This document shows, piece by piece, positions 1 through 64,000 of a stretch of DNA of 64,000 nt. Source of the stretch: Mobula hypostoma. Taxonomy: Eukaryota. The stretch lies in NCBI RefSeq assembly GCF_963921235.1, contig NC_086102.1, forward strand, positions 122,140,001 to 122,204,000. The letters are read 5' to 3'. Both the position numbers and the translations under genes were made by a program. The notes beneath the pieces were generated by a model. The model searched no databases. It saw nothing but the letters and a program-made list of their open reading frames with translations, and was not told the DNA's origin. The first letter of the stretch is position 1, and every line of letters begins with the position of its first letter.

Positions 1-492
1 ACAGGTAGCTGAAGAGATTGTGTAAGCATTAATAACAATCTTTCAAGAATCATTATTCTGGAATGGTTCCAGAGAACTGGAGCAAATGTCACTCCACTCT
101 AAGAAGAGAAGGAGGCAGAATCAAGGAGATTATAGGCCAGTTAGCTTAACTTCAGTGGTTGGGAAGGTGTTGGAGTCCATTATTAAGGGTGAGGTTTCGA
201 GGTACTTGGAGGCACCAAAAGTAGGCCAAAAGCAGTATGGTTTCCGTTAGGGTAAACCTTGCCACACAAATCTGTTGTAATTCTCTGAGGAAATAACAGG
301 CAGGATAGACAGCAGATGTTGTTTACTTGGATTTTCAGAAGGCCTTTGACAAGACGCCACACACAAGAACCCAAGGCATTATAGGAAAGGTACTAGTATG
401 GATAGAAGATTAGCTGATTGGCAGGACACAAAAAGTCATAATAAAGGGGGCCAAGGGGTCTGTACTAGGACCACTTCTTTTCATGTTATACG
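1..492 (+). mobile_element. CR1 LINE RT fragment (left part, split by Gypsy insertion)
   Basis: Decayed NYRPVSLTSVVGK, YLDFQKAFDK and GSVLGPLLF motifs; continues at 3777. Confidence 0.85.
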
Positions 493-3400
493 TGTAATGA
501 CCTGCTAATGTAATGGTTTCTTTCAAGGGTAACAATTGTGGGGGGCATTATTTGGGATTGATTTCGTTGGATGCTGTGTGATTATCATGAGCATTGAACC
601 AGTGGGATAGATATTCGTAATCCGGATGAATTGTTAATTCGCCTGTTAAGTACTGTTAAAGTTACGATTCTAAGCGGAGGTTTGATAAAATGGCAGGCGC
701 AGCTCTCGTTTTAATGCAGACCAGTGCTGATGTAGCAGTAGCTGGGGGTGGAGATTTCAAAGAGAGGGTTCTATCATTTCTGAGGAGTGAGGGGAAGGAG
801 TGTTCGGATTTGGAATGTCTAATTAGTCCCCATCCCCCAGGGAAGAGTGAGAATTCTGAGTTAGTATCTGCCCTTACCTCTCTAGCAAATAAATGGAAAA
901 ATGCCCAGGTTCAAAGTCCAGCTATGGTAGGCTCCGCCTATTCTCTGGAATAATGCCCACTCCTAACGGGGAAGAGGAATATGAGACTTAGGGGGAGCAG
1001 ACCTTTCAGTTGTTAGGTGAGTGGTAGTGCCCTGATGACACAAAGCGACAGATTGGTTGAGAGTTTGAGTGGGCGGGCTGCTAACATTGTGACAGCCGTC
1101 AGGTTGCAGTATCCTGTAGCTACAGCTGTAGATTACATGAAAGCACTGGACAATGCCTTTGGCACGACAGGGAGCCCACTGGAGCTCATGATGGGGTTTC
1201 AGAACATGTGTTAGGAGAAGTGGGAGAAGATTTCTGCTTACATTTTTCAGCTAAAGAGGCAGCTAAATTGCTATGGGGCAGAGGCGTCTTCAGGTGGCTG
1301 AGGTGGATCAGTTAAGAATGGACCAGATAGCCAAGAGCACCCAGTCCCAGGAACCGATTGCTTGGGGTCTCCGACAGTCTCGTAAGATGTGCCCCCTGCC
1401 TTTATTGAGCTGGGTCAGCAAGATGATCTGGGCATCGGTTCCATTTGGTCAGCGGTGAAAAAGGGAGACATGGATCAGGCAGGGAAGACGAAACACGCAG
1501 TGGTGCCTCCATTACTGAGAGAACGGCCTCAGTTGGTGTTGCAGAACCAGATCCTATACCGGGTCACATCACCCCCGGACCGGCTTCAGCATTGCCAACT
1601 AGTTCTGCAGAGAAGTACGGAGGATTGCGTTGAAGTCACTTCATGATGATTCTGGACATTTGGGTGTTGAAAAGACCTATGGATGGCTCAGAGACCAGTT
1701 TTACTGGCCCCAAATGAAGTTGGAGGTCAAAGAATGCTGCAAGTCGTGCATTCAGTGCATACGGCAGAAGGCGCTGCCTACGTGGGCAGCCTAGGTAGAG
1801 TGCGGGGCCCCTGGACCTGTGTGTATGGATTTCCTGTCAATAGAACCCAATGCCAGCAACACAGCGAATGTCTTAGTCATCACGGACCACTGATATACAC
1901 AGGCTTTTCCTACCAAGGACCAGAGGGCGTCCACGGTGGCCAAAGTGTTATGGGAGAAGTATTTCATTTATTATGGCCTTCCCAAGCGGATACATAGTGA
2001 TCAGGGATGGGATTTCGAGAGCCGACTCATCCATGAGCTACTGGGCATGCTTGGAGTTGGGAAGTCGAGGACAACGCCCTATCATCCGCAGGGTGATACC
2101 CAGCCTAAGAGTTTTAATCAGGCCTTACTAGACATGCTCGGGTCCTTGGAGATCAGCAAGAAGAGCAGGTGGAGTCAATATATTGGACATCTGGTCCACA
2201 GTTACAACTGCCACCGAAATGAAGCTACCGAGTAATCACCATACTATCTGATGTCTGGGCGTGAGGCGAGGTTGCCCATTGTATTTTGTTTTGGGGAAAG
2301 AGAAGCTAGAAAGGGCTTATGAATTAGCTGGGGTCATGGCTGCCAAGCAAAATCAAGGAAATAAGAGGAGGTATGAACAAAGGGTGAGGTTCTCCCAACT
2401 CCTGTCAGGAGACAGAGTCCTCATAAAGAACTTGGGGCTAACTGGGAAGCATAAGTTGGCTGACCTGTGGGCGGCTACGCCCTATGTGATGGAGAGTCAG
2501 ATGCCAAATCTACCAGTTTTCCAGGTGAAACCAAAGGATGGGAATGGATCTGTCAAGACTCTCCATCGGAACCACCTACTGCCCTTGGGACAAGAGATGC
2601 CAGTAGAACCAGAGCCCGACCTGGAGCTTACACCTTGTAACAGGACTCTGTGGAAATGCGGGGTGACTGCAGGGCCAACAGCAGGAGAGGTTAAGCCAGC
2701 CCCCACTCCTGAGAGGGATACTGATTCGGAGGATGAGGACCTGGATGTGTGATATATGCTGCCTTTTGCTAACTCCCCATTGGTTGAGGAAGAGACTATC
2801 AGCCCTTCGACCGCTGAGTCAAGTGAAATTGGAGGGGCTATCTGTGGACAGCCTGGGCGGGACCCTGCAAGGGAAGAAGCAGGGTTTGGCCACAGGACAC
2901 AGGGGTCCGAGTTGCCGGTGGGCATCAGTGAGAGGCCAGGAGAGGTCTAGGCAGGTAGACCAGAAGTATTCCCATCCCCAGAAGTGTCGGAACCTGAAGA
3001 GTTAGGTGAGGGGGAACGGAGGTCTCGGAGAATTAGAAGACCACCGGATAGGCTGGCCTAATGTAGCACCAGGGGAACAGAGTGTAGCTCCTATTGCTTT
3101 GGGAGCTATGTCACTGCCTTTTACACCTGGGTTGGACTTTGTCTTTTGTAGGAAGGGTTGGCAAATTATCTTAAAGTCATGAGCCCATGACTAAATTTGG
3201 TGGGGGGGAAGAGTATAACGACGTGGGAAAGGTTTCCCTGCTAATGTAATGGTTTCTCTGTAGTGCAGTGTTTGGGTTATGACTAGAGATAAGGGGGACT
3301 TTGGAATGTGCACTGGCCAATGAAGGGGGATGTTTTTCTTTCTTGTGTGCCCGAGCAAAGGTTTTGCTGTCTTTTGTTCGGTGGAAGATGGAGAGAGAAG

Positions 3401-3776
3401 AAGCCAGAACAGGCAAGTCGTAGTCTGAGGACGGAGTGGACTTGGAATGGGGTTGGGAGTCAATGCCAGAGGGGAAAAAAATTGACAGGTGAATGAACAG
3501 ACGGGAAAACAGTGAGCTCCAACATTGTGCATTAGACTGCTCATGAGAATGGGCCCTGGTTTCTTTTTTGTTTCTTTACCAACCCTATAGTCAAATTAAG
3601 AATTATAAAGTTCAATCGTTTAATTGCATATTGTGTACTGTTTGCTATTTCACAATTCTGATTTGTAACAGGGGAACACATCATGCATCATCCATCCAAA
3701 CAGGATTACTCAAGTTTGGCCAGGCCAGAGGCTGTCTTCCCCTAGATTAAGCTGCTCGCCGAACCGGAGGGTTACA
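493..3776 (+). mobile_element. Decayed, internally deleted Gypsy LTR retrotransposon (PNMA-type gag + integrase)
   Basis: TG..CA ends with TSD TACG/TATG. PNMA-like gag (LVESLSGRAANIV..DYMKALDNAFG) at ~570-1408 is joined directly to the integrase region (IHSDQG, TTPYHPQG). PPT at ~3199-3213. Many stops and frameshifts. Confidence 0.9.
3214..3776 (+). repeat. 3' LTR of Gypsy element 1
   Basis: Follows the PPT GGGGGGGAAGAG, ends GGGTTACA, and is followed by the TSD. Confidence 0.85.
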
Positions 3777-4690
3777 TATGCCAATGATTTGAATGATAGA
3801 ATTGATGGCTTTGTGGCCAAGTTTGCAGACAGGTGGTGGGGCAGGTAGTGTTGAGGACGTACGGAGTCTGCAGAAGGACTTGGACATATTGGGAGAATGG
3901 CAAAGAAGCAGCAGATGGCTCATAGTGTAAGAAGTGTATGGTGCAAGGAACAAAGGAGAAGACTATTTTCTAAACAGAGGGAAAACTCAGAAATCAGAGG
4001 TGCAAAGGGACTTAGGAGTCTTTGTACAGAATTCTGTAAAGGGTAACCTTCAGACTGGTCAGTGGTAAGGAACGCCAATGCAACGTTAGCATTCATTTTG
4101 AGGGGACTGGAATACAAGAGCAATGATTTGATGCTGAGACTTTATAAGACATTGTTCAGACCACACTTGGAACATTGTGAACAGTTTTGGGGGAGTCCAA
4201 AGGAGGTTCGTTCATGAGAATAATTCCAAGAATGAAAAGGTTACTGTATGAGGAGTGTTTGATGGCTCTGGCCCTGTACTCACCGGAGTTTAGAAGAATG
4301 AGGGGGGATCTGATTGAAACCAATCAAATAATGAAAGGTCTAAACAGAGTAGATGTGGAGAGGATGATTTCTATAGTGGGTAAGTCTAGAACCACAGGGC
4401 ACAGCCTCAGAATAGAAGGGCATCCCTTTAGAATAGAGATGAGAAGGTATTTCTTTAGCCAGAGGATGGTGAATCTATGGAATTCATTGCCATAGACGGC
4501 TATGGAGGGCAAGTCTGAGTATATATTTAAGACTGAGATCGATAGGTTCTTGGTTAGTCAGGGTGTCAAAGGTTATGGGGAGAAGGCAGAAGAATGGGGT
4601 TGAAAGGAATAATCAATCAGTCATGATGAAATGGCAAGACAGACCTGATGGGCTGAATAGCCTAATACTGCTTCTATGTCTTATGGCTCC
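3777..4690 (+). mobile_element. CR1 LINE 3' part
   Basis: NDL..IDGFVAKFAD resumes after the LTR. RRMRGDLIET and FFSQRMVNLWNSLP motifs. CR1 3' UTR ending CTATGTCTTATGG. Confidence 0.85.
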
Positions 4691-4759
4691 CACCTTCAAC
4701 AACATCTCTCCCTCAGTCACTACTTCAAATCATCACTCACTCCCGATGAGACTTGCTCT

Positions 4760-4956
4760 TTCAAATGGAGATTAGCAGTTTCTGAGATACTCAAACCTCC
4801 CCATCTGGCACCAACAATCATTTCATGGTAAAAGTCAACTAAATCATATTTCTTTTCCCATTCTGATGTTTGGTCTGAACAACAGATGTACTTCTTGACC
4901 ATGTCTGCATTGATTTGCTGATTAGATATTTGCATCAATGAACAGGTATACAGGTG
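4760..4956 (-). mobile_element. Tc1/mariner-derived fragment
   Basis: Encodes KKYDLVDFYHEMIVGARWGGLSISETA, resembling a Tc1 transposase N-terminal HTH. Confidence 0.7.
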
Positions 4957-5489
4957 AAGCTGTAAAATGGAATGAGGGTCTGAACTACTGCTCAGAACTG
5001 AAGTCAAAAGAAGAAAGCTGGAAATAGCTAGAAGCCTGTGAGACAAAACCTGAGTTAACATTATTGATCTATAACCTTAAGCAGAACAGTATAACAGACA
5101 ATGGGAGTTTTGGTGAAGGGTGGCCTGTGTGTGGTGGACTGTCACAGAACTTAGTATCAGGGATTTTGCATATTGTGGAATATGTTAATGATTTGAACTT
5201 AAACATGGAAGCCAAATTTAAGAAGTTTGCTGATGACTGAAAATTGGCAGTGTGATTAATAGTTTGGAAGAAAATTTAGGCTGCAGTATGCTATCAAATG
5301 GCTGATTAGATGGGCACAAAAGAGCAAATTCAATCCTAAGAAGCATTAGGTAATACACTTAAGGAAGGCAATATGTATTAGTAGAAGAATAGAAGAATTT
5401 TGGCTTCCATGTTCATACATGATCGAAGGATGATGAGATGATTATAAAGGTATACTAGACACTTCACTAAATCAGACAATGATTTAATA

Positions 5490-6660
5490 CAGCGGTCCCC
5501 AACCATCGGGCCGCAAAGCAGGTGCTACCGGGCCGCGAGGAAACGATATGATTTGGCGATATGAGTCAGCTGCACCTTTCCTCATTCCTTGTCACGCCCA
5601 CTGTTGAGCTTGAACACACGTGAGGTCATTACGCACGCGTCATCCATGTCAGCGCGGGAAGAAGATCAATTCCTCGAGCTTGCAAATGACATCTCTGCCG
5701 GCATTCCGGGTCAAAGTCAAGGCTGAATATTCTGAGATAGCCAAGAAAGCACTGAAAACGTTACTTCCATTTCCAACAAATCTCTGCAATGAATGCAACA
5801 AAAACTAAATTGCGGAATAGACTGGACATAAGGAACCCCCTTCGAGTATTGCTGTCTCCCATCACCTCTTAATGGCACCATCTTGTTGCAGGGAAACAAG
5901 TATTCAGCCCGGGGCTCCCACTGATTCAGCGATATTGGTGTGTTGCAATGATTTTATATGTTCATACGAGGAAAATATGTGCTGTGTGTTTAATATCCGA
6001 ATGTTACTTAAAATGCTATAGACATAAGTGACTTATATAACCATATAACAATTACAGCACGGAACCAGGCCATCTTTGCCCTTCTAGTCCGTGCCGAACG
6101 CTACTCTCACCTAGTCCCACCGACCTGCACTCAGCCCATAACCCTCCATTCCTTTCCTGTCCATATACCTATCCAATTTTTCTTTAAATAATATCGAACC
6201 TGCCTCTACCACTTCTACTGAAAGTTCGTTCAACACTTACTTCAAGCTCCCCTGTCCTCCACTGATAATTGACTTATCACTATGTTCATGCGAGGAAAAT
6301 ATGCAGTGTGTTTAATATTAAATTCGTTAGATAAACACTTTTAGAAACGAAATTGAGTGTATTAGCCACTTATCACCTATATTCCGATCGTGATTAACAC
6401 CCCCCGCCCCCGAACAGAATCACCGAAAGTGACTTGTGGAAAAAAATTGGCACGCACACGCATGCGCAAGTCACACATGTGCACACAGGTGCCCACGCAA
6501 GGCTTCATGGTCATGGTAGTCTTTCTCGGGGTAAACACAACGTATTTGACTACTACTCTTGTCTGTTGGCAACCCTGCCCCCCCTCCCGGGTCGGCCGGT
6601 CTGCAAGAATATTGTCGATAATAAACCGGTCCACGGTGCAAAAAAGGTTGGGGACCCCTG
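5490..6660 (+). mobile_element. Non-autonomous hAT (Charlie-like) composite element
   Basis: TIRs CAGCGGTCCCCAACC / GGTTGGGGACCCCTG with a perfect 8-bp TSD ATTTAATA. Contains a hAT dimerisation-domain remnant (KAEYSEIAKKALKTLLPFPT; TKLRNRLDIR). Confidence 0.9.
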
Positions 6661-7615
6661 ATTTAATAAGAGCAGGGAGAGCATGCTATGGATTTTAGGC
6701 TACAGCTGGAAAGCTGGACAACACACAAATAAAAATGGGAAAGTACAGAGGAGATTTAAGTGGATATTACCAGGACTGGAAAATTATCAAGATCAAACTG
6801 GACTGTTGATGTGTTCTTCAGAGCAATGGGGACAATTAAATGGAAAGCATACAATGCATGAGCATGAGAAAGGGAACCTACTTCCCATGGTAGAGAGAGT
6901 CAATCATTAGGGGAGATATGGCATTTAATGTAATTGGAAAAATTAAAGGGTAATTCAGGATAAATTGGTATGAAGTCGCTGGTACTAAGCTCTGTGACAA
7001 ACCCCTGTACACAGGACATCCATCACTGAAACCCTCATTGACCTTTACACTGTGGTACTTAAGCTTATCAATCTGTAATGTTAACTCAGGTTTTCTCTCC
7101 CAGCTGTTAAAGAACTCTCTATTGGCTTCACAGACCAACTAATCTCAAACACAACAGATCATTCCGAGGGTCGAGGCTTGACAAAGAGAACAAACCCTGG
7201 AAAAGGGGGGTGGTGAAAGGAAGGATAAACAGACCTCATCTACCCTGAGTGTGCCAAGGCCAATCCTCCTATTCTAATCACAGTGAATAACATGCAACAT
7301 GCAGTGACATCCTACCAATTGCTCCAGCCACATAAGAAACTATCAAGTAATAAGCCTCTTCTACAATGCAGCTAGACATATTTACAATATTTCAGTTTGC
7401 CTTCTACCAACAATTTCTATTCCATGAGAGGTCCCTATATTTTATTCTCCCTTGCCATTCCACAACATGTGGAGTAAGCACAATGATCTGCGGGCTTTCC
7501 TGTGGTGCGACTGACCGCAATGCACATTGCTTTGTTGGCACTACTGCTCAATAAAGTGGTAATAGATGCAGCAGAGTCAAAAGGCAGTCAATCACTGTAA
7601 AAAAGGAAAAGGACC

Positions 7616-8165
7616 TCAACCAACACACATCAAAGTTGCTGGTGAACGCAGCAGGCCAGGCAGCATCTGTAGGAAGAGGTGCAGTCGACGTTTCAGGCCG
7701 AGACCCTTCGTCAGGACTAACTGAAGGAAGAGTGAGTAAGGGATTTTAAAGTTGGAGGGGGAGGGGGAGATCCAAAATGATAGAAGACAGGAGGGGGAGG
7801 GATGGAGCCAAGAGCCGGACAGGTGATTGGCAAAAGGGGATACGAGAGGATCATGGGACAGGAGGTCCGGGAAGAAAGACAAGGAGGGCGGGGGGGGGGA
7901 CCCAGAGGATGGGCAAGAAGAATATGCAGAGGGACAGAGGGAGAAAAAGGAGAGTGAGAGAAAGAATGTGTGCATAAAAATAAGTAACAGATGGGGTACG
8001 AGGGGGAGGTGGGGCCTTAGCGGAAGTTAGAGAAGTCGATGTTCATGCCATCAGGTTGGAGGCTACCCAGACGGAATATAAGATGTTGTTCCTCCAACCT
8101 GAGTGTGGCTTCATCTTTACAGTAGAGGAGGCCGTGGATAGACATGTCAGAATGGGAATGGGATG
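7616..8165 (-). mobile_element. Penelope-like element 3' fragment
   Basis: End of the GIY-YIG ORF (EEQHLIFRLGSLQPDGMNIDF), pyrimidine-rich UTR and hammerhead motif. Confidence 0.85.
7683..7718 (-). ncRNA. Minimal type I hammerhead ribozyme motif (Penelope-associated)
   Basis: AGTC CTGACGA AGG-GTCTCGG-CCT GAAAC GTC GACT: intact CUGANGA and GAAA core, stem I AGUC/GACU, stem II and GUC cleavage triplet. Confidence 0.8.
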
Positions 8166-8728
8166 AACCGTCACAAGCAACACACTAAGCAAATTAATGC
8201 CAGCGCTCTTCTTTCTGTTGTGCTATTCACAAGAAAAGCATCATGATCAGCAAAACCATGGCTTCTGGTCTGCTGGCTCTATCCAATAACCACATGGCTT
8301 ATAACTCTGGAATACACCCTGACAGTGACTTCTATATTACCAGATAAAATACAATAAGAGCAGACAACTGGCATGTTGAAGCGAGTTACCTAACCCAACT
8401 TTTCTGAAGTGCCCTGCATAACTTGGTAAAGTGGACGTTACAATTTGACAACTATATACTAGACTAGCTCACCACCCTGAAGCAAAGGCCTTGCCTCTAC
8501 CAGAGAGCAGCTGCTGAACATAAGGAAAAGGATGGAAGGGAAATGAGAATGAAGGAAGAGGATGAGGATAAGAAGTTAAACTGCAGGGAAAGGTGCAATC
8601 CTTCAGCGAGGCTGTGTATTAACAACTCATCCAATAATGCTATCAATAAACACAATCTCAGTCACCATTACCTTGACATTCATACAAATCATCATAGCCA
8701 CTACATAAAAATAAAAGCCAATGTTAAA

Positions 8729-9338
8729 TGTATGGGGTCTTTCTTTTGTTACATTTAAAATGGCGATTTTGTTATGTTAATCTGGGGAATGTGGCTTTGT
8801 TGTGCTTTAACGCTGAAGAGAGTTTGCGCTAACAGTTTGATTTTACTTTAAAATGAGATAACAGGGTTCTATTAGCCAATGGCTGGTTATGTATCGTTTT
8901 GTTTTTGGATGCCATGCTGTATGATATGACTGTGGACTGAGTTTTGGCGGGGAGTCGGAGGAGAGACGAGGAAGACCGCGGACGTGTGGAGAGGCTCCGG
9001 TCGATCACTAAGGGTGGTCCCGAGCCCTGAGTCGACGGAATTCGGGTGGTCGTCTGAAGTCGAATTGAGCTCCAACGGTAGCGCGCGAAGAACTTGGACT
9101 TTGATAAGTGTTGGCGCCTTTTTTTTTCATTACTTTCCTCTCTGTATCAAATGTATATTAATGTCATAGAATTAGTAATATCTATAAAGTGTATTTGTTA
9201 AAATTCACTGGGCGTGCTGGCTGATGATTGATGTTGGTGATTGATTCGGGCGGCAACCGACCCTGTGGGGAGTGTTGAGGCGGGTGCTGGGCTGGATTTC
9301 CCCTAGACATACACGAGCCACTATAACTGAACGTTACA
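8729..9338 (+). repeat. 5' LTR (610 bp)
   Basis: Direct repeat of 12408-13016. Confidence 0.97.
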
Positions 9339-9340
9339 AG

Positions 9341-9360
9341 TGGGGGCTACCGTCCTGGAT
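9341..9360 (+). other. Primer-binding site, tRNA-Pro-like
   Basis: TGGGGGCTACCGTCCTGGAT starts 2 nt after the LTR and resembles the canonical Pro PBS TGGGGGCTCGTCCGGGAT. Confidence 0.7.
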
Positions 9361-9410
9361 TTGGACTTTTTGGGAAAGTTGTACTTGTCGTTGTGGTAAG
9401 TGGTGTGAAG

Positions 9411-12386
9411 ATGGATCGAGATAAGATTGTAAATTGGTGTGAATTGGAGGAACATGAGGAGCAGCTGCTGAAGGTGCTGAGTCGACTGAAGGAGGAAGGA
9501 TTAAAACTTTCCCTGGATAAATGTCAGTTCTGCAAGACGTCAGGCAGTTATGTTGGGCACATAATCTCGCGAAATGGAGTGGCCACCGATCCAGATAAGA
9601 TAGCCGCAGTCACCACCTGGCCGAGACCTCAGAAGGTGAGCGCCTTATGCTTGTTTTTGGGGTTTTGCGGATATTACCGGCGGTTCGTGAAAGGATATGC
9701 GAAAATGAGTCATCCATTGAACCAGCTGCTGTGTGGCTATCCACCGGTGGGGAGGAGGAGGAAGGGAGACCGAGGGTTGGAGGTAGGAGGATACTTGAAC
9801 CCGGGGGAGCCTTTTGGATTGAGGTAGGATGCTCAATGTGAGGAGGCGTTCTAATCTCTAAAAAGGGCGCTGACGCAGGCCCCAGTGTTGGCATTTGCTG
9901 ATCCCCGGAAGCCGTATGTTCTACACACTGATGCCAGTCACGACGGTCTGGGGGCTGTTCTGTACCAGGAACAGGGAAACGGATTGAGGCCGGTAGTGTT
10001 TGTCAGTCGGAGTTTGTCGCCATCTGAGAGAAACTATCCCACTCACAAGCTGGAGTTCTTGGCGTGGAAATGGGCGGTGGTGGACAAGTTGAGTGACTAC
10101 CTATATGGGGCCCAGTTTGAGGTGAGAACTGATAACAACCCCCTCACTTATATCCTGACCTCGGCGAAGCTGGATGCTACTGGGCACCGGTGGTTAGCAG
10201 CCTTGTCTGCCTATGATTTCAGCCTGAAGTACCGCCCGGGGAGTCGGAACATCGATGCAGATGCCCTGTCTCGTCGGGTGCACGACGAGCCGGGCACGGC
10301 CGAGGAGTGGAAGAGTGTCCCCGCCCAGGGAGTAAAGGCCATGTGTCAAGTTGGGAGTGACGGGGAAGTAGGAGCACAGATGGGAACGGATCGGGCAGTA
10401 GATCAACCTGGGGCTGACGATGACGCGCTGCCCACTGTTTACTGTAATGTGACTGCTCTGAGGAACAGGCAGCTGCCAGAGTTGAGTCCCCAGGAAGTAG
10501 AGGCGGCTCAGCGTGATGACCCAAGCATTGGCACTATCTGGTACGCGGTTAGCCGGGGTGATATGGGGCAGGTGGAGAAGGCGAAACATGCCTCCGTTCC
10601 CCTACTACTGAAGGAGTGGCCTCGGTTGAAGCTGAAGAACCACGTCCTGTACTGGGTCACGTCGCCTCCGGACCACCCCCGGCACTGGCAGCTAGTCATG
10701 CCTGAGAAGTATCGGAAGACTGTGCTCCAGGCTCTACATGATGATTCCGGGCACTTAGGGGTAGAGAAGACCTATGGATTAGTCAAGGACTGGTTTTACT
10801 GGCCCCGGATGAGGGGGGAGGTGGAAGAATACTGTAAGACCTGTAGCCGTTGCGTCAGGAGGAAGACCTTGCCTGCGCAGGCGGCCCCGTTATCCTACTT
10901 GCAGCGTGCGGGACCCATGGACCTGGTGTGTATGGATTTCCTGTCTATTGAGCCAGACACCAGCAATACCATGAATGTCTTGGTCCTCACGGATCACTAC
11001 ACTAGATATGCGCAGGCTTTTCCTACTAAGGATCAGAAAGCCACTACAGTGGCGAAGGTGTTATGGGAGAAGTACTTTGTTCATTATGGCCTTCCCCGGC
11101 GGATCCACAGTGATCAGGGACGGGACTTTGAGAGCAGGCTTATACATGAATTGCTGGATATGCTTGGGGTTGAAAAGTCCAGAACCACTCCCTATCACCC
11201 ACAGGGTGATCCTCAACCCGAGAGGTTTAACCGGACCCTGCTGGACATGCTCGGCACCTTGGAGATTGGACAGAAGAGTAAGTGGAGTCGGCACATTGCC
11301 CATTTGGTTCATTGTTACAATTGTACTCGCAATGATGCTACGGGGTACTCGCCCTACTATCTGATGTTCGGACGGGAAGTGAGGTTGCCCATTGATCTGT
11401 GTTTTGGGACTGAAGCGGGGGAAATACCTTCGAAGCCATGTCTGAAGTACGTGTCCGATATGAGGAGAGAGTTGAAAAGGGCGTACGAGTTGGCTGAGGC
11501 GGCAGCCACCAAGCAGAACCAGCGGAATAAAAGGAGGTATGATCAGAAGGTAAAGTTCGTCCAGCTACTGCCGGGAGACCGAGTCCTTATCTGGAATTTA
11601 GGACTACAGGGTAAGCACAAGTTGGCGGACCGTTGGGCAGCCACCCCCTATGTGGTGGAGAGTCAGATGCCGAATCTCCCGGTTTACCGGGTGAGACCTG
11701 AGGGAGGGCAGGGGCCTGTCAAGGTACTCCATCGGAACCACCTGTTGCCTCTGGGTTGAGAGATGAAGATGGACCCAGAGCCCGAATGGGAGTTTACTCC
11801 TATTACGAGGACTCTGCGAGGGCGCAGGAAGAGCCCGCTGCGAAGAAAACGGGGCCGGGTCCTCACCTCGAGAAGGGATACGTCATCGGAAGATGATGAG
11901 TCGGACGTGTGGTACCTGCTTCCGTTCGCTGATTCCCCGGTGCTGGGAGAAGAGACTCTTGGCCCTTCCATCACTGAATCAGGGGAACCAAGGGAGGGTG
12001 TTGCAGAGCCGCCTGTATTACAGCCGGGATTGGGGGAGGGTGTTGCAGAGCCGCCTGTATTACAGCCGGGATTGGGGGAGGAGAGGGTGGAGGCAGAACC
12101 CGAGCCAGAGGGCTCACAGGGGCAGAGGGATCCCGGTGAAGGGGAAGGTCCGACAGATAGGCCCGAGGGGTCAACTGGGGTGTCTGAACAGGGAGAGTCA
12201 GCAGAGGAAGTACAGAGGCCTCAGAGGAGTAGGCATCCCCCGGAAAGACTCACTTATATAGCGCCGGGAGAGCAGGGTGTGATCTCTACTGCCCTGCAAA
12301 GTTATGTCACTGCTTTATGCACCTGGGTTGGGTTTTATGTTTTACAAGGAGCACTGCTGAACTCTGTTAACGTCATGAGGGCATGA
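9411..12386 (+). pseudogene. Gypsy gag-pol remnant: 13 gag codons fused to RT C-terminus, RNase H and integrase
   Basis: Single frame with stops at 9825, 9852 and 11757. The 624-aa open segment 9885-11759 has RNase H (LHTDAS, LEFLA, TDNNPL, DADALSR), an HHCC zinc finger and the DDE core (MDF, HSDQG, PERFNRTL). Confidence 0.92.
11992..12079 (+). repeat. 42-bp in-frame tandem duplication
   Basis: [14 protein letters not shown] occurs twice, with a 42-nt period (12001/12043). Confidence 0.9.
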
Positions 12387-12407
12387 CTTTTTGTGGTGGT
12401 GGGAGAG

Positions 12408-13016
12408 TGTATGGGGTCTTTCTTTTGTTACATTTAAAATGGCGATTTTGTTATGTTAATCTGGGGAATGTGGCTTTGTTGTGCTTTAACGCTGAAGAGA
12501 GTTTGCGCTAACAGTTTGTTTTACTTTAAAATGAGATAACAGGGTTCTATTAGCCAATGGCTGGTTATGTATCGTTTTGTTTTTGGATGCCATGCTGTAT
12601 GATATGACTGAGGACTGAGTTTTGGCGGGGAGTCGGAGGAGAGGCGAGGAAGACCGCGGACGTGTGGAGAGGCTCCGGTCGATCACTAAGGGTGGTCCCG
12701 AGCCCTGAGTCGACGGAATTCGGGTGGTCGTCTGAAGTCGAATTGAGCTCCAACGGTAGCGCGTGAAGAACTTGGACTTTGATAAGTGTTGGCGCCTTTT
12801 TTTTTCATTACTTTCCTCTCTGTATCAAATGTATATTAATGTCATAGAATTAGTAATATCTATAAAGTGTATTTGTTAAAATTCACTGGGCGTGCTGGCT
12901 GATGATTGATGTTGGTGATTGATTCGGGCGGCAACCGACCCTGTGGGGAGTGTTGAGGCGGGTGCTGGGCTGGATTTCCCCTAGACATACACGAGCCAAT
13001 ATAACTGAATGTTACA
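12408..13016 (+). repeat. 3' LTR (609 bp)
   Basis: Direct repeat of 8729-9338, preceded by the PPT TGGTGGTGGGAGAG. Confidence 0.97.
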
Positions 13017-16000
13017 TAAATAAACATTCCAAACTAAATTTATAGATGAAAACATAGCATTTTCACAAAACAATCTTAGCTATTTATCGCTGTTGGTTCC
13101 TTCAAATGTCTGCCTTCTATATAGCTACAGCTTGACCATGGTAAGGCTGCTGATTTTAGAGGAGGGTTCTGCAGGAAAATAACCCTGAGCAGTTTAATCC
13201 ATATCCAGCTTCAGATGGCGTCTTCTTGAGATGAGCAGCAAGAATTTTTGGTGGGTGATAGCAAATAGCAAAGGCAGTGGTGGAGCCAATGTGGTGCCAT
13301 ATTGCTATCGTGACAGAACTTGCAGTGTAATGAAAGCTGAGTCATCAGCTAGTTGAATCCACAAGTTCCATCCAATTCTTTACTGGAGTCCATGAGCTTT
13401 GAGATGTGCTCTTTGCAAGGTGAATGCTCAATAATTCCATGTACTTTGACGTAGCATCCACGTTTTATCAGATCTCTCAATGCACCATGCTCATTAATCC
13501 CAAAGTCTATCGTCATTCTTCTGTAGCTTGTTCCATCAAACTATTCATCTGAATCTTCTGGCAAAGAACTCATGCAGGACCTTCCCATCTGGAATGCTGG
13601 CATTTATACCAGCTTTTTTGCAAAACATGGCTGCAGACTAAATCCCAGTTGCTCACCAAATACCACTCCACACTCTAACCAAAAACCAAGTTACAAGCAA
13701 TTTTAATAACTGCAATTATCGTGCAAAAGTGCTTTTATCAAGTTAGGGTGTAGCTTCATCTTCACTGGCTTCCACCACTGCCTATTTCGGTTCGCTGTGA
13801 AAAATCAGGAAAGATTGTGGAATGGGAATGGAGATGCAAGGAAATTCAGGTATGAGATCATCATCTACTGTTTCAGCCCCTTTGCTAGCCACAGCTTAGC
13901 AATAGCCACTCCAGATTAGTCTCTTCTATGCAGGTATAGTTATAGGCAAACTAGGCCATCACCTGCCAGTTAACTGTTGCTGTCACTACTTATGTGCTGC
14001 CTCATCTTGCAAGAGTATTCTGTTAGTAGATACTGTGCAATGTGCCTACTGTGGATGAATAACTGAGAGTGCATACAAAGTGTCAGGTGTGACTAAAAAT
14101 CATCTGTAAGGAGGGTCTGTCAAGCCTATGAATGATCAGTAGGAGCTCAGACCAATTGAGAAATGTGATCATGGTACACTGGTTCACATCATAATTAGTT
14201 CCGTCTGAACCTCAAAAACTGTCTGTGTTTTTACCTACACAAAGTTGTCCTTGCTGCCAAGGCAAGGGGCAGCTGCACCTGTAAGATTTGAAGCCCAACT
14301 TCCAACATTTTCAGGATTTTCTTTCACTAGTTGGGCACAATTTAGCAGCTCACACACACACTAACATTTTGCAAAACAATTAGATTCAAATTGATTTATC
14401 ATATGTACATTGAGACATACAGTGAAATACATTTGCATTAACAACCAACATAACCAAGGACATGCTGGGGGCAGGCAGAGAGCATTGAAGTAGAAAAAGA
14501 ATGGAAATTACATCTTTGCCTTGGAAAATGCTCCATTTTACACACCTAAAACTGTCTTTTTTTGTTTAGTCATTAGATTACAATCCACTGCATTTGCATC
14601 GTCCATGCATGTTATTTTCATCCACTGAGCACTAAGCTGGAATACTGAATTCTGTTGAATTGAAATCTGTTCAAACAAATTCCAAACAGACCCCAACTGT
14701 AGAAATTTTACCATACTGCAGGAGCTACAGCTGAAATGCAGTATAAACAGGCAAGCCACAAAAAAAAGCTGTAGACATTGTTTGAGGTCCTGAATTGCAG
14801 ACGAAACAGGTAATTCACAAAGAAAGCTGTGAACATTGTTCTGTGTCCATCAGGTGCTGAAGGAGCATCTGCCAGTGAAATCTAAAAAAAGCCTTCAGTG
14901 CATGAGTCACGAAGCATGAAAATACTTTGTCAGGTACAATTACTTCAAAGCAATGAGAATTCTGAATCCTTCAACAATGTCGAGGTTGATTTTACATACA
15001 TTCATAGCCAATGGGGGGAAAACACAATTGTTAATATATTTTTCACAAAAGAAAGTGGTCTCAGCCATAGCCCAGTAAACCCTCCTTATTCAGATAATAG
15101 GTTAGACCCCATGAGTACACAATAAATTGAAAAGCAAAGAAAACAGTAAATGGTGTAAATCCGAAATGATGTTTTTTAAATACCCAGATGTTAGATTATG
15201 AGAAGGGGAACACAGCATTCAATATTAGATTGCTGGAGATGCCATCTGGAAATAACATTAATCTGAAGCCACTCCTGCTATTTTAGTTAAGACACAAAGG
15301 ATCGTGGCACCATTGAAATCACAGCAGACTTCTCCCTGCAGTCCTGGCCAACATTTCCCCCTTTAATCAAAATTACAATGCTGTTAGAGCTGCTTTACAT
15401 AGTAGCTGCCATGTTTCCTACATCAGCAAATACATTCAGACAGCTGTAAAGTGCTTTTGGAAACCTTATGATTTGCAGGGAGCTGGAGGGATGTAAACTT
15501 CTTCCAAAATGCTATTTCAGGATTTTTTTTTCCATTAAGTGCAATCATGAACAATAGCCAGATCAGAAATGCTGATCAAGTCAACTAGTTCCCAAAGAGA
15601 ACTCTACTAGGCCAATCAGATGGATCACTGCTGCTCAGCAACAGAACACAGAAAAAAATCATATGTACTATTAAGATTCTTGGATCTTTTTGGATGGGGG
15701 GTTAAATCCTATTTGACAAACTCATATCCCATTGCCATTTTTTCCCTGAGAGGGGGAAATATTGTGGAAATGAGCAAGATGGCTCATGCCCAAGTGAGTA
15801 CCACTTTTCTACATCTCCACACTTCTCCAGATATTCAAGATATTCAGGTAACATAGAGACACAAGGACAATTTTTTAAAAATACACAGGGAAGGAATTTT
15901 TGAAGGGAGCACGACTGGGCCTATATAGCTGCAGTATATCACACTCTTTTAGCTGAATCTTGCCTTCAGCCATTTAGTCAATTGAAATGTATGGTTCATT

Positions 16001-18562
16001 TCCAAAGTTCAACATTGAAAGGAGGAATGTAATGACACTGCTGTCAGAGTGTTATATCTAGCAAGTGATGAAATAATGTCATAATTTAGCCCTTACTAGC
16101 TGTTTGACTTTGTCCTATGGCACAAGAGGAGAGGTGTGTTTGCAGAGCTTTGCTTTCCAGCACCTCTATCAACTGAAATATTGAAAGTCATTCTCATCAG
16201 GTGCTCATATTGGGAGCAATTTCTGCAATTGTCATGGATAATTGAATGCAATCAACAAGTTTTTGCAGCTTTAATATGGAACTGAATTGCACTTTTAGAG
16301 GTTGCCTCAGAGGTGGTACTCCTCTGAACACAGTCAATTGTGCAATGGACACAGTAACCAGAAATAATTTTCTCAAAGCTACTCTAAAGCCTAGATATGG
16401 TTATAGAAGAGTGAGTCTCCTTGTGATTTCTCGGTTTGAAATTGAATCATGTGACCAACACTCCTTAAAATCATTACCTTAAACTGTAATAGACCATTGC
16501 TCTTCTATATCTCAAAGTACCCACATAGAAAGACTGAGAAAATGATTTCAAGTAGAACTAACTGAGGAACAATAATGGTGTACTCAATCACAAAGGCAAA
16601 GTCTGTGATAGTTTTACCACGTTTCTGCGGCAAGCACTGTAACATTAGGTATTTATTGCTTTTAAGACACTTAATAAACATCTACTAAAGATAAAGTTTT
16701 AAATAATATGCATTAGCTTTTAATCTCTTACTGTTTCACTGTACTGTATAATGAAAAATATCTGAACAGAAAATAAATGTAAACAAATTGAACAGATGGG
16801 AATCACTATTAATGGAGAGGTATGAGGAAACCAACATAAGCCAAAAATTAAATTACTCAACTCATGCAATTACCCTGCTCACAAACAAGGTTTAATAACC
16901 TGTTTTATAAATAACATTTAAAGTAATCAAACTGAACTTTTGATTTCTCAGCAGCTCTGAACAAAATACTCTAGAAAATTCTTCACAATAACAGAAGTAA
17001 GAACACAGATAACTATAAAGTTATAAAAAAATAACAGAAGAAACATTTCATTCAAGATACAAAAAAAATTGATAAGTTATCAGTTAAGAAATTTTGGATT
17101 TTTAACGAATGCTCAAAATACCTTGAACATTAAGACAACAAAACTAAAACCTAGAACTAGGTGCCTATACGGTTATTTGACTAAAAGCATTATTTCAACA
17201 AAAGCATTATTTCATTAAAAGCACACAACTCAAAATACACAGTCCAGAAGTTAAAAGGTAAAATAACTGCAAGAAATTAAGGCTGAGAAAAGCCCTGCAA
17301 ATATCAAAGACCAAATCTTCCAATGATATACAGCTAGTTACTCACTTAAGAGCTAGCAATTACAGAGGTTTCTCATTAGATGACAGGCAAATGGGCAGAA
17401 ATGGTCATGTGTTTACCTTCCAATTGGCCTCCTACTGATTCAGTATTCTCTGCTGAGTTGCTGGCCTCCCTTTAATCAGCCTTCCAGTGGAACTGCCCAG
17501 TTCTTTTGTCAGTGGACAGCTTCTGCCAACAGCAATTCAGGTAGCAATAACCCAAGATAGCACAACTAGATTACTGAATGGCAGGAGGAACATTTCTATC
17601 ATAAATTTGAGACAAAACTATTTGGATTTTCAGCATCTGCAGATTTTTTTTAGTGTTTCTGAACCTATAAGAATGCTCTTGATGTTTTTATCAAACCATT
17701 TCTACCATTCAACAATACATGTACAAGGGCTATGATGGAATGCTCTCCATATGTCTGAACGAGTCCACTTTCAGAGCACTCAGAAAGGTCCATATCATAT
17801 GGGACAATGCAGCTGACTTGATGAGCAGCCTATCCGTCATTTTAAATTTTCATTCCTTCTCTCATAACACTATGGCAGTCGTAATGTTAACTACCTGTGA
17901 AATGCATTGTTTGCCCAAACTACTTCAACATCACCTCCCAAGGCCTTGACTTCCACTGCCACCAAAAGTAACACACAGATGTGAACGTCACCATCTTTAA
18001 CATTCTCAAGTTGCACAACATCCTGATTTGGTCATACATAGCTGTACTTTCATTTGTCGGTATTGTTCAGCAATCTCCAATCATTCCAATTAAGTTTCAT
18101 GGAATTCATTGCAGTTGGGAATTTAGGCATCATTGCCGTGGCCGGCATGTATGGACCACCTACAATTGCCCTAGTGACGGTGATAATAACAAGCCATCTT
18201 CCAGAACAGCTGCAATTGTTCTGCTGAAGGCTCTTCCACAGTTTCTTTGAGGAAAGAGTTCCAGGATCTACACCCCGCAACAATAGAGAAAAAGCTAAGC
18301 ATTTCCATATCTGGATGTTATACAACTTGAAGATGGTGAAGTTTCCATGTTGCCCTTGGCCCTTTTGGTAGTGGAGGTCATAGGCTTGGGAAGTTCTGTC
18401 GGAGTAGTCTAGGCAAACAACTGCAATGCATTTTGTAGATACCTAACACTACAACCACCATGTGGTTTTGGTGGAGGCAATGAATGCTTAACAAGGTGGA
18501 TCAGCTACCAATCAAGTTGGCTATATTTTCCTAGGTAATATAGACCTCTCTAAATTCATGGG

Positions 18563-18757
18563 TTCACGACCAAGGCGAGCCACCTAGTTGGAGGAAATCG
18601 GCTGTGGTCAAACCTGGAGAGGGATGGGCTCCACCAGGTTTCAGATGCCCAAGACACACCGCATGATGAGCACACGAAAAAGCTGGTGCAAAGCTTGTCA
18701 TGACGCCGCCCCGACGACTCCACCAGGAGTTAAGGGCGCTAGAAGAAGAAGAAGAAG
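18563..18757 (+). mobile_element. 5'-truncated RTE-like LINE 3' end
   Basis: (GAA)n tail; TSD AAATTCATGGG/AAATTCATAGG at 18552-18562 and 18758-18768. Confidence 0.65.
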
Positions 18758-18949
18758 AAATTCATAGGAGTGCAATCATTCAGGCAGCTGAAGAATATGC
18801 CATCAAAACCTTGATATGTTCATTGCAACTGGTAGAAAAAATTGGTATACATAAAGGAGTGAGTCAGAATCAGGTTTATAATCACCTGCATGTGACATAC
18901 TAATGTATAGTCAACATACTCACGTGGCTAATCCAGTTGAGTTTATGAT

Positions 18950-19500
18950 CACTGGTGACTGTCCGAAATAAAGGACATGGTGATGCAGATGCTATTAAAT
19001 ATCGAGGGTTGGTAGTCAGAATCCTTGTGGTTGGATCTGATCGTTGTCCGGAATTTTTGTGCCTTAGTTCCAGAGGACTTATAAATGGAACTGAATGTTG
19101 CATTATTCTCGATGAACACTGCAATCCACGACACAATGAAAAATTGGTAATAGATAAAGCAGCTGAAGATGCACTTGGGAAACCGAGGAACTCGTGCAGG
19201 TGTGCCATGGGGGTCGGGATAATTGACCTCCAGCAACAACTATTGTCCTTCATAAGTGTTTTTCTTTGACTGCACACACAGTCAAAAGTTCCCTTGCTGT
19301 CAAAAGAACTCACTCTCATCTCTCCTCTGGAATTCAGCTCACATTTGGACCAAGGCAGTGAAAAGGACTGGAGGTGAGTGATCCTGGCAAAACAAAAACT
19401 CCTCCACATTCTTAGTAAGTTGGAATTAGTGAGAAGGCTATTGAAGCTAGCACTGTTGTGGTACCTTCCATCACTTTGTTGGTGCTTGAAATAGACTAAT
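18950..19500 (-). mobile_element. Ancient CR1/L2-group LINE RT fragment
   Basis: Minus strand GTTGCTGGAGGTCAATTATC..GAGTTCCTCGG..ATCTTCAGCTGCTTTATC matches a decayed VGGQ..GVPQG..IFSCFIND RT core. Confidence 0.6.
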
Positions 19501-19547
19501 TTGGTGGTTATTAGCCAAACAAATGCAGCCTGATTTTGTAGATATGT

Positions 19548-20328
19548 TAAACCCAAAAAAAAGCAAACAGAACAAAACAAGGCTAAACCAATATCTTAAA
19601 TCGAACGGGTTCAGTAATGTCGTCAACTCCACTCCTCTATTCATATATTTTAAGTTAATACGTAGGATTCGGAAAGGTCAAATTATGTCATATGAAAGTG
19701 TTGAATAAATGGTTTCCAAGTCTCTTCAAATTTAACCAAAGGATCAAAAATATCACTTCTAATTTTTTCTAAATTTAAACATAATATAGTTTGGGAAAAC
19801 TACTGGAATGTAGTAGGAGGATTGGTCTCCTTCCAGTTCAATAAAATAGATCTTCTGGCCATTAAAGTAACAAATGCAATCATCCAACAGGCTGAAGAAG
19901 ATAAAGGTCTAGGTTCTACCATTGGCAATCCAAAAGTTGCCGTAATAGGATGGGGTTGTAAATCAAAATGCAGAACTGTTGAGATAATATCAAAAATATC
20001 TTTCCAATATTTTTTCAAAAGAGGACAGGACCAAAACATATGAGTTAAAGAAGCCACCTCAGAGTGACATCTGTCACAAATAGGGTTTATATGGGAATAA
20101 AAACGGGCTAATTTATCTAATTTGGGGTTTTTCTTTGTATTTTTTTCTTTTTATTTCTTTTTTTCTACGATTAATTATATCGTGAGTTTGGAAGTCTACT
20201 ATACCTGTGTTATCTGAAATTTTTTCTGTATGTTTATTAACAATAAGATTAGTCCATTCTCTTTGTATCAACATTGTTATTTTGTTTATAATCTTGGAAA
20301 AATTAATAAAAAGATTTAAAAAGAAAGA
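19548..20328. mobile_element. L1 insertion with 5' inversion
   Basis: The minus segment (19548-~20117) encodes the L1 ORF2 C-terminus (CDRC..ASLTHMFWSCP). The plus segment (~20118-20328) is 3' UTR with AATAAA and an A-rich tail. TSD TGATTTTGTAGAT(A/G)TGT at 19531-19547 and 20329-20345. Confidence 0.88.
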
Positions 20329-20709
20329 TGATTTTGTAGATGTGTAGTAATTGGGGAATTTTCCACATTATCATTCCTGGCAAAGGTAATTCATTACGCC
20401 CCAATTGTAAAATGTCACGATTAGTTTCATCACACTGGTAAGTGTACAAAATAATCCAAACTGTCTGACAAAATCGGTACCTTATTTCTAATAATGGTAC
20501 CATGAAACAGTACACAATTGTCACTAAAAAGCTTAACACTGCAGGTACTCAAAATCTTAAATTAAAACAGCAGATGAAATACACAGCAGGTCAAGCAGCA
20601 CTACTACAGAGAGAAACAGAAGTAATAGTCTTCAATGTAAATGTCAGCTTTGTTCTTCCATTCTCCAGAGCATTCATTTGTTTTCAGTTTCTGGGCATTA
20701 CTTACCCCG

Positions 20710-21900
20710 TAAGACATAGGAGCAGAGTTAGGCCATTTGTCTATACAATATTTGATCATAGCTGATATATTATTCCCATTCAATCCTATTTTCCTGACTT
20801 CTCCTCTTATTAATCAAGAACATAACCTCTGTTTTAAACATACCTTACCCTCCACAACTGTTTGTGGCAATGGATTCCACAAATTCAACACCCTCCAGCT
20901 AAAGAAATTCCTTCTGATCTCTGTTTATTCTGAAGCTGTGCCCTCTGGTCCTAGATCCTAACAACTATCAGAAACATCCGCTCCACATCCAATCTATCCA
21001 GGCCTTTCAATATTCAACAGGTTTCAATGAGATTCCACTTATTTTTCTAAACTTCAGTGAGTACAGGTCCAGAGCCATCAAACGCTCGTGATACATTAAC
21101 CCCATCATCTCCAAGATCATTGTCACAAGCCACCTCTGGATCCTCTCCAATGCCAGCACAAACTTACTGAGAAAGGGCCCAAAAGTACTCACAATACTCC
21201 AAATGTGGTCTGACCATTGGTTTATAAAGCCTTTGCATTATTTCTTTGCTTTTTTATTTTAGTCCTCTCAAAATGAATATCAACATTGGATTTGCCCCCA
21301 TTATTACGTGCTCAACATGCAGGTTAGCCTTTACAGAATCCTGCACTAGGGCTCCCAAGTCGCTTTGCACCACTTTCTAAATTCTCTTCTCATTTACAAA
21401 ATAGTCTACATCTTTACTCCTTCCATCAAAGTACATGATTATACACTTCCCTTCACTGTATTCCATCTGTCACTTCTTTGCCCATTGTCTCAAAAGTATC
21501 CAAAAGTTCTTGCTTCCTCAACACAACCTGCCTCTCCACATATCTTTATACTATCCACAAACTTGGCCACAAATTCATCAATTCCATCATCCTGATCATT
21601 AATGCATAGCATGAAGAGTAGCGAACCTAACACTGACCTCCACTAGTCACCGGCAGCCAACCAGAAAAGGCTCCCTTTATTCCTAATCTTTACCTTCTGC
21701 CAGACAGCCAATCTTCTATCCATGCTAGTATCTTTCCTGCAACACAATGGGTTAACTTGTTCAAAAACCTCATATGCAGAACCTTGTCAAAGGCCTTCTG
21801 AAAACCCAAGTAAACATCATCCACTGGCTCTCCATTGTCTATCCTATTTGTTACTTCCTCAAAGAATTGCATCAGGTTTGTCAAGCAAGATCTTCCCTTA
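20710..21900 (-). mobile_element. CR1 LINE fragment
   Basis: KGRSCLTNL..FFEEVT..YLGFQKAFDKV and LERIQR motifs; CR1 3' UTR near 20710. Confidence 0.85.
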
Positions 21901-23739
21901 AAGCAAATGCATTTCCAATGCATTCCTCCATGGACATCTTGACGGCCTGGCTGACCAACAACTTTGAGACAGGCCAAAGGACTTCTTTCATCGAGCTGAT
22001 GATCTGCCAGCAGCACTTGACATTCATCTCCATGTGTGTCCTTGGGAACAGCCCAAAGATCAGAGAATCATCTGTCACACAGCTGCACAGGATAAATCAC
22101 TATTCAGGCCTTTGCACCTTTCTCCACACCCTCTTCGCAAACCCCCAGTCCATAAAGAGGTGGTATCTTCCTCACTAGTCGTCCTTGGGCAGCACACTGT
22201 AGGAGTGATGCTCTGGGCATGCAGGAGGATCAGACTAGGAGAGCCCCTCTAAGTACCAGCTGGGCAAGGTCTTAGTGGCTGTTAACAAGGCCTGGTGATG
22301 AGGCATTCTGCCAGATGATCTGGACAATCTGCTTAGGAAACCACCCCACTGTGTCCATCAAGTCCTTCTCCTGCAGTGACTGCCAGATGTTCTGTGCTGA
22401 CCACTGCCTGATGGACTTGTGATCAAAGGTGTTGGTCTGGAAGAACTTTTCCATTAAGACTGGGACACTGAGTGGCAGTGGGGCCAGACCTATTCTTTGC
22501 AACACCACAGACAGACAGAACCTTGGCACATAATGATTCTACACACACAGCCTGATACAGCCACACACAAGGTGATCATTAGGGTGAGGGTGACATTGGA
22601 TATGTTTTTGCCTCTGTTGCCCAGGGACTTGTACATTGTGACCTGTCTGACCCACTCCATCTTGGATCCCCAGACGAGCCTAAAGACAGTTGGGTGATTT
22701 CCAATTTGGAGGAGCAGGGGATGGGCCACATCTGTGCCAAGTACAGCAGCCCTGAGAGCACTTCACTACCTAAGGACCAGGTTCTTCCCAGTTATCAATA
22801 GGGAATGAGCTCTCCACAGTCCCAATTTCCTGACTTACTTCCCCAATGTACTCCAGCCAATTTTTGTTACATGCCTCAGCCCCTCTGAACCAGATTCCAT
22901 GCACCTTCACATAATCAGAACTGATAGTGAAGGGAATACTGAATCACTACAGCCAGTCGTCAAAGTACATGGCCTCGCTCTTCATGAAGTTAACTCCGGC
23001 CCCTGATGCCAACTCAAACTGGTTGCAAATGACCTCAGAACTGAGCAGAAGGTAGTGACATTGTCCATGTACAGGGAGGTTTTCACTTGGATCCTTCCAC
23101 TCCCTCTTACGCTCTTGGCCTTCTTGACAGCTTCAGCAAAGGGTTCTATACAGCACAGGACTGCTATACTTCACACAGGTGTGACCCATCTCTCACTTAG
23201 GCAGCAACACCCCTCTTATGCTCTCATCCCTGATTGCTTCAGCAAAGGGTTCTATACAGAACACAAACAAGATAGGGGAAAGAAAGAGTAACCCTACCTG
23301 ACTCCAGACTTGATGGGGAAGCTATCTGCTTCCTACCCTTTGATTTGGATTGCAATGCAGATGTCCAAGTAAAGCAGTTGGATCCAATTCCTGATTTCCT
23401 CCCCATTTTGGAGAGTACGTCCATCACATACGTACATGTGTGATACCCTGTCAAAGGCTTTCTCCTGGTTCAGGCTGACAAGGCAGGCATCCACCCACTT
23501 GTCTTGCACATAGCGAATGGTGACTCTGAGCAGCATGAGGCTTAATCCCGTTGACAATGGCCTTGAACAAGATCTTATTGTCTTCATTCAACAGCAAAAT
23601 GGGTCTCCAAGTCCTGATGTCATCCCTCTTCCCCCTTCTGCTTGCAGATGAGGTAATAAGGCACTTCCTCATAGAGTCAGCTAGAAGCATAGCATTGTAT
23701 ACTTCCTGGAGGCCTGGGACATCCAGTCCACAAAGCCAA

Positions 23740-24369
23740 TGAAACACCCCGGTTTCCTTGGCTGTGTAAGTCTAGGGAAGACAACTTCCAGCCCCGCCAA
23801 ACTTTAGAGACTGAGGCACACTGGATCCCACCCCAAACCTCAGTTTGTGTGGATGTTGTGTCATTTGCTATCCCATTACAAATTACTGCCAAGAAATAAC
23901 AGACAGTACACTGTATACAATTAAAGGAATTATATTTATGAATCTTAACTGAAGGGTTAGTAAAGAATAACAATAAGAAAAAGGCACATTCTAATTAAAC
24001 AGTCAAATGTGCACAAGTTGGAGCTCATCTTGAACTTCTCTGTCAGTCGCGCGCTGGGTCCTTGGTCAACGTGAAAGCACACATCACCTTCCGAATGTCG
24101 TTCGCAATCCATCTCGAACAAATGAATACACCACTGGATCGTATACTACAACCAGTTCTTCCCAGCATCTTCTCTCTTCATCTCCAAGACCAACCTTATT
24201 GTCCCTCACCAAGAAAAACCTAACACTAATTGGATTGCACATATTCCACATCATCTCTTATCTTCAACAATAACCCAAACAGGCTGAAAGCAGAACAAAC
24301 AGCTCTTACAGAGCTGCACAAAATGAAATACATACAGCATAACAGTAAAAACTGAACAAGGGCATTACA
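23740..24369 (-). mobile_element. Gypsy solo LTR inserted in Tx1 ORF2
   Basis: TGTAATG..GTTTCA ends, TSD CCAA/CTAA, and similarity to the 3' half of LTR 3214-3776. Interrupts the Tx1 AEL..ALW motif. Confidence 0.8.
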
Positions 24370-25829
24370 CTAATTACAACTCAGCCTGTAAGCTGTTGCT
24401 TCTAAGAGTTTTATTTGATTCAAAGGAATGGATGGAGCCAGTCAGCTCCTCCAGAGTCAGTGGCTGGTCCAGCCTCTCTCATTTGCTATTACCTAACACC
24501 TCCATAATAGAGGACATGAAGTTCTCGGAGGCGGTGGTGTCAAAAAGATTCCAAGATTCATAGTACATTTACTATTTAAGTATGTATACAGAATACAACT
24601 CAGAGATTCATCCTCCCGCAGACTGCCACAAAACAAAGAAACACCATGGAACCCGTTCAAGAAAACATCAAACACCCAACAGGCAAAAGAAAATAAAGCA
24701 TGCAAATGGCAAAAAGTGAGGAAACAACACGGAATATTAAACATCAAATCAGGAGTCTAGTAGTATTTAGTTTAATTTAGTTCAGAGCTGCTAACCCTCT
24801 GCAGACCTTTCTGTCATACAGACTGACAAAGGAGGATCTGCAAATCCTTAATGCTACTGAGTCATCTTCTTCCTTAAGCTGTGGATCACACAGCACCCTG
24901 TGAACCTTTTGGAAGAAGAAGCATAAGCACATCTCATCCTGTTCCATGATGCTGATCCTGGACTGTAAGATTATCTCAGAGGATTCAGCAATGAAATGCT
25001 CGGCTTACCAGCCTTTCTTCTCTCGTAATTCCTCCTTCACATCCACTGCAGAAGAAGTTGTTGAACTCTGTCTGGAATTTACACAGTTCCCTTTGACCCT
25101 GCCTTGCTTTCTAAATCCCACTGTGGATGAAGAACCTCTTAACGTGCTCCTTGGTCAACAGGGGAATCAAAGAGGTGTTTGAAAGTTCTCCTCTCTAGTT
25201 CTTTAATGCTCTCAGGGATCAGCAGTCTGACATTCAGCTTCCATGCTGCCAGCCTGCCTTATGGTCCTCCCACAGCGGGCAGGAGGCTCGGAGAAGGCAG
25301 TGGTCAAAGAAGAACACCAGCGTGACATCGATGGATCTGACCATGACAGACTCTAACATGACGAGGAAGTCAATTCGGGAGTGGGCTGAGCCATCTGATC
25401 ATGACTGGGGGGGGGGGGGGTTGCAGCTGCGTTCCGCCTGCAGGGATGCTGAAGGCATCACGTAATTTAGCTACTTTAACCGTTTCCATCAGGAACCTGG
25501 AGGTGCTGTCCACACTACCAGATCATCCAGCCTTGTGATGGTGATGCAATTGAAGTCACCGGCCAGAATGGCCACTGGGACGTCGCCAGCAGAGGTGGGT
25601 GCTGCTCGAGGACAACCAGCCGCTCACTCCGCATGGGTGAGGCATATACATTCATTAGGCTGGAGTGGAGTATTTCCATACATTACACTTGCCACAAGGA
25701 GGCAATCCACAACCACCTCTCTGACTTGGGTGTTTGAGAAGTTGCTCCCCATTAGCAAACTCCCCAGCTAGAAGCACAACAAGCATTGCCCCCAACCACA
25801 CAGACAAACCATGGGACCAACATCACGAC

Positions 25830-26381
25830 TGTTAGAGTGGATTTTTTTTGGGTAGATGATTTGTTTACACTTAAATGACTTTGGTCACCAGACTTCTATT
25901 TTAACTGTTTGACAAAGGACTGTGGGTTGAGTCCACCACAATGGGCTTCCTAAAAGGTGTAAATACCAGATGCTTCTGGTGCCTGATGCTGTAGTTTCGA
26001 AGACAGTATTATCTATACATTATAAATATTAATTGTCTTCTATGTTAGCACGTAAAATGCCAAATAAATGTATTGTGGATTGAACTAAAAGCTGTGGATA
26101 CCAACACAGACATGTTGGCGTCGGAAGGAAAGGGTAGTGTGATATTTTGTATGTAACTTCAAAGGGAAGCATTGTCTATGCATTGTCTGTAACTTTTTAA
26201 GTAGCGATTGCCTTTGTGTTTAGCATATAAATATCGAGCCCACATTTAGCTAGCAGACCCTTCTGCAAAAAGTGTTTCCGTCCGTTAAGATGCCTGCTGT
26301 ACCTTGTTGTGTCGAATAAAGAAGCTGCCTTGTATCTATCAGTGACTCTGTCTCTCCGGTAATTTCATCCACGCTACAACA
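25830..26381 (+). mobile_element. Solo LTR with 5-bp TSD (possibly BEL/Pao)
   Basis: TGTTAG..CTACAACA ends, perfect TSD ACGAC, AATAAA near the 3' end; superfamily uncertain. Confidence 0.8.
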
Positions 26382-26450
26382 ACGACCACCTCCGGCAGTT
26401 GCAGAGGTGTGATAGCATGTCCTGGAAAAAAAGACACAACAGCCTAGATC

Positions 26451-26971
26451 TATGTCTATCCACGGCCTCCTCTACTGTAAAGATGAACCCACACTCAGGT
26501 TGGAGGAACAACACCTTATATTCCGTCTGGGTAGCCTCCAACCTGATGGCATGAATATTGACTTCTCTAACTTCCGCTAATGCCCCACCTCCCCCTCGTA
26601 CCCCATCCGTTATTTATATACACACATTCTTTCTCTCTCTCTCTCTCTCCTTTTTCTCCCTCTGTCCCTCTGACTATACCCCTTGCCCATCCTCTGGGTT
26701 TTTCCCCCCTCTCCCTTTTCCTTCTCCCTGGGCCTCCTTTCCCATGATCCTCTCATATCCCTTTTGCCAATCAACTGTCCAGCTCTTGGCTCCATCCCTC
26801 CCCCTCCTGTCTTCTCCTATCATTTTCGATCTCCCCCTCCCCCTCTCAAATCTCTTACTAGCTCTTCCTTCAGTTAGTAGTGACAAAGGGTCTCAGCCCG
26901 AAATGTCGACCGTACCTCTTCCTAGAGATGCTGCCTGACCTGCTGTGTTCACCAGCAACCTTGATGTGTGT
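26451..26971 (+). mobile_element. Penelope-like 3' fragment
   Basis: TSD AGCCTAGATC (26441-26450 / 26972-26981), ORF end and degenerate hammerhead. Confidence 0.85.
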
Positions 26972-28053
26972 AGCCTAGATCGTAGCCAGTATTGTAAGGC
27001 ACTGACACGTCACATTGTTCTCTCCACACTGTGAACACTCAAAGTTTTATGTCCATGACTGAGGTCTTGCATCACAGTCCATTTTCACTCAGTCTGAGCC
27101 TTGGTAAACTATCGCACTGTTTGTGGGCTCCGGTACTGATCCTCCCCTGGGTATGGCAATGCTGGTGGTGTACCTGGAGAAGATTGGACACTGTTTCTCC
27201 TCTAGTCGATCAACACCATCCATGTCCCTGAGCTGGGGTGTGCTGGAGGCTGGCCTGCTCCCAGACTCTTGGAGCTGCGGGGTGATGGTTCCTGTGCTGT
27301 TCTTGGTCTCCTGGAGCTGGGGGGGCCAGCAGCTTCTGTACAACTCCTGGTTTCCTGGAGCTAGTTTTGATTAGGCTGTGCTGCTCCCAGTCTCCTGCAC
27401 CTGGGGGCTTGGCATCTGTGCTGCCCCCAGTCTCCCAGGGTTAGGATTTGGTCAGCAGAATTCCTTCCCCATCCATAATTGTCTGTTGGATCCTTTCCGA
27501 TCCTTTCCACTTTTTTGTCTTCTGTTTCGTGCTTCCTCTGCCTGCACCAATTTCCAATGATTGCTTCATCCTCCAATGATGAGAGGTTGCTAGCACCTGT
27601 TTGCTATCCTGCCCCTTCTTCCCATTCCTTTTATTCTTGGCAGCCCATTGCCCTTTGCATGGTGTCTTCACCACCTGCCATTCCTCTGCTTGTCCCTCTG
27701 CCCCCCTCCCCATGGACTCTTCCTCATCTTGTGGAGCGGCCTGGGGCTTTTTTGGCTGGGGATGGGAGACAAGGTGACCAGCCTTTCGTGAGTCACAGCC
27801 TGAGTTACGGTGTCAGCCGTGGCCTCCAAATTGGCGGTGGGTCTGTCAGTGTTTGCCTAGGTATTATCAGTGCCAACTCCTCCTCTTACTACCTGTGCGT
27901 GGGTGCTGGCATGTTTTAGGCAGGCTTTGTAGAAGTGACCTGCCTCTCCACAGACGTTGCAGCATTTGCTTTCCTCGCAGTTCTCTGTCTTCCTGCTTGC
28001 AACTCTTGCCAACGACCAAAATACACTGAGCCACCACATGTCCAGACTTGTTA

Positions 28054-28291
28054 CAGATATGACACAGCCTGGATTGACCAGCATACACCATGTAACCGCC
28101 GTTCCCTCCAACGGCAGACTGAGAGAGGGTGGCAGATACGACACAGCCTGGATTGACCAGCATACACCATGTAACCACCGTTCCCTCCAACGGCAGACTG
28201 AGAGAGGGTGGCAGATACGACACAGCCTGGATTGACCAGCATACACCATGTAACCGCCGTTCCCTCCAACGGCAGACTGAGAGAGGGTGGC
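28054..28291. repeat. 79-bp tandem triplication in Tx1 ORF1
   Basis: GACACAGCCTGG recurs at 28061, 28140 and 28219; units are nearly identical. Confidence 0.95.
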
Positions 28292-28921
28292 TAATGGAGC
28301 TATTTGAATCCACCCTTAGCTTGACCTTCACCTAGGGCTTGCTTCTCCTGATCCCAAACACACTGTTAATGTTGACACATTTGCCTGCTCCCTCAACGTA
28401 ATAGACAAGAAAGAAGACATCTACAGCGGGCATATGTGAGTTCAATGGGCACTGTAATCACACACTCCTAGGTGGGGATGGTGAAGACAGCCTGCGCCTT
28501 CAGCAGTCATTGAGGCACCTCATTCCCCTTCTCTCGAAAATCCTGCAAGAACTTCTGCCGTCCCACCGCACAGGTGAAGGTTACGTCAAAAAACTGTTAC
28601 CCATGAAGTCCTGCACGCAGTAGATGTCAATCACCTCGAACTTGCAGCACTCGAGCAGGATCTTCCAAATTTAGTAGTCTCCATTGAAGGGGTTTCCCTC
28701 ATCGAGATCCTTCACCGTCACCCTGACAGGGTTTCAGATCCCTGTTCTTCCAGTCAATGTGCTGGTAGATGCAGCCATTCTGACTGGGCTTTGATTGCCG
28801 GAAAGGGGTGTTAGATTGAATTCAAAATCAGCATGAGGATCCACCCCTACATCAGCAGGTTAAGCTCTTATCAGCCCCTTGATCACGATCAGTCTTTTTT
28901 CTATCCTCAGAGATCCACCAC

Positions 28922-28961
28922 GATACTGCACTTGATCTTAGCCAAAAGACCGAGAAGCAGT
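28922..28961 (-). pseudogene. U2 snRNA 5' fragment (nt ~1-40)
   Basis: GCTTCTCGGTCTTTTGGCTAAGATCAAGTGCAGTATC matches vertebrate U2 nt 4-40 at 35/37 positions; the rest of U2 is absent. Confidence 0.9.
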
Positions 28962-31246
28962 TGATATACTCTGCAGTATTAATTTACTTTAAACCACAAA
29001 AAAGCCAGAGAGCAATGGTGCCACAAGGCGAACAGTCAACTCAGTAAATTCAAGGTGACAGTTCACAAACCAACAAGAACACAACACAGGATGTAGAAGA
29101 TTGGGATCATTAGTTTCCAAGTCTCTCAAAGCAACAGTTAGTAAATGCAGGCTTCTGTTGCACTACTGACAATGGTTGCACAGATTTGTAAATCTGTTGG
29201 ATTTTAACATTAATAAAGATAATTAATTAAAATGAAATAAAATTGTTTATTCTTACTCCTAATTTTCCTAAGGTGCTTTGGAAGATAAAGTAACACCCCA
29301 AAGCAGCAATAAGCACAACCACGTTTTAATGGTATTTGGTTGAATTTCTCGACAGAGAAAGGCTTGATGTGTGATGCTAATATTGGCAAATATCATTTGT
29401 AGAAACCAAAAGAAAAGGTTAAATACAATTATTTTCTTGTGGAAATAAAGACTTTTCACTGGATATGCTATAATAGATAGTTCCAATTAACAACATTGTC
29501 GTTTATATAGCCCTTTCCCAAGGCATTTCACAAAACCACTTAAGCAAAACTAACACCAAGTCACACAAAATATCAAAGGCTTGTTCAGAAAGGCAGATTT
29601 GAAGGAGTACATTACAGAGAAATACACCGGCTTAGTGGGGAGAATTACAGAGCTTAGGTCCTTAACAACTTGTTACAGCTCCCAAAGGTACACATATTAA
29701 ATTCAGTAATATAATCATGGGCAAAAAGGTGTGCAGATTTCTCCAAAGTTTAAGCCTGGTGCAGAATATGGAGATACTGGGGTTGGGGAAGGGTTGCAGA
29801 CAAGGCTACGAAAATTTGAAAATAAGAATCAGAATTTTAAAGTTAAAGTGCTCCTTATATTGGAACCAATCTTATCAATATGGGTGAACAGGACTGGAAG
29901 AATGAAGTGAGGGGGCATCCAGGAATGAACTGAAATAGCTGCATTTCAAAGGGGCTCAGTTACAAAGGGTTTTAACTGCAGATAAGTCAAAGCAAGATAG
30001 ATTTGGACATTGCAACAGAAATCGATAGCACAGAAGTAGTACAAACAATCAGAATCAAATATAATATCAAGGTTGCAAAGAGTCAAATATATAGCATTAG
30101 ATAGCTGATAAGATCTAACAAATAAGCTTAAATGTCCTATTTCAAATGAACTTCTACGCTAATCTATTCCAATGTCATTCTTTTCATTTAGTTCCTTTCT
30201 TTAGATAGATGAAGCTGAGTGTCAGCTTCTTCAGCAGTAAGCAAACTACTGAAAGATAAAGAAAATGTAATTATCTAGGCAAGTCCTGCAAGATAACTAA
30301 CAAGAAAAGAGATAGTAACATTTTATATCACAACTAGAACCTTAAACCAAATATTTCAATTAGATGATCAAATGGAATATAAGATTATAAATTGCGTTCT
30401 GCAGCAGGTATGGAATTGCAATGTAAACCTCTGATACAACTACCACAGACTATTTATTTCAATCAAAAACAGCTTAATGATTGGCCTGTGAGAGCAATGT
30501 AAAGGAGAAGCTGGGTGGGAGGGAGTGTGTTAAATTAGTCAGATCATTGCCAGACACCTTCTTCCCTTCACCCACTTTCAAGCTGTCTAGTTTTAGGATG
30601 AGTGTAGAGCCACCACCTGATGACACCAATACTTGCAGCTCAGCAGCCAAGCCAAGGATAATTTTATAATATATTTCCCTTAAATAGTTTGAGGGCCAGA
30701 TGCAGATGGATTGTATCCCTAAGGCCTCCCCACTTAGCCAAACAATGCGTATGTGTCCCACATTGCCAAACAATGCATAGACCTCAGATCATCTACGTTC
30801 TCTGCTTCCAAAACACAGAAGATGCCTGATGGCATTGGTTATCATTTCCAAGTGAATACAGTCTCCGGTCTCACTAAATATGAAGGACCATTCTCAGGCT
30901 GCAACCTCCTGCCACCGAGATTTCAATCCTACCTGCAGTCAGGTACTAAGTATTCTACCAAGTATCTGGCAGGATATTGGGTATTTTATTTATAGGAAGC
31001 TCTGTCATTAATATCATTTGCTGTGGTGTAGCATTCTTTAACCCCTGTTAAAATCAGGGCAAAAGCCTTTTCAAGCACTCCTAATGCTGTCAATGTAATG
31101 AATTCTTCATGAACAACACTTCTTCAGCTTGAAACAGGTAACAACGGAAATATCCACAAACCCATGAACAAACACTACCTTGTCCATCTATTGCGCCATT
31201 TATTTATGTATCTTATAGTAATCTCTGTCTTGGACTGTACTGTGCC

Positions 31247-31568
31247 GTGTTGGGGAAGTCCAGAACGAGGGGCCACAGTTTGAAGATAGAGGGGAAGCCT
31301 TTTAGGACCGAGATTAGGAAAAACTTCTTCACACAGAGAGTGGTGAATCTGTGGAATTCTCTGCCACAGGAAACAGTTGAGGCTAGTTCATTGGCTATAT
31401 TTAAGAGGGAGTTAGATATGGCCCTTGTGGCTACGGGGGTCAGGGGGTATGGAGGGAGGGCTGGGGCGGGGTTCTGAGTTGGATGATCAGCCATGATCAT
31501 AATAAATGGCGGTGCAGGCTCGAAGGGCCGAATGGCCTACTCCTGCACCTATTTTCTATGTTTCTATA
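31247..31568 (+). mobile_element. Short young CR1 3' end
   Basis: LGKSRTRGHSLKIEG..WNSLPQ and a (TTCTATGT) tail; nearly identical to the 3' end of 47525-49476. Confidence 0.9.
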
Positions 31569-31916
31569 CAGTGATAATAAACATGATTCTGATTCAATTG
31601 GTATTCAATTTTTTCTAATGTGTGGTCAAATGAAACTTGATGTCATAATACTTCCAATAATTTCATACAATGGCCTATCAACTCCAATGACATAATACAA
31701 AAACTTGCTATTCATCACCGTCTGATATAATACCCATAAGTGCTAAAACATTAATAAATGAAATGTCTTATAAAGCAGAATAAACAAGAGTTCAATTTTT
31801 AAATACAGGTTTGGGGTATGAAGACAACAGTGATAAACCATTCAACTGCAACTCTCCGGCATCTTCATCACTCTGCAGGTTAAAGACACAAAACATTTGT
31901 GAGAGGAATAACAGCC

Positions 31917-33837
31917 ACACACACAGAATGCTGGAGGAGCTCAGCAGGCCAGGCAGCATCTATGGAAAAGAGTACAGTCAACATTTCAGCCCGAAACCCT
32001 TCTGCAGGACTGGAGAAAAAAAGCTGAGGAGTAGATTTGAAAGGTGGAAGGAGGAGAGAGAGAAGCACCAGGCGAAACTTGGAGGAGGATAGAGGAAACA
32101 AAGAGCTAGAAAGTTGATTGGTGAAAGAGAGAAGGCTATGGAAGAAGAGATGGGGGGACCGGGGGGAGACAGCACCAGAGGGAGACGATGCGTGGGCAAG
32201 GAGATAACATGAGATAGGGACAAGGGGGTGGGAAATGGCGAAGTGGGGGGAGGTGGGAGGATTTACTGGAAGTTTGAGAAATCGATGTTCATGCCATCAG
32301 GTTGGAGGCTACCTAAATGGAATATAAGGTGTTGTTCCTCCAACTTAACTGAAGCCTTACCCTGTCAGTGGAGGAACCCATGGATGGACATATTGGAATA
32401 GGAACAGGAAGTGGAATTAAAATGGATGGCCACTAGGTGATCCTGCTTATTCTGGTAGACAGAGCGTAGTTGCTCGGCGAAGTGGTAGAGGCCTCACCAG
32501 GAGCACCAAACACTGTACATAACCCCAACAGACTCACAGGTGAAGTGCCACCTCACCTGGAAGGACTGGGACCCCCTGAATGGTAGTAAAGGAGGAGGTG
32601 TAGGGGCAGGTGTAGCACTTGTTCCACTTGCAAGGATAAGTGCCAGGCAGGGACGAACGAACAAGGGAGCGATCCCTGCGGAAAGCAGAAAGTGGGGGGG
32701 GGGGGGAGGGAGGGAGAGACATGTTTGGTGATGGGATCCAGTTGGACGTGGTGGAGATCTCGGAGGATTATGTTCTGGATGTGGAGGCTGGTGGGGTGGT
32801 AGGTGGGGACAAGAGCAACCCTATCCCTGGTAGCGTGGCGGGAGGATGGGGTAAGAGCAGACGTGCGTAAAATGGAAGAGATGCAGTTGAAGGCAGCATT
32901 GATGGTGGAGGAAGGGAAGGCTCTTTCTTTGAAAAAGGAGGACATTTCCTTCGTTCTAGAATGAAAAGCCTCATCCTGGGAGCAGATGCAGCAGAGACAG
33001 AGGAATTCAGAGAAGAGGATGGTGTTTTTACAAGTAGCAGGGTGGGATGAGGTATAGTCCAGGTATGCCTGCCTATTTGGTGGCTACGTACAACAGTCCA
33101 TGATCCAAGCCTATACTGGTGACCGTACCACACTTTTCCTACACTACATCAATGACTGCATTGGTGCTGCTTCCTGCACCCGTGCTGAACTCGTCAATTT
33201 CATCCACTTTGCCTCCAACTTCCACCCTGCCCTCAAATTCACCTGGTCCATTTCTGGCCGTTCCCGTTCTCGATCTCCGGAGACAGCTTATCCACCGATG
33301 TCTTTATAAACCAACAGACTCTCACAACTTCTGATATGTCCATCCATGGCCTCCTCCACTGTCAGGATAAGGCCACACTTAGGTTGGAGGAATAACACCT
33401 TATATTCCGTTTGGGTAGCCTCCAACTGGATGGCATGAACATTGATTTCTCAAACTTCCAGTAATGCCTCCCCCCAACCTTTACCATTTCCCATCCCCTT
33501 GCCCCTCGCTCATGTTATCTTCTTGCCCGCCCATCGCCTCTCTCTGGTGCTCCTCCCCCTCCCCTTTTTTCTTTCTTCCACGCCCTTCTATCTCTTTCGC
33601 CAATCAACTTCCTAGTTCTTTGCTTCATCCCTCCCACTCCAAGTTTTGCCTGGCGTTTCTCTCTCCCTTCGTCCTACCTTTCAAATCTACTTCTCAGCTT
33701 TTTTTCTCCAGTCCTGCCGAAGGGTTTGGGCCTGAAACATCGACTGCACCTTTTACTATAGATGCTGCCTGGCCTGCTGAGTATGCGTTTTGTATGCGTT
33801 GCTCAGATTTACAGCATCTACAGATTTTCTCTTGTTT
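31917..33837. mobile_element. Penelope-like insertion with inverted arms
   Basis: Minus arm 31917-~33062 and plus arm ~33066-33837 (RT YINDCIG motif), both ending in hammerhead-bearing 3' ends. TSD GTGAGAGGAATAA(C/G)A(G/T)CC on both sides. Confidence 0.88.
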
Positions 33838-34108
33838 GTGAGAGGAATAAGATCCTGGAACAATAAAGCTTAAGTAATTTAAAACTGATATCAATCAACA
33901 GATATAAAAACCGAGCAATTGCCATTGTCAGTAACTGTAATCTGTTATAAAAGTTGTATTTTAAGTAATGAGGAAGTAATTTTTAAACAACTTTTGCAAT
34001 TTCTGCTTTCCAACTTGAACAAAATAACATTTACACATTACCATTTCAAAACGACATACTCAAGTGGGAAGTTCTACCTGCCCGAGATATTTAGTCATAG
34101 GACAGTGA

Positions 34109-34484
34109 TGTTAGAGTGATTTTTGGGTTTAGGTCATTTACATTTGGCAAATGACTTTGGCCACCAGTCTTCTGTTCCTTGATAATGTATTGTGGACTTA
34201 ATTTGGAACAATGGATTCCTAAAGGTTGTGAATCCCAGTCCAGATGATGCTGGAGTCAGAGGATGGATGCGAATCAGAAGGTGTGAAGTTTGTGTGTAGT
34301 TTCAAAAGAAGGCATTGTATATACTTTGTAAATATGGAATTGGCCTTTGTGCTTAGCACATTAATATCAAGCCCCACATTGGGCCAGCAGACCTTTCCAC
34401 CGAAAGCGTCTCCGTATGATGCCTGCTGTACCTGTTTTGTATCTACCAGTATCTCTCTCTGGCAATATCATTCACACAACAACA
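34109..34484 (+). mobile_element. Older solo LTR, same family as 25830-26381
   Basis: TGTTAGAGTG..ACAACA ends and shared internal blocks (AAATGACTTTGG.CACCAG, GCCCACATT); no clear TSD. Confidence 0.7.
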
Positions 34485-35040
34485 TGGGAAACAAGTCACT
34501 TAGCCCTCCACATCCACAGTGATTTATCTGTATTCATTCCACCATGCAGTACGTGGCCCACACCTTCAATGCCTAGGCAAACCAAGTGGTCGTTATTTGA
34601 CCTCTTAAATGTTGTCACTCTCTCCAAGAATGCACTACAGGTACTCACTACTCTCTGGGTGGAAAAGGTTCTTAGATCCACTCTAAATCTCTTACACCTA
34701 GTTGTCTTCTAGTTTTATTCAACTCTGATAAGGAGGAAAAGATTTCTACAGACTACCCTACCTATGCCCCTCATTATTTTATGTACTTCGGTGAGGTCTC
34801 TCAACCTTTTTCACTCCACAGAAAACAGACCAAGTCTCTCCAGTGCTTCCTCATTACTGAAATGCTCCAAGCTGGCCAATGTCTCGGTAAATCTCCTTTG
34901 CAACTTTTCCAGCCTGATCACATCCTTCCTACAGTGTGGTCACTAGATCTGCATACAGCACTTTACTGAGGTCTGGACAGTGTTTTTACTCATCAAGTAA
35001 GCAACCAAGGCTAGTAGAAAACCAGCAAGAGGATCAACCA

Positions 35041-37670
35041 AAGTTCAAAATAAATTTATTATCAAAGTACCATATACTTCACCATATACAACTCTGAGAT
35101 TCACTTTCTTCTGGGCACACTCAATAAGTCCATAATAGAATAAACGAAAGACCACACCAAACTGAGCATTCAATCAGTGGCAAAAGACAACAAGCTGCAA
35201 ATACAAAAGGAAAGAAATAATTGAAAATAAATAACCAATAAATATCAAGAACTTGAGATGAAGAGTCCTTAAAATTAAGTCGATAGGTTGTGGGAACATT
35301 TCAATGATGGGGCAGGTGAAGTTATCCCATTTGGTTCAAGATCCTTTTGTGTGAGGGGTAATAACTGTTACTAAACCTGGTGGTGAGAGTCGTGAGGCTC
35401 CTGTACTTTCTTCATGATGGCAACTGCAAGGAGAGAGCATGCCCTGGGTGGTGGGGGACCCTGAAGATGGATGCTGCTTTCCCTCAACAATATTTTGTGT
35501 AGATGTGCTCAATGATTGAGCGGGCTTTTCCTGTGATGTTCAAGGGCATTGGTGTTTCCGTACTAGACTGCAATACAGCCAGTCAATATATTCTCCACTA
35601 CACATCTATAGAAGTTTGTCAAAGTTTTAGATGTCATGCCCAATCTTCTAAAACTCTAAAGGAGGTAGATGCGCTGTTGTACTTGTTTAGTAATTACACA
35701 TGTGCTGGGCCCAGAACAGATCCACCAAAAGAGTAACACCGAGGAATTTAAAGTTGCTGACCCTCTCTACCTCTGATCCTCCAATGAGGACTGGCCCATG
35801 GATCTCTGGTTTCCTCCTCCTGAAGTCAATAATCAGCTTCTTGGTCTTGCTGACATTGAGTAAGAGGTTTTTGTTAAGGCACCACTCAGCCAGAATTTCA
35901 ATCTCACTCCTATTTGCTGATTGATAACCTTCTTTGATTCGGCCTACAACAGTGGTCTCATCAGCAAACTTGAATACGGCTTTGGAGCTGTGGATGTAAG
36001 TGCTATTGGACGATAGTCATTCAGGCAGGTTACCACGTTCTTCTCAGGCACTGTATAATTGAAGCATGCGAGTACCAGAGTGCTGAAGTGAGAGGTTAAA
36101 GATCTCAGTGAACACTGCAGCCAGTTGATCAGGGCAGGTTTTTAGTACTTGGTCAGGTACTCCGTTTGGGCCAGATGCTTTTCGTGGATTCGCCTCTTGA
36201 AGGCTACTTGCATGTTGGCCTCAGAGACTGAAGTCACAGAATCATCAGGAGGTGTGGGAGTTTGTGATGGCTCCTCCATATTTTGATGGTCAAAGCGAGC
36301 ATAGAAGGCATTGAGTTCATCTGGAAGCAAAGATCTGATGTCATCTATATTTGTTGATTTAACTTTATAAGAAGTGATAGTATTCAAGTCCTGCCATAAC
36401 TGTCTAAGACCCTTTATTGATTCAAGTTTAGTCTGGAATTGCCATTTTGCCCGTGAGATGGTTTTCCGAAGATTGTACCTGGACTTCTTGGTACTTTCCT
36501 GGTAACCAGACATGAATGTCTCTGATCTGGCCCTCAGCTGATTTCAGTCTGAATGATTTTGAGGGGATACACTTGCCTATAGCTGTTTTAATAAAGTCCA
36601 TGACAACCATGGTGTATTCATTCAGATCCACAGATGATTTCTTGAACATGGGCCAGCTTCCCAACTCAAAACCGCTCCTCTGCCTCCCGTGACCACCTCT
36701 TTGATGTCCTAATCTCTGGAGCTTTGCTCTTTAGCCTCTGCCTGTAGGAGGGTAGGAGAACAGCCAAGTGATCAGATTTACCGAAATGCAGTCAGGGTAT
36801 AGAATGGTAAGCATTTCTTATCTTAGTATTACAGTGGTCTACTGTGTTGGGACCTCTGGTGCTACAGGTTATATGCCGATGGTAATTGGACAGGGTTTTC
36901 TTCAGACAAGCCTGGTTGAAGTCCCTGACTATGATTCGAAATGCATCAGGAAAGACTGTTTCTTGGAGACAGCGTCATGCAGTATCTCAAGCGCTTGATT
37001 ATAATCAGCTACTGGTGGTATGTAAACTGCAGTCAGGGTTATGCAGAACTCCCTAGGTAAATACAACGGACAGCACTTAACCATTAGGTGTTCAAGGTCG
37101 GGGGAACACGAGTTCAACAAAACCTCCACATTGGAGTACCACCAAGTTACCATGGAACACACACCTCCACCTTTTACCTTTTCCAAATCAGCAGTTCAGT
37201 CCATTCTGTAGATCAAGAAGCCATTGGATCTGATCACTGTATCCGATGTGTTGAGAGAAAGCCACATCTTGCTCAGTCATAGAACACAACAATCTCTCAT
37301 TTCCCGCCGAAACAGCAATGTTGCCCTCAGGTCCTCAATTCTGTTCTCGAGTGACTGCACATTTGCTAACAAGATAATGAGTAGAGGAGACCTCATTGCT
37401 CTGCATTTCGGCCTGGCTTGGAGTTTCCCCCACCCCCACCTCACTTCCAGCCACCGCGATGAACATTCATCTGCTTAAAGGTACCATACCTGCTTTGTCT
37501 GTCAAGTCCTTCAGAAGATTGTGAAATCCGTAGTTCATTAAGTTGATTTAAAAGTACTTTGCTTAAAGGAAAATTACATGCTGCAGATTGCAGTGAGAGT
37601 AATTCAAAAGAGGTATATTTAGAAGTATTGTACGTAGCCCACAAAACAACACCATGGTTCTCTCGCGCCA
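35041..37670 (-). mobile_element. Decayed Rex1/Babar-type LINE
   Basis: APE motifs (GGGVC, PLYLPREF, AVYIPP), YNLRKTISRAK..LPDELNAFYARFD, RT remnants and a TTTGAACTT tail. Confidence 0.8.
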
Positions 37671-38670
37671 CCTTGAGAAGAGTCCAATGTTGCCACTATG
37701 GTCTTAATGACATTTTAATGGGTAAAAACAGGGGATGGGAAGGATGTAGTAGGTAACAGACCATGAAGTATGACAGAGCTTTGCTCCCCTGCCTGCCTCA
37801 AGCCCACTCCCAACCGCTGCTATATACATGTGCTGGGAGGAAAGCAGGTCAGAGCAGAAAGGTGACATTGACAAATGTACTGCTACCTAATGGGAGCACT
37901 CCACTGTGTACAGACTGTCTGCTTGGGTGGTGTGCTTTTGACCTGCCCTGTGCTCTTCTGATTTGCAACAACTAGGACCAATGTTTCAGTCAAAAATCTT
38001 GCTGCACAAAATTAAAACAAGGAAGACTGAAAACACCCAGTACGTCAGACTGCATCTGTGGAAAGAGGATCAGCACAGCTCCAACAAGGCAACACTCAAG
38101 ACAAAAATGAACAATAGAGTTTAACATGGAAAAGTGTTATGTCAGCACTTTAATTAGTACTTCATCCACTCCCCTAAGCAGTCTCCCACCCCATTATCTG
38201 TGCGCCATGGCTACAGTGTGAACCATTTTCAAAGCACCTCTTAAATCCATAATATATACCACCAAGTAGCAGATCGTGGGAACTCCAGTACCAACGTGTC
38301 ACAAACCAACCTGACTTGGATTTATACTGCCACTCCATCATCAATGGGTCTAGTAACAGCTCGCCTGGAAAAAAATATTGCTATTGATCAAGATTTCCTT
38401 TATCTACAGTATTTGGTACAGTCACCTGCTTAGGCTCACATGTTAAACGCCTTGAGACTTTTCTTTGATTTACTAGCTGCTAAAAGAAGAGTTCAATTAA
38501 AAGGACAGTTAAAGAGATTGTCAATAAAGTGAAATGCTGGAAGGTTAGCCAAAATACAAATAAATTATCCAGCAAGTCTATGAGCTGTGCTATCAGAACA
38601 TACAACATTATAGCACAGTGCAGACCATTTGGCCCACAATGTCACTCTGACCTTCTAACATCCTCTAAGA

Positions 38671-38749
38671 CAGGGGTTCCATACCTATTTTATGCCATGG
38701 ACCCCAACCATTAACCAAGGGGTCCATGGACCCAGGTAGGGAACTCCTA
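38671..38749. mobile_element. 79-bp hAT-type mini-MITE within a CR1 fragment
   Basis: CAGGGGTTCC..GGGAACTCCTA termini, internal palindrome and degenerate TSD CTCTAAGA/CTCTACAG. Confidence 0.65.
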
Positions 38750-39439
38750 CTCTACAGTCAACCTAAGTCTTCTCTCCTCCATAGCCTATTTTCCCTATGA
38801 GTTGCTTAAAGCCCCTAATGCATCTGCTTCTCCAACCTTATCTTGCAGGGCACTTCACGCATCCACCATCTCCACATAAAAGACTTAACTCGGATATCCA
38901 CCGATACTCTCATGTATTAGCCATTGCGAAAAAGCCTCTGGCTAGTCACTGATCTATACCTCTTATCAACTTGTACACCTCTATCAAATTACCTCTCATC
39001 CTCTTTCGCTCAAGGGAAAACCCTTGGCACACTCAATCTATCCTCGTAAGACATGCTCTCTAATCCACGCAGCATTTTGGTAAGTCTGCTCTGCACCCTT
39101 TCTAAAGCTTCTATGTCCTTCCTGTAATGAGGCAACAAGAAATTAATATCCCAAGAGTGCCACCTGCAGGACAAAAACCTGAAAGGATTCAGAATCTACA
39201 GAATCTCTGGAACAATCCACTTTGTCCTTTGCGGGCTTCAAGGCAGACATCATCATCCTGGTTTCCAAGAGGGTGACAGCAACCTCCCCTCAACAACCAC
39301 CAGCCAGTGACACTGAGCTCAACAATAATGACCTCTGCACTCCACTCCGTCCTGTCCTACCTGGAAAATGGTGCCTCATAAGCCAGGATGCTGTGTATCA
39401 ATTTCAGCTCAGCATTTAAGATGGACATCCCTCAGAATC

Positions 39440-40095
39440 TGCTGTGTAAACTGTCATCTTTGTGTCTCAACTCCTCTCTCTGTAATTGGATCTTGGACTT
39501 CTTGACAGTTAGTCCACGTTGGCAAAAACATCTCTAGCTCAAGGATGCTGAACACTGGCAACCCCCAGGGCTGCGTGCTCAGGTCACTGCTGACGCATGA
39601 CTCCACTGCTAGATTCAGTTCCAAACAAATCATCAAGTTCACCGATAACACAACAGCGGTTGCCCTCATCAACAATGACAAGACAGATTAAGGTGGCTGA
39701 TGGAAAAGCCACCAGGAGCACTTCATACACAGAGCTATCAGCATTGTCAATGAACCCTACCAGCCGTCCAACAATCTCTTTGACCCCCTACCATCAGGCA
39801 GGAGGTACCGTAGCATCAGGACAAGAACTGATAAGGTAGGAAACAGATTCTTCCCCAAGCCGTGAGGCTACTGAACTCCCTGCCACCACCAGGTCTCACC
39901 ATGTATGAACTGCCAGTAGCATTATATTATTTACTTTTTAACTTGTGACGTGAATGCTCGTTATTACTGGTTAACTTATTGGTGGTAATATTACTTTGCT
40001 TTGTGTGCGAGTTGTACATACTGTATTGTGTACCTTCGGCCAGAGGAACTTGTTTCGTTTGGCGGTATACATGCATATATGGTTAAGATAACAAT
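39440..40095 (+). mobile_element. Rex-Babar LINE 3' fragment
   Basis: [24 protein letters not shown] and SFFPQAVRLLN-like remnants. Confidence 0.7.
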
Positions 40096-40439
40096 AAACA
40101 ATCTGGAATTTGAACTTCAGATTGGGATAGTGAACTATTCCTCCCTATTCAAATTAAATCAGCTAATTTACACATAAGACCTCTGAAATTTCCAGAGACT
40201 AGTGGCTAGATATACTCATTAAAACACCAAGACTCATTGTTGCAAATTGAATAGATAATTTTACATAACTAGATATTTTAACATTATTATGCTAATACAT
40301 CACAATTTGTGAAGAGAAAATAATGCAAGAGAAAATTTGTATGAAAAAAAAACTTAAAACAGTACTAATAAGATTATTTTTTTCAATATACCTCATTACC
40401 AGATTACCATGAGAAACAACATTCTAGTCAAAGCCTTAC

Positions 40440-40588
40440 CTGCCGAGCCTTTGTTATTGAGGACAGCTTCAAGCTGGTTGCAAAGGTTGACAATATTATG
40501 TAGCTGTCGATTTGGCTGCAGATCTTTCACCCACGCTGGAGCATGACATACTGGACAGCCATTCCCAATAGAATCAGCAACGCAAGCA
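40440..40588 (-). CDS. BARD1: BARD1 coding exon 3 (149 bp)
   Basis: TTTACAG acceptor and GTAAG donor. Translates (R)ACVADSIGNGCPVCHAPAWVKDLQPNRQLHNIVNLCNQLEAVLNNKGSA, cf. human [35 protein letters not shown]. Completes the C3HC4 RING. Confidence 0.95.
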
Positions 40589-41605
40589 CTGTAAAGCAGC
40601 AGAGACTTCCATTTGTATGTAAACAATTACTGCTCTCCATCAGATCATTAGCTTCATATTTTCTTCACCTGTCCTTTTCCAAAAATCATATCAAGCCATC
40701 TTTCACCATGTGAAAGTGGAGTCAAGCAACTTAATTTTACCCAAAAGCTACTCTACATGCTTCTGGGCCATTAGTCTTACAGCCATTCTCTCAGTACAAG
40801 TGAGGGCACCTTGACTTTACTCAAAACTGCCCATAAGACTGCAAAGAAAATGAATGAAATTAAAAAGAACACTGCAAATGTTGAACATATTTAAAAGAAA
40901 ACCATAAAATGCTTGAAACTTGCAAAAGATCAGACAGCACATGCAAGAAAATAGTAAGGGTAGACCACCATCAATGAATCAAAATCCAATTTATTTAACC
41001 AATCTTGATAGGATAATCCTTTCTTCATAGAACTTCGCCTAATCAATACATTTTGATTTGCCTCCAAAGTTAGTATATTATTTATAAATGGACCAAATCT
41101 GTACATAGTACTCCAAGTGTGATTTGACTAACATTACTGCACAAATGTAACAATATTTCTAAACTCGAACTGTCTTGTAATAATGTCAATATGCCATTTG
41201 GTTTCCTATTTGCTGTACCTCCCTTTTATTTTAGTAACTCATAGCAATAGATCCTTCTGAACTCTACTCACTTGCAGTTCCTCTCCATTTCAACAATTTT
41301 GTCTTTGCTGACTTCAATCTTTTCCATGTTAAACTCCATTGGCCAAGTTTTTGCCGACTCATGTAATCTATTTCAGTCCTATTGAAGAGACCAAATATCC
41401 TCAGTGAAGCTTGTCCTTCTCACCTATTTCTGTGTCAATGAATACCTTACGCTCTACTCCCCGCCCACATCAATATAAACAGCAAACAACTGGAGCCAAG
41501 AACTAATCCTCAGGGCACTCCACTGCATGCATCCTTCAATCTAAAATAAAGACCCATTTATTCTGACAATCTCACTTCTATGTGACAACCACATTACAAC
41601 CATCA

Positions 41606-41790
41606 TTTTAGATCTCCCACTCCCCCTCCCACTTTCAAATCTCTTACTAGCTCTTTTCTCAGTTAGTCCTGACGAAGGGTCTCAGCCCAAAACATCGATT
41701 GTACCTCTTCCTAGAGATGCTGCCTGGCCTGCTGCGTTCAACTTTGATGTGTGCTGCTTGAATTTCCAGCATCTGCAGAGTTCCTCGTGT
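41606..41790 (+). mobile_element. Short Penelope-like 3' end with hammerhead motif
   Basis: AGTCCTGACGAAGGGTCTCAGCCCAAAACATCGA; TSD TTACAACCAT. Confidence 0.8.
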
Positions 41791-43669
41791 TTACAACCAT
41801 GATAAAACACTTCTCCCTGTAATAAAAATCTTAATCACATGTACCAGCATGTAGCCCCTTGTCAAATATCTTTTGAAAACCAAATACACTACACCTACAA
41901 GTCTCCCTCTATTGACTTTACTTGTTACAACCTTGAAGAATTCCAGTGAATGTGTCAAACATGACAGAGCCTTAATAAAATCACGTTGATATGGCTTGAT
42001 TACATTAGGATTTTACAAATGACAGAAGAGACCTCTCTGAGCAGACTCCTTCAGAGACATGCTGATAAACTGCATGAAAAGGGGAGGAAAGTGTGTGCAT
42101 TTGTGCATTTACACATGAAAATCAGATACAAAATAAGGCAGAGGAAAAGGGAGCAAAAAGTCATAAACAGAATTTTCAAAATCTAATGAACTATTTAAAG
42201 CTATCCTTTCAGTGATAGTGGAGTATTCAGAAGACATTTCACATGTGTGGGTGTATACACAACTGCCTGTACTAGCATTAACTTTAATTGCTAAAAACAT
42301 TACTGTCGATTATTACTGTATTAAGAAAGGCCTCTTTGACCTAACCTCTCATTTAACTCTAAATTATTTTGAAGTTTCACATGCAACCATTTCAATATTA
42401 ATGTGCAGTGGAAAATAATTGACTTCTATACAACTTAATGTAAGTAATAATGACCAACTGAATTTCCCCCCCACTCCCACTGAAGTAAGCAGGAATAGCC
42501 TACCTATATGAACTCTTCCAGTCAGCAGCATGAATATTTACTAACAAAGGTGATATTACATTTCTTAGCAAAGGTATTATAATTAATATTTAATTTTAAA
42601 AAGCAGCTGAGCGATGACTTACTTTCATAATTAAGACACATTTTGAGCTGCACAAGTTAAGTTATTCTCTGGGGTCCATAATTCTATAGACTGTTTCACA
42701 AGTCTTTTCTAAAGCAAATCTAATTACCATTCCTACCAGCTTCTCTCTTCAATAATAGCAAAATGAATGTTACTTTATTTTCTCCAATATATGAAGACAC
42801 ATTTTCAGCTTCATGCCACACCAGTGCAATGAATTGCCACTGCTGCCAAGATCCAACGCCAAAAGAAGAGAACACCTTGATCTTTGCTGTGGGCGGGGGA
42901 CTTCAGGGTCATTATGCAGGATACATCAAATGCCTTTCCTCAGCAACAATCACTGTGACCATCAGAAAAAAATGTCAGACAATTGATTACACATCCTGTT
43001 TAAAAGATTGCTAAGACAGAACCATCGATCAAACTTAATATCCCTGACCTATGCTGGCCAACTATGCCTATGACAAAACAAAAAATATTAAATGACTACA
43101 TCCCAGATAATCCCACAGATCAGTCATCTGTCAACATCAATATAACATTCCTACTCTACAACAGTCTACACTTCTAAAGCACTTCATTGGCAGTAAAGTA
43201 TCTTCTGATATCCCAAGGCCATGAACAGTACTTCACTGAGAATACTTCTTCATTTTTAAATGTAGAAACTTGGCAGTGGCAAGGACACCAACATTTCAAA
43301 AATTTTACGACTTTGACACAGGGATGATAAAAGAACAGCAACACACTTCCAAATCAGGTTGGTTTGAAGGCAACTTTTCACGTGGTGTTGTTCCCATGCT
43401 CTTTGCCCTTCTAACTTGTAGAGGTCAGTGTGTAAGGTACCATGTATGAAGTTTCGATGGTAGTGTATTCAGCAATGATACAAACTGCTGCTACTGTATA
43501 CTTGATCATGGAGTAAGCAAATGGTTATGGATGGGGTGCCTAACCAGCAGGCTGATATATCTGTACGATGTCATTTTTTTTTTGTTTGTTTTTGAGTAAT
43601 GTTGAAGCTGCACTCATCTAAGTAAATAGAGATCACTCTTAACACATTCTGGACAAGCCAAGTAAATGA

Positions 43670-43972
43670 AGATTAGCTTCATTTGTCACATGCACATCAA
43701 AATATGGAAACATACAGTGATATGCACTGCTTGCATCAATGACCAACAAAGTTCGAGATGTGTTGGGGACAGCCCGCAAGAGTCGTCACGTTGCTGGCAC
43801 CAACATAATATGCTCACAACTTACTAACCTGAACCTGGACACTTTGGAATGAGGGAGGAAATGGAGCACGTGGAGGAAACCCATAGGTTTACAGGGAGAG
43901 CACACAGACTCCTTACAAACAACGGCAGGAACTGAACCCCATCTTACAGATAGCTGCTACACCACCATGCCA
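43670..43972 (-). mobile_element. tRNA-derived V-SINE (HE1-like)
   Basis: Minus strand has an A-box-like GGCATGGTGGTGTAGC, a B-box-like GGGTTCAGTTCC and the V-domain GGGTTTCCTCCACGTGCTCCATTTCCTCCC. Confidence 0.7.
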
Positions 43973-45369
43973 CTCTCAAGCTTTGGGAAGTTAGGAGGTG
44001 AGTTACTTGTCACAGAATTCCGAGCCTCTAACTTAATCTTGTAGCCACATTGTGTAAATGGCTACTCCTGTTCACTTTCTGGCCAATGGTACCCTCCCCC
44101 CAACCAGATATTGATGAGGGTAGGGGGTTGATTGGGGGATTGTAAGTGATGGTAACGCCTTTGAATGCCAGAGGGCGATAGCGGGATTTTCTCTTGTTGG
44201 ATAGTCATTGTCTGGCACAATTGTTACCTCCCATTTATCAGTACAGGCCTGGATATTATCCAGGTCTTGCGGCATTTTGTTGCAGACTGCTTCAAGATCT
44301 GAGGAGCCTCCTCCTTGAGCACTGTGGCTCTTGGGGTTCATGGATAACCAATCATTAATCCAAATTTCAACAAAAAATTGATGCTTTAATAATTTTACAA
44401 AACTGATGAAAGTGGATAAAAAGAGAAAACAGGAAGAAAAGCAAATGTCATTTTTAAAAGCGTTTCAGAAAATGTCTGTACAAACCACAATACTGTGATT
44501 CTCTCAAGATTTACAAAAAATTATAATGCAGAACACCAAATATTATAAATCAAATCAAAATAAACAATAATTTTATGCCAGTCAGCAACCACAACAGATG
44601 GTGCAGTAGGAAAGGAATACAAGAATAATTTTGTTTAACATTTCAAAGAAGTACTCTTCCATTTCAGACATTATTAGACTTGCTAGATATTTCCAGCATG
44701 CCACATGTTATGGAGTTTAACATATGGGTTTTCAAGCTTCAGTCTTCAAATTCATAAGGGATTTCAAGGTTTATGACAATGAGTTTCAAGGGGGATTGAT
44801 AATCAAGTGAACGAGAGGCCTGTGGATGTGGAAAGGACAGGTCGGCTGTCAAATTATATTTTCTCCAAAACCTTTGAATGCATCTTCCACTGAGATCCAT
44901 GGAAGGTCAGTCCATAACCAGGCAATTCCCAAGCAGATATGTAGCGCAGCTTTCACTTAACAGAGCAAAGATTATGCGATTTCTGCTCTGCCTCATGGAG
45001 CTCAAACGAGCAAAATTAGTCACACATTTTCCAGCTTAAGGAAATGAACCAGCTGAACCACACTAGTGAATTTAGAGTACGTAAAGAACCCAACTAAATC
45101 AATAGGACAAAAATCTGCTGGTAAGAAAGTTAATAAAGCTTTTTATTTGTTATACTGTAGATGCAACCAGCTGGCAGCATACTCCTGCTCAATGGTGCAT
45201 AGAATCAAAAATCTTAGAACAGCAGGTGATCAGTCCCATTTTTCGGATATTGTGATAAAGACTTCAAGAAACTAAAAAGAACTTTTCATTTTTTTACAAA
45301 CCGACCTTAATATTTACAATTCTCAGTTAAAAGTATCTTCCCTTGACAGCTTTGTGCATGGTATTAAAC

Positions 45370-46340
45370 TGAGTCTGGTAGAGGGCTTAAAGGGCCCTGC
45401 GGCTGATATAGTGAGGTTCCTCAATGCAGAAAATCCATTAGCCACCTTAGCTGCAAGCTCTGGAAGATGCTTTTGGCAGTCAGAAGTGCAGCCAATCATA
45501 GGACGAAGGTTAGACACACATTCCAGGAGAAAGAAGAGAAATTGTCTGCCTACACTTTCAGATTGGAGAAGCTGCTACATTGTTTGTGCCACTAAGGGGG
45601 AATTCAAATGCCTGAGAGAAATTGCTTGAGGATGGCGCAAGTTGTGAAGGGCGCCCTGAAACATGACATGATTGCTACACGTATTCTAATAACCTGCAAA
45701 TGCACCCTCCCCCATCTTTTACCAAGTTACTCAGAGAAGCCACAAAGAGGAGGAAAACGCGATGGAGGAGCGGGGGGCCTCCGTCAGCAGGACAAAGTCC
45801 TTAGTAGTAGCTTCTCTTGCTAAAGCAACCCCTGATGCCACACAAGCGAGGGTTTTGCAGGATGTCATGAAAAATCTGAGGGCCAAGGTATTTTGACTTA
45901 TATCAGTTAGTGCTACTATCAAGCATGACAAGACCAATAAGAAGCCAGATCCACTGGTGGGACATACCAAGGCAAACGCCACTACAGCGGCATCCCTTGA
46001 CCAGGGAAGTGATCAGTATTTTCTGTTACAACTGTGGAGGAGATGGACATTTCAAGCGGGAGTGTGAAGAACAGGAAAATCTTTGGAAAGTAAATCAGCG
46101 GTTAATCAAACAGCGAAGAAAAGAGGTAAAATTACAGAGGGACGCAGTAAAGCAATGGGCTGGCATTTCAGAGAGGATATGTTCCTATCAGTGTAGCAAG
46201 GGAAATATTAAAGAACAAAACATTTTTCCTGAAGGTTTAGTAGGACCAAGGTCTATCTATATGGATTGAAAGTGTTTATGCTAGAGCCATACTTGACACA
46301 GATTCTCAAGTTACTTTGCTTTATAGATCCTTTTACAACC
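45370..46340 (+). mobile_element. Gypsy PNMA-type gag-protease fragment
   Basis: LVEGLKGPAADIVRFL, zinc knuckle CYNCGGDGHFKREC, PEGLVGP and protease-like AILDTDSQVT; frameshifted, no LTR found. Confidence 0.8.
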
Positions 46341-46344
46341 AGTC

Positions 46345-49300
46345 TCTGAGGCAGAACATTCCTCAGTAAGGGCCTCACCTTTGTCCCCATCCTCCCACAC
46401 CACAGTGAGTCCGCCCCCGCCATGACACTGAGCTCTTCTTCTGCTGCCTCTGTCTCCGTGCCTACTTCTTTAGCAAGGACTCTACACCCCACACCGATGA
46501 CCCCTTCTCCCATCTTCAACCTTCCTCCTCCTCCTCCTGGACACCCCACCCTGATCTCCTGTCTGCCCTGGATCTTATCATTGCCAACTACCAACCGGTT
46601 ATGAACCATCTCGACCTCCACACTTCTTTCTCCAATTCCAACCTCACTCCTTCCAAATGCTCTGCTCTCCGCACTAATCTTAACCTCACCATCAAACCCG
46701 CAGATAAGAGTGTGCTGTAGTAGTCTGGCGGACTGACCTCTACGTTACTGAGGCCTAGCGACAACTGTCAGACACCTCCTCTTACTTAACCATTGAACAG
46801 GATCCCACTAAGGAGCATCAGGCCATTGTCTCCCACACCATCACCAACCTTATTAACTCTGAGGATCTCCCATCCATTGTCACCTACCTCATAGTTCCCT
46901 TACCCTGCACCTCCCGTTTCTACCTCCTACGCAAGATCCAAAAATCTTCCTGTCCAGGTAGACCCACTGTTTTTGCTTGTTCCTGCCCCACTCAACTCAT
47001 ATCTGCATATCGCGACTCAATTTTGTTTCCACACCCCCACCCCCACCGGTTCAGTCCATTCCTACCTATATCCGTGACACTTATAATTCCCTGGCTGAGC
47101 ATCTTATTTTCACTAAGGATGTCCAGTCCCTATACACCTCCATCCCCCACCAGGAAAGCCTTAAACCTCTCCATTTCTTTCGGGACACAGACCCAATCAA
47201 TTCCCCTCCACCACCACTCTCCTCCGTCTGGCAGAACCTGTCCTCACTCTCAATAACTTCTCCTTTGGTTCCTCTCCCTTCCTTCAAACAAAAGGTGTAG
47301 CCATAGGTACTCACATGGGTCCAGCTATGCCTGCCTTTTAGTCGGCTACGTGGAACAGCCGACGTTCAAAGCCCACACTGGTGTCACTCCCCAACTTTTC
47401 TGACGCTACATCAACAGCTGCATTGGTGCTGCTTCCTGTATCCATGCTGAGCTCTTCGATCTCATTAACTTCGCCTCCAACTTCCGCCCTGCCCTCAAAT
47501 TTACCTGGTCCATTTCTGACACCTAAAAACATAGAAAATAGGTGCAGGAGTAGGCCATTCGGCCCTTCAAGCCTGCACCACCATTCAGTATGATCATGGC
47601 TGATCATCCAACTCAGAACCCTGTACCAGCCTTCCCTCCATACCCCCCGATCCCTTTAGCCACAAGGGCCATATCTAACTCCCTCTTAAATATAGTCAAT
47701 GAACTGGCTTCAACTGTTTCCTGTGGCAGAGAATTCCACAGATTCACCACTCTCTGTGAAGAAGTTTTTCCTAATCTCGGTCCTAAAAGGCTTCCACTTT
47801 ATCCTCAAACTGTGACCCCTCGTTCTGGACTTCCCCAACATCGGGAGCAATCTTCCTGCATCTAGCCTGTCCAATCCCTTTAGGATTTTATATGTTTCAA
47901 TAAGATCCCCCCTCAATCTTCTAAATTCCAATGAGTATAAACCTAGTCGATCCAGTCTTTCATCATATGAAAGTCCTGCCATCCTAGGAATCAATCTGGT
48001 GAACCTTCTTTGTACTCCCTCTATGGCAAGGATGTCTTTCCTCAGATTAGGGGACCAAAACTGCACACAATATTCCAGGTGTGGTCTCACCAAGGCCTTG
48101 TACAACTGCAGTAGTACCTCCCTGCTCCTGTACTTGAATCCTCTTGCTATGAATGCCAGCATACCATTCGCCCTTTTCACCGCCTGCTGTACCTGCATGC
48201 CCACTTTCAATGACTGGTGTATAATGACACCCAGGTCTCGTTGCACCTCCCCTTTTCCTAATCGGCCACCATTCAGATAATAATCTGTTTTCCTGTTTTT
48301 GCCACCAAAGTGGATAACCTCACATTTATCCACATTAAATTGCATCTGCCATGAATTTGCCCACTCACCTAACCTATCCAAGTCACCCTGCATCCTCTTA
48401 GCATCCTCCTCACAGCTAACACTGCCGCCCAGCTTCCTGTCATCCGCAAATTTGGAGATGCTGCATTTAATTCCCTCATCCAAGTCATTAATATATATTG
48501 TAAACAACGGGGTCCCAGCACTGAGCCTTGCGGTACCCCACTAGTCACTGCCTGCCATTCTGAAAAGGTCCCGTTTATTCCCACTCTTTGCTTCCTGTCT
48601 GCCAACCAATTCTCTATCCACATCAATACCTTACCCCCAATACCGTGTGCTTTAAGTTTGCACACTAATCTCCTGTGTGGGACCTTGTCAAAAGCCTTTT
48701 GAAAATCCAAATATACCACATCCACTGGTTCTCCCCTATCCACTCTACTAGTTACATCCTCAAAAAATTCTATGAGATTCGTCAGACATGATTTTCCTTT
48801 CACAAATCCATGCTGACTTTGTCCGATCATTTCACCGCTTTCCAAATGTGCTGTTATCACACCTTTGATAACTGGCTCTAGCATTTTCCCCACCACCGAT
48901 GTCAGGCTAACCGGTCTATAATTCCCCGGTTTCTCTCTCCCTCCTCTTTTAAAAAGTGGGGTTACATTAGCCACCTTCCAATCCTCAGGAACTAGTCCAG
49001 AATCTAGAGTTTTGAAAAATTATCACTAATGCATCCACTATTTCTTGGGCTACTTCCTTAAGCACTCTGGGATGCAGACCATCTGGCCCTGGGGATTTAT
49101 CTGCCTTTAATCCCTTCAATTTACCTAACACCACTTCCCTACTAACATGTATTTCCCTCAGTTCCTCCATCTCACTGGACCCTCTGTCCCTTACTATTTC
49201 CGTAAGATTATTTATGTCCTCCTTAGTGAAGATAGAACCAAAGTAGTTATTTAGTTGGTCTGCCATGTGCTTACTCCCCATAATCAATTCACCTGTTTCT

Positions 49301-50685
49301 GTCTGTAGGGGACCTACATTTGTCTTAACCAATCTTTTTCTTTTCACATATCTATAAAAGTTTTTACAGTCAGTTTTTATGTTCCCTGCCAGTTTTCTCT
49401 CATAATCTTTTTTCCCCTTCCTAATTAAGCCCTTTGTCCTCCTCTGCTGGACTCTGAATTTCTCCCAGTCCTCAGGTGATACCTCCCTCCCCTTTCTCGA
49501 TCTCTGCCTCTATCTCTGAAGACAGCTTATCTACTGATGTCTATTATAAACCCACTTACTCTCACAGCTACTTGGACTATACCTCTTCGCACCCTGGTAC
49601 TTGTAAAAATGCCATCCCCTCTCTCAAATCCTCCTTCTCCATTGCATCTGCTCTCAGGGTGAGGCTTTTCATTCGAGAACGAAGATGATGTCCTCCTCCT
49701 TCAAAGAAAGGGGCTTCCCTTCCTGCACCATCAACAATGCCGTCACCTGCATCACTTCCATTTTGCACATCTGCCCTCAGTCTATCCTCCCACCACCCCA
49801 CCAGGGATAGGGTTCCTCCTGTCCTCACCTACCACCCCGCCAGCCTCCGCATCCAACACACAATTCTCTGTAACTTTTGCCATCTCCAATGGGATCCCAC
49901 TACTGAGCACAGCTTCCCCTCCCCCCCTCCAACTTTCTGCAGGGATCGCTCCCTATGCAACTCCCTTGTCCATTCGTCCCTCCCCTCTGATCTCCTTCTG
50001 AGGACTTAACTTTACAAGCAGAACAAATGCTGCACCTGCCCCTACACGTCCTCCCTCACTACCATTCAGGGCTCCAAACAGTCCTTCCAGGTGAGAGACA
50101 CTTCATCTGCAAGTATATTGGGGTCATCAACTCTATCCAGTGCTCCCAGCGTGGCCTCCTGTATACCGCAATGAGGCCATGTTCAGGTTGGACAAGCAAC
50201 ACCTTATATTCCGTCTGAGTAGCCTCCAACCTGATAGCATGAATGTTGATTTCTCAAACTTCGAGTATAGCCTCCACTCCATTCACATTTCCCCATTTCC
50301 CTCTCTCACCTTATCTCCTTACCTGCCCATCAACCTCCCTCTGGTGCTCCTTCCCCTTTTCTTTCTTCCATGGCCTTCTGTCCTCTCCAATCAGATTCCC
50401 CCTTCTCCAGCCCTGTATCTCTTTCACCAATCAATTTCCAAGCTCTTTACTTCACCCCTCCCCCATCCCAGTTTCACCTATCACCTCATGTTTCCTCCTC
50501 CCCTCCCCGCCACCTTCTAACTCTGACTTCTCATCTTTTTTTTTCTCCAGTCCTGATAAAGGAACTCGGCCTGAAACGTTGATTATATACTCTTCCATAG
50601 ATGCTACCTGGCTTGCTGAGTTCCTCCAGTATTTTGTGTGTGTTGCTTGGATTTCCAGCATCTGCAGATTTTCTCTTGTTTGTGA
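46345..50685 (+). mobile_element. Long decayed Penelope-like element split by a CR1
   Basis: IKPADK, FYLL.KI, DVQSLYTSIPH, MGP.YA and YYKPT..SYLDY.SSHP RT motifs, GIY-YIG remnant and hammerhead 3' end. Confidence 0.88.
47525..49476 (-). mobile_element. Young 5'-truncated CR1 LINE
   Basis: Near-intact RT across ORFs 48985-49347, 48369-48974 and 47710-48507. TSD TGACACCT/TGATACCT lies inside the Penelope WSISDTSLPF motif. Confidence 0.95.
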
Positions 50686-51282
50686 TTGGACTACATTGAT
50701 GGACTATTATTTTTACTCTGTAAGGTTGCACGAGGCATGCTAATGAACAGTACAAGGACAGCAAAGCAGTAAAGAAAGCTGCTTGAAAATATAATAGTAT
50801 AGTCTTGCAAAATGTCAATTTTAGTAAAGTATTCATCTACATGCAGTTACAGAAAAATAAATTTAGTTCACTGATTGATAGACCAGCTAAATTCTAAATT
50901 AGCAGGAAACAAAATATTTGGAAGATTTGCCACTTTCATCTGTTTGCAACCATGCAAGCTTGGAAACCCTAAACTCTAAAGAACTACAGCAATGATCTGA
51001 TTCTGTGATAACTAGACAACAACAGAATCCTTGAATTTTGAGACCAGATGAAGGCTCTTGACCCAAAATGTCAACTGCCCATTTCCCTCCAGATACTGCC
51101 TAATGTACTTTCCTCCAGCTCCCTTGTATGTTGTACAATTCATTGTTTGATATGACTATTTACTGATCCTCACACCTATTTTCCATAACCCCCTCACCTT
51201 GCCATCCTCAATTTTAAGGAGTTTTTGGTGTCAAATTTAGAGAAATGGGATTGAGAGAGTGACAAATTTGGAGAAATAGAGT

Positions 51283-51903
51283 TAAGTTCTTCGGCATACA
51301 CATCCTGAGGATCTCACATGGTCTGTACATACCGGCTGTGTGGTGAAAAAAGCACATCAGCGTCTCTTTCACTTCAGACAGTTGAAGAAGTTTGGCATGT
51401 GTCCCCAGATCTTAAGGACTTTCTACAGGGGCACAACTGAGAGCATCCTGACTGGTTGCATCACTGCCTGGTATGGGAACTGTACTTCCCTCAATCGCAA
51501 GACTCTGCAGAGAGTGGTGAGGACAGCCCAGCACATCTGTAGATGTGAACTTCCCACTATTCAGGACATTTACAAAGACAGGTATTTAAAAAGGGTGCTA
51601 AGGATCATTGGGGACCCAACTCACCCCAACCACAAACTGTTCCAGCTGCTACCATCCCAGAAACGATACCACAGCATAAAAGCCAGGACCAACAGGCTCC
51701 GGGACAGCTTCTCCCACCAGGCCATCAGACTGAATAATTCATGCTGATCTAATTGTATTTCTATGTTATATTGACGGTCCTGTTGTACATACTATTTATT
51801 ATAAATTACAATAAATTGCACATTGTACATTTAGATGGAGACGTAACGAAAAGATTTTTATTCATGTATGCGAAGGATGTAAGAAAAAAAGTTAATTCAA
51901 TTC
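51283..51903 (+). mobile_element. Rex-Babar LINE 3' fragment
   Basis: VKKAHQRLFHFRQLKKF..ESILTGCITAWYGNC..SFSHQAIRLNNS. Confidence 0.85.
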
Positions 51904-52029
51904 TTGCATTCCTGAAGAACTCGTCAATTTTACTACCTACTCTGATATCTATGTGCCTGTCTCAATTCACCCCTCCAAACTGACCTCTACACACTAAGTC
52001 CTTATCTATGATATCTCCTTCTTTTCTGG

Positions 52030-52660
52030 GTCTCTCTGTTTGCATCGCAGAAGACAAACTATTCACTGGCATTAACAATAGACCCACCAACTCCTGCAGC
52101 TACCTTCACAATACCTTGCCTATTTGCAAGGATACCATTCTTTTCTCTCATTTTTTTCGATCTTTGCCACATATTTTCTTAAGATAAGGCTTTCTGTTCC
52201 AGGACAATGGAAATGTTTTTCATCAGGGAACGTGCCTTCCCCTCTTCCATGGCTGATGAAGCCCTCACTCACATTTCCTCCATTTCCCAGAACAGAGACA
52301 GAATTCCCTCAGTCTTCACTTTTCATCCACCACATTATTCTTTGCCCTTTCCACTAGCTGCAATATGATCCCACCACCAGTCATACCTTCCCTTTCCCAC
52401 CCTCTTCTGCTTTCTGCAGGACCAATCTCTCATAATTCCCTGGTTGCTTACATCTACCTACCCATCATCCCTCCTCAGCCAGTTCACCTATCACCCGCCT
52501 GTCTCAATTCACCTCTCCAAACTGACCTCTACACACTAAGTCCTTATACAGGGTCTTAATCCAAAAAAATGACTATCCATTTGCTTCCACAGAGGCTGCT
52601 CTATCCACAAAGTTTCTCCTGCACTTTGTTTATGCTCCAGACCATAGAACCTGCAGTCCT
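52030..52660 (+). mobile_element. Old Penelope-like fragment
   Basis: Decayed similarity to 49500-50680, including a degenerate hammerhead end. Confidence 0.6.
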
Positions 52661-54317
52661 CAAAGGTCACATCGAATTGGCTAAAAACTGTCATCTGGGG
52701 TAATGGAGGAGTTAAGGAGGTCGAGAAGGACCATCCACTCAACATTTCTGACTGAAGGTGTTTTGAAATACTTCAGCCTGCTCTGGCACTCGTCCTTGTC
52801 ATCACCATGGATGGGGATAAAATAAATAGATTTCCGTTTATATAACTTCTCTAATGTCCCTTTCAAGATAGTGCAAAGTGCTTCATAGTGAATTACCTCC
52901 CTCTGCTAATGGATACTCGACTTCCTCATCAGGAGACCAGTCAGTGCAGATTGGAAATAGCATCTCCTCCTCACTGACAATCAACACCGAAGCACTTCAA
53001 GGATGTGAGCTTAGCCCATTGCCCTACCCTCTGTGCAATTTGTCGTATTTTAATGTATTACTGCCACAGAACAACGTTTCACAACACATATTGGTGATAT
53101 TAAATCTGATTCTGATTCTAAACACTTTTAATATGTAGTCACTACAACACTGTAAAAGGTATGACAGCCAATTAGCACATAACCAACTACTACACACAGT
53201 AATGCAATAAAGATCAGATAATATTTGTACAATTATGAATCAGGTACAAATATTGGCCAGATTACTGTTTTTCAATACCGTACCATGGACTCAGTACCAA
53301 GAACAGTACAGCACAGGAAAAGCCCATTGTGCCACAATATCTAAGTCAACGTAAACTGCAGATGGTCTATTTCTGTCAATTCCCTGCCTGTTCATATGTC
53401 TTCCAAATTGCCTCTTAAATATTGTTAATGTATCTACTTCTATTACTTCTCCTGGCAGTGCTTTCCAGGCACTTAATGCTGGACAAGAAAATGTGCCATC
53501 TAAAGCTCCGTTAAATCGAATGCCTCAAAACACTTTTTCCCAGGGCGGAAATGGTTAATATGATGGATGATTGGAGGAAAGTATAGGAGGGATGTCAAAG
53601 GCAAGTTGTTTTTCCTTAAAAATCAGAGTGGTTGGTGTGTGGAATACCCTGCCAAGGGCCGTGATAGAGGCAGACATCTTGGGGATATTTAAAAGACTCT
53701 TAGATGGGCACATTGATGATAGAAGAATGATTGGCTATGTGGGAGAGAAGGGTTAATTTGATCTTAACAGCAGGTTAAAGGGTCGGCTCAAAATCGTGGG
53801 AGGAGGGCATACCGTAATATTCTATGTTCTAAACTTCACCCCTCTCTCTTTAAAACTATGCTGTCTAGTATTTGACATTTCCACTCCGGGAAAATACTCT
53901 CTACTTTCTCTATGCCTCTCATGATTTTATATACTTGAATCAGGTCACTTCTCAGTCTCTAACACTGCAGAGAACAGTCCAAGCTTCAGTCATCAGCTTG
54001 ACATTCTGAAGACACCAGCAGAAGTGCCACACTCCTTCAGCACTGTACTTAAATGTCAACCTAGAGTTTTGTGCCAAAGTCTCTGATGTAAGAACTGAAC
54101 TCTCAGAATAGGTGCTTATGGAATCACCATCTTCCTTCCACTGTTATTTAAATGTCAATCACTATAGGTTGGACGTGTCAGGATTGCAGAGCTATGCACT
54201 AATCTTAAGGCAATGGCATTTTATGCTTATGGTAACAAAAAAAAATCAATATTCTTTCCAAGTAAGTTTATTCACCAGTGGTTAGTTCTTAACAGTGCAC
54301 TCAGTGTATTTTCTTAC

Positions 54318-54374
54318 CGGCAAAACACATGCTCACAGCCTCCAAGACAGACTGGCTCCTGCAGCAGCTTGTTA
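54318..54374 (-). CDS. BARD1: BARD1 coding exon 2 (57 bp)
   Basis: TTTCAG acceptor and GTAAG donor. Translates (C)NKLLQEPVCLGGCEHVFC(R), cf. human TNILREPVCLGGCEHIFCS. Phase matches exons 1 and 3; 57 bp is the length I recall for human exon 2. Confidence 0.95.
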
Positions 54375-54585
54375 CTGAAATACAGAAACACAATCATCAA
54401 AAACTTGTTTAACAGAAAATAATATGTATTTTTTTTCTCTATAAACAAACACTTATGCAAAATTAAAACTGGAAACATACAAAGAACAGAAAAGAAATCT
54501 CATTACAATGCAACCTTATGCACTTAACAAGATAATGACCAGGCTATCTGGGTTGCTTCTTTTGACTTTGCCAAAGGGGCCAGGA

Positions 54586-55361
54586 CAACGGTCCCCAACC
54601 ACCGGGCCGCAAAACATGTGCTACTGGGCCGCAAGGAAATGATACGATTTGGCGATATGAAACGATATGAGTCAGCTGCACCTTTCCTCATTCCCTGTCA
54701 CGCACTGTTGAACTTGAACATAGGGTTGCCAACTGTGCCGTATTTGCTGGGACATCCCATATATTGGGCTAAATTGGTTTGTTCCAGATGGGACTGCCCC
54801 GTATCGTATTTCCCCCGCTAAAGTAGAGCGTTCCTATGAAATCGTTCGTGCCGAAATGGTGTAAAGTGAAGAAGCAACTACCATTAAGTTATATGGGAAA
54901 AATTTTTGAGCGTTCCCAGGCCCAAAACATAACCTACCAAATCATACCAAATAACACATAAAACATAAAATAACACTAACAGATAGTAAAAGCAGGAGTG
55001 ATATGATAAATACACAGCCTATATAAAGTAGAAATAATGTATGTACAGTGCAGTCGGGAAGATTAAGCCAAAACCGATTTGTGGAAACAAAAATCGGCAT
55101 GTACACACATCACATATACCCACGAAAGGCGTCATGGTAGACTTTCTCGGGGTAAACGCAAGTGTCCTATATTTGACTGCTACTTTTGTCCCTCATTTGG
55201 GAGTGAGAAAGTTGGCAACCCTAACTGTAAAAGACATGTTGAGGTGAGTTTAACCCAACTTGAACATCCCCCCCCCCCACCCCCCAGTCAGCCAGTCCGC
55301 AAGAGTATTGTCAATACAGTATTAAACCGGTCCACAGTGCAAAAGAGGTTGGGGTCCCCTG
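54586..55361 (+). mobile_element. Non-autonomous hAT (Charlie-like) composite element, same family as 5490-6660
   Basis: Same TIRs and subterminal sequence; TSD GGCCAGGA/GACTAGGA (6/8). Confidence 0.85.
54721..55223. mobile_element. Nested second TIR element (hAT Blackjack-like ends)
   Basis: TAGGGTTGCCAACT..AGTTGGCAACCCTA perfect 14-bp inverted repeats; no TSD seen. Confidence 0.7.
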
Positions 55362-55419
55362 GACTAGGATAACTGGACAAAAGCATCTGACCACTTCCAC
55401 ATCCACTTGAAACACTGCA

Positions 55420-55950
55420 TATTGGTTTATCATTGTCACAAGTAACAAGAAACAGTGAAAAGCTTTTTGTTTGCATGCCACACATGTTCATTTGAGGTAG
55501 TAATAAAAACAGGAAGGAGAATATAGTGTTGTAGCTACACAGAAAGTGCGGTGCAACTAAACAAATAAAATGCAAAGGCCACGATGAAATAGATTGGGAG
55601 ATCAACAGCTCAGCCTTAGAGCACATAAACATCCACTTAAGAGTCTGATAACAACAGAGTTGAAGTCGTCCTCAAGTCTGGTGGAACGTGACTTCAAGCT
55701 TTTGTATTTTCTGCCCAATGGGAGAGGACAGAAAAAATAACCAACATGGGAGAGGTCCTTGAATACAAGGGCTGCTTTCCTGAAACAGGGCAAAATGTAG
55801 TAAGAGACAACGGTGGGGTGGATGGTTTGGGATAAACTAGGCTGTGTTCACAACTGTGCAATTTTTTATGAACCTGTGCAAAGCAATTACAATAGCAAGC
55901 TATGATGCATTCGGCTAAGTTGCCTTCTGTGGTGCATTTATTAAAAATAA
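55420..55950 (-). mobile_element. Rex-Babar LINE 3' fragment
   Basis: PLPLGRKYKSLKSRSTRL..VIRLL C-terminal motif. Confidence 0.65.
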
Positions 55951-55959
55951 CAAGGGACA

Positions 55960-56750
55960 TGCTGAGGTGGTGACAAGAGGGCGTACAGGAACGGGATATG
56001 CCAACCAGTGGAGAGGTCATGCAACAACCACCTGGCACTCAACATCAGTCCCACGAAGGAACACATACCAATCCTCATAGAGGGATCAGAAGTGGAGACA
56101 GTGAGCAGTTCCTGGGTGTCAAGATCTCTGAGGACCTAACCTGGTCCCAACATATGGATGCAATTATAAAGAAGACAAGAGAGCAGCTATACTTCATTAG
56201 GAGTTTGAAGAGATTTGATATGTCAACAAATAGACTTTAAAAACTTCTATAGGTGTACTGAGGAGAGCATTCTGACGGGCTGCATCACTGTCTGGTATGG
56301 GGGGCGGGGTGCTACTGCACAGGACCGAAAGCAGCTGCAGAGGGTTGTAAATTTAGTCGGCTCTTTGTACTAGCCTACAAAATACCCAGGACATCTTCAA
56401 GGAGCAATGTCTCAGAAAGGCAGTGTCCATTATTAAGGACCTCCAGCACCCAGAACGTGCCCTTTTCCCACTGTTACCATCAGGTAGGAGGTACAGAAGC
56501 CTGAAGGCACACACAGTGATTCAGGAACAGCTTCTTTCCCTCTGCCATCCGTTTCCTAAATGGATATTGAACCCGTGAACACTATTTCTGTTTTTTTGCA
56601 CAATTTTTAATCCATTCAATATACAATATGCTGCAATTGATCTACTTACTCATTTTTTAATTATGTTTTTTTTAATATTATGTATTGCCTTGAACTGCTG
56701 CTAAGTTAACGAATTTCATGTCACATGCCAGTGATGATAAACCTGATTCT
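55960..56750 (+). mobile_element. Rex-Babar LINE 3' fragment
   Basis: FLGVKISEDLTWSQH..IIKK.REQLYFIRSLKRF and an AAACCTGATTCTGA tail. Confidence 0.8.
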
Positions 56751-57068
56751 GAATTTCCTTTGCCTTCTGAAGTAGAGGTTTTAGTGTGCTTTCTTGGCTG
56801 CGGCATCAACATATCAACATTCCCACACACTTTAAACTCAAAGTTCACATGAAAATTTATTATATTACAGTGCAGCAATAAAGAAGGTGAATCAACCCTT
56901 TGTTGTATTAATGGGAGTGATATCCAATAGTCTGGAAAATTTGCTAGTCCAACATCAAAGTCCCGAGGGCACCAGATTATCAGTTATACTGAAATCTTTT
57001 ACATCCATCTAAAAATGGGGCAACACTGATTTTAACATTCATCTTTGAGATGGCATGGAACATAGTTT

Positions 57069-57295
57069 CACACAAATAAAATGCTACTGGAACTCGGCAA
57101 ATCAGGCAGCATCCAAGAAGGGTATGTACAGTTGATCTTTTAGTCAGTGACCCTTAATCAGGCCTGATAAAGGGTCTCAGCCCAAAACATCAACTGTTTA
57201 TTCCCCTCCATAGATGCTATCTGACTTCTTCAGTTCCTCCAGCATTTTGTACGTTTGGTTCAATATTTCAAGCATCTGTAGAAACTCTTGTATTT
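57069..57295. mobile_element. Short palindromic Penelope-end unit
   Basis: Head-to-head copies of the hammerhead-bearing end, centred on TCAGGCCTGA (57158-57167). Confidence 0.75.
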
Positions 57296-57990
57296 ATGAA
57301 ACTTGCTTGGTGCCTTGGGGTTGCTTGCATCTTCAGACACTGACTCAGATTGTGTACATTGCTGCCTAGATTGAATCAACTAGGTAAAAGCCACTTCTAA
57401 ACTGGGTGGAAAGTCACTCAGCTACATACAATCAATTAAAAGATAAACTTTATTCATGCAAAAGGACGATGAGCAATATACCTCCTAACTAAATCAAAGA
57501 AATACCGGTGTGGGCACAATACGTAAAGCCTTGTCTATCAGGAGTCAGTGCATCGAGGATCAGTGTGGAATGACCAGACCCACTCACGACAATGACACCA
57601 TGCAGGGGCTAGCATTAATCTAACTGAACATACATAAACTGACAGTTGTATCTTGGGTGCTCGATGTCCTTCGCCCCCATGTCCGGTCAGTGACCCCCTA
57701 TTCCCCCTCCAGCACTGTACAGTCAGTGAGCACTACGTCCTAGCCACTAGGTGATCACCCCACCCACCCATCCATCCATCCATCCATCCATTAAAACCTA
57801 ACCCGCCACCTCAGTCTGACCAGTGACACCCCCGTCCCCTCGGTCCACCTAGTGACCCCGTGTCCCTCTGGTCAGTCAGTGATTCCCAGCCACCCCCACA
57901 CCTCCCCGTCCGGTTCACTTAGTCAGGTCTGCAGCCGGAAGGTCAGCCCGCAGTCCCCAGCTCCGTCCAAAGAGCACAAACAAGAGTTAC

Positions 57991-58124
57991 CAACTCGAGC
58001 ACTGCAACAAAAGCTGCAGCGCGGCCAAAGCCTTGGTAGTCCGAGGCCACGCCGGCGTCAGTCCCGTTACGGGCCCGGATTCAGGTCCCGACATCTCAAG
58101 CTGCTCCGACTTTATCTCCGCCAT
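57991..58124 (-). CDS. BARD1: BRCA1-associated RING domain protein 1, coding exon 1
   Basis: ATG at 58124 in AAAATGG context. Translates MAEIKSEQLEMSGPESGPVTGLTPAWPRTTKALAALQLLLQCSS-C, matching the BARD1 motif AW..SRAAL..LEKLLRCSRC. Ends TG|GTAACT (phase 2 donor). Lies in a CpG island. Confidence 0.9.
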
Positions 58125-58185
58125 TTTCCGCTCGCGCCAAAATTCAGACGGAAGCAGGCGGGGACTCGTCTCTGACGGGCAGCCC

Positions 58186-58411
58186 GAGGGCGAGGCCTCC
58201 GCGCAGACAACAGCACGTGAGATGGGGGCGGAGCGTCCCCGCTAACAACAGCACGTGGGATGGAGCATGGCCACACCGAGGGGCGGGGCCTCCCCTCTAA
58301 CAACTGCACGAGGGATGAGGGCGGGGCCACCCAGCTGACAACAGCACGTGGGATGGAGCGTGGCCTCCCCGCTAACAGACAGTCCGAGGGGCGTGGCCTC
58401 CAACCAACAGC
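58186..58411. repeat. Imperfect ~38-bp tandem repeat (about 6 units) in the promoter
   Basis: Recurring unit approximately GGGCGGGGCCTCCCCGCTAACAACAGCACGTGGGAT. Confidence 0.7.
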
Positions 58412-58693
58412 TCCTGAGGCAACTCTCACAAAATGCTGGCTGGAGTGACTCAGCAAGTCAGATAACATCTATCCATCCCACAAGGGATTGGGACCGCTTC
58501 TGCTTACGTCAACTGAGGGGCGGAGCCTCTGTCCTGAGGGGGAAGGGGAGGGGCTTTTACTTACCTGCCGAGCTTCCACTGACGGGCAGGTGAGGGGCGG
58601 GGCCACCGATATGACAGGTAGGCACGTGTGACGACGGCTCCCAGAAGTACTGTGTCCGCTCACCTATATATCGGTGAGACCCGATTTCGCCGG

Positions 58694-59645
58694 GCCTCCT
58701 CCCTCACTACCGTTCAGGGCCCAAACAGTCCTTCCCTTCCCAGGTGAGGCGACACTTCACCTGTGAGGCTGTAGGGGTCACGTCCTGGATCCGGTGCAGT
58801 CTCCTGTACATAGGTGAGACCCGACGTAGATCGGGAGACCACTTCGCCCAGCACTTGCACTCCATCCGCCATCCACCAGAAGAAGCAGGATCTCCCAATG
58901 GCCCTCACAACACACTGGGGGAACTCAGCAGGTCGGGCAGCGTCCGTGGAAACGATCAGTCAACGTTTAGGGCCGGCTGACGAAGGGTTCCCGCCCGAAA
59001 CGTTGACTGATCATTTCCACCGATGCTGCCCGACCTGCTGAGTTCCCCCAGCGTGTTGTGAGTGCTGCTTTGACCCCAGCATCTGCAGGGTATTTTGTGT
59101 TTATCTACCAGTGGCCACCCATTTTAATTCAATTCCCATTCCAATATGTCAATCCATAGCCTCCTCTACTGTCGCGATGAGGCCGCATTCAGGTTCGAGG
59201 AGCAACACCTTATATTTTCTCTGGGTAGCCTCCAACCTGAAGGCGCGAACATCAATTTCTCGACCTTCTGGTTATGTGCCCACCCCCCCTTCACCATTCC
59301 CCATCCCCATTTCCCTCTCTCACCTTATCTCCTTGCCCACCCATCGCCAGTCTCCAATGCCCTTTTCTTCCTACCATGTTCATTCATGTCGATCTCCCCC
59401 TTCTCCAGTCCTGTCTCTTACACCAATCAACTTCCCATCTCTCTACTTCACCTTCCCGATTTCACCTATCACCTGCTGTTTCTTCCTGTCCTCATCTTTT
59501 TTTTCTGCAGTCCTGCTAAAGGATCTCAATCCAAAACATCGACTGTACTCTTTTCCATAGATGCTGCCAGGCCTGCTGAGTTCCTCCAGCATTTTGTGTG
59601 TGTTGCTTGGATTCCCAGCATCTGCAGATTTTCTCCTGTTTGTTT
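58694..59645 (+). mobile_element. Penelope-like 3' part with GIY-YIG domain
   Basis: RRHFTCEAVGVTSWIRCSLLYIGETRRRSGDHFAQHL; 3' end with degenerate hammerhead. Confidence 0.88.
58904..59102. mobile_element. 199-bp hairpin Penelope-end unit inserted into another Penelope copy
   Basis: Inverted arms 58904-~58968 and ~58998-59062, with core CTGACGA..GAAAC between them. TSD ATCTCCCAATGGCC/ATCTACCAGTGGCC (12/14). Confidence 0.85.
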
Positions 59646-60499
59646 TTAGAAAAAGGTTCCTGATCGCTGGCTCCAAGCAGGTGATTAACACAGAGCAGGA
59701 ACAGTATGAGAGTGAGGAGTGAAGCTGCTTGGGGAAGTTCATTGTGATGCTGGAGGGTTTGCTTTCGCTGTAGTTCTGCACAAAACAAGTTATTGGTATG
59801 GCCAATTTGGGAGCGGGGTTGGTGTTAGGGCAGGAACTTGCGATGGCTGACAGAGCAGGTTGTTGGGCGTTCGTGAAGTGGGGCTCATCCTCACCCACTT
59901 AGTCGAGTTTATAATCATATGCAGAAGTACAAGAAAAAAAAGCTTGCAGTGGCCTCACGTGCTTGTAGGCACTGACAACACACGGAATTTTACAGTATGG
60001 TAGTTGTCTGTCATTTCTGACATTGACAGCGTAAGTTTTTAAAATGGAAAAGTCGTTGCACTGTGGTAGTTCCATTCTCTCAACCTCGGAAGTCTGGGCC
60101 CAGTGGTACAAATGGTTGTCAAAACTGGGGTCTCCTTGGTTGTAGTGGATGACCATGACTTCTTCTGTGCCTCATCATTCCCTTTGCTCTCCACAGCAGA
60201 ACCCCCTTCCTAGCTGTTGGATCTCATCCGCACAGTCAACCAGATCCGGCTTCATGTGCTAGCAAGGCATGTCCCTACTCAGCTGCTTTAAGACCCACCA
60301 GCTACCCTCACCTGCTTGAGTGCACCTGTCTAAGTGGTGTACTGGGGTGTGGCTGCTGTCACATGCCAACAGTTACTTGGAGCCACAGGTGACAGCTGAC
60401 TGTCTGGTGGGGACCAAAGATAAGTGAGTTGCCCCAGATTAGATGTGACAAGCCCCATCACCAGTGGTGCTACCCCTCCCTGGACACCCCATACGCCCT

Positions 60500-61330
60500 C
60501 TGGCAGTTACCAGCAGTATAAATAGCATAACTGTATACAGTATATTACACAAGACAGTGGAAAGACAAAATAAAAGTGTGCAAAAACAAGACCTTAGAGC
60601 AGGGGTGGCCAACCTTTTACATTCCAAGCGTCAATTTTTTCACACACAAGTTCAGATACGTTTTTTTCATGCACAAGTTCTATATTAAAGTATTTTTACA
60701 AGAATTGAGTGGGGGGTACAAGAGTTGTATGGCGCATCTGAACTTGTGAGTTAAAAAAATTGATGCATGGAATGTAAAAGGTTGGCCACCCCTGCCTTAG
60801 ATCATAAAAAAAGATACAATCTAAAGTGATAGTGCAAGAGATGGTCCGTAGTATTCTGTTGCTGAAGTAGTTAGGGTTGTGCATGTTAGTTCAAGAACCT
60901 GATGGCTGTAGCAAAGTAGCTGTCGCTGAGCTTAAGTGATGTGGGACTTCAGGCTTCTGTATCTCTTGCCCCAAGAGAGCAGAAGGAAGTGGGCATGATG
61001 TCCCAAATGGTGGGAATCCTTGATGATAGGTACTGCCTTCTTAAGGCAGCTCCTCCTAAAGATGCTGTCAATGGTGGGGAGGACTATGCTCATTTTGGAC
61101 TGGGCCACATCCACCTACTCTCCTCTGCAGCCTCTTACATTCTTGTGTATTGGAATTGCTGCACTAGACCCAGATGCAACCAGTCAGGGTACATTCTACA
61201 GTGCATCTGTAGACGCTTGTAACAGTATTTGGTGATGTGTCAAATCTCCTTAAGCTTGTAAGAAAGTAAGAGGTGCTGCCATGTGGCTACGGGCTGGACC
61301 CAGGGCAGGTCATCTGAGATGTTAATGCCC
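60500..61330 (-). mobile_element. Rex-Babar LINE 3' fragment interrupted by the MITE
   Basis: CLKKAVPIIKDSHH.GH..FLLLSWGKRYRSLKS. Confidence 0.7.
60600..60794. mobile_element. hAT-type MITE
   Basis: Long TIRs CAGGGGTGGCCAACCTTTTACATTCCA; TSD CCTTAGAG/CCTTAGAT. Confidence 0.88.
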
Positions 61331-61599
61331 AGGATGTAGAAACTGCTGTATTGTCTCCCAACCTCCTAATTCCGAAGTCAACAATGGTTTTGGTGTTGTT
61401 AAACATAAGGTGGTTATTGCAGCAACATTCAACTCAGACCAGACTCTGGGCTTTTGTTCACTCTTAATGGAAATTCTTAATGCCACTCCAAATAGATGAT
61501 TAGGAACCAGTGGAGGCATTATCCCTTATCAAGGGTGCATTTAGCACATCCACCTGGTAGTATCTTCCAGTGACAGAGTTTGTTGTTCAGAACCAACTG

Positions 61600-61601
<2 letters not shown>

Positions 61602-61638
<37 letters not shown>

Positions 61639-61795
61639 CAAGTCAGGCAGCATCTACGGAGGTTGCTGATGAAAGTTCTCAGCCCAAAATGTGAACTGTT
61701 TTCTTGCCCCTCCAAAGATGCTTGCTGAGTTCTTCCACTATTTTGTGTGTGTTGCTCAGGATTTCCAGCATCTTCAGAATCTCTGGTGTTTCTAA
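61602..61795. mobile_element. (CA)n-headed short palindromic Penelope-end unit
   Basis: (CA)~17 followed by an inverted GTCAGGCAGCATCTA, then CTGATGA..CCCAAAATGT and the standard 3' tail. Confidence 0.6.
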
Positions 61796-62259
61796 TTAGT
61801 TCCTTGATATTGGCTTGTTTGTCTTGCGAATGGTTTTCAAGGACTTTCTATGGAGACTCTGCTTGCTGTAAGGCATCAGGCAGAAGGCAGGGATCACTGC
61901 TGTCCATAAGACCATGGGTTATTTGCTGGGGTTGTAATCTTTATCTTCAGTACACTTTTCATCAAATGACCTGTATCTTTCCAAGTACATTGAAGGTAGC
62001 TGTGATTTTTTTTTACACCAGTCTGTGGACATTTACTTTTTGGGGAATTGTGATGTATGGTGGGGGAGCTTGGTTTTGCAAGTGTTTAGTTGAAGACCCA
62101 GTTTCATATATATATTACTTAACTGAATATGTCAATTTTGACAAAGCCCACTTAAGAAGAACACATATAGGTTACAAATGCCTGACTTATGGACACCCAT
62201 ACATGTGAACAAGCTCTCTTAAGTATTACTAAATTCAAACAAGAACCAGTCTTCAAATA

Positions 62260-62416
62260 AGGATGTGACTAAACACATTGATGAGGGTAGAGCCATAGAT
62301 GTAGTGTATATGGATTTTAGCAAGGCATTTGATAAGGTTCCCCATGCAAGGCTTATTGAGAAAGTAAGGAGGCATGGGATCCAAGGGGACATTGCTTTGT
62401 GGATCCAGAACTGGCT
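62260..62416 (+). mobile_element. CR1 RT fragment, near-duplicate of ~62991-63146
   Basis: DVTKHIDEGRAIDVVYMDFSKAFDKVPHARL segment occurs twice. Confidence 0.85.
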
Positions 62417-62871
62417 GCACAGCCATCTGAAGACCCACCAATAGACAACCCCTTAGGAGAACATTATACTCGACTTGAGTGATCACTATTGCTACAATAA
62501 GATGGACCCTTGACCTCACAATCCACCTGGTTATGGCCTTGCACCATATTGTCTGCCTACACTGAACTCTCCCTGTAACTGTAACACTTCATTCTGCCTT
62601 CTGTCATTGCTTTTTCCCTTGTACTACCCAAATGCAGTTATGACATAATGATCTTTATGGTTGGCAAGCAAGTAACTCACTACATGAGGCAAAAGCAGAA
62701 TCAGCTCGTCAACTTAATATTGCTTTTGCATCAAATTTACAACACAGATGGAGGCCATTCAGCCCTTTGAGACTGTTCAAACCCAACTTTCTCTTTGACC
62801 TGGAAGCTACAGCAATTACTGGGGTTAGATATCTGTTCAGCTCATCCATTACTGCAGTCTGCTTATGATCC

Positions 62872-63579
62872 TTGCTTGCTTCAGTGGTTGGTAAGTTGAT
62901 GGAGAAGATCCTGAGAGGCAGGATTTATGAACATTTGGAGAGGCATAATATGATTAGGAATAGTCAGCATGGCTTTGTCAAATTTTTTGAAGATGTGACA
63001 AAACACATTGATGAAGGTAGAGCCATAGATGTAGTGTATATGGATTTCAGCAAGGCATTTGATAAGGTACCCCATGCAAGGCTTATTGAGAAAGTAAGGA
63101 GGCATGGGATTCAAGGGGACATTGCTTTGTGGATCCAGAACTGGCTTGACCACAGAAGGCAAAGAGTGTTTGTAGACGGGTCATATTCTGCATGGAGGCT
63201 GGTGACCAGTGGTGTGCCTCAGGGATCCGTTCTGGGACCCCTACTCTTTGTGATTTTTGTAAATGACCTAGATGAGGAAGTGGAGGGATGGGTTAGTAAA
63301 TTTGCTGATGACACAAAGGTTGGGGGTGTTGTGGATAGTGTGGAGGGCTGTCAGAGGTTACAACGGGACATTGATAAGATGCAAAACTGGGTTGAGAAAT
63401 GGCAGATGGAGTTCAACCCAGATAAGTGTGAGGTGGTTCATTTTGGTAGGTCAAATATGATGGCATTAATGGCAAGACTCTTAGCAGTATGGAGGATCAG
63501 AGGGGTCCTGGGGTCTGAGTCCATAGGACACTCAAAGCTGCTACGCAGGTTGACTCTGTGGTTAAGAAGGCATACGGTG
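62872..63579 (+). mobile_element. CR1 RT fragment
   Basis: SQHGF, YMDFSKAFDKV, GVPQGSVLGPLLF and KFADDTK; internal deletions. Confidence 0.92.
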
Positions 63580-64000
63580 CAGCCGCTCGCCCCTGGATTC
63601 GGAACGGCATTGCTTAAACACGAGCCTGTGAGCAGCCATTTGCAAGATGAGTTCTGAGGTGTTGGAAAAGCCTGAAAGAGCTCGTAAGGGTGTTACACTT
63701 AGCGTAAAACTAGACATAATTATGCGTTTCGATTGTGGTGAACGAAGCAAAGACAAAGTGAGTTTGGCTTGTGGAAGCTGACGAAGATGATGTTGAAGAG
63801 GTTTTGGCATCCCATGACCAAGAACTGATAGAAGAAGAGCTGATGCAATTGGAAGAGGAAAGAATAACAATCGAAACCGAATGCAGAAAGTGAAGCAACT
63901 GTGTGAGATTTTCGCTGCAATGATAAAGTACAACATTAATTTTGAAAGGGTACATAGGTTTAGGGGATATTTTCAGGATGTTTTGAGTCCTTACAAAGAA
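63580..64000 (+). mobile_element. Internally deleted Tigger/pogo element
   Basis: ATG 63647 MSSEVLEKPERARKGVTLSVKLDII (psq-type HTH start) abuts a Tigger C-terminal DVEEVLASHDQELIEEELMQLEEE. Confidence 0.75.

What the first reader, a model, noticed from the sequence alone, without database searches (positions are those of the whole stretch)
28778..28961. Tx1/Keno-like LINE carrying a U2 snRNA head, away from a U2 locus
Seen: U2 nt ~1-40 are fused directly to the 5' UTR of a Tx1-type element. The U2 match begins at about U2 +1, no downstream U2 sequence is found at the other end, and no convincing PSE lies upstream. Known: Keno-family Tx1 elements insert site-specifically near nt 37-38 of U2 genes. 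Inference: this copy derives from a chimeric transcript started at a U2 promoter and was reinserted in a BARD1 intron. That would make it a U2-headed LINE lineage that borrows the snRNA promoter and has relaxed target specificity, and a possible precursor of snRNA-headed SINEs in chondrichthyans.
Basis: partly seen in the sequence, partly recalled or inferred. Interest (0 to 1): 0.72.

Follow-up and report, generated by a model that had tools for sequence, protein, structure and literature searches.

The report
Dead Tx1 LINE with U2 leader
An old, broken jumping gene of the Tx1 type in a ray genome starts with the first 40 bases of the U2 spliceosomal RNA, cut at exactly the spot where U2-targeting relatives insert; this is a real but single example of a kind already described in crocodilians.

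Summary
On the minus strand, 28961-28922 is U2 snRNA nt 1-40 (36/40 to the consensus). It is the only U2 signal in the 64 kb. A 143-nt leader follows, then the ATG of a Tx1-type ORF1, and then decayed endonuclease, RT and zinc-finger regions down to about 21900.

The U2 piece ends after ...AGTATC (nt 40). A complete element that I fetched (L004), flanked by U2 on both sides, breaks at the same base. Published Keno and Utopia 3' flanks begin at U2 nt 39. The head is therefore the 5' junction of a Keno-type insertion, not a random fusion.

I found no snRNA promoter motif upstream and no U2 3' half anywhere in the window. However, the element's own 3' end is missing: a CR1-like LINE cuts it about 28 codons before the stop. 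The absent U2 3' half therefore proves little.

My best reading (about 0.55) is a copy made from an RNA that began at U2 +1 in a source copy sitting in a U2 gene. An on-target hit in an orphan U2 gene or pseudogene remains possible (about 0.27).

The claims of a lineage, relaxed targeting and SINE ancestry could not be tested, because I had no access to the genome or to reads. U1- and U2-headed Tx1 families are already known from crocodilians. This scan had noted a U1-derived leader on a Tx1 LINE elsewhere in the same genome.

The parts
28922..28961 (-). U2 snRNA nt 1-40 (the head); 36/40 bases match the consensus and it ends after ...AGTATC
   Evidence: Rfam U2 alignment; unique pattern hit; same breakpoint as L004:30/31
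28779..28921 (-). 143-nt leader (5' UTR) of the LINE. Its first bases, GTGGTGGATCT, resemble the first bases of the U2-flanked element L004 (GTTGGATCT).
   Evidence: the similarity of the first 16 nt has p about 0.011 against random pairs; the fold is not unusual, z = 0.49
27164..28778 (-). ORF1 remnant: ZCCHC3-like RNA-binding domain followed by two CCHC knuckles, with many stops and frameshifts
   Evidence: tblastn with P0108 and P0110 from residue 1; PF23057 hits on two consecutive pieces; CCHC motifs read in the translation
28054..28291 (.). 79-bp unit repeated 3 times (98% alike) inside the first CCHC knuckle of ORF1; a later local duplication
   Evidence: TRF; self-BLAST
26452..26971 (.). 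Foreign repeat inserted into the LINE between ORF1 and the endonuclease. It is 87% identical to 7623-8145 and related to pieces at 33335-33468, 41602-41753 and 59145-59306. It may extend down to about 25830.
   Evidence: Self-BLAST
25252..25767 (-). Apurinic-type endonuclease remnant of ORF2
   Evidence: tblastn, Mobula P0044 residues 72-240, 42% identity, E 4e-25
22769..23753 (-). Reverse transcriptase remnant, with a small internal duplication (23102-23157 and 23211-23263)
   Evidence: Weak Pfam RVT_1 hits on two pieces; tblastn with P0044 and whale-shark proteins; 59% identity to P0044 over 190 columns
21890..22571 (-). ORF2 C-terminal region including the zf-RVT-type motif. The match stops about 23-28 residues before the stop codon of the intact relatives.
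   Evidence: tblastn with P0047, P0043, P0068, P0076, P0079 and P0091
20707..21912 (-). 5'-truncated CR1-like LINE that cuts off the 3' end of the Tx1 element (not part of it; it marks the break)
   Evidence: Translation; self-BLAST to other CR1-like copies at 3783-4632, 48538-48811 and 249-452

Best explanation
This is a dead, 5'-complete copy of a Tx1-clade LINE (about 7 kb with later inserts) belonging to a family common in sharks and rays. Its RNA carried U2 snRNA nt 1-40 as a leader.

The leader is the upstream half of a Keno-type target site. A source copy sat in a U2 gene at nt 38-40. Transcription started at U2 +1 from the external U2 promoter and ran into the element, which is a 5' transduction. 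The whole chimeric RNA was then reverse-transcribed into a site that is not a U2 gene.

Shown: the head, its exact breakpoint, its continuity with the leader and ORF1, and the lack of any U2 gene, promoter motif or U2 3' half in 64 kb.

Inferred: read-through transcription from a U2 gene, insertion at a non-U2 site, and whether the head is a one-off or a trait passed on in a subfamily.
For: (1) U2 nt 1-40 starts at about +1 and is followed, with no spacer, by a 143-nt leader and the ORF1 ATG.

(2) The breakpoint after nt 40 is identical to that of L004. L004 is a complete Tx1-like element with U2 nt 11-40 on its 5' side, and a short poly(A) followed by U2 nt 39+ on its 3' side. L006 has the matching 3' junction at U2 nt 38/39. 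The literature places Keno and Utopia 3' flanks at nt 39 (PMC4640811; PMC6136364).

(3) The first element bases after the breakpoint are alike in the ray copy and in L004 (p about 0.011).

(4) There is no octamer upstream, no PSE at the proper distance above chance, and no other U2 or U1 in the window.

(5) The family looks dispersed and high-copy. Dozens of whale-shark gene models and annotated copies in 8 other shark and ray species match it. A strict U2 specialist would not reach that number.

(6) U1- and U2-headed Tx1 families exist in crocodilians. Earlier unchecked notes of this scan report a U1 leader on a Tx1 LINE in this same genome.
Against: - There is only one copy, about 10% decayed, and no second copy with the head was available.
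- The 3' end of the element is lost and no target-site duplication was found. The insertion site itself is therefore undefined, and a U2 3' half could have been lost together with the 3' end.
- No ray U2 promoter was available for comparison.
- The RT tree leaves the relation to the U2-inserted elements unresolved.
Confidence: 0.55

Rival explanations
1. This is an ordinary on-target insertion. A Keno-type element cut an orphan U2 gene, or a promoter-less U2 retropseudogene, that lay in this intron. The U2 nt 39+ half was later lost together with the element's 3' end.
For: The breakpoint is exactly the Keno site. The element's 3' terminus and everything beyond it are replaced by a CR1-like LINE and other repeats, so the missing U2 3' half is expected either way. 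A retropseudogene would also start at +1 and lack a PSE.
Against: No PSE or octamer is present, although the head itself is only about 10% decayed. There is no trace of U2 nt 39-188 in 64 kb, even at permissive thresholds. The family seems dispersed and abundant rather than confined to U2 genes.
Confidence: 0.27
2. This is a template switch. At the end of reverse transcription the enzyme jumped from the 5' end of the LINE RNA onto a U2 snRNA molecule and copied its first 40 nt, as proposed for SINEU and Tx1-Mar heads and for U6-L1 chimeras.
For: Kojima 2015 favours template switching for the recurrent U1 and U2 additions in crocodilian SINEU and Tx1-Mar. Earlier unchecked notes report a U6/LINE chimera and a U2 5' end fused to a SINE in this genome.
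Against: A jump would have to land by chance on the very base used by U2-targeting elements (nt 40 of about 188). End-to-end jumps normally copy the whole acceptor RNA, as in full-length U6 chimeras. The LINE here is 5'-complete, and its first bases match those of an on-target element.
Confidence: 0.1
3. This is a chance neighbourhood. A short U2-like string or U2 fragment merely lies next to an unrelated LINE 5' end.
For: The Rfam score (35.3 bits) is below the family's gathering score (46).
Against: 36 of 40 bases match, and the 29-nt core occurs once against 0.00 expected. The junction is the same base as in L004. ORF1 starts 143 nt later, as expected for a full-length element.
Confidence: 0.03

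Closest known systems
Keno (U2 snRNA gene-specific Tx1-clade LINEs; Kojima & Fujiwara 2004, as cited in PMC4494074, PMC4640811 and PMC6136364)
   Same: It has the same APE-type LINE architecture: RNA-binding/CCHC ORF1, endonuclease, RT and a zf-RVT tail. Its 5' flank is U2 up to nt 38-40, the same base as in the U2-flanked elements L004 and L006 fetched here.
   Different: No U2 sequence follows the element, and no U2 gene or promoter lies nearby. The family appears dispersed in shark and ray genomes. RT grouping with U2-inserted elements is unresolved. No labelled vertebrate Keno sequence could be loaded.
Tx1-Mar families with snRNA heads in crocodilians (Tx1-11_Crp with a U2 head; Tx1-2_Crp, Tx1-2B_Crp and Tx1-4_AMi with U1 heads) and SINEU (Kojima 2015, PMC4494074)
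   Same: It is a Tx1 LINE whose 5' end is a short piece of the 5' part of U2, sitting outside snRNA genes. In that paper's tree, these families are relatives of Keno.
   Different: There the head is a consensus feature of many copies and the families target a Mariner transposon. Here there is one decayed copy, in a cartilaginous fish, and its target preference is unknown. Kojima attributes the heads to template switching, whereas the nt-40 breakpoint here points to a target-site (read-through) origin.
5' transduction and co-transcription of target-specific LINEs (R2 with 28S rRNA; the SVA-MAST2 5' transduction), as discussed in PMC4494074
   Same: The element lacks an obvious promoter of its own, and its RNA begins in the upstream host gene. 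The upstream piece is carried to new sites.
   Different: No self-cleaving ribozyme was found in the leader. The upstream gene is a Pol II snRNA gene with an external promoter.
Utopia (RLE-type U2-targeting LINEs, PMC4640811)
   Same: It uses the same U2 site (3' flank from nt 39).
   Different: Utopia has one ORF with a restriction-like endonuclease. The window element has ORF1 plus an APE-type ORF2. A Utopia-like insertion was seen in passing in L002.

Membership tests
Keno (U2-targeting Tx1 LINE) | Two-ORF LINE of the Tx1/L1 group: ORF1 with an RNA-binding domain and CCHC knuckles; ORF2 with APE endonuclease, RT and a zinc-finger tail | tested here: met
   tblastn with shark and ray proteins covers ORF1, endonuclease, RT and C-terminus in order. 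Weak Pfam hits to PF23057 and RVT_1. An ESM Atlas structural lead points to a 'Transposon TX1' endonuclease cluster, for the relative P0044 only.
Keno (U2-targeting Tx1 LINE) | The 5' flank is U2 snRNA ending at nt 38-40 | tested here: met
   The U2 part ends at nt 40, window position 28922. The breakpoint is identical in the U2-flanked element L004.
Keno (U2-targeting Tx1 LINE) | The 3' flank is U2 from nt 39 (TCTGTTCTTATCAG...) | tested here: inconclusive
   No such sequence occurs anywhere in the window. However, the element's 3' end is cut off at about 21900 by a CR1-like LINE.
Keno (U2-targeting Tx1 LINE) | The RT groups with Keno in a phylogeny | tested here: inconclusive
   The window RT sits in a chondrichthyan clade (99/96) that is sister to salamander sequences. 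The two U2-flanked elements, L004 and L006, form another clade (95/91). The deep nodes are open. An AU test does not reject joining them (p = 0.47). No named Keno sequences were available.
snRNA-headed Tx1 lineage (Tx1-Mar type, Kojima 2015) | The snRNA-derived head is shared by many copies that lie in unrelated, non-snRNA flanks | not testable with these tools
   The genome and reads were out of reach. A scan of metagenome contigs for the ORF1 found nothing.
snRNA-headed Tx1 lineage (Tx1-Mar type, Kojima 2015) | A short 5' piece of U1 or U2 sits at the very 5' end of a full-length Tx1 element | tested here: met
Functional U2 snRNA gene | Full-length U2 of about 188 nt, with a PSE near -55 and an upstream octamer or enhancer | tested here: not met
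   Only nt 1-40 are present. No octamer lies within 500 nt. The PSE-like strings at -97 and -59 (seen by eye) are at chance level.
snRNA-LINE template-switch chimera (U6-L1 type) | A whole snRNA, or its 3' end, joined to a usually 5'-truncated LINE or other retrocopy at variable points | tested here: not met
   Only the 5' 40 nt of U2 are present, the LINE is 5'-complete, and the junction is the fixed Keno site.

The most novel reading that the evidence does not exclude
Sharks and rays carry a dispersed Tx1 subfamily that descends from a Keno-type U2 specialist and keeps U2 nt 1-40 as a heritable leader. If so, the snRNA heads of Tx1-Mar LINEs and SINEU-type retroposons arise by read-through from master copies sitting in snRNA genes (5' transduction), not by template switching. 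The fixed nt-40 breakpoint would be the signature of that origin.
Probability: 0.25. Interest if true: 0.6.

Novelty: new member of a known kind. Interest (0 to 1): 0.35.

Why it matters
How snRNA-derived heads get onto LINEs and SINEs, and how such head-bearing elements are transcribed, was left open in the crocodilian work (PMC4494074).

A head that stops at the exact base where U2-targeting elements integrate is direct sequence evidence for one answer: the head comes from the target gene, through a transcript started at the snRNA promoter.

If more copies confirm it, this would tie Keno-type specialists to dispersed snRNA-headed families across vertebrates. It would also show how a site-specific LINE can escape its target. 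As it stands, this is one fossil copy and adds a data point, not a new principle.

Tried and rejected
- **Sequencing runs and reads.** After that I sent no typed letters of that stretch to collection searches. Later work on it used references in local, family and fold tools only.
- **Word-index protein search** with a window RT piece found no candidates.
- **HMMER search of the representatives** with a 106-aa RT piece gave only weak hits, but these led to whale-shark relatives.
- **Shark and ray loci at NCBI and one ENA contig** were listed without DNA. EukProt proteins are not on record.
- **Metagenome scan for ORF1 relatives** found none.
- **Target-site duplication.** There is no shared k-mer of 8 or more next to the junction.
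- **A second, decayed U2 head just upstream.** This would indicate stacked insertion. The alignment score is at chance level: 9% of shuffles and 5% of windows reach it. Rejected.
- **PSE-like strings.** The one at -97 has about one match expected per 500 nt. The one at -59, seen by eye, is no better than chance. There is no octamer.
- **Ribozyme or special fold in the leader.** Neither was found.
- **Remainder of ORF2 after the CR1-like insert.** There is only an 11-residue weak match at 20431-20399 (E about 4), which is not credible.
- **BARD1 exons.** None were recognised by motif scans or among ORFs of 130 aa or more, so the gene context is left unverified.
- **ESM Atlas** gave only a soft lead to the 'Transposon TX1' family.

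Full report
**What is there.**

The feature lies on the minus strand. Rfam's U2 model matches 28961-28887, but only model positions 1-40 truly align (35.3 bits; E 2.5e-5 for the 800-base stretch; E 0.002 for the whole window). Read base by base, 36 of 40 positions agree with the U2 consensus (mismatches at nt 2, 3, 13 and 34). A 29-nt U2 core pattern occurs once in the window, against none in 100 shuffles. No snRNA reaches Rfam's gathering score anywhere in the 64 kb. The permissive whole-window scan finds no second U2 or U1 fragment.

**Anatomy of the element.**

- After U2 nt 40 (28922) comes a 143-nt leader, then an ATG at 28778-28776.
- From that ATG the translation aligns from residue 1 with full-length ORF1 proteins of whale shark (P0108) and horn shark (P0110). 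The start (MA..S...L.G...N.VRVTVK) is recognisably the same.
- Two consecutive ORF1 pieces hit the ZCCHC3-type RNA-binding domain PF23057, at profile positions 24-46 and 48-72. Two CCHC knuckles follow.
- A 79-bp unit inside the first knuckle is triplicated at 98% identity.
- A foreign repeat sits at 26452-26971 (87% identical to 7623-8145).
- Further down, shark and ray proteins map in order:
  - APE endonuclease, 25767-25252 (42% to Mobula P0044).
  - Linker, 25110-24377.
  - RT, about 23750-22770.
  - C-terminal zinc-finger region, 22571-21890.
- The match to six intact C-termini stops 23-28 residues before their stop codon, at about 21900. There a 5'-truncated CR1-like LINE begins (21912-20707).
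- I could not find the rest of ORF2, a 3' UTR, a tail or a target-site duplication.

The copy is therefore 5'-complete and 3'-broken. It is riddled with stops and frameshifts, which fits the roughly 10% divergence seen in the head.

**What the head is.**

The literature places the 3' flank of Keno (APE-type, Tx1 clade) and of Utopia (RLE-type) at U2 nt 39, TCTGTTCTTATCAG... (PMC4640811; PMC6136364). I also obtained direct comparators.

- Among small contigs encoding the RTs nearest to the shark and ray family, L004 is a complete Tx1-like element. L004 is a Logan contig of 5108 bp. It starts inside U2 (nt 11-40 at L004:1-30). The element runs from 31 to 5086 and ends in a short poly(A). U2 nt 39+ follows at 5087.
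- L006 is a TARA metagenome scaffold. It carries an APE/RT/zf-RVT element followed by U2 nt 38-82.
- L004's 5' breakpoint...AGTATC | GTTGGATCT, is the same base as in the window...AGTATC | GTGGTGGATCT. BLAST carries the alignment 10 nt past the U2 part.
- The similarity of the first 16 element bases has p about 0.011 against random pairs from the two elements.

The head is therefore the upstream half of a Keno-type target site. It is not an arbitrary piece of U2.

**How it probably arose.**

Three routes can put U2 nt 1-40 in front of a full-length Tx1 element.

(a) *Read-through.* A source copy inside a U2 gene is transcribed from the external U2 promoter, starting at +1. The chimeric RNA is then copied into a new, non-U2 site. 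Points in favour:
- The match starts at about +1.
- There is no octamer within 500 nt upstream. The two PSE-like strings, one at -97 and one at -59 seen by eye, are no better than chance.
- No U2 or U1 lies elsewhere in the window.
- The family looks abundant and dispersed. There are dozens of whale-shark gene models and annotated copies in Hemiscyllium, Cetorhinus, Heterodontus, Stegostoma, Heptranchias, Mobula and Chiloscyllium. That is hard to square with strict U2 specificity.

(b) *On-target insertion* into an orphan U2 gene or a promoter-less U2 retropseudogene. This cannot be excluded. The only decisive side, the 3' junction, is destroyed, so the absence of U2 nt 39+ carries little weight.

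(c) *Template switching* onto U2 snRNA, as Kojima proposed for crocodilian heads. This would need the jump to land by chance on the Keno base. It would also need to copy only 40 nt of the acceptor. I rate it low.

My odds are (a) 0.55, (b) 0.27, (c) 0.10 and chance 0.03.

**Tests of related ideas.**

- A decayed second U2 head just upstream would indicate a headed element re-inserting on target. It is not supported.
- The leader has no unusual fold (z = 0.49) and no known ribozyme.

**Family placement.**

I built a maximum-likelihood tree of a 207-column RT core with 37 rows. The window, L003-L006 and the two L002 copies were read by projection onto P0044, with X at breaks. No rows were dropped.

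- The window RT falls in a chondrichthyan clade with Mobula and whale-shark sequences (99/96). Its best identity is 59%, to Mobula P0044. The clade is sister to salamander sequences (98/98).
- The two demonstrably U2-inserted elements form a separate clade (95/91) together with three unlabelled sequences.
- The deep forks are open.
- An AU test does not reject uniting the two groups (p = 0.47).

Keno membership by phylogeny is therefore undecided. No named Keno or Tx1-Mar sequence could be brought into the analysis.

**Comparison with what is known.**

Keno's U2 targeting is long known. Kojima 2015 described crocodilian Tx1 families, relatives of Keno, that carry U2 (Tx1-11_Crp) or U1 heads and insert elsewhere, together with the SINEU retroposons. 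The present copy is the same kind of object in a cartilaginous fish. My two literature searches found no report of it there.

Earlier, unchecked notes of this scan describe the U1 counterpart in the same genome: a Tx1 LINE with a 50-base U1-derived leader, and Tx1 copies in U1 genes. The new element of evidence here is the exact nt-40 breakpoint, which favours a target-derived origin of such heads.

**Limits.**

- No other copy from this genome could be examined. Chromosome-scale assemblies came back without DNA.
- The BARD1 setting was not verified.
- All statements about a lineage, relaxed specificity or SINE ancestry remain untested.

Noticed in passing
L004:1-5108: This Logan contig (SRR30713846) is a complete Keno-type element of about 5.06 kb. 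It is bounded by U2 nt 11-40 on one side and U2 nt 39+ on the other, with a 2-nt overlap (TC) and a short poly(A). The U2 flank has CAGCTTAAT, as in the invertebrate-like U2 genes of L002, so the host is probably not a vertebrate.
   Followed up: partly
L006:520-3969: This TARA ocean metagenome scaffold carries an APE/RT/zf-RVT LINE whose 3' end abuts U2 nt 38-82. It is a second Keno-type on-target insertion from an unidentified marine eukaryote.
   Followed up: partly
L002:1404-7823: This lies in a U2-U1 gene array of an unidentified invertebrate-like genome. U2 nt 1-62 is followed by a 1636-aa ORF that has an RT but no APE domain, and then by U2 nt 38-188. It looks like a Utopia-type (RLE) insertion with a target duplication of about 24 bp.
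   Followed up: partly
L002:8250-18800: Two Tx1-like copies start 4 nt after a U1 gene whose last stem-loop is shortened (158 nt and 121 bits, against 164 nt and 149 bits for the intact U1 at 19517-19680). This may be a U1-3'-end-associated Tx1 family, recalling the scan's notes on Tx1 in U1 genes of the ray.
   Followed up: no
window 28054-28291: The 79-bp triplication inside ORF1 is 98% identical, while the element as a whole is about 10% decayed. The duplication is therefore much younger than the insertion.
   Followed up: no
window 19600-20150 (minus strand): This is a 5'-truncated L1-like 3' fragment with an open 116-aa zf-RVT piece (PF13966, E 1.6e-4). It starts right after an A-rich run at 20120-20170 and is less decayed than the Tx1 copy.
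   Followed up: partly
window 9393-12386 (plus strand): There are long open reading frames (144, 624 and 207 aa) of an LTR-retrotransposon pol with RNase H and integrase-like sequence. A second, similar C-terminal piece lies at 2261-2752. The element looks fairly young.
   Followed up: no
window 26452-26971; also 7623-8145, 33335-33782, 41602-41753, 59145-59306: A repeat of about 520 bp was inserted in the Tx1 copy. It recurs in the window next to the places that earlier notes call a Penelope insertion and a hammerhead unit.
   Followed up: no
window 60605-60789 (plus strand): An Rfam MIR6140 model hit (49.8 bits, E 2e-6) falls far below the gathering score of 140. It is probably a repeat-derived hairpin.
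   Followed up: no
window 29058-29040 (minus strand, -97 from U2 +1): The string TCACCTTGAATTTACTGAG matches 10 of 15 specified PSE consensus positions, but at the wrong distance. About one such match is expected per 500 nt.
   Followed up: yes
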